This document shows, piece by piece, positions 1 through 64,000 of a DNA stretch of 64,000 bases (its first letter is position 1; every line of letters begins with the position of its first letter). The DNA comes from Gammaproteobacteria bacterium (GTDB lineage Bacteria > Pseudomonadota > Gammaproteobacteria > Eutrophobiales > Eutrophobiaceae). A program made the position numbers and the translations under genes. The DNA is taken from assembly GCA_965222155.1 (NCBI GenBank), contig CBDCTH010000012.1:2720001-2784000 (forward strand), read 5' to 3'. Below the pieces are notes generated by a model. It was not told where the DNA came from, made no database searches, and worked only from the letters and a program-made list of their open reading frames with translations.

Positions 1-20874: not shown

Positions 20875-22139
20875 CAGGGCAACCGCATACTTTTATATAT
20901 ATATCATGCGGCCACTCCAAACAGGATCTCCGCCCGTCTCGTATCGCTCCACCCGGCCTGCTTGAGTTTCCCTCGCATACTGTTCTTCTTCGGATAGAGC
21001 CGCGCCAGGTTCAGACAGAAGCGCCGGATAATCGCCACGTTCTCCGCCCCATCCCCTTTCCGTATCCGACAATCATCTTCCTTGAACGCCACGTCCAAGA
21101 CCCAATGCGCCTTGTTCTCCACCTCCCAATGCCGGCGTATCCCCTGCGCCACCCGGACCGCGTCCAATGGCAGGGAACTGATATAGTACTGCGTCTCTGT
21201 CTCCACCTCTTTCCCCGGCAGGTGCCGCTCCCGTTCCATCTCAATCACCGTTTGCAGCCCCGGCCACTGGGCCGCCCCACTCACCCAGTCGGTCACCCGC
21301 AGTTGCCGGCAGCTGCGCTTCTCCACCCGGCCATGACCTCCATCGACCTCTTCATACACCGCTATCCGGTCCGGCTCATCGCGCGTAACCTTATGAAAGT
21401 ATGCCTTTATTTCCTCACGCAGAGTCTTGTGATTGTCCTTCAGCGACAACGTGTAATCGCCGCCTTTCGCGTGTATCTTCCGGGCTATCTTCTTCTGTGT
21501 GCTCATTGCATCCGCCGTGATATGCGCGCCGTTCACCTGCAACAGTTCCAGCATCTCCATCACCGAGGCCTGCTCGTTCTTCTTCCCCGATGACTTCATC
21601 TGTGCCAAGACCAGCCCGCACGCATGGCCCCAGGCCGTGATGCTGTGCAAGGCGGTTTGCTTATCCCCATCATGAGACCGTCTTAAGGTCTTCCCGTCCA
21701 GGGCAATCTGCTCCTGCCCCAGCTCCCGCCGCACCTCATTCACCCAGCTCAGAAACGCCCGGTTGAACTGCGCCGGGTCTATCGCACGCACTACCCGCGC
21801 GATCGTGTCATCCACCGGTATGCCGTTCGCAAACGGCCGGTATCGGCGTAACCAGTCCTGCTTCTCATCACCGAATTCCTTGATGTCCTTCCACCCCTCG
21901 GCCCCCGACAATACACCACTCACCGTCAAAAACAGGATGTCCAATAACGCATGTTTCTTATTAATATCACGTCGCGGGTCGTCAATCGTCGCTAATTGTG
22001 CCAGTAAACTCATCGTTTTCTCCTCGTTTTGGGGGTAATACTGCTGTGATCCCCGCCAAATCGATAAGTTCACCGCTTGGCTATAACTTATTGGAATAAA
22101 AAACCATCTGCTTATGAAAAAAAGTATGATCTTGCCCTG
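20875..22139 (-). mobile_element. Intact ISAs1-family IS inserted in a REP-like element
   Basis: IRs CAGGGCAACCGCATACTTTT / CAGGGCAAGATCATACTTTT; 10-bp TSD CATTCGCCGG at 20865-20874 and 22140-22149. Confidence 0.95.
20904..22013 (-). CDS. ISAs1 (H-repeat) transposase
   Basis: IDDPRR, GIPVDDTIARV, IALDGKTLRRS, TADAMSTQKKIA, HWEVENKAHWVLDVAFKED; RBS GAGGAG before ATG 22013. Confidence 0.95.
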   Translation of the reverse strand: MSLLAQLATIDDPRRDINKKHALLDILFLTVSGVLSGAEGWKDIKEFGDEKQDWLRRYRPFANGIPVDDTIARVVRAIDPAQFNRAFLSWVNEVRRELGQEQIALDGKTLRRSHDGDKQTALHSITAWGHACGLVLAQMKSSGKKNEQASVMEMLELLQVNGAHITADAMSTQKKIARKIHAKGGDYTLSLKDNHKTLREEIKAYFHKVTRDEPDRIAVYEEVDGGHGRVEKRSCRQLRVTDWVSGAAQWPGLQTVIEMERERHLPGKEVETETQYYISSLPLDAVRVAQGIRRHWEVENKAHWVLDVAFKEDDCRIRKGDGAENVAIIRRFCLNLARLYPKKNSMRGKLKQAGWSDTRRAEILFGVAA

Positions 22140-22250
22140 CATTCGCCGGAATGACGGAGAGCCCAGAATGACAGGAGTGTGCAAAACGTGGTTTTACACC
22201 ATATACTTTTGCACTTGTCAGAATAAATTAAACCAGGGGCACAGATACCG

Positions 22251-23357
22251 ATGACTACAAAAGCACCATTTCGAGCCGACCATGTAGGCAGTTTATTGCG
22301 GCCATCCCGGCTGAAATCCGCCCGCGCCGATTTTGAAAACGACAAAATGGATGCGGAAACCCTGAGATCGATAGAAGATCAATGCATCCGTGAAGTGGTT
22401 GAGCGCCAGGAAGCCGCCGGTCTGCAAGCCGTTACCGACGGAGAGTTCAGGCGCGCCTGGTGGCACTTTGATTACCTTGGCGGGCTGGACGGCGTTGAAC
22501 TGGTCGAGAGCGGGCAAGGCATACAGTTTCACGGGGCACAGACAAAATCGCGAACCATTACCGTCACCGGCAGGGTCGGTTTCGATCAACATTACATGCT
22601 GGACCACTTCCGCTTTCTACACAGCGTTGCCGGCGTGACGCCGAAAATGACCATCCCGTCTCCTTCCGTCCTGCATTTTCGCGGAGGCAGGGCGTCCATC
22701 AGCAAACAGGTTTACCCCGGACTGGACGAGTTCTTTGCTGATACGGCGGAGGCTTATCGCAGGGCCGTACAGGCGTTTTACGACGCCGGTTGCCGCTACC
22801 TGCAATTCGATGACACGGTCTGGGCTTATCTTTGTTCCGCTAAAGAACGGCAGGCTGCGCGAGATCGGGGAGATGATCCCGAACCACTGCCCCAGATTTA
22901 TGCCGATATCATCAATTACGCCCTGAAAGACAAACCGGCGGATATGGTGGTGACCACCCACGTCTGCCGTGGCAATTTCCGTTCGAGTTGGATCGCAGAA
23001 GGGGGATATGAACCCGTTGCGGAGATACTATTGGGGGAAACCGCTTATGACGGTTATTTCCTGGAATACGATACGGAGCGCGCTGGCGGTTTTGAGCCGC
23101 TACGGTTCCTGCCCAAGGGCGAAAAACGGGTTGTTTTGGGGCTGATTACGTCAAAGTTCGGCGAACTGGAAGACAAGGATGCCATTAAACGGCGTATCGA
23201 CGAGGCCACGCAGTTTGCCGACGTCAGCCAGTACTGCCTGAGTCCGCAATGTGGGTTCGCCTCCACCGAGGAAGGCAATATACTGGCCGAAGACCAGCAG
23301 TGGAAAAAACTGGAAATGATTGTCGAACTGGCCCGTGAGCTATGGGCACATGAATAA
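22251..23357 (+). CDS. Single-barrel cobalamin-independent methionine synthase II family protein
   Basis: ADHVGSLLRP, TDGEFRR, HVCRGN, LSPQCGFAS zinc motifs; no MetE N-terminal half. Confidence 0.9.
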   Translation: MTTKAPFRADHVGSLLRPSRLKSARADFENDKMDAETLRSIEDQCIREVVERQEAAGLQAVTDGEFRRAWWHFDYLGGLDGVELVESGQGIQFHGAQTKSRTITVTGRVGFDQHYMLDHFRFLHSVAGVTPKMTIPSPSVLHFRGGRASISKQVYPGLDEFFADTAEAYRRAVQAFYDAGCRYLQFDDTVWAYLCSAKERQAARDRGDDPEPLPQIYADIINYALKDKPADMVVTTHVCRGNFRSSWIAEGGYEPVAEILLGETAYDGYFLEYDTERAGGFEPLRFLPKGEKRVVLGLITSKFGELEDKDAIKRRIDEATQFADVSQYCLSPQCGFASTEEGNILAEDQQWKKLEMIVELARELWAHE

Positions 23358-23405
23358 AAAAGCCGCCAGGGCCTCACATTTTCAGGAGGCGTGGCGGCTG
23401 TGTTG
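23356..23405. terminator. Probable terminator hairpin between convergent genes
   Basis: AAAAAAGCCGCCA...TGGCGGCT stem. Confidence 0.45.
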
Positions 23406-23423
23406 ACTGGCTGAAATCCCTCT

Positions 23424-24440
23424 CTAAAATGAAGCCGGCACCGGCGGCAACTCGCCGCTGGCGTAGCGTTTCTCAAGTCCCGGTGTCAGGTTCTCCCAGA
23501 CCAGCAGCATGGAACGTTTCGGGCAAAAACCACGGTGCCGTATATCCGCCGGCATACAGGACACGTCACCTGCCTTCATGGTGACCACGCACATCGGGGC
23601 AGCAGTATCCTTGTCTGCCACTCTCCAGGTAATCTCATCGGACATCTGGATAAACCATTCCACCCTGTCGTTGCCGTGGTCCACCGGCAGAATATGCTCT
23701 TCCGACGTCGGGCAATAAGCGCTGTTTCTCACAATGGAAACAATAGACGGATTCCAGGTAACCGGCGAGCGGGACAGGTACTTGAACAGGTTAAAGGCCG
23801 CGAGTTGCCCCTCAAAACCGGATTCGGTATGCACTTCCGGCTCGGACTGGTCCACGTCAGCGAACTGCCGGTTGACCGGCCTCCCGTTTTCATCGGAGCG
23901 AATTGGGGTGTCACCGGGCAGGCTGACGAAACGGTCCGCCAGTTCCCGTTGGAAATTGACGGCTTCATCATTGCTGCCGTTTTTGGGTCCGCGCCCGCTG
24001 CCGGTTTCCAACGGCGCGGCAAAGGGGTTAAAACCGGCATTGGTCCAATCCAGCATTAAGGACTTGAAACAGGCCAACAGCACGCCTGGCTCAAATCGTT
24101 CGGTAAAGTCGGTGCCGGAATCCTTATAGGCCTGGTTGTAGGCGCCCATGAAGACGTCGACACTGTCGTAGTTGTTTACAGTGCCGAATACCTCATCAAA
24201 GTTGACCCAACCGTAAAAAAATCCCCAGGCCACATCCCGTATCATCGAACGCATAAAATTCTCCACATCCATCACGTGGGTTACGGTCGGACACTGGATG
24301 CGAGCAAAATACTCGTCCCGTGCAAACTTGAACGAGCCGATTTCAAAGCGCTTGTAGCCGTTGACCGGATGCGGCGCGCTTTCACGATGCGCTTCGGTAA
24401 CAACCGGCAGGTCGGTAATTTGTTCTGCTGTGGCTGCCAT
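23424..24440 (-). CDS. hqdB: Hydroquinone 1,2-dioxygenase large subunit (HqdB/HapD/PnpC2 type)
   Basis: RDEYFARI, RDVAWGFFYGWVNFD, DWTNAGFNPFAAP, HGNDRVEWFIQMSDEI, MPADIRH cupin motifs. Confidence 0.88.
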   Translation of the reverse strand: MAATAEQITDLPVVTEAHRESAPHPVNGYKRFEIGSFKFARDEYFARIQCPTVTHVMDVENFMRSMIRDVAWGFFYGWVNFDEVFGTVNNYDSVDVFMGAYNQAYKDSGTDFTERFEPGVLLACFKSLMLDWTNAGFNPFAAPLETGSGRGPKNGSNDEAVNFQRELADRFVSLPGDTPIRSDENGRPVNRQFADVDQSEPEVHTESGFEGQLAAFNLFKYLSRSPVTWNPSIVSIVRNSAYCPTSEEHILPVDHGNDRVEWFIQMSDEITWRVADKDTAAPMCVVTMKAGDVSCMPADIRHRGFCPKRSMLLVWENLTPGLEKRYASGELPPVPASF

Positions 24441-24458
24441 GGTTATATCCCCCTCGTA

Positions 24459-24959
24459 TCAATGCTGGCAGATTTCCGCCCACTTTTCGACGGACTCATC
24501 ACCCAGCAAGGTTTGCAGTAAAATCACGCTCAATTCCCCGGCGCGAAACTGGTAGGCCGCGCCGGCCGGCAACAGGACCAGGTGGCCCCGCGTCGTCTTA
24601 ATATGTCCCATAACCTGCCCCTCCGGTTGGTCGGCCAGTTTAACAGACCCTTCCTTCTCTTCGGGTGGAACCAGCCCACCGTCCGCGGGCTGAATAAAAC
24701 GGGTTTCCATGCTGCCCTGCATGAGCAACGCGGTCTCATCGTGGCTGCAGATATACCAAGGACTGTCACCTTCCGCGCGTATCACTTCAACGGTGTTCTC
24801 CAAGTTTTTGGCGATAACAATACGCTCCCAGGGCTGCGCGTTGCCGGCTACCTCGAACATATTGGAAAACAAGTAATCCCGGGCCTCCTCATTGCCGGTA
24901 ATCTCAACGCCTCCCTTGTCGTACTTTTCTATACTGCCGAATACGGTTGTTACGGACAT
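24459..24959 (-). CDS. hqdA: Hydroquinone 1,2-dioxygenase small subunit (HqdA/HapC/PnpC1 type)
   Basis: TVFGS..KGGVEI..ARDYLFSNMFEVA, RAEGDSPW..HDE, LLPAGAAYQF, SVEKWAEIC; RBS GGAGGAG. Confidence 0.88.
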   Translation of the reverse strand: MSVTTVFGSIEKYDKGGVEITGNEEARDYLFSNMFEVAGNAQPWERIVIAKNLENTVEVIRAEGDSPWYICSHDETALLMQGSMETRFIQPADGGLVPPEEKEGSVKLADQPEGQVMGHIKTTRGHLVLLPAGAAYQFRAGELSVILLQTLLGDESVEKWAEICQH

Positions 24960-24973
24960 GATTCTCCTCCTAA

Positions 24974-25212
24974 CCCGGATTTCTCACCAGTTGATGCGAT
25001 GATCGCGCAGGATTTTTGCCGCCAGCGGGTGCCTGCGACCGAAAGCATAGCCGTAGCTCTGGTTGAGGGAGCATGTGCCCGCTAGCGGCAAAAAGACAAG
25101 CGAGGGCGCATCAAGCGCAGTCTGTTATGTCGATATAGTGTGCAGATTATCATAACGTGCTGACAGCAAACAACTATCCGATGACGACAAGCGAACTGGT
25201 GAGAAATGCGGG
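24974..25212. mobile_element. MITE family A, complete copy
   Basis: TIRs CCCGGATTTCTCACCAGTT / AACTGGTGAGAAATGCGGG, flanked by CTAA and TTAA; internal hairpin TTTTTGCCGCCAGCGGG...CCCGCTAGCGGCAAAAA. Confidence 0.8.
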
Positions 25213-25351
25213 TTAAAGTCAGTAGCAGATTATCACCCGGTATTTTAAAACATAAGCGTACTACATTTAACAAAATAATAGAAGAATGCACTTGAAGTAT
25301 CTCCCTGTTTTCTTGTCTTTATCTGCGTTCATCTACGTCAGCTGCGGATAA

Positions 25352-26350
25352 TTAATGACCTGCACCGTCAGCGGACAATAAATGCCGTTCATGGAGCGCC
25401 TCGGGATGAAACTCAGGCCCAATGGGGACAATGCCGGTCGGGTTCACTATGCTGTGACTGCCAAAATAAGACTTTCTGATATGTTCCATGTTAACTGTTT
25501 CCGCAACCCCGGGCTGTTGGTAGAGATCACGGGTATAGGCCCACAAATTCGGATAATCGACCAACCGTTTTCTATCGCATTTGAAATGGCTCACGTACAC
25601 CGGGTCGAACCGTATCAACGTAGTGAACAGGCGCCAGTCCGCTTCGGTGATCCGACTGCCCGTCAGGTAGCGGCGGTTTTGCAAGCTTTTCTCAAGCCAG
25701 TCCAGGGTATCGAACAACGGGTAGACCGCCTCTTCATAAGCCTCCTGGGTGGTGGCGAACCCGGCCCGGTACACACCGTTGTTCAAGGTCTTGAAGACCC
25801 GGCTGTTGATTGCATCGATCTCATCCCGCAGCTGTTCGGGATAATAATCGCCCGGCTTTGCGCCAACATCGTCGAATGCACTGTTGAACATGCGGATGAT
25901 CTCCGCTGATTCATTAGAGACGATGGTATTGTTCCGTTTATCCCACAAAGCCGGTACGGTCACCCGGCCGGTATATTCTGGGTCGGCTGCCGTATAAACC
26001 GCGTAATAATATTTCGCATTATGTACCGGGTCGGGGATGACGCCGTCACTCGGCTCAAACGTCCAGCCGTAGTCGCCCAGGTGCCAATGGACAACGGATA
26101 AGGAAATGATCTTCTCAAGGCCTTTAATACTGCGGTAGATCATGGTGCGGTTGGCCCAGGGGCAGGCATAGGAGACATACAGGTGATAACGGCCCGCCTC
26201 TGCCTTGAACCCGCCTGTACCGGAGGGACCGGGAGAACCGTCTTTGGTTACCCAGTTGCGAAATTGAGATTCTGAACGGATGAACCGTCCCTGATTAGCC
26301 TCGGTGTCATACCATTCATCCTGCCACTTACCCTCTACTAAAAGACCCAT
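25352..26350 (-). CDS. yqjG: Glutathionyl-hydroquinone reductase (Xi-class GST, YqjG/PcpF type)
   Basis: MGLLVEGKW, RYHLYVSYACPWA, VTVPALWD, NESAEII, NNGVYRAGFA. Confidence 0.92.
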   Translation of the reverse strand: MGLLVEGKWQDEWYDTEANQGRFIRSESQFRNWVTKDGSPGPSGTGGFKAEAGRYHLYVSYACPWANRTMIYRSIKGLEKIISLSVVHWHLGDYGWTFEPSDGVIPDPVHNAKYYYAVYTAADPEYTGRVTVPALWDKRNNTIVSNESAEIIRMFNSAFDDVGAKPGDYYPEQLRDEIDAINSRVFKTLNNGVYRAGFATTQEAYEEAVYPLFDTLDWLEKSLQNRRYLTGSRITEADWRLFTTLIRFDPVYVSHFKCDRKRLVDYPNLWAYTRDLYQQPGVAETVNMEHIRKSYFGSHSIVNPTGIVPIGPEFHPEALHERHLLSADGAGH

Positions 26351-26376
26351 CGTATTTTCCTGTAATTCGCCGCTGG

Positions 26377-26490
26377 CCCGGATTTCTCACCAGTTGATGC
26401 GATGATCGCGCCGGACTTTTGCCGCCAGCGGGTGCCTGAACTCTCCGGGGACGGATTTTAAATCCGTCCCCTCATGTACTGGTTGAGGGA
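26377..26490. mobile_element. Truncated MITE A copy interrupted by a GGGGACGGATTTTAAATCCGTCCCC palindrome (26447-26471)
   Basis: Left end matches 24974 onward; CTGGTTGAGGGA (internal MITE A sequence) resumes after the palindrome. Confidence 0.75.
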
Positions 26491-26524
26491 CAAAGTTATT
26501 AACAAAAAATTATACATAACTTAT

Positions 26525-27861
26525 CACTGCTGTCCCAAGAAAATCGTGTTGATATAATATAACTCATTCATTTCATTAGTAAATAAGCGATTTTTAGCAG
26601 ACATCGATTAAAACCACCCCTCCCCCGCTGGCTAATGCTACCCTCCTGATTTTTATCATTATCAGGAGGAGCCATCATGCCGTCCGGTCACTATATCTTT
26701 TCTCAGGTCATGGCCCATTTGCCCATGAAACCATTCCGCCGCTGTGTCCAACGTTATCACGGCAACCGTTATGTCAAATCCTTTACCTGTCTCGACCAGT
26801 TCCTCTGTATGGCATTCGCCCAACTCACTTACCGCGAGAGCTTGCGTGATATCGAAGTCTGCCTGCGCGCACACCGGGACAAACTCTATCATATGGGGCT
26901 ACGCGGCGGCATGTCACGCAACACCCTCGCCCATGCCAACCCGCAGCGCGACGGGCGCCTCTACGCCGACTTTGCCCACGCCCTGATTCGCCTGGCCCGA
27001 CCGCTGTATGCCGACGAAGACCTGGGGCTGGAACTCGATAATACCGTCTATGCCCTCGACTCCTCCACCATCGACCTGTGCCTGTCCGTGTTCCCCTGGG
27101 CGCACTTCCGTCAAACCAAAGCGGCTATCAAACTGCATACCTTGCTGGACTTGCGCGGCACTATCCCCACCTTTATACATCTCTCCGAGGGCAAACTGCA
27201 CGATGTCAATGTCCTCGACCTGCTGCTGCCCGAGCCCGGCGCCTGCTACGTCATGGACCGCAGCGTAGCTCGATTTCCAACGTCTGTTTGCCCTCAACAT
27301 CGCCGCCGCCTTCTTCGTTATCCGGGCCAAGTCCAATACCCGTTACCGCCGCCGTTATTCCCGACCGGTCGATAAAGCCACCGGCCTGCTGTGTGACCAG
27401 ACCATCGTCCTGACCGGTGTCCGCGCCGCCACCCACTACCCACAACCACTGCGACGCATCAAATACCGCGACCCACAGACCCATAAGACGTTCGATTTCC
27501 TCACCAACCACTTTGCCTTGCCCGCACACACCATCACCGAGTTGTATCGCTATCGCTGGCAGGTCGAGTTGTTCTTCAAATGGATTAAACAACACCTGCG
27601 CATCAAAGCCTTCTTCGGCACCTCGGAGAACGCTGTCAAAACCCAAATCTGGACCGCCGTCAGTGTGTATGTCCTGGTGGCGCTCATAAAAAAACGTCTC
27701 CAACTGACTACGGAACTCTACACAATATTACAGGTTTTAAGCCTGACCCTGTTTGAAAAAATACCATTATATCAATTACTTATACAATCCGATTACAAAA
27801 CAGACCACCGTGATATACTTAACCAGTTGAATTTATTCGATTAATTCTTGGGACACTAGTG
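26525..27861 (+). mobile_element. IS4-family insertion sequence
   Basis: IRs CACTGCTGTCCCAAGAA / CACTAGTGTCCCAAGAA; 9-bp TSD ATAACTTAT at 26516-26524 and 27862-27870. Confidence 0.92.
26677..27844 (+). pseudogene. IS4-family (DUF4372) transposase, frameshifted near 27265
   Basis: N-part ...ESLRDIE..YALDSSTIDLC..YVMDR; C-part YRYRWQVELFFKWIKQHLRIK lies in another frame. Confidence 0.9.
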
Positions 27862-27949
27862 ATAACTTATACTGAAATAAACATCCTCGTCATGAGAAAA
27901 ACCCATCAATACATTCACGCTGAAGGAGAAAGCAAGGCAGGGTACCACC

Positions 27950-28099
27950 ATGCTTGGAAAATTTATTCACGAGCAACGCACCAGGCGTAACATGACGCAG
28001 GAGTATCTTGCATCCAAGCTGGGTGTGTCTCGCCCTACCTATATGCACATCGAGCGCGGGGAGCGGGAGCTTACTATCACTGAAGCGAAAAGGAGATAA
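27950..28099 (+). pseudogene. Short or truncated XRE-family HTH protein
   Basis: Own translation MLGKFIHEQRTRRNMTQEYLASKLGVSRPTYMHIERGERELTITEAKRR*; ends right after the HTH. Confidence 0.7.
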
Positions 28100-28164
28100 G
28101 GGAAATGAAGACCGCAGACGGGTGGAACAATATTTGAAGTAAATTCAGCAACGGACAAACATAT

Positions 28165-28248
28165 TATTCACTTATTATACTTAATAAATAGTGAATATAT
28201 CCTGTTTTTTCGTTATATTCACTTATATAATCATATATATAGTGAATA
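28165..28248. promoter_or_regulatory. Two tandem palindromic operators TATTCACT-N17-AGTGAATA upstream of fic
   Basis: Copies at 28165-28197 and 28216-28248, 15 bp before the ATG. Confidence 0.65.
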
Positions 28249-28263
28249 AGTTACAATAAGGAT

Positions 28264-29160
28264 ATGGCAACCACGCGACCAATAAGAGACCGCATTCAAG
28301 CCCTGAAACGAGAGTATGATACCTTGCGCAAGGGCAAGGTAGCGCTGCTGTCGATGATCGACGAAGTGGAGATACCTGAAAGTGTGTACAACTCCAACGC
28401 AATAGAGAATTCCACCCTCACCCTGGAAGAAACAGAGAGAATCCTGTTGGAACAGGTGTTGTCCCGGAATGTGTCCGTGAGGGAAGTTTTCGAAGCAAAA
28501 AACCTTGCCCGTGTCATGAAATATAAGCGTGCCGGAGTTAAAGACAGCGAATTGGACATAGAGCTGATACTACGCCTGCACCAGATGCTTATCGGTGGCA
28601 TTGATGACGCTATCGCAGGTCGTTTTCGTCGGCAGGGAGAGTATGTACGGGTGGGCACTCATATCGCGCCGGCGCCCGAACACGTGGAACGCATGATGGA
28701 TAACCTCCTCGTCGACTATTCCAGCGACATCAGTTCCTACTTCCTCGACAAGATTGCCCACTTTCACCTGGATTTTGAGACTATCCATCCGTTTTGCGAC
28801 GGCAATGGTCGCTTGGGGCGAGTCATCATCAATTTTCAATTCCTGCAGGTCGGTCTACCGCGCATTATCATCAGAAATTCAGAGAAAGAGAGGTACTATC
28901 AAGCGTTCAGAGACTATAAGGATGGTAAAAAGACAAAGACGATGGAAGGCATTCTGTCGCTGGCCCTCATGGAGTCACTTCACAAGAGGCTGAGCTATTT
29001 GAAAGGACAGGTCATCATCACGCTGTCGGATTATATCAAGCAGAATGGTCTCTCGGCACCCGCCGTCACCAACGCTGCCCGCCGCCAAACCATTCCGGCT
29101 TTTCGCGAAAAAGGTGTATGGAAGATTGGGCAGGAATTCATGTATAAAACATTCCAGTAA
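28264..29160 (+). CDS. Fic-domain protein with N-terminal inhibitory motif and C-terminal HTH-like tail
   Basis: HPFCDGNGRLGR catalytic motif; SNAIEN inhibitory motif. Confidence 0.92.
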   Translation: MATTRPIRDRIQALKREYDTLRKGKVALLSMIDEVEIPESVYNSNAIENSTLTLEETERILLEQVLSRNVSVREVFEAKNLARVMKYKRAGVKDSELDIELILRLHQMLIGGIDDAIAGRFRRQGEYVRVGTHIAPAPEHVERMMDNLLVDYSSDISSYFLDKIAHFHLDFETIHPFCDGNGRLGRVIINFQFLQVGLPRIIIRNSEKERYYQAFRDYKDGKKTKTMEGILSLALMESLHKRLSYLKGQVIITLSDYIKQNGLSAPAVTNAARRQTIPAFREKGVWKIGQEFMYKTFQ

Positions 29161-29261
29161 TAGCCTTGGAATAATCCGTGATATTTGACGACCCAGTAAT
29201 TTTTTCGCTGACGTGGGGCCGCAACAGGGCGGCAGCGATTTGCGAATGGTTGTGGGGACCA

Positions 29262-29723
29262 AGATAGCTGTTCACCGAATGATATGAAAGTCCTAGGCTT
29301 TGACCCAGTTGAGATGCGTTCCACACCTGCCCATGTAACGCGGCCAGCATGCGTAACAGGCGGTCTGTCGTCTGCGGTTTAGCGGGCAATCCCCAGGTCG
29401 GCAAATCTCTTTGACTCAGAAGGCTAAGATAATCCAATTGCCATTGTGGATATTGCTGGGGTTTCAGGACACCGCCGTCGGGATACCCGCCGCATAACCA
29501 GTGTCGGTTGCACGACGTTCTGGTAGTCAATTCGGTAAAAAGAAACGGGGTCAACTCGATGAGAGATAGCCGCCCGGCAAGAGATTCCGATACCTGGAGC
29601 ATGAGCGATGGAGATACCTTGTGCCAGAGTTGTCCTGCCGGACTGGCGCGGCCCAACGAGAGCCACAGCCGGGTAAATCTTAAGGCGCTCCAGCAGCAGG
29701 GGTTTAATTTTTCGATTGATCAT
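29262..29723 (-). pseudogene. AAA_14/DUF4143-type ATPase, internally deleted, frameshifted and truncated
   Basis: MINRKIKPLL..VALVGPRQSGRTTLA joins SPSLMLQVSESLAGR..GGYP in another frame, then breaks off. Confidence 0.75.
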
Positions 29724-29951
29724 GTCTTGCATTTTAGAATTGTTTTTCTAATTTGCAAATTTACTTACGCCCATAGTCTAAGGTCAGGCATTTGAAAGGA
29801 ATATCGCCCTTTTATCTTCAACACCATCTTCTGTTTTCCTGCTCAGGCTTACTATCCGCAGATTTTACTTTTGGCTGGGGAAAACTTATATTAACGCCTA
29901 TGTCCTCAATCTACTGACGACAATATAAAATTACATGAGTATCAATCAATA

Positions 29952-30608
29952 GTGCGCCAGGCAAATCAGCAAACAGCCCCTCCTACTGTCAAAAAAATGC
30001 GCAAGGACGGGATACTGAAGCGAAAGGAGCTTATTAAATACGCTACGGAAATGTTTCTGGAAATGGGTTATGAAAACGCAAGTATGAATAGCCTTGCGAA
30101 ACGTTCCGGGTCCTCAAAAAGTACCATTTACAAACATTTTTCGAGCAGGCAGGCCCTTTTCATTGCTGTCCTGGATGAGAATTTACGCCATCATCTGGCC
30201 CCTATCGAAAACCTGGATCTTACCACCCTCAGTATTGAAGAAAGCCTGAAACTGATTGGGAGGACAGGCATAAAGGTAATAACATCGAAAAATCACATTA
30301 ATCTGTGTCGAATTATTTACGCAGAAGCTGAACGTATCCCTTACGTAGGTAAAATATATTATGAGCATGGGCCCAAACGTGGCATCGGGGGTGTTGCGAA
30401 ATATCTCTCTACAATGGTGGAAAGGGGCAAGATTAGATGCGCCGATACATCTTTAGCAGCAGAATACTTCTGGGGGATGATACTGCACAAGCCTATGTTG
30501 GAAATGTATTGTGGTATAAAAGGTCCTTTGTCAACTCAGGAGCAAAAGATATATGTAAATAACGTTGTCGACACGTTCATTTCTTCTTTCATTGAAGAAA
30601 TCAAATAA
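29952..30608 (+). CDS. TetR/AcrR-family transcriptional regulator
   Basis: ATEMFLEMGYENASMNSLAKRSGSSKSTIYKHFSSRQALF HTH. Confidence 0.92.
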   Translation: MRQANQQTAPPTVKKMRKDGILKRKELIKYATEMFLEMGYENASMNSLAKRSGSSKSTIYKHFSSRQALFIAVLDENLRHHLAPIENLDLTTLSIEESLKLIGRTGIKVITSKNHINLCRIIYAEAERIPYVGKIYYEHGPKRGIGGVAKYLSTMVERGKIRCADTSLAAEYFWGMILHKPMLEMYCGIKGPLSTQEQKIYVNNVVDTFISSFIEEIK

Positions 30609-30679
30609 CCGGCTTTTATACTTTTGATAAATTCAGAGGTTCCTTAAGTAACATCATCAGTGAACAAGGTCGGTTCATG

Positions 30680-32284
30680 CTACTTCAAAGCATTAAACCA
30701 GGTATTGAGGTAATCAAAAAATTGTTCCGCTTCATCCAAATGGGAACGAAGGGCAATATAACCGTCGGGGCGCAGCAACAATAACTGACCACTGTCGGTT
30801 TTGCCGTAATGTTCTGCGAATTCCCCTTTGGCATCGGTGACCAGTTCTGCGTTACGCAACCCCTCCAGGCTTCGGTTCGACATGATCATGCTGTGGATTA
30901 TATGAGCATATTTTTCGGACACGCGCCGGTGCAATGTGAGCGCCTGATCATCCGTTGCCCCGGCTTTATCAACAATAATCAGACTTAACCGCCCCGTCCT
31001 GACCAGATCAAATAACCGGCGGTTAGCCGAAAGCGCCACGTTTTTCACAGGATCGCCACAAGCCGGACCGGGTAACGACTTCAGACCTTCGGGACCTTCA
31101 ATGACGTCCCGATAGGTGTAGCTCAAACCGGAAATACGGTTGACCGTCTCCGAATGCCAGCCCTCCCTTTGAGTCAGTTGCAGCCTGTCGTCCATGCCAT
31201 GTCCATGAGCCATGATAATATCGTGCATGGCATGAGTGCCCGCGATCACCTGTGCACCAATTGGTTTGCGTTCTGGCGTGTACGTATCCAGCAACTTTCT
31301 ACGTGCATATCCCTGTTGTACCATCGCCAGCTTCCAGCCAAGGTTAAATGCATCCTGCATCCCGACATTCATTCCCTGACCGCCGGAAGGTGAATGCACA
31401 TGTGCAGCATCACCGGCAAGAAAACAATTCCCCGTACTGTAATTATCTGTAATGCGCCTCCAAAGTTCCCATTTCGTAGCCCAATCCGGTTCAGCAAGTT
31501 CCGTGCCGCTGACATGACCGTCGATGAGGCGCTGGAAAGCCTGGCGTGGAATCAAATTCGGGTCAGCTGCCTCACCCGTATCACTGATCAGGACCCGATG
31601 GCGGCCATTCGGCAATTTCGTCAACAATAAAAAACTGTCCTTTGACATATAGTAATGAATCCAGTCATCAGTGCCCTCAAATCCGTGATAGTGAACATCC
31701 ATCATCTGCATCACCATGCCTGCGTAATTCTCGCCCGAAAAGTCCAGTCCTGCGGTTTTCCGGACAAAACTGTGGATACCATCGCAGCCCACAATCCAGC
31801 GGGGCGCAATCACCTGCTCCTCACCTGTGCTGTTTTGAAGACTTGCGCCGAAACCGTCCGCAGTCTCAATGAATGCCCTCAGCTCTACACCCCATTCCGG
31901 ATGAAACGCATAGGTTGCATCAAGATGTTCTCGCAGCCTTTGCTCGGTATCGTTCTGGTTGTAGACCAGTATGTATGGATAGTCACTATCCAGCCCGGTG
32001 AAATCCAGCGCCGGTTGAGCATCCTTGCCTTTGAAGTTGAATAAAAAACCGCGGCTTTTCAAACCGTCTCGTAGAAAACGATGCGCAAGTCCCATATGCT
32101 CGAACATCTCCATGGTTTTCGCGTGCAGTGTAAACGAACGGGACGTTTCAGTTGGCCGGGATCTTTTATCAATCATTCGACACGGCACACGCCGGCGCAA
32201 TAATTCGCTTGCCAGCACCATGCCGGTAGGTCCTGAGCCGACGATTAGTACAGGTTCATGTTGATCTGGATTCATAATAGCCAC
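30680..32284 (-). CDS. pcpB: FAD-dependent phenol para-hydroxylase closely resembling pentachlorophenol 4-monooxygenase PcpB
   Basis: GSGPTG, VGCDGIHS, LAGDAAHVHSPSGGQGMNVGMQDAFNLGWK, plus segments recalled from PcpB (YNQNDTE, ATYAFHPEWG, QMMDV, DDWIHY, WATKW, GTHAMHDIIMAHG). Confidence 0.8.
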   Translation of the reverse strand: MAIMNPDQHEPVLIVGSGPTGMVLASELLRRRVPCRMIDKRSRPTETSRSFTLHAKTMEMFEHMGLAHRFLRDGLKSRGFLFNFKGKDAQPALDFTGLDSDYPYILVYNQNDTEQRLREHLDATYAFHPEWGVELRAFIETADGFGASLQNSTGEEQVIAPRWIVGCDGIHSFVRKTAGLDFSGENYAGMVMQMMDVHYHGFEGTDDWIHYYMSKDSFLLLTKLPNGRHRVLISDTGEAADPNLIPRQAFQRLIDGHVSGTELAEPDWATKWELWRRITDNYSTGNCFLAGDAAHVHSPSGGQGMNVGMQDAFNLGWKLAMVQQGYARRKLLDTYTPERKPIGAQVIAGTHAMHDIIMAHGHGMDDRLQLTQREGWHSETVNRISGLSYTYRDVIEGPEGLKSLPGPACGDPVKNVALSANRRLFDLVRTGRLSLIIVDKAGATDDQALTLHRRVSEKYAHIIHSMIMSNRSLEGLRNAELVTDAKGEFAEHYGKTDSGQLLLLRPDGYIALRSHLDEAEQFFDYLNTWFNALK

Positions 32285-32349
32285 CTCATCATCAATATGT
32301 CACTGACAGCCTCGTAAAAACTTCTTGATTATTATCCACGAAATCCCTA

Positions 32350-32373
32350 AACTGTACAAGGTAGTTCGGTTTA
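32350..32373. promoter_or_regulatory. Putative TetR operator in the divergent pcpB/pcpA promoter
   Basis: Imperfect palindrome AAACTGTAC-AAGGTA-GTTCGGTTT. Confidence 0.45.
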
Positions 32374-32426
32374 AAGAGGCAGCTAAGGAAAATTCCAAAC
32401 TGACATATACCAAGAGGAGAAACAGC

Positions 32427-33395
32427 ATGTCCGAAAAGTTACCCGGTACAAGTTTGACCGGTCATCATCACATAACGATCGGCGTCGGCAACGTGCAGGA
32501 AGACTTCGATTTTCATACCAAGGTCCTGGGCCTGAAATGCGTCAAGCGCACCTTGTTCTACGACGGGGCAACCCCGGTTTACCACCTGTACTATGGCAGT
32601 GATATCGGTGAGGAAAGTACGCTGCTCACTACTTTCCCGGTGGCTCACATCGGCGTAAAGGCAAAAGAAGGCAGCGGGCAGGTCAGTTATGTGAGTCTGT
32701 CCGTACCTGAATCTTCGCTGCCTTACTGGAACAAACGCCTCAAGGAACATGGTTTCGAGGTGACGGAAACAGAGCGTTTTGGCGAAAAACACCTTGACTT
32801 TCGTTCCCCGCACAATATCCGCTTATCCATCGTCGGGGTAGACGACGATACGCGAGCGCCGTATTCCGCCGGACCTGTGCCTGCTGAACACATGATCCGC
32901 GGCACCCATGCAGCCGGTGTATCCACTCGCGACATGGAGTTCATGGAAGAGTTTCTGGAGGTGGCATGGGGCTCCCGAAAGGAGGCGGACGACAGCAATA
33001 TGGTTCGTTTCACCATGGGTGAAGGCGGCACCGGCACCTATACGGATTTTGAAATCGAACCGGACCGTAAACCAGGCACCTGGACAGTGGGAGAAGGCAC
33101 CATCCATCACATGGCCTATAACGTGCCAACCCGGAAAGAGCAGGACGCCATCAAGTTTTTTACCGAGGGGCTCGGTTATACGGATTTTTCCGACGTGAAA
33201 GATCGCGGCTATTTCGATTCCATTTATATCCGTACTCCCTCCGGCGCCCTGTTTGAAGCCTGTTGTTCACACAAACCTGCTTTCACTTGCGATGAACCTT
33301 TTGAAACACTCGGTACAAAGCTGATGATGTCGCCGCAAATTGAAGCCAATAAAGATGAGGTACTGAAAGTTATCGGTGAAATCAAGGATGATTGA
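32427..33395 (+). CDS. pcpA: PcpA/LinE-type (halo)hydroquinone 1,2-dioxygenase (VOC fold)
   Basis: HHITI, VKRTLFYDG..PVYHLY, TTFP, EPDRKPGTWTVGEGTIHH, TEGLGYTDFSD.KDRGYF, RTPSGALFEA; RBS GAGGAG. Confidence 0.82.
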   Translation: MSEKLPGTSLTGHHHITIGVGNVQEDFDFHTKVLGLKCVKRTLFYDGATPVYHLYYGSDIGEESTLLTTFPVAHIGVKAKEGSGQVSYVSLSVPESSLPYWNKRLKEHGFEVTETERFGEKHLDFRSPHNIRLSIVGVDDDTRAPYSAGPVPAEHMIRGTHAAGVSTRDMEFMEEFLEVAWGSRKEADDSNMVRFTMGEGGTGTYTDFEIEPDRKPGTWTVGEGTIHHMAYNVPTRKEQDAIKFFTEGLGYTDFSDVKDRGYFDSIYIRTPSGALFEACCSHKPAFTCDEPFETLGTKLMMSPQIEANKDEVLKVIGEIKDD

Positions 33396-33645
33396 GAAAA
33401 TGAAATCATAATCGCCGGAAATGCGCTGTTGTGGCCTGTTTAAGTGAAACCCTTAGCGTATTGTCAGCAACTTAAACAAGCTGTCTGATACTGGCCAGCG
33501 CCGGCACGGGCTTTTCCCATATGTATTGACCCGGACACCGATTTGCCACCAAGCTTTGCAAAGCGGTAACATAGCCGTTCTTTTAACGAACCTGACCCTT
33601 GGAATGTACGTGTGGATCTTTTTTGTGGCCGCCTGCTGAACGAAG

Positions 33646-34707
33646 ATGAATTTTGAATATAAGGCTCTTCCCTGGAATATTATTTTTGGCGCCGGCGCCC
33701 TGAACCGGTTGCCGGAAGAATTGGACAAACTCGGTTATTCCCGCGCCCTGGTGCTGGCGACGCCGAACCAGTCAGATATCGGGCAGGAGATCGTCGGGTT
33801 GCTGGGTGACAAGGCGGCAGGCCTGTTCGACCGGGCCTTGATGCACGTCCCGGTTGAAACACTCGAACAGGCAATGGCGGAGGTAAAACGGCTCGACGCC
33901 GATTGTTCCGTCTCCGTGGGCGGCGGATCGACCACCGGCCTGAGCAAGGCACTGGCTTTCCACCTGGACCTGCCCAATATTGTGGTACCGACCAGTTACG
34001 CCGGTTCGGAGATGACCAATATCTGGGCGGTGACGCAGGATAACCGCAAAATTACCAGGCGGGATGAGGTCGTTGTACCGACATTGACCATCTATGACCC
34101 GGAGTTGACCCTGACGCTGCCGCCGGCATTTGCCGGCGCCAGTGGTATGAACGCCATGGCCCAGGCTGTTGTCAATGCCGCCGCAGAAGATGCCAACCCA
34201 ATTAGTTCGGTCATGGCCCTGGAAGGTATTCGCGCCTTGTCACAGAGTCTGCCCGTCATAATCTCCGAACCCGATAACATGCACGCGCGTAGCGGGGCCA
34301 TGTACGGCGCCTGTATGGCCGCCGCCGCGCTGGGAACCGGCACGACAGGCCTGCATCATCGTTTGTGCCACACTTTTGGCGGCACGTTCAACACGCCCCA
34401 TGCCGAGACCCATACCATCCTCCTGCCGCACAGCGTCGCCTACAACGCCAGCGCCAGGCCGGACACTACGCGCAGGGTCGCCGCGGCCATGGGAGTCAGT
34501 GATGCCGCAACCGGCCTGTTTGAGCTGGCCGGAAAGCTTGGCGCTCCCACTGCATTGAAAGACATCGGGGTAAAGGAGACGGACCTGGATGAAGCCGCTG
34601 CAGTAGCCGTTGAAAAGCCGATAAAAAACCCCGAACCGGTTACCAGGGAGAGGATACGCGCCTTGCTGGAAAACGCCTACCACGGTCATCCCCCCACGCC
34701 CGTGTAA
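33646..34707 (+). CDS. Maleylacetate reductase (PcpE/LinF/TfdF family)
   Basis: [46 protein letters not shown]. Confidence 0.92.
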
Positions 34708-34712
34708 CCGAT

Positions 34713-36080
34713 ATGAGAACCGTTCCGCAGATCACCGTGCAAGAGGCCGCCGCCAGGATTCGTTCCGGCGACGTAGTTATCGTGGGCGGCTTCGGTATGA
34801 CGGGTAACCCGACCAAAGTAATGCACGCCATAGCCGAGACTGACGTGACCGATCTCACGTATATCGGCAATAACGTGGGAGAGCCGGGGCTGGCTGGCGG
34901 ACGTTGCCTGCGCAAGGGGCAATTCAAAAAAGTCATAGGCTCATTTTTCACCAGCAACCCGGAAGCCGTAGAGGCGGTCCAGTCCGGGAAAGTCGAAGTC
35001 GAACTCCTGCCTCAGGGCACCCTGGCTGAGGCAATCCGCGCAGGCGGGGCCGGTATCGGCGGCTTTTTCACGCCCACCTCCGTCGGAACGCCGCTGGCGG
35101 AAGGGCGCGAGACAAAGCTAATCGACGGAACAGAAATGGTATTTATTCCCGCGCTACATGCCGATGTCGCGATCATCAGAGCCTGGCGGGCGGACACGGT
35201 CGGCAACCTGCAGTACCGAATGACCGAAAACAACTTTAACCAGGCAGCTGCCACTGCCGCTGACCTGATCATTGCAGAGGTGGAGGAAATCGTCCCGGCC
35301 GACGCGCTCGATCCTGATTTTATCCATACCCCGGGCTGTTTTGTCGATTACCTGGTCCAGGCCACGCTTGACCCGGAGCACCTGGGCACTTCAGCATCCG
35401 TGGCGGCGAGTCTGAAAAAGGTGGATGATACCCGCATGATGATGGCCAGGATAGCCCTGGCGGAATTGAAACGGGGCGATATCGTCAACCTGGGGGTCGG
35501 CATACCCACCCTGGTGGCGGACCTGATCAAGCCGGAGGACGGCATCATCCTGCACTCTGAAAACGGGATGCTGGGAGTGGGCCCCGAACCGGCCTCCGGC
35601 GGCGCCATGGAGTACCCGGTCAACGCCGGCAAGGTGCCGGTCACTGCGCTGTCGGGCGCCAGCTATTTCGATAGTGCCACCTCTTTCGCCATGATCCGGG
35701 GGGGGCATGTGGATGTGGCTATCATGGGCGGGCTACAGGTGGATGAGCAGGGCAACCTGGCCAACTGGGCGGTACCGGGCAAGCCCCTGCTCGGCGTCGG
35801 CGGCGCCATGGACCTGGCGTCCGGCGCCAATAAGCTCATCGTCACCATGACCCACAGCGACAGGAACGGCAACTCCAAGGTGGTTCCCCGTTGCAACCTG
35901 CCCCTGACGGCGCGCAAGGCCGTCGATTTACTGATTACGGACCTCGCGGTATTTGACTTCGACACATCCGGCATGCGCCTGGTGAAGCTGCTTCCCGGCG
36001 TTACGGAAGATGAGGCAAGGGCAAAGACAGCGGCAGATTATACGGTGGCCCTGGCCAGCCACCGCAATGAGGGATCATGA
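34713..36080 (+). CDS. Fused alpha+beta 3-oxoacid (3-oxoadipate) CoA-transferase
   Basis: [22 protein letters not shown] (alpha); [19 protein letters not shown] (beta). Confidence 0.9.
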
Positions 36081-36628
36081 TCTTCGACCCTGCCGTCAAC
36101 CTCATCGCCGCGCTGATACTCAGCTACGTGTTCGTCCTGGCAGGACTGCACAAATGCAGGGCGCCGGCGGAATTCGCGGCCACCCTGGATAATTACAGGA
36201 TCCTGCCGGAAAGATTATACCGGCAAGGCGTCTACCTGATCCCCGTAGCGGAAATCATGACGGGGGTTGCCCTGCTGATACCCGCCACAGCGCGGCTTGC
36301 GGCATTGGCGGTGGGTACGTTGTTGTGTGTCTATATTGCTGCAATCGGCATCAACCTGCTGCGTGGACGGCGCAATATCGATTGCGGTTGCGGCGGGCCT
36401 GCACAGAAACAGACCCTCAGCGAATGGATGCTGGCGCGCAACGGCCTGCTGCTGCTGCTTGCCTGTATCGCCGGCTCCCAGGTGCTGCCCCGGACGCTGC
36501 TCTGGTTCGACTGGCTGGTAGTCGTCCCGGCAACCGTGATGGGTTGCCTGTTCTACAACATCATTAATCAATTGCTGGTAAACAGGGATTTGTTGAGTGC
36601 CCTGACCCGCGAGGAATACCATGCTTGA
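36077..36628 (+). CDS. mauE: MauE amine dehydrogenase maturation membrane protein
   Basis: [17 protein letters not shown] motif; overlaps the CoA-transferase stop (ATGA). Confidence 0.88.
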
Positions 36629-37235
36629 AGCCTTAATCATCTCCAACCTGCTGCTCTGGATCATCGTGGTGGTACTGGGAGTGATGGTGTTTGCCCTGGT
36701 CAGGCAGATCGGCGTTCTCTATGAACGGGTCGCGCCGGCAGGCGCCCTGATGGTGAATCAAACCCTGCGTCCCGGAGACGCGGCCCCCGAGATGGATTTG
36801 CTGACTATCGAGAATAAAAAAATCCGCATCGGCGGTGTCCGGGAACCTGCGCGCAGCCTGCTGCTGTTTTTTCTTGCGCCCGATTGTCCGGTATGCAAGA
36901 CCTTGCTGCCGGTGCTGTTTTCGGCACAGAAAGAAGAAAGCGGATGGCTGGACATCGTGCTGGCCAGTGATGGTCCCGTCGATCAACACAGGAAGTTCAT
37001 CGAACAGCAGAAACTGTCACCCTTTGATTACGTGCTGTCGGAAATACTCGGCCGCAGTTATGGGGTGGGCAAACTGCCCTACTCGGTCCTGATCGACGAG
37101 CAGGGAAAAGTCGTTACCATGGGCATCATTAATACCAGGGAACATTTGGAGAGCCTGTTTGAAGCAAAGGAACGGGGCGTTGCCTCCATCCAGGAATACG
37201 TAAAAAAGTATCACTCCGAAGAAGCCGCGGGATGA
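36621..37235 (+). CDS. mauD: MauD thioredoxin-like amine dehydrogenase accessory protein
   Basis: LVRQIGVLYERVAPAGAL, PDCPVCKTLLP, NTREHLESLFEA. Confidence 0.92.
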   Translation: MLEALIISNLLLWIIVVVLGVMVFALVRQIGVLYERVAPAGALMVNQTLRPGDAAPEMDLLTIENKKIRIGGVREPARSLLLFFLAPDCPVCKTLLPVLFSAQKEESGWLDIVLASDGPVDQHRKFIEQQKLSPFDYVLSEILGRSYGVGKLPYSVLIDEQGKVVTMGIINTREHLESLFEAKERGVASIQEYVKKYHSEEAAG

Positions 37236-37387
37236 TATTTGGGGTCAGTGTAAAAACTCACGTCCCCATCACCTGCATCTGTCCGGGGACGGATTTAAAT
37301 CCGTCCCAAGTGTTACCGAGTGTTACCTGTTTTTAGATATCTTTCTCGACGTATTCCAGCACTTCGTTCAGCACATCCGTGTCACCG
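37234..37387. repeat. Direct-repeat copy of 45091-45315 (REP-like halves plus 3' end of the DUF2783 gene)
   Basis: CCGGGGACGGATTTAAATCCGTCCC..GTGTTAC..TTTTAGATATCTTT..CAGCACATCCGTGTCACCG matches 45221-45315. Confidence 0.85.
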
Positions 37388-37388
37388 C

Positions 37389-37490
37389 ATAATTCAGGAC
37401 ACCCATATAATTCAGGACACCCATAAAAGAGGACAGGTTGAAAACCTGTCCCCGTTCTTTCCACAATTTTATGGGTGTCCTGGAATTACA
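37389..37490. mobile_element. MITE family B with stuttered left end
   Basis: TAATTCAGGACACCCATAAAA...TTTTATGGGTGTCCTGGAATTA; near-identical copy at 49717-49817. Confidence 0.8.
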
Positions 37491-38191
37491 ACAGGCTGGT
37501 GGGGCTGCCAGGTCATGACTGGTTGTATGGCGAGGCGGGCGCTGACCGCCTGTTCGGCGGCGCCGGGGCGGACGTGCTGGCGGGCGAAGCTGGCGTGGAC
37601 ACGGCGTCGTCGTCGTATGCCGACTCGAACGCCGCGGTGCAGGTGGACCTGGGTCGCGGCACGGCGACCGGCGGTCATGCCGAAGGCGACACGCTCACCG
37701 GCATTGATAATCTCATTGGGTCGAGGCATAGCGACAGCTTGACGGGCGATGCCCACGCCAACCGGCTGTGGGACGCCGGCAATGACCGCCTGTTCGGCAG
37801 CGGGGGGAACGACGTGCTGGTGGGTGGCGCCGGGGCCGACACGCTGGACGGTGAAGGCGGCGCTGACACCTTTCGTTACAGCGCCGCCGCCGACTCGACC
37901 CCCGCGGCGGCGGGGCGCGACCAGTTCCTGCACTTCTCGGGCGCCGGCGGCGGCGACGGCGACAAGCTGGACCTGTCCGGCCTGGGCAAGGCCCTGACCT
38001 TCATCGGGTCGGCCGACTTCTCCAATACCCCCGGCCAGGTCCGAGTGACCTAACGCGGCGTGACCACGAGCGACAATGCCAGCGATGACTATACCGACGT
38101 ATTGGCCGACCTGAACGGCGACGGCGCGGCCGACTTCATGCTGAGCCTGAGCGGGCTGCACAGCCTGAGTGATGCGGACTTCATCGTCTGA
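37491..38191 (+). pseudogene. 5'-truncated RTX gene remnant (paralog of the 3' end of 38406..44849) with premature TAA at 38051
   Basis: Near identical to about 44440-44849; CAA changed to TAA in GQVRVT*RG. Confidence 0.88.
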
Positions 38192-38405
38192 GTTGAACCA
38201 GCGAGACCGGGCCGTGTCCGGGCTCAGAAACATGTGAGACTTTTCATTGCTAAAAAATCGGGTAGTCTGTGGGAGGACTACCCGATGCAGAGCAAAAGCC
38301 GGCGGATTAAATCCTACCGCAGTGGGGTGGACAATTGCTTGCTCATGGTAATTGTCCTCTGTTATATTACCCTATGCGCCCACTGAACCCATAGAGAGGT
38401 AATCC

Positions 38406-41400
38406 ATGAAGATGGCTTCTGACCCCGGTCCGGCAGGCCCGGAACACGCACAATCCTGTTGTTGCAGCAGCTGTTCGGCAGTGAACCTGGAACAGCGAGT
38501 ATACCAATCCCAAGACTCTCAACGCTCTCAAGGTTCTCCAGTCTCTCAAAACTCTGCGGAGCAGCTACCCCAATGGGGCGTACTCGCCTCGGACGCCTAT
38601 GACGAGATCGCCGACCACCTCAATGCTTCGGACTGGTACTTTCCGATTGAGTCCGGCGGTGAGATCACGGTGAACGTCACCAGTCTGACCGCTGGGGGTC
38701 AGCAACTCGCCCGCTGGGCCCTGGCGGCCTGGGAGTCGGTGGCGAACCTGACCTTTCGGGAAGTGGCAGAGGACGCCAACATCACCTTTGACGATGAGTC
38801 CCCGGGTGGCCGGGTGACGCACGTTGATGCGGATGGCGGCGGGTTCCTCTCGGCCGAGGTAAATGTGGGGAAGGCATGGCTCAACTGGGGTGGTGACGGG
38901 CTCGGCAGCTGGGCGTTCTTTGCCTACATCCACGAGATCGGCCATGCGCTGGGTTTGTGGCATCCCGGGCCCTATAATGGCGCGCGGGTACGTTACGGGA
39001 TCGACACCCTGTTCGCGGCTGACTCCTTCCAGACGTCGGCCATGTCGTATATCAGACAAGCTCATGGCCTCCCACCTGAGCATGGCAACAAACCCCGAAA
39101 CACTGCGAGCGATGCGAGCTTCGCCCTGCCGGTCACGCCGATGATGGCGGACATCCTGGCGATTCAGGAGAAGTATGGCGCCCCCGAGACCAACCCGGGG
39201 GACACGGTGTACGGCTACCAGTCCAACGTCGGCGGCTACCTGGAGGAGGTCTTCGCGGCACTCACCGAGCAGGACGGTGAGCTTGATGGGCCGGTGACAC
39301 TGACACTGTTCGACAGCGGCGGGGAGGACCGGCTGGACCTGCGCACGGACAAGGCCGACCAGCGGGTGGACCTGCGTCCGGAAGGCGTCTCGGACGTGTA
39401 CGGGCTGACGGGCAACTGGCTGATAGCGCGGGGCACGGTGATTGAGAACCTGGTGGCCGGTCAGGGCGATGACCAGGTGATTGCGAATGCGGCGGCGAAC
39501 GAGTTGGACGGTGGCCCGGGCAGCGACACGGTATCCTATGTAGGCTCGGATGCCGGGGTGCGGGTGGACCTGGAGGCGGGGACAGGTGCCGGCGGTCATG
39601 CTCAGGGCGACGCGCTCAGCAACTTTGAGCACGTGGTGGGCTCGGCACACGCTGATGAGTTGCGCGGCGATGAGCTGGCTAACCGGCTGGTGGGCGGCGC
39701 CGGCGACGATACGTTGTACGGGGAAGCGGGCGACGACACGCTGGATGGAGAGGAGGGCGATGATGTCCTCGAGGGCGGCGCGGGGGCGGACGTCTTCAAT
39801 GGCGGCGCCGGGGGAGACACGGCGTCGTATACGGGTTCGCCTGTCCGGGTACGGGTGAACCTGGACACCGGGCAGGCCGCCGGCGGTGATGCCGCCGGCG
39901 ACACGTTCCATGACATTGAACATCTGGCCGGCTCGGCGTACGCCGACAAGTTGACGGGGGATGGCGGCGCCAACCGGCTGTCTGGCGGCGCGGGGGATGA
40001 CCGGCTCTACGGCAGCGCTGGCAACGATGTGCTTAACGGCGGGGCCGGCGCCGACACGCTGGGCGGTGGGGCCGGTGATGACACCGTATCCTATCTTGAC
40101 TCTGATGCGAGAGTACGGGTGAACTTGCATACCGAGGCGGTGGCGGACGGTCATGCGACGGGCGACAAGCTCAGGAGCATCGAGCACGTTATCGGCTCGG
40201 CGTATGCCGACATGCTGATGGGGGATAAGGGCGCCAACCGGCTGGCGGGCGCGGCCGGCGATGACCAGATCTACGGTGACGGTGGCAACGACGTGCTGGT
40301 GGGCGGGCCCGGCGCGGATACCCTCGGCGGCGGCACCGGGGTCGACACTGCCTCCTATGCGGGTTCCCCGGTGGGGGTGCAGATTGACCTGGACGCGGGC
40401 ACGTTCCAGGGGGGTGATGCAGTGGGTGACCGGCTCAACTCAATTGAGCGGCTTGAAGGCTCGCGCCATGTTGACCACTTGTTCGGCAGTGCGGCGGCGG
40501 ATTGGTTGGCCGGCGCGGCCGGGGACGACCGGTTGCTGGGGCGGTTGGGCGATGACCGGCTGGTCGGTGGCGACGGCGATGACCAGCTGGCGGGCGGCCC
40601 GGGTGCGGACCAACTGGCTGGCGATGTGGGCGATGACACGCTGGAAGGGGGCTTGGGCGCCGACACACTGGATGGTGGCGCGGGATATGATACGGCGACC
40701 TATGCGGGCTCCCCGGTCGGGGTACGGATTGACCTGGCGGCACAGACATTCCAGGGGGGCGATGCCGCCGGGGATGCGCTCACTGATATTGAGCGGATTG
40801 TCGGCTCGGGGCAGGGCGATGTGCTGCAGGGGAGTGACGAGACAGACCACCTGGTCGGGGCCGGTGGGGATGATGAGTTATACGGCCGGGCGGGGGACGA
40901 CACGCTGGCGGGCGGCGCCGGCGCGGACACATTGGATGGTGGCGCCGGGGGCGACACCGCCTCGTATGCGGACTCACCCGCCGGGGTGGAGGTGAATCTC
41001 GACACCGGCGCGGGCACTGGCGGTGAGGCGAGCGGCGACACGCTGGTCAACATTGAACACGTGCTCGGCTCGGCGCACGTTGACGTGCTACGGGGCGATG
41101 CCGGCGCCAATTGGTTTGCGGGTGCGGGCGGTAACGACCTGCTGTACGGCGGTGCTGGGAATGACGTGCTGGCCGGCGGTGTCGGGGACGATGAGCTGGA
41201 TGGGGAAGCGGGTGATGACACGCTCAACGGGGACCCGGGTGCGGACACGCTGGATGGGGCGAGCGGCGTTGACACCCTGTCCTATGCGGACTCTGAGGCG
41301 GCGGTGCGAGTGGATTTGGATAGCCGGGCGGTGTCGGGGGGTGATGCCGAGGGGGACACAATCCACGGCTTCGAGCAGGTGGTCGGCTCGGCCTACGATG

Positions 41401-44400
41401 ACGAGTTACGCGGCGGTCCCGGCGTCAACCGGCTGTGGGGTGGCGCAGGTAACGACCGGTTGTACGGCAGCGGGGGCAACGACCGGCTCGACGGGGGTGG
41501 GGGCAATGATCTATTGAAAGGAAATGATGGCGCCGACACGCTTGATGGGGGTGAAGGCAATGACCGGCTGTGGGGTGGCGGAAAGAACGACCGGCTGTAC
41601 GGGGGTGGGGACGATGATCGATTGAAGGGAGAGAAGGGCGATGACACGCTTGATGGGGGTGAGGGCGATGACCAGCTCGAAGGCAGCGGTGGGGCGGATA
41701 CGCTCGACGGTGGCGGTGGCGAGAACACCGTACTCTACTGGGGGTCGGACGCCGGGGTGGAGGTGGACCTCGACACCGGGGTGGTCTCGGGCGGCCATGC
41801 CGAGGGGGACACGATACTCAACTTCCAGCATGCGGATGGGTCCAAGTACCAGGACAAGTTATGGGGCGACGCCCGCGCCAACGCGCTGCGCGGTTGGGCC
41901 GGGGACGACACCCTTGAAGGCAAGGCCGGGGCGGACACCCTGGACGGGGGGAGCGGGGCGGACACCTTCCAATACAGTGCCGCGGCGGACTCGACCGTGG
42001 CCAACCCGGACCGCATCCTGGACTTCTCAGGCAACGGCGGGGACGGCGACCGCCTGGACTTATCCGGCCTGGGCAATGACCTGACGTTTATCGGGACAAC
42101 GGCCTTCTCCAACAGCGCGGGCGAGGTGCGCTATGTGCAGCGCGGCGCGGCCACAGGCAGCAACATCGATGATTACACCGACGTACTGGTTGATGTGGAC
42201 GGGAACGGCATAGCGAACTTCAAGGTCACCCTGGCCGGGCTGCACAGCCTGACGCTGGCGGACCTGGTGGGTGTGCAGGCGGCAGATATTGTCGGCACGG
42301 CCGGTGCTGATACGTTGGTGGGCGATGCCCGGGCCAACGTCCTGCGCGGCCTGGCCGGTGCAGACACGCTGGACGGCGGCGCGGAGTCAGACACCCTGGC
42401 CGGAGGTACCGGGGCGGACACCTTCCAATACAGTGCCGCGGCGGACTCGACCGTCGCCAACCCGGACCGCATCCTGGACTTCTCAGGCAGTGACGGGGAC
42501 GGTGACAAGCTGGACTTATCCGGCCTGGGCAACAACCTGATCTTTATCGGCACGACGGCCTTCTCCAACAGCGCGGGCGAGGTGCGCTCTGTGCAGCGCG
42601 GCGCGGCCACAAGCAGCGACACCAGTGATGATTACACCGACGTACTGGTTGATGTGGACGGGGACGGCGCGGCGAACGCCAAGCTCACCCTGGTCGGGCT
42701 GCACAGCCTGACGCTGACGGACCTGGTGGGTGTGCAGGCAGCAGATATTGTCGGCACGGCAGGCGCTGATACGTTGGTGGGCGATGCCCGGGACAACATC
42801 CTACGCGGCCTGGCCGGGGACGACGTGCTAGACGGCCAGGCCGGGGCCGACACCCTGGACGGGGGTACTGGCCAGGACACCGCGTCCTACACCGACTCGG
42901 ATGCGGCGGTGCAGGTGGACTTGGACGCCGGGACGGCCACGGGCGGTCATGCCCAGGGCGACACCCTGACGGGTATTGAGAACCTGCGCGGCTCCGCGCA
43001 CGCGGATGTGCTGCGCGGGGACAACAGCGCCAACCGCCTGTGGGGGGGCGCCGGGGATGACAAGCTGGTGGGGCTGGGTGGGGATGACTGGCTGTATGGC
43101 GAGGCGGGCGCTGACCGCGTGTTCGGCAGTGGCGGGGACGACGTCCTGGACGGCGGCGCCGGCGCGGACGTACTGGACGGTGAAGGCGGTACCGATACGC
43201 TGTCCTATGCCGGCTCTGCGTCAGGGGTGGCGGTCAACCTGGCCAGCGGTACGGTATCGGGGGGGGATGCCCAGGGTGACACGATTGCCAGCGTTGAGAA
43301 CGTGCTCGGCTCGGCGCAGGACGATGTGCTGGTCGGGAACGGCAGCGCCAACCGGCTGGACGGCGGTGCCGGGGCGGATACCTTACGCGGGGCCGGCGGC
43401 GCCGACACCCTGACAGGCGGGGCCGGGGATGACACCTTCCAATACAGCAACGCGACAGACTCGACTGGGGCCAACCCGGACCGCATCCTGGACTTCTCAG
43501 GCAACGGCGGGGACGGTGACAAGCTGGACTTATCCGGCCTGGGCAACGACCTGACGTTTATCGGCACGACGGCCTTCTCCAACAGTGCGGGCGAGGTGCG
43601 CTATGTGCAGCGCGGCGCGGACACGGGCAGTAACAGCAGTGATGATTACACCGACGTACTGGTAGACCTGGACGGGGACGGCGCGGCGAACGCCAAGCTC
43701 ACCCTGGTCGGGCTGCACAGCCTGACGCTGACGGACCTGTCGGGCGTACAGGCGGCAGATATTGTCGGCACGCCAGGGGATGATACGTTGGTGGGCGATG
43801 ACCAGGCCAACGTCCTGCGCGGGCTGGCCGGCAACGACGTCCTGGCCGGCCAGGCCGGGGCCGACACCCTGGACGGGGGCAGCGGGGCGGACACGGCGGC
43901 CTACACCGACTCGGACGCCGCGGTGCAGGTGGACTTACGCGCCGGGACGGCCAGTGGCGGTCATGCCCGGGGCGACACCCTGACGAGTATTGAGAATCTA
44001 CGCGGCTCGGCGCACGCGGATGAGTTACGCGGGGACGACGGCGCCAACCGGCTGTGGGGCGGGGACGGCGCTGACACGCTGGTGGGATTGGCGGGCGCTG
44101 ACCGGCTGGTGGGGGGCGCCGGCGATGACCGGTTGTACGGCAGCGCGGGGAACGACGTGCTGGCGGGCGGCGCCGGGGCGGATGTGCTGGACGGTGAAGG
44201 GGGTGACGACACCCTGTCCTATGCCGACTCCGAGGCGGGGGTGCGAGTGGACCTGACTACCGGGGCGGTGGCGGGCGGCGCTGCCGAGGGGGACACGATT
44301 CGCAGCTGCCTGCACGTGCTTGGTTCGGCTTATGATGACGAGTTGCGCGGCAGTCGCGGCCCTAACGAGCTGTGGGGCGGAGACGGCGCTGACAAACTGG

Positions 44401-44849
44401 TGGGATTGGCGGGCGCTGACCGGCTGGCGGGGGGCGCCGGCAATGACCGCCTGTTCGGCAGCGGGGGGAACGACGTGCTGGTGGGCGGCGCCGGGGCCGA
44501 CACGCTGGACGGCGAAGGCGGCGCTGACACCTTTCATTACAGCGCCGCCGCCGACTCGACCCCCGCGGCGGCGGGGCGCGACCAGATCCTGCACTTCTCG
44601 GGCGCCGGCGGCGACGGTGACAAACTGGACCTGTCCGGCCTGGGCAAGGCCCTGACCTTCATCGGGTCGGCCGACTTCTCCAATACCCCCGGCCAGGTCC
44701 GAGTGACCCAACGCGGCGTGACCACGAGCGACAATGCGAGCGATGACTACACCGACGTATTGGCCGACCTGAACGGCGACGGCGCGGCCGACTTCATGCT
44801 GAGCCTGAGCGGGCTGCACAGCCTGAGTGACAACGACTTCATAATGTGA
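38406..44849 (+). CDS. Giant serralysin-family (M10B) zinc metalloprotease with expanded RTX repeats, 2147 aa
   Basis: [11 protein letters not shown], Met-turn [26 protein letters not shown]; RTX nonapeptides; four serralysin C-terminal domains. Confidence 0.92.
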
Positions 44850-44949
44850 GACGGGCCTGGCAGCCGTCAACGTGGCTCGCGCTGCGGTCGTGGTCCACGT
44901 CAGCCCATTGAAGCCGTGAAAACAGTACCGGGGCAAACCAGTTCATTAG

Positions 44950-45250
44950 CCCGGATTTCTCTCCAGGTGATGCGATGATCGCGCCAGATTTTTGATGTGC
45001 GCCTTCCCTGGCGCACAGAGTGTCCTGCGGGCGTCCAAATCTGCTCCGGGCAGATTTGTGACCGTCAGCGGGCACCTGCGACCGAAAGCATGGATATTTA
45101 GGGTCAGAGTAAAATACAGTCAGTTTGGCAAGTGGTAGTGGCTTGTTGTTGAGTATTTTTACTCTGACCCCAAATATCCCGAAGAAGCTGAAGAAAGGGT
45201 GGGATAGCCTGATTACCGAACCGGGGACGGATTTGAAATCCGTCCCCGGT
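44950..45250. repeat. Nested repeat cluster: truncated MITE A (44950-45090), GGGTCAGAGTAAAA..TTTTACTCTGACCC inverted repeat (45091-45178), palindrome 45220-45250
   Basis: Direct sequence comparison with 24974, 26377, 26447 and 37234-37307. Confidence 0.8.
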
Positions 45251-45260
45251 GTTACATATT

Positions 45261-45461
45261 TTAGATATCTTTCCCGACGTACTCCAGCACCTCGTTCAGC
45301 ACATCCGTGTCACCGACGTGGTTTGCCAGCAGCAGAATCACTTTTGCGTTGATTTTGTGACTCTGCTCGGAGGTCAATCCTTCGTGCAGTTCAATCAGCC
45401 GGGCATAAAAATCATCCGGGTTGGCAACCCCGAGTTCGGTCCGGAGTTTGTTTGTCGGCAT
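45261..45461 (-). CDS. DUF2783 family small protein
   Basis: PDDFYARLIELHEGL..NAKVILLLANHVGD. Confidence 0.85.
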   Translation of the reverse strand: MPTNKLRTELGVANPDDFYARLIELHEGLTSEQSHKINAKVILLLANHVGDTDVLNEVLEYVGKDI

Positions 45462-45589
45462 TTTAGCTCACCTTCAACTCTGACATCCCTGGCGCAATTT
45501 CAATGGCTTCGATAAACCCCAGCCACAACATCCTTGTTGTGCCGTTCGTCGGGAAGAAGACACGTTAAGTGTCTTTTTCTTTTTCCGGC

Positions 45590-46540
45590 TCACCCCTCCA
45601 GCGCCTCCCACATCTCGGAATCCCGTTCGGCCGTCCAGATTTGTGGGTCGGCGATACCGGAGGCGATGTCATACGCGCGGGCCACGTCAAAGGGCAGGCA
45701 ATGATCAAAGATCACCCATTCACCGAATTCCGGTTTCAATGTTGTGTAGGTCTGCCGGTAAATTTCCTTCAGGTCTTTTCCCTGTTTTTTCCCGGCTTCT
45801 ACGGACTGGTACATGGCGGTGACAAACGCACGGGTACCGTCTATACCCTCCTTAATAGTTTCAGGTGTCACCAGGGCATCGCCGCGGCCCGGCACCAGGG
45901 CAAGAGGCTGCAAAGCCGTGATATTGTCCAGGGTGGTGGGCCAGTCAAGCAAATAAGCATCGCCGGTATAAGGCGTGGCTCCGTACTCAACCAGGTCACC
46001 GCTGTACAGCACCCGCTCCTCGGGCAGCCAGACGACGGTATCACCCTTGGTATGGCCGCGCCCCAGTTGCATAAGCCTGATCTCCGTATCTCCCATCCAC
46101 AACGACATTTCCCCTTTAAAGGTAAGGGTCGGCCAGGTTAATCCCGGTATGGTTTCATAGCCGTTGAACAACCTCGGGAAACGTTCAAATTCGGATTTCC
46201 AATCCTGCTTGCCGCGCTCTATGATGAGGTCATAGGTATCCCGGCTGGCGATGACGTGTTCCGGCGTATAGGCGCTGGCGCCCAGCACGCGCACCGCGTG
46301 ATAATGGGTCATGACCACGTACTTGACAGGTTTGTCAGTGACCGACCATATTTTTTCCAGCACTCGTTCCGCCATCAACGGTGTGGCCTGTGTGTCTATG
46401 ACCATGACGCCGTCATCACCGATAATCACGCCGGTATTCGGGTCGCCTGCTGCGGTGTAAGCATAGGCATTCTCCGCCAGCCGGCTGAACGTTATCTCTT
46501 TTTCACCCAGGTCCGCCTTGGAAGCAAATTCTTTTACCAT
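45590..46540 (-). CDS. MBL-fold metallo-hydrolase (cyclase-like, aromatic catabolism-associated)
   Basis: GDPNTGV, THYHAVRVLG, GHTKGD, SGDL, LVPGRG. Confidence 0.85.
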   Translation of the reverse strand: MVKEFASKADLGEKEITFSRLAENAYAYTAAGDPNTGVIIGDDGVMVIDTQATPLMAERVLEKIWSVTDKPVKYVVMTHYHAVRVLGASAYTPEHVIASRDTYDLIIERGKQDWKSEFERFPRLFNGYETIPGLTWPTLTFKGEMSLWMGDTEIRLMQLGRGHTKGDTVVWLPEERVLYSGDLVEYGATPYTGDAYLLDWPTTLDNITALQPLALVPGRGDALVTPETIKEGIDGTRAFVTAMYQSVEAGKKQGKDLKEIYRQTYTTLKPEFGEWVIFDHCLPFDVARAYDIASGIADPQIWTAERDSEMWEALEG

Positions 46541-46654
46541 TTCTGTTTACTCCTCAATTAAATTAACAATTCGGCCTGCATTGTAGTCTCCGGAACCATT
46601 ACGGGCAATCACTTGTATAAGTAATAATATAATGTGTTGGTAAGCGGGTCTGTC

Positions 46655-47833
46655 TTACTCTATATCCGCAAGCCGTTTCTGCTTCATCACAGGCGGCAGT
46701 ATAAAAACCAGGGAGAGGGCAAACATCAACATGCCGAGAGAAATCACATTGGAGTAATCACCCGGAGATATGACCGTTGCCGCAACAGCCGGACCCAAAG
46801 CCAGGCCGAGCATCTGGAATGCAACGGCATAAACAACGACTTTGCCGCTGCGATCAAAGCTCGCCATGGATGCCAGCAGGTAGGGATGGGTCACGTTCCA
46901 GGCATAATTGTAGACACAAACGGCTACAGTATAGACCAGGATAGTCACTTGCCCGAATAAAAAAGCCAGCGGGATAATGCCGCCTATAATAGCCAGAGCC
47001 AGCGGTTTTGCACGGCCGAAACGGGCACCCACCTGCGCCGCCGTCAGAGCCCCGGCAATACCCATGAACTGGGACAGCGTTAAGCCGTTTGCCACTTGTT
47101 GCTCGCTTGCGCCGCCGCTGAGTCCAATCAGGAACAGGTATGCCCACACCAGCCCCTGGGCCAGGAAATAGCAGAACATGGCGGCCAGCGCCAGTGCCTT
47201 GAAATTGACCGGAAGATTGACTGCGTCCTCCTCAACCTGGGCATGACCCTCGCCGGAGGTGGGCAGGTAACTGACGAGCAGCAGGCCACAGGCCGGGAAC
47301 AGGGCGAAGAACAGGATCACCCCTTCCATTCCCACCAGGGAATACGCCGTCGGCATCACCAGCAGACCCAGTGCGCCGTAGGTCAACACCCACATGATGT
47401 AATAACCAAAGTTCCGATCCGGGTTGGTCGTCAGACCAATCACCGCGAAGCTCAGGGACACGAGACCGCCGCAGCCGACACCGGCAAGAAACCGCCAAGC
47501 GCCGAAGGAATAAAACTCAGTTGTCGTTAACGAGGCGAGGTTACTGAGCGTGACCAGAATTAGAGAGAAGGAAATCACGTGACGCCAGTTGAAGCGGCTG
47601 GACAGGAACGTCATGACGATTGTCGTCAGAGCAATACCCCACATCTCCGCCGAGGCGATATAACCGGCCTGCTGTTCGGTAAACGCCAGGTATTCGACAA
47701 AACCCTGGACAACGCCGGGCTGGATAATGAACACCTCCGGGCCAACTACGCCCATGTAGAACGCCGCAAACAGCGTCATTTTACTGTTGATATTAACGGG
47801 CGCGTCGCGGTTGCCAGCAAAGATCGTAAGCAT
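46655..47833 (-). CDS. MFS transporter
   Basis: About 12 hydrophobic segments, WRFLAGVGCG, NPDRNFG. Confidence 0.85.
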   Translation of the reverse strand: MLTIFAGNRDAPVNINSKMTLFAAFYMGVVGPEVFIIQPGVVQGFVEYLAFTEQQAGYIASAEMWGIALTTIVMTFLSSRFNWRHVISFSLILVTLSNLASLTTTEFYSFGAWRFLAGVGCGGLVSLSFAVIGLTTNPDRNFGYYIMWVLTYGALGLLVMPTAYSLVGMEGVILFFALFPACGLLLVSYLPTSGEGHAQVEEDAVNLPVNFKALALAAMFCYFLAQGLVWAYLFLIGLSGGASEQQVANGLTLSQFMGIAGALTAAQVGARFGRAKPLALAIIGGIIPLAFLFGQVTILVYTVAVCVYNYAWNVTHPYLLASMASFDRSGKVVVYAVAFQMLGLALGPAVAATVISPGDYSNVISLGMLMFALSLVFILPPVMKQKRLADIE

Positions 47834-47854
47834 CTGTTAACCCCGGTAGTTTTT

Positions 47855-48092
47855 CTATTCGGAAAATGACAGCGTGCCGATGTCGACTATATGGCCGCCG
47901 CCATCCGCGATGAGTGTAGCCCCGGTCACAAAAGAGGCGTCATCGGACGCCAGGAATTCGGCACAGGCGGCGATCTCGTCCGGTCAGCGCAACGGACGCG
48001 CCGGACGCAACAAAGCGCCTGGCTATGGCTGCGCCGATCCCGGTACCGCCGCCCGTGATCAATGCGACTTTGCCTGCTAATCTTTTACTCAT
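47855..48092 (-). pseudogene. SDR oxidoreductase with large internal deletion
   Basis: [31 protein letters not shown] joined out of frame to [29 protein letters not shown]. Confidence 0.85.
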
Positions 48093-48245
48093 AGGGCATT
48101 TTCCAGTTAGTTGAGTGCAGGCTCCCGTCATACAACTCTGTCTGCGAGGAACCTTGACCTTTATAAACCCATGCATAGAATTTGACAAATCAATATTGAC
48201 TATAAAGGTGGTTTGATTAGACTGACAATGCTTAGCTAAAGAGAG

Positions 48246-49067
48246 GTGGGCAAAGTGGGCAAAGGCAGACTGCAGAATAAAGTCGCAATCGTAACCGGTT
48301 CCGGCCAAGGCATCGGAGCCGCCATAGCCATGGTTTTTGCGCAAGAAGGCGCACGGGTTGTCGTGGCGACGCGCACGGAGAAGACAGGCAGGGAGACAGT
48401 CGAACAAATTAAAGCTGCGGGTGGGGAGGCAACCCTGATCGGTGTGGACATCGGTACGGTTAACGCCATTAACAGGGTGGTAGATGAAGCCCTGCAGACC
48501 TACGGACAGGTAGACATCATGGTACATAATGCCGCCTCATTCCTGGGTGGATTAATCGAGGAATACAAGGATGAGGACCTGGACACGGTGCTCGCAGTCA
48601 ACCTGAAAGCCTGTTTCCGCCTGACCCATGCCTGTATTCCCCACATGAGAAAACAGGGTGGAGGCCGGATCCTGATCACCTCATCTGTCACCGGTCCGCG
48701 CGTCGCCATGCCGGGCACCTCCTACTATGCCGCTTCCAAAGCCGGAGTCAACGGGTTTATCCGCACCGCTGCCGTGGAGCTTGCCGCAGACAACATCACT
48801 GTCAACGGCGTTGAACCTGGTTTTATCCTGACCCCCGCCATGGACCTGCTCGCCGACGATAACGCCAGGGCGGAAATGGCGCGCTACATCCCCCAAGGTC
48901 ATTTGGGCGAACCGAATGATATCGCCTACGCCATGCTTTACCTGGCCAGCGATGAAGCCAAATACGTCACGGGCCAGACCCTCGTCGTGGACGGTGGCTC
49001 GACGCTACCGGAAAGCCCCGTCTACATGAACGAGACGGAAGGGGTACAGACACTGCAGGGATCGTGA
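48246..49067 (+). CDS. SDR family oxidoreductase
   Basis: [26 protein letters not shown]. Confidence 0.92.
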
Positions 49068-49205
49068 TAACGCCCCCCCGCTTCTGCCTTAACGGCTTTC
49101 CGCCGCCATCCTGCGAAAGTTTATCCCCCTGCATACGACCATGCAGGGGCAGGAATCCGGCCACCGCTATTCCTGCGGAAGCAGGAATCCATAGATCATG
49201 GTTAA

Positions 49206-49676
<471 letters not shown>

Positions 49677-49686
49677 ACAGAAACCG

Positions 49687-49817
49687 GGACACCCATAAAC
49701 ATAATTCAGCATAAACATAATTCAGGACACCCACATAATTCAGGACACCCATAAAAGAGGACAAGTTGAAACCTGTCCCCGTTCTTTCCACAATTTTATG
49801 GGTGTCCTGGAATTACA
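49687..49817. mobile_element. MITE family B with multiply stuttered left end
   Basis: Repeated ATAATTCAGGACACCCA units followed by the same body as 37389-37490. Confidence 0.8.
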
Positions 49818-50052
49818 CGCTGTTGAACTTGCAAAAAAAGCCATGGCCATTTATCGGACTATACCTGTTAGATACTTCGAATATCCCTTGGAACAAGCCG
49901 TTGAACTGTCTGCACGCCTTGGTATTTATGCTTATGACGCATATCTTATTCAGTGTGCCATGCAAATGAACTCGCCTTTGCTTACGCTTGACCGGAGGTT
50001 ACAGGCCACAGCTGAAAAAATTGGTGTTAAAACTTTGGAGGTATCACCATGA
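49818..50052 (+). pseudogene. PIN/VapC toxin, 5'-truncated at MITE B
   Basis: ARLGIYAYDAYLIQCA..PLLTLDRRL PIN C-half; the ORF start (49798) is supplied by MITE sequence. Confidence 0.75.
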
Positions 50053-50285
50053 AAGAGTACAGCTTTACCGAGGCCCGACAAAATTTCGCCTCGTTATTGG
50101 ATGAAGCACAACAAAACGGAGCAGTATGTGTAAGAAAACGGAATGGCGAGGCTTTCTTCATCAAGCCTGCAGTAATGAAGGAATCACCGCTGGATATAGC
50201 CGGTATTGACCTCCAGGTTACCAGGAACGATATCGTTGATATTGTCCGTGAAAGCCGTGAACATGAGGGGGCCGGTGACAAATGA
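50049..50285 (+). CDS. Phd/YefM-family antitoxin
   Basis: YSFTEARQNFASLLDEA..GAVCVRKRNG; overlaps the toxin stop (ATGA). Confidence 0.82.
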   Translation: MKEYSFTEARQNFASLLDEAQQNGAVCVRKRNGEAFFIKPAVMKESPLDIAGIDLQVTRNDIVDIVRESREHEGAGDK

Positions 50286-50312
50286 AAATTATTTACATTT
50301 GTCACCGGCCCC
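50268..50312. repeat. 17-bp perfect inverted repeat (REP-like or terminator)
   Basis: GGGGCCGGTGACAAATG-N11-CATTTGTCACCGGCCCC. Confidence 0.75.
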
Positions 50313-50372
50313 TATTATTCTTTTCGCGACAGATACTCCTGTACTATACTGAAGAATAAATTGGAGATATGA

Positions 50373-50501
50373 ATGGAACAGGTTGCCGATATACATATTG
50401 AGAAACTACCGGAAGGTGTTTATCTGGCTACCAGTGAGGATATTCCGGGTCTGGTAGCTCAGGGACGTACCATTGGGATATCCTTAAACAGGCTGAAATA
50501 G
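50373..50501 (+). pseudogene. HicB-like antitoxin, truncated
   Basis: Own translation MEQVADIHIEKLPEGVYLATSEDIPGLVAQGRTI then diverges and stops; RBS-like GGAG upstream. Confidence 0.65.
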
Positions 50502-50620
50502 CGTTCAGTCGGTTTTTGAAAGCATGATAAATAGCTGATTCTGGATTCTCGGCTGAGTGGGAACGACAGCCTACGATTTTTTTTGCCGCGTATCTCTGCA
50601 CTATTGCTGTGGTTAGCGAT

Positions 50621-51112
50621 ATGACAGACGACCGACCTCAAACATTGCTCCTGCAACTGAGTAGCCGATTAATCGAACAGAATAAAATGCTGGTTACGGC
50701 CGAATCCTGCACCGGAGGCGGTATCGCTTATGCAATGACTGAACTGCCGGGCAGTTCCGAGTGGTTTGAACGGGGGTTCGTTACCTATTCCAACCTGGCC
50801 AAGCAGGAACAGTTGGACGTTGCTCATGAGCTGATTGTCGGATACGGCGCCGTCAGCGAAGAGGTCGCCGCAGCCATGGCGCGGGGCGCCTTGCAGCACA
50901 GCCACGCCGATTTCAGTGTTGCAGTCACGGGGATTGCCGGCCCGGGCGGGGGGACGGCTGAAAAGCCGGTCGGCACCGTCTGTTTCGGTTGGAGTCGCCG
51001 CGCTGAGATTGCCAGGACCACCCGCATAGTCTTTGAGGGGAACCGGCAGCAGGTGCGGGAGCTGTCCATCCTGACGGCTTTGCAGGGGCTAGTGGACCTG
51101 GTGGAACAGTAA
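50621..51112 (+). CDS. pncC: CinA-family / NMN deamidase PncC
   Basis: TAESCTGG, GFVTYSN, GAVSEE, TGIAGPGGG..KPVGTV. Confidence 0.92.
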   Translation: MTDDRPQTLLLQLSSRLIEQNKMLVTAESCTGGGIAYAMTELPGSSEWFERGFVTYSNLAKQEQLDVAHELIVGYGAVSEEVAAAMARGALQHSHADFSVAVTGIAGPGGGTAEKPVGTVCFGWSRRAEIARTTRIVFEGNRQQVRELSILTALQGLVDLVEQ

Positions 51113-51162
51113 TCCATGTCCTTACACGTTTTCCAGCAGGGATTTCTAATCCGCGGACGGGA

Positions 51163-51675
51163 ATGAAACGCTTGTTTTTCGCCCTATGGCCGGATAACGG
51201 AGCGCGCGGCAGGCTTGCAGAAGTGGCCGGGTTGTTGCCAATTAATACGGGTCGCCGCGTTCCGTCTGAAAACTTTCATATAACTCTGGTATTCCTGGGA
51301 AATGTGCAGGAGCAGGTTGTCCCCGAATTGGCTGCCGCTGCTGAACGACTGAGATTGCCCGGCTTCTCATTGCAGATCGACCGGTGTGGGTGGTGGAAAC
51401 GGGCGAAGGTCGCCTGGCTGACCCCTGTAACCACGCCGGCTCCCCTTTTGGAGCTGGTCAAACAAATCAACCTGTTGAGCGGAACCGCAGGGCTGCCGGT
51501 CGATAAACGGGACTATAACCCCCACATAACGGTTGCCCGAAAGGTGACCCGCCCGGTAACAGCCCGGTCGTTTGAACCTATCCACTGGGATATCAGGAAT
51601 TTCTACCTGGTTGAATCCGTTACTCATGAACAGGGTGCAAGATATCAAGTGATAGAATCCTGGACTTTGTTTTAA
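51163..51675 (+). CDS. thpR: RNA 2',3'-cyclic phosphodiesterase
   Basis: RLFFALWP; two HxT motifs (HITL, PHITV). Confidence 0.92.
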   Translation: MKRLFFALWPDNGARGRLAEVAGLLPINTGRRVPSENFHITLVFLGNVQEQVVPELAAAAERLRLPGFSLQIDRCGWWKRAKVAWLTPVTTPAPLLELVKQINLLSGTAGLPVDKRDYNPHITVARKVTRPVTARSFEPIHWDIRNFYLVESVTHEQGARYQVIESWTLF

Positions 51676-51759
51676 AGCACGTTCTGCATCAAGATGACCT
51701 ATTGACAGCGATCAGCGTTTCTCCGGCAATAAGCGACCTGGTGAGGATATACGGGTTAG

Positions 51760-51903
51760 CAGTCTGTCGGACTTTAGCAATGCATAGCCTGTAACTATCT
51801 GATTTATAACCATATTAATGAATAATATAGCTATATGCTAATATAGAAATAATAGTATTTTCAATAAGTTATGAGTGACGGCGAGTCTAGGTCCGACAGT
51901 CTG
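51760..51903. mobile_element. MITE family C (144 bp, AT-rich core)
   Basis: TIRs CAGTCTGTCGGACTT / CAGACTGTCGGACCT; TTAG duplicated at 51756-51759 and 51904-51907. Confidence 0.8.
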
Positions 51904-52102
51904 TTAGTACCTGATGTATTGCCTTCGTAAACACCTCCCGGCAGAAATTGGCCGTTGTCCTGAATTTTTTTCTAAAAAAGGCTTGAAATTCTGATTTCGT
52001 GTCTTAGAATAGGATTCATCAGGAAATCGCCGACGATCCGGTAACGCCGGGGCGATTGCAAGATGACCACCACCTTTACGGACAGCAAAGGGCAAGGATT
52101 AG

Positions 52103-54616
52103 ATGAACGGAGAACCGGTAAACAGCTACCATGGCGCGTTCAAACCCTTCAAGGGGTTTGTGCTTTCGTATACAGGTTCCCTGGTTGGCGCCATCGAAAT
52201 AGATGGCATCGATCCTGACGGGATGTCACAGAAAGACATGGAGGCATTCTCCATCGTCATCAGGAACCTGCTGAATATCCTGCCCCAGTCCATCGTTCTC
52301 CAACAATATTACGTTCATTACCGCGACCTGCAGATAACATTCGTACAGCGCAAAAACCCGGTGTGTAACGCGTTAAATCAATACCGGGCGGATTACCTTA
52401 ACAAGATGTGCCTGTCGGGAGCAAGGTGCGTCCTGTTCGTTGAGATGTATCCCGATAACCAGGGCCAATCCAGTCTGTCTTTGTTTATCCACCATTTGCT
52501 CCGGTATCTGCAAAGTGCAGTATCCAGGGACTACGTCAGGCGTTTTATCCTGTATGGGCCGGCCCGGTCTGCTTCAAAAAGCGCCCTGGAAAAGCTGGCG
52601 CTCGTCCTGGAAACTATGATCCGCGACATTATCAACTACTGTAGCGGCCTGTTTCAGACCCGGCAACTCGATCTCGATGAAACTTACCGGGTAATGAAAT
52701 TCCTGGCAACGATGGAGGTGAATTACCTGCACTCCGACCTGCAATGCCCGCAAATCATCGATACCGACCTGTCCGATGGACAAGTGGCGCCGGTAACGAT
52801 CAAGGGCATGGATCTATTGCGGTTACACAACCTGTACAAAACCTACGTGCGCGTCATGTCGGTGAAACAATTCAATTTCGACCGTTTCACCCCCGGCCTG
52901 TTTGCAAAAGGTCCAATCAAAACCTCTGGCAACTACGTATTGACTACCCGTTATAAAGGAATGAGTGAGACGTCAAAAACCCTGTTTTTTTTCAACCGCA
53001 AAAAAGAACTGGAAAGGGAGACGATCACGTTTACGGATTTTATCAAAGGGCTGGACGGCAGTACGGAAAAGGACCGGGATATGCGGGTCTTTCGCCCTTC
53101 GCTGATACGAAAATTTCAGGAACTGGATGAAGCGTCCTCACTGCAAGACGACCTTGGATTAGTCGCAACGCACGCGGTTGTTTTCGATAACGACATTACC
53201 GGGTTGGAGAAAACTACAGAACGACTGCAATCCGCCCTGCATCAGAATCAATTCAGTATCCTGTGGGAAACGGTGGCTCAGATAGACGTTTTCTTTGACC
53301 TGCAACCCTGTGCCGACCACCGCGGTAAGTTCTTCCGGGACATACCGCTGAACACGTCGCAATTTTCCACCCTCTCACTATTTTATAAATCCGCTCAAGG
53401 CACAAAAAGGGTCGAAGACCTTGGGAATGAAGAAGCACAATATATTTTTCTATCCTCGGACGATTCCCCTTATTATTTTTCGCCGTTCAACGGCGGGCGC
53501 GGTTTTCTGATTGGCGTGGGGCCGGTTCGAAGCGGAAAATCGTTTTTGCGCACCTGTACCGGGATTCACTGGCCCAAATACGGTGGCTTCTACCGGGCAA
53601 TCGATATCGACCCGGGTTCCGAGCCTATAGCCCATGCATTTGGCGCTGATGCCGGCATTATACGTTTCGACGGGGAGAATGAGCGCGGCTTCAATTTCTT
53701 TTCACAAGCCGACGGAGCGGAGGACTTGACCTTTATTTCACATTTGAATCAACAGCTCATGGCAATGATCGACAGCAACGACTCGGAAGAGTTGCGCCAC
53801 CTTTCCGGCCCTGATCAACTGGCCCTGGACCGGGCTGTAAAGCAGGTATTGGGGTTACCGCCACAGCTGCAAACGTTAACGACCCTGGTGAAACACTGCC
53901 CGGGTCCGGTACAAAGGAAATTAACCCGGTTTGTCGGCACGGGTCCCTATTCCAGGCTGTTCGACGCGCAACGTGACGCCATAGGGGCCATTGATAAGAA
54001 AGTAGCGATTTACAACCTGGCGGGTATCAATGACGACAACATCGCTAAACCGCTGGTGATGGCAGAGATAGCCTACAGGGTATTGCGTTTCTATGAAAAC
54101 CCTGAGTTCCGATTCTGCCCGAAATGGCTCGACGTGGACGAATGCCACCATATCCTGGCCAATCCCCGGCTGACCAAAACCATGCTGCTGGACAGGGTCC
54201 GCACCTGGGGCAAATTGCAGGCCGGTATCGGCATGTGGACCCAATCCGGCATTGAACTTGGCAACATCGAGAACTGGGAAGCGCTGCGTAGCGCCGCCTC
54301 AACCTTTATATTTACGGCCGACCCTGAGTTGAACAAAGACGCCTACCGGGCGATCTTCAATATGAAAGAAGGAGAAATGGAGACCATAAAAGGGTTGATC
54401 CCGAAAAAGGAATTTTACCTGATCCAGCGCGATCTGAACATCTCGAAAAAGTGCATCCTGAGCGTCGAACCGGAACAATACGTGCTGTCAACATCCAGGC
54501 CGGCGGAACAAGCAATATATTTTGACAACGTTGAACGTTACGGCTTCGATGTCGGCGTCAGGAAGACCATGATAGCGCTGGGTAAAGGAGGGAGTGCCAA
54601 TGAAAAGATATATTGA
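52103..54616 (+). CDS. virB4: VirB4/TrbE-family T4SS ATPase
   Basis: 837 aa; Walker A GPVRSGKS, DECHHIL, RTWGK..G...WTQS. Confidence 0.85.
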   Translation: MNGEPVNSYHGAFKPFKGFVLSYTGSLVGAIEIDGIDPDGMSQKDMEAFSIVIRNLLNILPQSIVLQQYYVHYRDLQITFVQRKNPVCNALNQYRADYLNKMCLSGARCVLFVEMYPDNQGQSSLSLFIHHLLRYLQSAVSRDYVRRFILYGPARSASKSALEKLALVLETMIRDIINYCSGLFQTRQLDLDETYRVMKFLATMEVNYLHSDLQCPQIIDTDLSDGQVAPVTIKGMDLLRLHNLYKTYVRVMSVKQFNFDRFTPGLFAKGPIKTSGNYVLTTRYKGMSETSKTLFFFNRKKELERETITFTDFIKGLDGSTEKDRDMRVFRPSLIRKFQELDEASSLQDDLGLVATHAVVFDNDITGLEKTTERLQSALHQNQFSILWETVAQIDVFFDLQPCADHRGKFFRDIPLNTSQFSTLSLFYKSAQGTKRVEDLGNEEAQYIFLSSDDSPYYFSPFNGGRGFLIGVGPVRSGKSFLRTCTGIHWPKYGGFYRAIDIDPGSEPIAHAFGADAGIIRFDGENERGFNFFSQADGAEDLTFISHLNQQLMAMIDSNDSEELRHLSGPDQLALDRAVKQVLGLPPQLQTLTTLVKHCPGPVQRKLTRFVGTGPYSRLFDAQRDAIGAIDKKVAIYNLAGINDDNIAKPLVMAEIAYRVLRFYENPEFRFCPKWLDVDECHHILANPRLTKTMLLDRVRTWGKLQAGIGMWTQSGIELGNIENWEALRSAASTFIFTADPELNKDAYRAIFNMKEGEMETIKGLIPKKEFYLIQRDLNISKKCILSVEPEQYVLSTSRPAEQAIYFDNVERYGFDVGVRKTMIALGKGGSANEKIY

Positions 54617-55634
54617 TCCATTATTGTTATACAAGCCTGCTCCTGGATTGGCGGCATATCTGGAGCCTGCCCAGGAGACGGAAGCTCATAAATATTGCAA
54701 ATCGGGGTGGAAATCCGGTGAATCAGGACACGGTCTCGGGCATAAACTAAACAGACAGGAGTCCGGTTTACGCCGCGCTGACGGGTGGCTTATACGCATC
54801 AGTCTGTGGCTGCTTGGCATCTCTCTTATCACCGGGGTTCATGCTGCAGGGATCCCGACGGTTGACGTCGGCGTGATAGCACAACAGATCCGCTCCTACC
54901 AGCAACAGTTAAGGGACTTTGAAACTCAACTGCAACAGGTGAGCCTCAACAGCGAACAGTTGACCACGCTCAACAAGCAGTTCAGTCAAACCCTGAGGGA
55001 ATACGATGACTACCTGCAGCAGGTCAAGGGTTTGCATCGGGTGATTTCACGAAGAGACTGGAATGGCCTGTTCCAGACACTCAGAAATCATTACGGCATC
55101 AGTCCCTATTCCCGCATAGCAACAGTCCACGGGGTCGGGGACATCGGCCGTCGCGCCATCGACTCAGAGGTGGGTAAACTTTATACCGTGCCGGCACAGG
55201 TTGACCAAGTGCGCCGCCAAATCGCAACAGTCGGTGTTGACCCTGAACCCTGGGTCATACAAGCGCAAAAACAAAGGACACGCTATGAGGCTTACAGGGA
55301 TCAGTTGGAACTGGCGAAAGACAGCAATCGGGAATTACTGGAACGCTATCGAAAGATCAGGATAACAAAAAATAATTTCAACCTGGGTGACAAAAGCGAC
55401 CTGAATGCATTGCAAACGGTGGTAACAAGTAATTTTCATATTATCGATGAATTGCAGGCCCTGAATAAAACCCAGAATCAACGCCTGCTGCATACCAACC
55501 ATGGGTATATCCAGGCATTATCCATGGCAGAGGCACAACGACAAGCTGAAGCAGAGCGACTGGAAAAAGTGGTAACCGGTGGGAATCCGTTGCGTTCCTT
55601 CCGTTGGAGTGATCTGAACATATCTCACAGGTGA
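54600..55634 (+). CDS. VirB5/TrbJ-like protein
   Basis: Signal-like segment ending VHA followed by GIPTVD and a Gln-rich coiled coil; position after virB4. Confidence 0.6.
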   Translation: MKRYIDPLLLYKPAPGLAAYLEPAQETEAHKYCKSGWKSGESGHGLGHKLNRQESGLRRADGWLIRISLWLLGISLITGVHAAGIPTVDVGVIAQQIRSYQQQLRDFETQLQQVSLNSEQLTTLNKQFSQTLREYDDYLQQVKGLHRVISRRDWNGLFQTLRNHYGISPYSRIATVHGVGDIGRRAIDSEVGKLYTVPAQVDQVRRQIATVGVDPEPWVIQAQKQRTRYEAYRDQLELAKDSNRELLERYRKIRITKNNFNLGDKSDLNALQTVVTSNFHIIDELQALNKTQNQRLLHTNHGYIQALSMAEAQRQAEAERLEKVVTGGNPLRSFRWSDLNISHR

Positions 55635-55779
55635 CGCCAGCAATTCAGTTTGGAGCATCGCACACTCTATTTGTCTCCGCCGTCATACCAACGCAACGAT
55701 AGTGGAAAGAGAACGGGATAAAACTGAGTGGCCTAGGGATACTGGAATAAACAGGACATTGAAAGGAGATCGGAACACC

Positions 55780-56763
55780 ATGACTAAGCGATTGATATCG
55801 GGTGTATTGTTATCTTTATCGGCGCCCGGGGTATTGGCGGCGCCGATCGATCCTGCCGGTTTCCTGGGGGTGTTTTTTAACAAGGCAAGCAGGTTGACCG
55901 ATCAGCTTATCGGTGTGTCAACTGAATTGTACCGGTTCTCCGAGCTTGAATGGACCACATTCGCTGTATTTGCCCTGGTAATTGTCCTGATCAAGTGGAC
56001 CACAGGCGCAGCCGCGGTAAAAGACGTGATTTTCATCGTCCTGATGATCCTTATCGCACAATCGTTGATGCAATCATACGATTATGTCCTGGCTGTCCTC
56101 TGGGAAATCACCACAGTTCTGTCTGATGATATCAACCGGAACACCTATCACGCCTTGAACCTGGAAGCATCGGGAATCGAATCAACGGGTGTCTTTCTGC
56201 TGGATATGATTAACCACATCATGGAACGCATCACGTTTAAACCAGTGTCCGCTAATTCCGGGCTCTTTTCCATGTTTACCAGTTTTGCCATCAGCATCCG
56301 CGACGGGATTTTTATGATCATATTCTTTCTCGTGCTGTTTACGGTTTTCTGCGTTTCCTGGACCATATCGGTTGTCGGTCTGTGGAGCCTGCTGCTCGGC
56401 AAAGTGTTGGGGCCGGTCTTTATTCCATTCCTTATTTTCAAACGCGCCAACTCGTATTTTGACAGTTGGGTGAACTTCATGTTGGGTTCCATGGCCTATT
56501 TCATTGTTGCACAAATCAACGTCGCGTTTACCACCTTGATCATTATCGAGCTGTTTAATTCGATCATTACCGCAGGAGAAATATTGACCCTGGCCCCGGA
56601 TGATTTTCTTAAACTGCTCAACTATTCAGGATTGTTGGTCGTGGCGATATTCGCGATGTTCAGGACCGACCGGGTGGTGAGCGACTTAATCCAGGGAGGC
56701 GCAAGCGCATCGGGAGCGATCAACCACGCAGCCTCCATGCTGTCCACAAGATTGTTGAGATGA
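55780..56763 (+). CDS. virB6: VirB6/TrbL-like polytopic membrane protein
   Basis: Several TM helices; LGPVFIPFLIF..YFDSW motif. Confidence 0.72.
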   Translation: MTKRLISGVLLSLSAPGVLAAPIDPAGFLGVFFNKASRLTDQLIGVSTELYRFSELEWTTFAVFALVIVLIKWTTGAAAVKDVIFIVLMILIAQSLMQSYDYVLAVLWEITTVLSDDINRNTYHALNLEASGIESTGVFLLDMINHIMERITFKPVSANSGLFSMFTSFAISIRDGIFMIIFFLVLFTVFCVSWTISVVGLWSLLLGKVLGPVFIPFLIFKRANSYFDSWVNFMLGSMAYFIVAQINVAFTTLIIIELFNSIITAGEILTLAPDDFLKLLNYSGLLVVAIFAMFRTDRVVSDLIQGGASASGAINHAASMLSTRLLR

Positions 56764-56767
56764 GACC

Positions 56768-57508
56768 ATGGAGATGACGGCAAAGACCATAGGAACCATG
56801 CCGGACGGATTGGTGGAACAACTCAATCCCGACAACGTCCCGGGGCTGGTGGTTACCAACAACAGGTTGCTGGTCAGCAACCTCGTCTTATTACTGGCGT
56901 TTATCTGTGCCGTCAGTTACGGCATTGCCGCAACATACATGGCAAAGCACAATGAAAAACTCATCTATGTCAAACTGGCGCCGGACGGCACCTGGTTCAT
57001 CGATGCCCAATTCGCGCATAAAGACGAAACGGACTTTTTCCCTGCCACTATTGATCACCTGTTGAGCAGCTACGTAACGCGCCGGTTCCGCGAAGACCCC
57101 GCCACCATAAGGAATGACTATGGCTATGCACTGGTGTTGATGGACACGAGATTGGCGAAGTATTTTAAGTCACCCTCGGGTTTTGATGCCGCAAGCAAAG
57201 CAGCCAGGACCAGGGCTTGCCCAGGTTGCAGCATCAAAGAAGTGGAGGTAAGGAACATCTACCACTTCGACATAGACCGCCTGGCCGACGGTAATCCGGA
57301 TGACACCACCTACAGGACCAATGTGTACATCAACGAGTTGCTCCGGTCGGCCACGGATAACACGGTACTGAATACCAAGAGGGCTATTATCACGTTGCGC
57401 TGGCGCCTCACGCCCAAATCGACACTATCCAGGGAAAGAAACGTACTCATGGCCAACCCCATCGGTCTGAAAATTATTGAGGAGAAAGTACTCGATGACC
57501 CGGCTTAG
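56768..57508 (+). CDS. virB8: VirB8/TrbF-like protein
   Basis: One N-proximal TM, YVTRRF, C-terminal NPIGLKI motif. Confidence 0.75.
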   Translation: MEMTAKTIGTMPDGLVEQLNPDNVPGLVVTNNRLLVSNLVLLLAFICAVSYGIAATYMAKHNEKLIYVKLAPDGTWFIDAQFAHKDETDFFPATIDHLLSSYVTRRFREDPATIRNDYGYALVLMDTRLAKYFKSPSGFDAASKAARTRACPGCSIKEVEVRNIYHFDIDRLADGNPDDTTYRTNVYINELLRSATDNTVLNTKRAIITLRWRLTPKSTLSRERNVLMANPIGLKIIEEKVLDDPA

Positions 57509-58319
57509 TTTTATTTTATTACTGATTGTCATCACCGTGAACGGCTATGCCGAAGGAGAGCAGTGCCGCCTCATCAGTTATGAAAAACATAAATTCGTTC
57601 GCATCAAATCCAGGCTGCACCACGGTACCCACATTGAACTGCCGGAGATTCTGATAGCCAGGCCGGTCACGGGAAACCGGGACTTGTGGGACGTGGAAGG
57701 CGAAAATCGGCACATCTTCGTCAAACCGAATGATCCCGGGACAAAAGAAGGCAGCAGTACGACCATTACCGCGGTCTCCCAAAGCAACCGGGCCTACCAT
57801 TTTCTGGTGGAACGTTCGGACAATGATTTCGACCTGTGCGTGATCATTACCCCTGACAGCGGGTTTTTGCCTGAAGGCGCATTTTCCGGTTTTACCCGGC
57901 GCAACGGCGAGCAGACAGCATTGTACCAGGAACAACTGAACACGCTGCAGCTCCGGTTGAACGAGGAAGAGCAGGCAACAGCAGAAAAGGTGAGCGCTGC
58001 GATAGATGAGTACAGGACACAATTGTTTACCGACTACCGTTGGAAAGGCGGGCGTTCGCCTTATGGGAAAGATCTGGTTACCGACGTCTACGATGACGGC
58101 AGGTTTACCTATATTCGGGTACGGCACAACCTGGATGGCGTCATGTCGCTGTTTGCCGACAACAACGGGAAAGAGCAGTTCATCGACTACAAATACGACG
58201 AGGACAAACGCATCTACATTGTGACCGGAATTTACAACCGTATCTATATGAAAGCGGATGCAAAAACGCAGATCGTCATCACCCGGCGCGGGAGTTCCCG
58301 ATCACAACGGGATTTATAG
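57495..58319 (+). CDS. virB9: VirB9/TrbG-like protein
   Basis: Signal peptide, HIFVKP, DY.W..VYDDGRFTYI motif. Confidence 0.8.
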   Translation: MTRLSFILLLIVITVNGYAEGEQCRLISYEKHKFVRIKSRLHHGTHIELPEILIARPVTGNRDLWDVEGENRHIFVKPNDPGTKEGSSTTITAVSQSNRAYHFLVERSDNDFDLCVIITPDSGFLPEGAFSGFTRRNGEQTALYQEQLNTLQLRLNEEEQATAEKVSAAIDEYRTQLFTDYRWKGGRSPYGKDLVTDVYDDGRFTYIRVRHNLDGVMSLFADNNGKEQFIDYKYDEDKRIYIVTGIYNRIYMKADAKTQIVITRRGSSRSQRDL

Positions 58320-58322
58320 ACG

Positions 58323-59621
58323 ATGACGACAAATGTTAACGAAATCAACCAGGTCGAAGAACAACCGGCGACCTACAACAAGAATTTCCAGATCATGCTG
58401 ATTGCCGGGCTGGTGTTTGTCGTCGTGGTCATGGTTTACGCGTCCTTGTTCCGAACCGGTCCCGGGGACAAGAAAATAGAAGAGCAAGTGCAACGGGAAA
58501 TCAGGAAGCAAACGCTCTCTGATCCGGAGCAGGAATTCCGCGAACAGATAAAAAGTCAGGAACAACGCCTGCAAAAACAAAGAACGCAAGACCTCTCTGA
58601 GCAACGAGAATATGCCGATGAAAAAACCGACGAACTGTTGCAAAACAATGAACAGGTATTGCAGGAAATGTTAACCGGGACAAAATCACCCGTAGAAGCC
58701 TGGAATGAGACTGAGACCGTCCGGGTGCGCCAATCAAGACAGACTGAGTTCAATTTTGGGTTTTTCGGCGGTTTGACGGATACATTACAGCAGTCCACAG
58801 AGCGGCTGGATGACGGGTTCCTGGGACAGGAGCAGACAATCCTGGCAGAACTGCGACAACGCGCAACTCAGTATCCGAACCTGTCTGTTACACCAACCGA
58901 TTTCACCCCTGGGACTGACCCGTTATCGGAACTGCTGACCCGGGAAGACCCGACGCCTGAAACAGCACGCCATTTTAATCTGGCAGGTTATCCGGAATCT
59001 GATCTTAGCCAGCCGCCAGGTGATGAATTCAAACTATTGTCTATCGGTTCGATCATGCAGGCAAAGCTGGACCAGAAAGTCATATCCGATTACGCCGGCC
59101 CGTATCGGTGCAGGATTGAACAGAACGTAATGGATGTCACGCAGAAACATGTGTTAATCCCGGCCGGCTCCCTGTGTACGGGTCAAGTGTTGCAGACCGG
59201 CTCCGGCCATCCCAACCGTATTATCAACAACAGGATGGCTCTGTCCATGCGCTGGATAATCAGGCCGGACGGCGCCAAGATAAAATTTATCAGTCAAGCC
59301 CTCGACCACGAGGGAATCGGCGCCCTGAAAGGAGAAACCGACTATCACTTCCTGGCTCGCTTCGGTGGCACAGCGGCTTTTGCCTTGTTATCCAGCGAAA
59401 CCTCAAGGGCGGACTACAGTAACGACGGCTCCGGCGCAACATTTGAGTCAGACCTGGGTCAGGCCTTGCGTGACGCCGGCGCCGACCTGACTGCGCCATA
59501 TGCCGGCTTGGTGCCGACGCAGACTTTGAATTATGGCCAGAAGCTAAGGCTCTTCGTCTCTGAGGATATGTATATCACGCCCTGGAGAGACGTGTATCAA
59601 CGCCTGCTGAGTCAACGGTAA
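58323..59621 (+). CDS. virB10: VirB10/TrbI-like protein
   Basis: N-terminal TM, coiled coil, GSIMQAKL..ISDYAG, VLIPAGS, G.GALKGETDYHF..RFG. Confidence 0.82.
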   Translation: MTTNVNEINQVEEQPATYNKNFQIMLIAGLVFVVVVMVYASLFRTGPGDKKIEEQVQREIRKQTLSDPEQEFREQIKSQEQRLQKQRTQDLSEQREYADEKTDELLQNNEQVLQEMLTGTKSPVEAWNETETVRVRQSRQTEFNFGFFGGLTDTLQQSTERLDDGFLGQEQTILAELRQRATQYPNLSVTPTDFTPGTDPLSELLTREDPTPETARHFNLAGYPESDLSQPPGDEFKLLSIGSIMQAKLDQKVISDYAGPYRCRIEQNVMDVTQKHVLIPAGSLCTGQVLQTGSGHPNRIINNRMALSMRWIIRPDGAKIKFISQALDHEGIGALKGETDYHFLARFGGTAAFALLSSETSRADYSNDGSGATFESDLGQALRDAGADLTAPYAGLVPTQTLNYGQKLRLFVSEDMYITPWRDVYQRLLSQR

Positions 59622-59629
59622 CGAGTCCT

Positions 59630-60547
59630 GTGATGAAAAAAGTGAAGACGCTGCGATCAACCAGGCCCTGCTGCACGGTGTCTGTTGCCTGTTCCCTGCT
59701 GGTTTTGCTCAGTGGATGTTCATGGATCCGGACACTGGAAGATAACTTCAGATTTTCATTCCAACGTACGGATTCGTTGATAACGGCCTTGCCTACCGTG
59801 GAGGTACCGGTACGAATGCTCTATCCAAATAGGACGAAGACGGTTGAGGAGGCCATCAGCTATATGCTGGAACCGCATTCCTACCGTCCGGCATTTCGAC
59901 ATACAACAGGTGACACTATCGCTGAACGTAGCTTCATCAATAATTTCAACAATGATCCTGTGCCTTTATACGTCGCGATAGAACGTCTGATGGGGCGGGA
60001 CAGCCAAATCATACTGGACAAGAACAGGAAGTTGTATACGTTTCGGGCAAGAAAACCAGACGAAGCGAGTATTACCTTTGCTGATTTAACTACTACACCC
60101 GTCGCGACTACGATTAATGAGTTGGCAAGTAACACAGCAACGCTACCAGAACAACCTGATGGGATTGTTCATGATCTTGGGGAGAACCCGTCACTTGTTA
60201 ACAAAACGGCGGCGTTGATCACTGACGATTACTTGCCCGACAGGCCGGAAGGTGAAGAAATACCTGCTGAAACCGGGGAATTCTGTAATTCCATTCATTT
60301 AAGGAGTCAGTCTATGTTATCCGCTTCAGTTCAGGATTATTTCTTGCGCTGCGGCTTCGACAAGGTTTTCTGGAGTCTCGGTGAGCCTGGCAGATATGCA
60401 GATTACCGGCTGCTCCAGAATATCAACCTGCCTTTGCCCGAACGCCACCAGGACCTGATCGAATTCCTGCAATCCCGTTTCGGGATTAAAACCCTTATCC
60501 ATGATAACAACCGGGTCGAATTCTACGATGAAAATAGTTCGTTTTAA
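59630..60547 (+). CDS. PilL/TcpQ-like lipoprotein (type IVb pilus)
   Basis: Lipobox LSGC; P..KTVEEAISYML (PilL-like); C-terminal TcpQ-like GF..VFW....DYRL. Confidence 0.55.
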   Translation: MMKKVKTLRSTRPCCTVSVACSLLVLLSGCSWIRTLEDNFRFSFQRTDSLITALPTVEVPVRMLYPNRTKTVEEAISYMLEPHSYRPAFRHTTGDTIAERSFINNFNNDPVPLYVAIERLMGRDSQIILDKNRKLYTFRARKPDEASITFADLTTTPVATTINELASNTATLPEQPDGIVHDLGENPSLVNKTAALITDDYLPDRPEGEEIPAETGEFCNSIHLRSQSMLSASVQDYFLRCGFDKVFWSLGEPGRYADYRLLQNINLPLPERHQDLIEFLQSRFGIKTLIHDNNRVEFYDENSSF

Positions 60548-62111
60548 AAAACCGCTCTGCAATTCTTACGCATGCCTGCGCGCGTTACTTACGACATGCA
60601 GGCTTCTGAGTGTGTTGTCCGTACTGGTCACGGTGGCCTGTAGTGAAAATATAAAACAGCGCGAACAAGAAATCAGTGATGCCAGGGAACGTCACAGACA
60701 GATCCTGGAGGAGCAACAAACAGTACGGGCAATCAATACCCGGGCCAAACGCGTTGATGTGCCGAAGGAAAAAGCCTGGTTTTACCAACCTTACCGGGCC
60801 ACTTACAAAAACCAGGGACTACGGGAGACACTGGAACGACTCACACCGGGTTACCCCATCGCTTACGCGCTACCCGAAAAATACAACCCCAGGATCAGTT
60901 CCACCCCTGATGCCGCCACCGTGGAAGACCACCTGAATGCCATTACTCTGCAAGCCAATGTCGGCTACGAATTCCACCAGGGCATTTTGTTGATCACGCC
61001 GATGGTCACGAAAAAATATGAAGTCCCGCTGTACGGTGGTGGCAACAACATCATCAATCTCAGCAGTAACAACCTGGGCAGCGCGCAGAACAAAGCCAGC
61101 GGGTTTGAAAACAACATCACCAGCCAGTTGTCCGCGGAGAACGACATCCATCAGTTGGTCAATACCGCTCTGGGGATTCAATACTGTGAACATGACACAG
61201 ATAAAGAACGAGACAAGACAAACGCGCTGGCTACCTACACCTATAACGACAAGGAATGTTACAGCATCAGTTCGACCGCCAACCTGCTTTCCATTACGGC
61301 CAGACCTCAACGGATTGTCATGTTTGACGAAGCCTATGAGAAGTGGCTGCAAACTGTCACCAGACAAGCCAATATTAAAATCACAGTGGTGCGATTGGAC
61401 GTGACTGACCTGGCGCAGCAACACGTAGACCTGTCCCTGATTCGCAATGCCAGCATCGCTGCCAATATCAGTAACCTGACCCAGGATCTGACCAGCAGCA
61501 AACTCAATGCCGGCGGCGGCGTATTCAGCCTTAAAATCGATGATCCGGGCAGTCCGTGGAACACATCGGAAATAATACTCAAGGCGCTGGCGCAGGTGGG
61601 CAATATTTCGATTGACGACACAAAAGAAGTTCTGGTTTACAACAATCGCCTGGTGACCATCCGGAATTACCGCATACACCGCTATGTTGAACAAACCAGC
61701 ATTCAACAAACCGACTCCGGCGGCACCAGCCTGTCCACGCCCACAGTGGAAATCGGCGAGTTGGAAACCGGTCAGGCCATTAACATCCTCCCTACCCTGA
61801 CCAATGATTTGATTGCCCTGCACATCGTGATAAACGAGGCAAAAATAGACTCGCTCGATACCTATGATATTGCCGGCACGTCCGGTGTGCTGCCGACAAG
61901 CTCCGGCAATGACAACATTTTCGATGTCACCATAGAGGACAACGAAACTGTGCTGCTGGCATCAACTCACCGCGAAGAAGTCGAAGTCAAGACTGACCGC
62001 TCCGGCTTGTTGCCCGTCTGGCCGTTCAACCGATTGACGGGAAATTCCGAATCCGGCGGCAAGCGCCTGACCCAGACACTGTTTTTAATCCATGGAGCCT
62101 TCAAATTATGA
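60528..62111 (+). CDS. Lipoprotein secretin, PilN/BfpB-like
   Basis: Lipobox VAC; LKALAQVGNIS, ETGQAINILP, ETVLLA secretin-domain motifs. Confidence 0.75.
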   Translation: MKIVRFKKPLCNSYACLRALLTTCRLLSVLSVLVTVACSENIKQREQEISDARERHRQILEEQQTVRAINTRAKRVDVPKEKAWFYQPYRATYKNQGLRETLERLTPGYPIAYALPEKYNPRISSTPDAATVEDHLNAITLQANVGYEFHQGILLITPMVTKKYEVPLYGGGNNIINLSSNNLGSAQNKASGFENNITSQLSAENDIHQLVNTALGIQYCEHDTDKERDKTNALATYTYNDKECYSISSTANLLSITARPQRIVMFDEAYEKWLQTVTRQANIKITVVRLDVTDLAQQHVDLSLIRNASIAANISNLTQDLTSSKLNAGGGVFSLKIDDPGSPWNTSEIILKALAQVGNISIDDTKEVLVYNNRLVTIRNYRIHRYVEQTSIQQTDSGGTSLSTPTVEIGELETGQAINILPTLTNDLIALHIVINEAKIDSLDTYDIAGTSGVLPTSSGNDNIFDVTIEDNETVLLASTHREEVEVKTDRSGLLPVWPFNRLTGNSESGGKRLTQTLFLIHGAFKL

Positions 62112-63280
62112 TTGAGACAATCAACATCGGCGAACGCGAAATTGAGCTGTGCATCAACGCAGAAAGCCAAACCCTACCCGAAGAACGGCGGCCCTGGTTG
62201 TATGTGAATAAACTGCTCAGCGCAGTAAAGAAAAAATACTACCTGGAATCCGAAGGATTCATTTTTCTTGATGAAGGAAAGGCCATCTCCATCACCGCAC
62301 AGATTGTCAAATGGATTCATACAGACATTCGTCCCGGCAGACACTACATTTTTTTGCCATTCGACAACATCGTCTATATGGCGACAATCCGGGTACAAGA
62401 AGACTATATCCTGGTGGAAAAGGAAGATTTGCTGCCATTTGAAGACTGTGTGCAGTTGATCCGAAACAACCCGCTGGAATGCCAGGTGGCTGAATTGGGA
62501 AAGCTGAGCAACGCCTTCACACAACACAACATAGCGCTTAAAGACCTGTATATCAATCTTGACCCGGGAAAAAATAATCCCTACCTGCTGAGACGCGGCT
62601 ACAACCTGGCTGAACTTTCCCTTCTGACAATGGTTCCCTTCATCGGGGCGGGTTTAATCTTCATGCTCTCCTTCACAATCACTGTCAAAGACATAGAAGA
62701 AGCAACAATAAAACCGCTGCCGACCAAACCAAAAAGCACAATTCAAATTGATACGGACCTGGGTGCTGTCATGATGTTGCTTACCGAGTTCTCGGTGTTA
62801 CTGGCCTATAACCTGGAAAATATTCACATAAAGAAGACCGCGAAAGGCTACAACACCAGCGCAAGCGGTCGCTATGATCAATCATTCTCGCTGGCCCGCT
62901 TGAACCGGATCGCGCAGGAACTGGAAGGCAGTTTCTACCTGCAAAAAAACAGTTGGACGCTGAATTCGTCTCTATTCAAACCTGCGGCGGGGGAGACTGT
63001 CGAATTAGTGCCGTTAACGGTCAGCTTTGAGAATTACCGACAATTTGCCATTTCCAGCCATGCACGATTTTCCGTTATCAGTTCCCGTCAAAAACGGGAT
63101 ACGGCACAAGGCTTAATCGAGTTGGTCTTCGATTACCCGAACAGTTCTGCCCTGCAGCAATCAGTTCAACGACTACAGCAAATGGCGCTGCACGGTTACA
63201 TACAAGACATCGACATTACTACCCAAAAGAATGCGGGTTGGAAAAACCTGAGGCTCATCATTGAAATCACCGGAACCTGA
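62108..63280 (+). CDS. Hypothetical bitopic membrane protein, PilO-like by position
   Basis: Central TM helix; coupled to the secretin gene. Confidence 0.45.
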   Translation: MIETINIGEREIELCINAESQTLPEERRPWLYVNKLLSAVKKKYYLESEGFIFLDEGKAISITAQIVKWIHTDIRPGRHYIFLPFDNIVYMATIRVQEDYILVEKEDLLPFEDCVQLIRNNPLECQVAELGKLSNAFTQHNIALKDLYINLDPGKNNPYLLRRGYNLAELSLLTMVPFIGAGLIFMLSFTITVKDIEEATIKPLPTKPKSTIQIDTDLGAVMMLLTEFSVLLAYNLENIHIKKTAKGYNTSASGRYDQSFSLARLNRIAQELEGSFYLQKNSWTLNSSLFKPAAGETVELVPLTVSFENYRQFAISSHARFSVISSRQKRDTAQGLIELVFDYPNSSALQQSVQRLQQMALHGYIQDIDITTQKNAGWKNLRLIIEITGT

Positions 63281-63281
63281 T

Positions 63282-64000: not shown

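Follow-up and report, generated by a model that had tools for sequence, protein, structure and literature searches.

In Sphingobium chlorophenolicum L-1, pentachlorophenol (PCP) degradation depends on dispersed genes that include pcpB, pcpA, pcpE, pcpC and pcpD, with a LysR-type regulator (PcpR). This pathway needs both pcpE and pcaIJ (PMC3318906; PMC6247019), and Tn-seq shows pcaIJ and pcaF to be important for it (PMC6247019). For Cupriavidus basilensis RK1, an isolate obtained on 2,6-dichlorophenol, the genome note names genes of plasmid pRK1-5 as chlorophenol monooxygenases and a chlorohydroquinone 1,2-dioxygenase (PMC8142561). In the lindane lower pathway of Sphingobium indicum UT26, the single-chain hydroquinone dioxygenase LinE is followed by the maleylacetate reductase LinF. 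Pigmentiphaga sp. H8 is said to hold the oxidative decarboxylation of 3,5-dibromo-4-hydroxybenzoate in one gene cluster (OdcA, OdcB and OdcC), in which a flavin monooxygenase reportedly forms 2,6-dibromohydroquinone, a dioxygenase 2-bromomaleylacetate and a maleylacetate reductase 3-oxoadipate. Hydroquinones are also cleaved by the two-subunit PnpCD/HapCD dioxygenases, which are unrelated in fold and whose product is a semialdehyde that requires a dehydrogenase (PMC3727088).

The locus described here lies in a window of 64,000 nucleotides from an uncultured gammaproteobacterium and is probably a hydroquinone-branch aromatic catabolic cluster with a four-step route. It shares with S. chlorophenolicum the three enzyme families of PcpB, PcpA and PcpE and the order of their reactions, after which maleylacetate reductase and 3-oxoadipate CoA-transferase would act; the importance of pcaIJ in the Tn-seq data fits the linkage of the CoA-transferase gene to this cluster. 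Unlike the Sphingobium genes, those in the window are clustered, have a TetR rather than a LysR neighbour and are not accompanied by PcpC or PcpD. The cluster is a new example of a known pathway type and is not supported as an ancestor of the PCP pathway.

Gene content and proposed route

All five genes listed in the first-pass annotation were present at 29952-36080 in an ORF check, and Pfam, NCBIfam and PDB matches agreed with the identities given to them. The TetR-family regulator (29952-30608, plus strand, 218 aa) matched Pfam TetR_N (1.2e-12) and TetR_C_7 (4.2e-27) and none of the NCBIfam models at cut-off. Its gene is convergent (tail-to-tail) with the monooxygenase gene and not divergent from it. 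The PcpB-family single-component FAD monooxygenase (30680-32284, minus strand, 534 aa from a GTG at 32284) contains the Pfam domains FAD_binding_3 (E 1.3e-87) and Rng_hyd_C, and its true start is probably the ATG at 32275 (531 aa), which has GAGG ahead of it. The PcpA/LinE-family (type I, single-chain) Fe(II) hydroquinone 1,2-dioxygenase (32427-33395, plus strand) was listed as an ORF from a TTG at 32325; its likely start is the ATG at 32427, preceded by AAGAGGAG, giving 322 aa. This protein matches PcpA (PDB 4huz) over nearly its full length (residues 5-307, E 7e-80, 272 bits). Then follow a maleylacetate reductase (33646-34707, plus strand, 353 aa; PDB 3jzd 1.6e-103, 3w5s 9.9e-93, 3hl0 4.5e-92) and a fused A+B 3-oxoacid (3-oxoadipate) CoA-transferase (34713-36080, plus strand, 455 aa), the halves of which exceed the curated cut-offs of TIGR02429 (204 vs 128.5 bits) and TIGR02428 (277 vs 243.6 bits).

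The operon extends past the CoA-transferase into two genes that had not been listed. The first encodes a MauE/DoxX-family membrane protein (36077-36628, plus strand, 183 aa; Pfam MauE 1.6e-29, DoxX 1.9e-4) with a CGCGG motif; its start codon and the stop codon of the CoA-transferase gene overlap in ATGA. The second, which overlaps the end of the first, encodes a MauD-like membrane-anchored thioredoxin-fold protein (36621-37235, plus strand, 204 aa) with a CPVC motif, scoring 188.4 bits for TIGR02661 MauD, whose cut-off is 188.6; the window holds no MauA or MauB homolog. As the first-pass annotation had claimed, neither a PcpC-type GST nor a PcpD-type reductase was found among the window ORFs scanned. 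Outside the reported cluster, 4-8 kb upstream, the window contains a two-subunit PnpCD-type hydroquinone dioxygenase (23424-24959) and a YqjG/PcpF-type GST, or glutathionyl-hydroquinone reductase (25352-26350, 4 kb upstream).

The pathway logic put forward for these genes, from phenol through hydroquinone, ring cleavage, maleylacetate and 3-oxoadipate to a CoA ester, holds, and we infer the reaction order and the substrate class as follows. The monooxygenase would use NAD(P)H and O2 to hydroxylate a substituted phenol para to the phenolic OH, or alternatively would oxidatively decarboxylate a substituted 4-hydroxybenzoate, giving a substituted hydroquinone in either case. The dioxygenase would then open the ring between the C1-OH and the adjacent substituted carbon, maleylacetate reductase would convert the (substituted) maleylacetate to 3-oxoadipate, and the fused PcaIJ-type transferase would form 3-oxoadipyl-CoA, with the thiolase encoded elsewhere. 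The cluster as a whole should convert a substituted phenol, which may be halogenated, to intermediates of central metabolism.

Family placement and recurrence of the module

In blastp, the monooxygenase shares 47.6% identity with PcpB of S. chlorophenolicum L-1 across 510 aa (48% across 95% of its length), and it falls within the PcpB family in the tree (63 rows, SH-aLRT 98). Its own clade of 19 rows (support 99), which contains no characterised member, is apart from the 7-row clade of PcpB, and sisterhood of the two clades was neither established nor rejected (AU p 0.41). The enzyme groups outside PcpB in the narrow sense of the clade and with it in the sense of the family. Members of PcpB's clade are 64-72% identical to PcpB, closer environmental relatives than the window enzyme, and the suggestion that this locus represents an ancestor of the PCP pathway is not borne out. 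F77, Y208, R227 and Y388 of the window monooxygenase align with F85, Y216, R235 and Y397 of PcpB; the last three are present in 58/58 rows of the family and F85 in 41/58, and residues kept so widely say nothing about halogens.

The dioxygenase is 44% identical to LinE. It groups in a large environmental clade (13 rows, no characterised member), the sister (support 92) of the PcpA/LinE clade, which holds LinE, the RK1 enzyme, that of locus L007 and the representative nearest PcpA. The best 120 of its 674 matches are all 60-93% identical. The iron ligands (His/His/Glu, plus Tyr) are conserved, as H15, H228, Y267 and E277 align with His11, His227, Tyr266 and Glu276 of PcpA (ligand list of PMC3204407). 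The trees bear out the family-level membership of both key enzymes, and by this placement both lie in their families yet outside the characterised clades.

The module was seen again in a Pseudomonadales MAG and on a transposon-flanked plasmid segment of C. basilensis RK1. At locus L001, homologs of four of the genes lie within 9 kb: a fused CoA-transferase (69% identity) divergent from the dioxygenase (72%), the monooxygenase (60%) and, beyond a LysR gene, the reductase (46%). At L007 the dioxygenase, a TetR gene and the monooxygenase are together, and pathway-consecutive genes recur side by side at L001, L007 and the RK1 locus (L082), and also at L081, there with an unrelated monooxygenase. 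The gene arrangement is not chance.

On RK1 pRK1-5, a PcpB-family monooxygenase (39.5% identity) sits directly beside a PcpA/LinE-family dioxygenase (43.6%), with an alpha/beta hydrolase and a maleylacetate reductase (47%), between IS1071/Tn3 transposases on an IncP plasmid; as in the window, PcpC and PcpD are absent. Adjacent accession numbers suggest that this pair corresponds to the genes named in the genome note. The RK1 cluster differs from that in the window in its LysR regulators, its extra alpha/beta hydrolase, the lack of a CoA-transferase and its monooxygenase, which belongs to a third clade with actinobacterial enzymes. OdcABC, compared by description only, reportedly follows the same pathway logic. 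The novelty that the first-pass annotation implied for the compact layout does not stand, as a monooxygenase-dioxygenase-reductase cluster is already found on pRK1-5 and, reportedly, in OdcABC; compact clusters of this type are already present in sequenced degraders. The LinE locus differs in having LinD (a GST dechlorinase), LysR-type LinR and hydrolases, and in having no PcpB-type monooxygenase.

Candidate substrates

The leading substrate class, to which we give slightly less than an even chance, is a phenol whose hydroquinone bears a Cl or Br leaving group next to the OH, for example the 2,6-dihalophenols; the 2,6-dihalo or 2,4,6-trihalo substrate of the first-pass annotation is plausible. 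Ring cleavage beside a halogen gives an acyl halide and so maleylacetate directly, without a semialdehyde dehydrogenase, and tblastn with one aldehyde dehydrogenase (ALDH) probe gave 0 matches in 6/6 sequences (the window, L001, L002, L007, L081 and L082). The lack of a hydroxymuconic-semialdehyde dehydrogenase in the window and in four related contexts plausibly favours the halogen reading, as does the same module on the catabolic plasmid of RK1, whose growth substrate 2,6-dichlorophenol belongs to a class that the first-pass annotation put forward. However, the upstream PnpCD dioxygenase must yield a semialdehyde and a neighbouring dehydrogenase is likewise absent there, so both systems may share a dehydrogenase encoded at another site. 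Against a halogenated substrate also stand the uncharacterised clades of both enzymes and the family-wide conservation of the checkable residues. The cluster has no quinone reductase suited to a 4-halo substrate and no transporter suited to an acid substrate.

The same pathway could instead act on a non-halogenated natural phenolic of the sort found in lignin or among algal phenolics, for example a phenol or 4-hydroxybenzoate bearing a methoxy, methyl or hydroxy group, with methoxyhydroquinone or hydroxyquinol cleaved to maleylacetate or its ester; this we regard as rather unlikely. TonB-dependent receptors, a carboxylesterase and a tannase/feruloyl esterase adjoin the monooxygenase at L001 and L002, which hints at natural phenolic esters, and uncultured Gammaproteobacteria, Woeseiaceae and Verrucomicrobia all contribute to the dioxygenase clade, which is very large. 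C1-C2 cleavage of hydroxyquinol would also dispense with the dehydrogenase; however, intradiol enzymes are the usual cleavers of hydroxyquinol, and the window cluster contains no esterase or alpha/beta hydrolase able to free a methyl ester. Copley's group has argued that PcpA and PcpE are parts of an ordinary lower pathway by which natural compounds are degraded, and that the original substrate of PcpB is unknown (PMC3318906). Of the characterised dioxygenases, LinE and PcpA are nearest to the window enzyme, and both have chlorohydroquinones as substrates (PMC3318906).

Operon history and regulation

It is improbable that the genes form a regulon for quinone/hydroquinone detoxification comparable to that of MhqR in Bacillus subtilis, with a repressor that would sense electrophilic quinones and with the dioxygenase and the DoxX/MauE-like and thioredoxin-like proteins removing quinones or repairing their damage. 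Among structural relatives of the dioxygenase, B. subtilis MhqO (PDB 3oaj, 5.5e-47) ranks second, the DoxX/MauE-family and CPVC proteins are translationally coupled to the operon, and the glutathionyl-hydroquinone reductase is encoded nearby; mhqNOP and yqjF-yqjG are comparable gene pairings. However, the monooxygenase, maleylacetate reductase and CoA-transferase make up a complete route to central metabolism, beyond the needs of detoxification, and MauE/MauD genes lay beside the monooxygenase in 0 of 80 loci searched.

The five genes may tentatively be read as parts of two units, a native TetR/monooxygenase/dioxygenase operon pair and a separately acquired operon of maleylacetate reductase, CoA-transferase, MauE and MauD that could serve maleylacetate of whatever source, the upstream PnpCD system among them. 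The dioxygenase and reductase genes are separated by a 250-bp gap (33396-33645), at which GC/GC3 steps from 52%/58% to 60%/70%; by gene, GC is 42% for TetR, 51-52% for the monooxygenase and dioxygenase, 59-61% for the reductase, CoA-transferase and MauE, and 55% for MauD. The gap holds a 12-nt inverted repeat (33434-33445/33470-33481) and a promoter-like site (33543-33572), and is a possible internal promoter or attenuator. In addition, the L001 reductase is a different copy, and mauBEDA adjoins pcaIJF on N. aromaticivorans pNL2, so the transferase-MauED link may be a remnant of another cluster. On the other hand, the L001 transferase also adjoins the dioxygenase, and the genes still form one pathway functionally, this reading being one of history and transcription and not of function.

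The TetR protein would probably repress the divergent monooxygenase and dioxygenase promoters. Their 151-bp region (32276-32426) contains a perfect palindrome, TGTCACTGACA (32298-32308), as the putative operator, overlapped on either strand by hexamers that resemble promoter elements (GTGACA and CTGACA at 32303), and a second ACTGACA at 32399-32405; the default repeat finder gave no longer inverted repeat in this region. A script scan (8-nt arms, 1 mismatch) found the imperfect palindrome TGTCCTCA-N6-TGACGACA (29901-29922), which closely follows a promoter-like site (29864-29892) and precedes the TetR start by about 30 bp; it is a candidate autoregulatory TetR operator. The first-pass reading of the whole cluster as under TetR control gains no support from the gene order, in which TetR is convergent with the monooxygenase, or from the relatives, which have LysR proteins at L001 and L082 and a TetR only 29% identical at L007.

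Gene content and composition of the cluster

Every gene named in the first-pass annotation, which had proposed a halophenol degradation cluster, was found in the ORF list and by Pfam, NCBIfam and PDB searches. A TetR-family regulator with TetR domains in Pfam (29952-30608, plus strand) is followed by a 534-aa FAD monooxygenase on the minus strand (30680-32284) with matches to PF01494 FAD_binding_3 (1.3e-87) and the C-terminal ring-hydroxylase domain PF21274 (5.2e-7). Its start is probably the ATG at 32275, which has GAGG upstream, and not the GTG at 32284. The regulator and the monooxygenase genes are tail to tail (convergent), not divergent. On the plus strand lies a single-chain dioxygenase of VOC fold (32427-33395), matched to the structure of PcpA (4huz), a pentachlorophenol (PCP) enzyme of Sphingobium chlorophenolicum L-1, and best read from the ATG at 32427 with the ribosome site AAGAGGAG. 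The next gene (33646-34707, plus strand) encodes a maleylacetate reductase with an Fe-ADH fold, for which matches to solved reductases range from 1.6e-103 to 4.5e-92 and the closest structures in the PDB search are solved maleylacetate reductases (3w5s, 9.9e-93; 3hl0, 4.5e-92). It is followed by a fused 3-oxoacid CoA-transferase of the PcaIJ/ScoAB type (34713-36080, plus strand), a single chain of 455 aa whose halves correspond to the PcaI/ScoA and PcaJ/ScoB models and score above the NCBIfam curated cut-offs (TIGR02429, 204.3 against 128.5 bits; TIGR02428, 276.8 against 243.55 bits). The cluster had been taken to end at 36080, yet the plus-strand operon continues into a MauE/DoxX-family membrane protein (36077-36628), whose start overlaps the transferase stop, and a MauD-like, membrane-anchored thioredoxin-fold protein with a CPVC motif (36621-37235, plus strand), recognised by NCBIfam search and translation.

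Base composition is uneven along the cluster, with GC contents of 42% for tetR, 51-52% for the monooxygenase and dioxygenase, 59-61% for the reductase, transferase and MauE genes and 55% for MauD, while housekeeping genes have 48-53%. The step falls across a 250-bp gap (33396-33645) that contains a 12-nt inverted repeat and a promoter-like site, and because GC rises at this point the cluster may be a mosaic of two units. The MauE/MauD pair is translationally coupled to the CoA-transferase. In plasmid examples MauE and MauD are found inside mauBEDA, between the genes for the large and small subunits of amine dehydrogenase, and on pNL2 of N. aromaticivorans the mau set adjoins pcaIJF. Given this adjacency, and since structural genes for neither amine dehydrogenase subunit were found in the window, the pair may be a remnant; alternatively, it may function in the handling of quinones.

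The absence of PcpC and PcpD stated in the earlier reading was borne out, as neither a PcpD-type quinone reductase nor a PcpC-type reductive dehalogenase was present among the ORFs scanned. The sole GST among these ORFs is a Xi-class, YqjG/PcpF-type glutathionyl-hydroquinone reductase (25352-26350, minus strand; 1.3e-133 to 3r3e and 2.7e-129 to 4fqu), which is not PcpC but is nevertheless hydroquinone-related. A complete two-subunit hydroquinone 1,2-dioxygenase of the PnpCD/HapCD type is located beside it (23424-24959, minus strand; large subunit 7e-129 to 5m21_B, small subunit 2e-43 to 5m21_A), so that a second, unrelated system for hydroquinone ring cleavage stands 5-8 kb from the cluster. 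These upstream genes are surrounded by mobile-element debris, comprising an intact DDE_Tnp_1 transposase (20904-22184, minus strand), an IS4 transposase in two parts, one N-terminal and one C-terminal (26677-27375 and 27518-27844, plus strand), a Fic-domain protein (28264-29160, plus strand) and a weak DUF4143 fragment (29138-29656, minus strand). The decayed IS4 element, the Fic gene and the DUF4143 fragment separate the upstream hydroquinone genes from the cluster. An Rfam search of the window returned no matches.

Placement of the monooxygenase and dioxygenase in their families

The best 120 of 7922 significant matches to the monooxygenase span 89% to 41% identity, and PcpB of S. chlorophenolicum L-1 is among them (48% identity at 95% coverage; 47.6% over 510 aa by blastp). 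Relatives at 40-72% identity are numerous in current databases. Trees built with FastTree (140 rows) and as an IQ-TREE quick tree (74 rows) agree in their results. The PcpB family including the window enzyme forms a clade of 63 rows in the IQ-TREE analysis (SH-aLRT 98 against outgroups 30-35% identical) and of 129 rows in the FastTree analysis (support 100), within which the backbone shows no resolved branching order. PcpB itself falls in a clade of seven rows on a long stem (support 100); the other members, one of them a Panacagrimonas MAG protein, share 64-72% identity with PcpB. The window monooxygenase belongs to a separate clade of 19 rows (support 99) that it shares with the proteins of a Pseudomonadales MAG locus (L001; 60% identity) and a Ca. 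Rariloculaceae MAG locus (L002; 55%), and the plasmid enzyme of Cupriavidus basilensis RK1 groups with actinobacterial proteins in a third. The assignment to a PcpB clade consequently holds at the level of the 63-row family but not for PcpB's own group. An AU test did not reject the window clade as sister to the PcpB clade (p 0.41), although the free tree shows no such relation.

Residues F85, Y216, R235 and Y397 of PcpB, reportedly the subject of mutagenesis by Nakamura and colleagues in 2004, correspond to F77, Y208, R227 and Y388 of the window enzyme, with all four kept. As they are kept family-wide (in 41-58 of 58 family rows), they are uninformative on halogen specificity. The top structural match of the monooxygenase, 5kow, is named 'Pentachlorophenol 4-monooxygenase'; it was set aside as evidence of kinship with PcpB because that chain also carries the name rifampin monooxygenase and its match covers residues 12-357 only.

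The dioxygenase aligns to PcpA (4huz) with an E-value of 7e-80, ORF residues 43-344 corresponding to residues 5-307 in a two-module VOC fold, and is 44% identical to LinE. The iron ligands described for PcpA are His11, His227 and Glu276, together with Tyr266 (PMC3204407). All four positions are aligned and identical in the window dioxygenase. The best 120 of its 674 matches, every one of them at 60-93% identity, are unnamed 'VOC/glyoxalase' proteins encoded in MAGs of Gammaproteobacteria, Woeseiaceae and Verrucomicrobia; one has a 'tara' source tag. An ESM Atlas look-up gave only 'VOC family protein'. A library-wide search clustered at 50% yielded 319 dioxygenase representatives at an E-value of 1e-30 or better. 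The tree of representatives (69 rows) places the window enzyme in a clade of 13 rows (support 96), and the sister clade (support 92) consists of four rows (support 100), namely LinE, the RK1 enzyme, that of L007 (a further locus from the monooxygenase profile search) and P0366, the library representative nearest PcpA. PcpA itself was absent from this tree and was represented by P0366 (373 bits to 4huz), and the LinEb-like gene of H10 (pISP0), which is split into two ORFs, was left out. The window dioxygenase is thus outside the clade that contains the characterised (chloro)hydroquinone dioxygenases, in a clade sister to it. The two enzymes fall outside the PcpB clade and the PcpA-LinE clade, respectively; they are sister-level relatives of PcpB and PcpA, and the suggested ancestry of the PCP pathway is not supported. 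The nearest natural relatives of PcpB lie elsewhere, in the seven-row clade with the Panacagrimonas MAG protein and not in the window clade.

Recurrence of the module, cultured degraders and regulation

A monooxygenase-profile search of genome contigs with broad patterns gave at least 80 loci, of which 2 of 80 had a monooxygenase at 55% identity or above. Among the 80 loci listed, only L001 and L007 have a PcpA-like gene in their flanks. L001 carries, within 9 kb, a fused transferase (69%), a dioxygenase (72%), a TonB-dependent receptor, a monooxygenase (60%), a LysR gene and a reductase (46%), and L007 has a dioxygenase, a TetR gene (29% identical) and a monooxygenase. The reductase adjoins the monooxygenase in three actinomycete loci (L003-L005), and L002 has a TonB receptor and a tannase/feruloyl esterase without the dioxygenase.

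Two cultured cases were added from a plasmid collection. On pRK1-5 of C. basilensis RK1, genes for LysR, monooxygenase, dioxygenase, alpha/beta hydrolase, reductase and a second LysR are arranged between IS1071 and Tn3 transposases; compared with the window, the monooxygenase is 39.5% identical (36% to PcpB), the dioxygenase 43.6% and the reductase 47%. This strain was isolated with 2,6-dichlorophenol as sole carbon source, and its genome note assigns two chlorophenol monooxygenases and a chlorohydroquinone 1,2-dioxygenase to pRK1-5 by annotation only (PMC8142561). From consecutive accession numbers, we infer that one of these monooxygenases and the dioxygenase are the adjacent pair found here. 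The cluster on pACHL02 of Pseudarthrobacter chlorophenolicus A6 differs in having a thiolase and a two-subunit transferase along with the dioxygenase, hydrolase and reductase. The A6 monooxygenase was rejected as a PcpB-family counterpart, being only 27% identical and from another family. Because such plasmid clusters exist in cultured degraders, the compactness of the window cluster is not the novelty that it had appeared to be. Similarly, OdcABC of Pigmentiphaga sp. H8 is said to apply the same pathway logic to 3,5-dibromo-4-hydroxybenzoate from one cluster. No report of a natural or marine counterpart of PcpB/PcpA was found in the literature searched.

Cultured degraders of chlorophenols and of lindane have a gene for an alpha/beta hydrolase or esterase directly 3' of the PcpA/LinE-type dioxygenase (8984-9745 in the pRK1-5 locus, 9013-9696 in the pACHL02 locus and 4995-6508 in the lindane-degrader locus L083), whereas the window and L001 are without it at that position.

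Related clusters use different regulators: L001, RK1 and S. chlorophenolicum have LysR, and L007 has a distant TetR. The divergent promoter region of the window (151 bp) gave no hit in a default inverted-repeat search, and inspection by eye and by script recovered only a short, perfect 11-bp palindrome, TGTCACTGACA, at 32298-32308, which overlaps promoter-like -35 hexamers on both strands. A related, imperfect palindrome was found by script scan 30 bp upstream of tetR, and on sequence grounds both are candidate operators only. The TetR-monooxygenase intergenic region of L007 has a different palindrome, GTACCG-N2-CGGTAC, and for this reason an operator common to L007 and the window was rejected.

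Proposed pathway, substrate and genomic surroundings

By the known chemistry of these four enzyme families, the monooxygenase would para-hydroxylate, or oxidatively decarboxylate, the substrate to a hydroquinone, which the dioxygenase would open by 1,2-cleavage; the reductase would then act on maleylacetate and the transferase would move CoA to 3-oxoadipate. No thiolase was found in the window. This general route, from the initial hydroxylation or decarboxylation to CoA transfer, is probably correct.

The nature of the substrate is more tentative. In LinE/PcpA chemistry, cleavage beside a halide-bearing carbon yields an acyl halide and so leads straight to maleylacetate. Cleavage of unsubstituted hydroquinone leads to 4-hydroxymuconic semialdehyde, for which a dehydrogenase is required (PMC3727088). 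A tblastn search with one probe found an aldehyde dehydrogenase in none of six loci (the window, L001, L002, L007 and the pACHL02 and pRK1-5 loci), but the use of a single probe limits what this count can say for a halogenated substrate. Moreover, the upstream PnpCD-type system is likewise without a dehydrogenase neighbour, with no semialdehyde dehydrogenase for it in the window, and hydroxyquinol would need no dehydrogenase either. A halogenated substrate is therefore a reasonable guess, at slightly under even chances. The lack of a quinone reductase in the cluster speaks for H or COOH at the position para to the substrate's OH group, and the lack of a transporter speaks mildly for a neutral phenol rather than an acid.

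As matters stand, the cluster adds a further member, as yet uncharacterised, to a pathway type already known: a module of monooxygenase, hydroquinone dioxygenase and maleylacetate reductase. It is of value chiefly because the dioxygenase clade is large and widely spread in the environment and is repeatedly paired with PcpB-family monooxygenases. A more ambitious proposal is that a PcpB-family monooxygenase and a PcpA/LinE-sister dioxygenase would form the core of a widespread natural mineralisation of halophenols, such as bromophenols, in uncultured marine and sediment Gammaproteobacteria and would be a natural reservoir that supplied xenobiotic chlorophenol and lindane pathways with their lower parts, with the orphan MauE/DoxX and MauD proteins acting as a membrane thiol:quinone oxidoreductase in place of the missing PcpD-type benzoquinone reductase. 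Taken jointly, these statements are improbable. Should these enzymes act on natural halophenols, the cluster would represent a common, uncultured sink for biogenic organohalogens, and enzymology would gain well-behaved natural relatives of PcpB and PcpA, which perform poorly.

The host is an uncultured gammaproteobacterium; the named proteins most similar to GatB are 'MAG: Gammaproteobacteria bacterium' entries, none above 83% identity. Several other features of the window were recorded. Four proteins of RTX-repeat or serralysin C-terminal type are encoded on the plus strand (2-5040, 37475-38053 and 38406-44849), one of them of 2147 aa with 26 repeat matches, at a GC content of 68-70% against about 50% elsewhere; opposite the small RTX gene, a 254-aa minus-strand ORF (37469-38233) is probably its shadow. 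The region 45590-49067 encodes a metallo-beta-lactamase-fold protein, whose best match to SoxH-related quinoprotein-relay hydrolases is below the curated cut-off, together with an SDR and an MFS transporter weakly of the aromatic-acid type. A row of type IV secretion or conjugation genes (52103-63947, plus strand) with TrbL/VirB6, VirB8, CagX/VirB9 and TrbI/VirB10 domains, in which several ORFs are without a Pfam match, may be an integrative conjugative element. Finally, a 303-aa coiled-coil protein (18257-19168, minus strand), whose matches to apolipoprotein and CCDC90-like repeats stay below the cut-off, adjoins a GlcD-like FAD oxidase (19399-20769).
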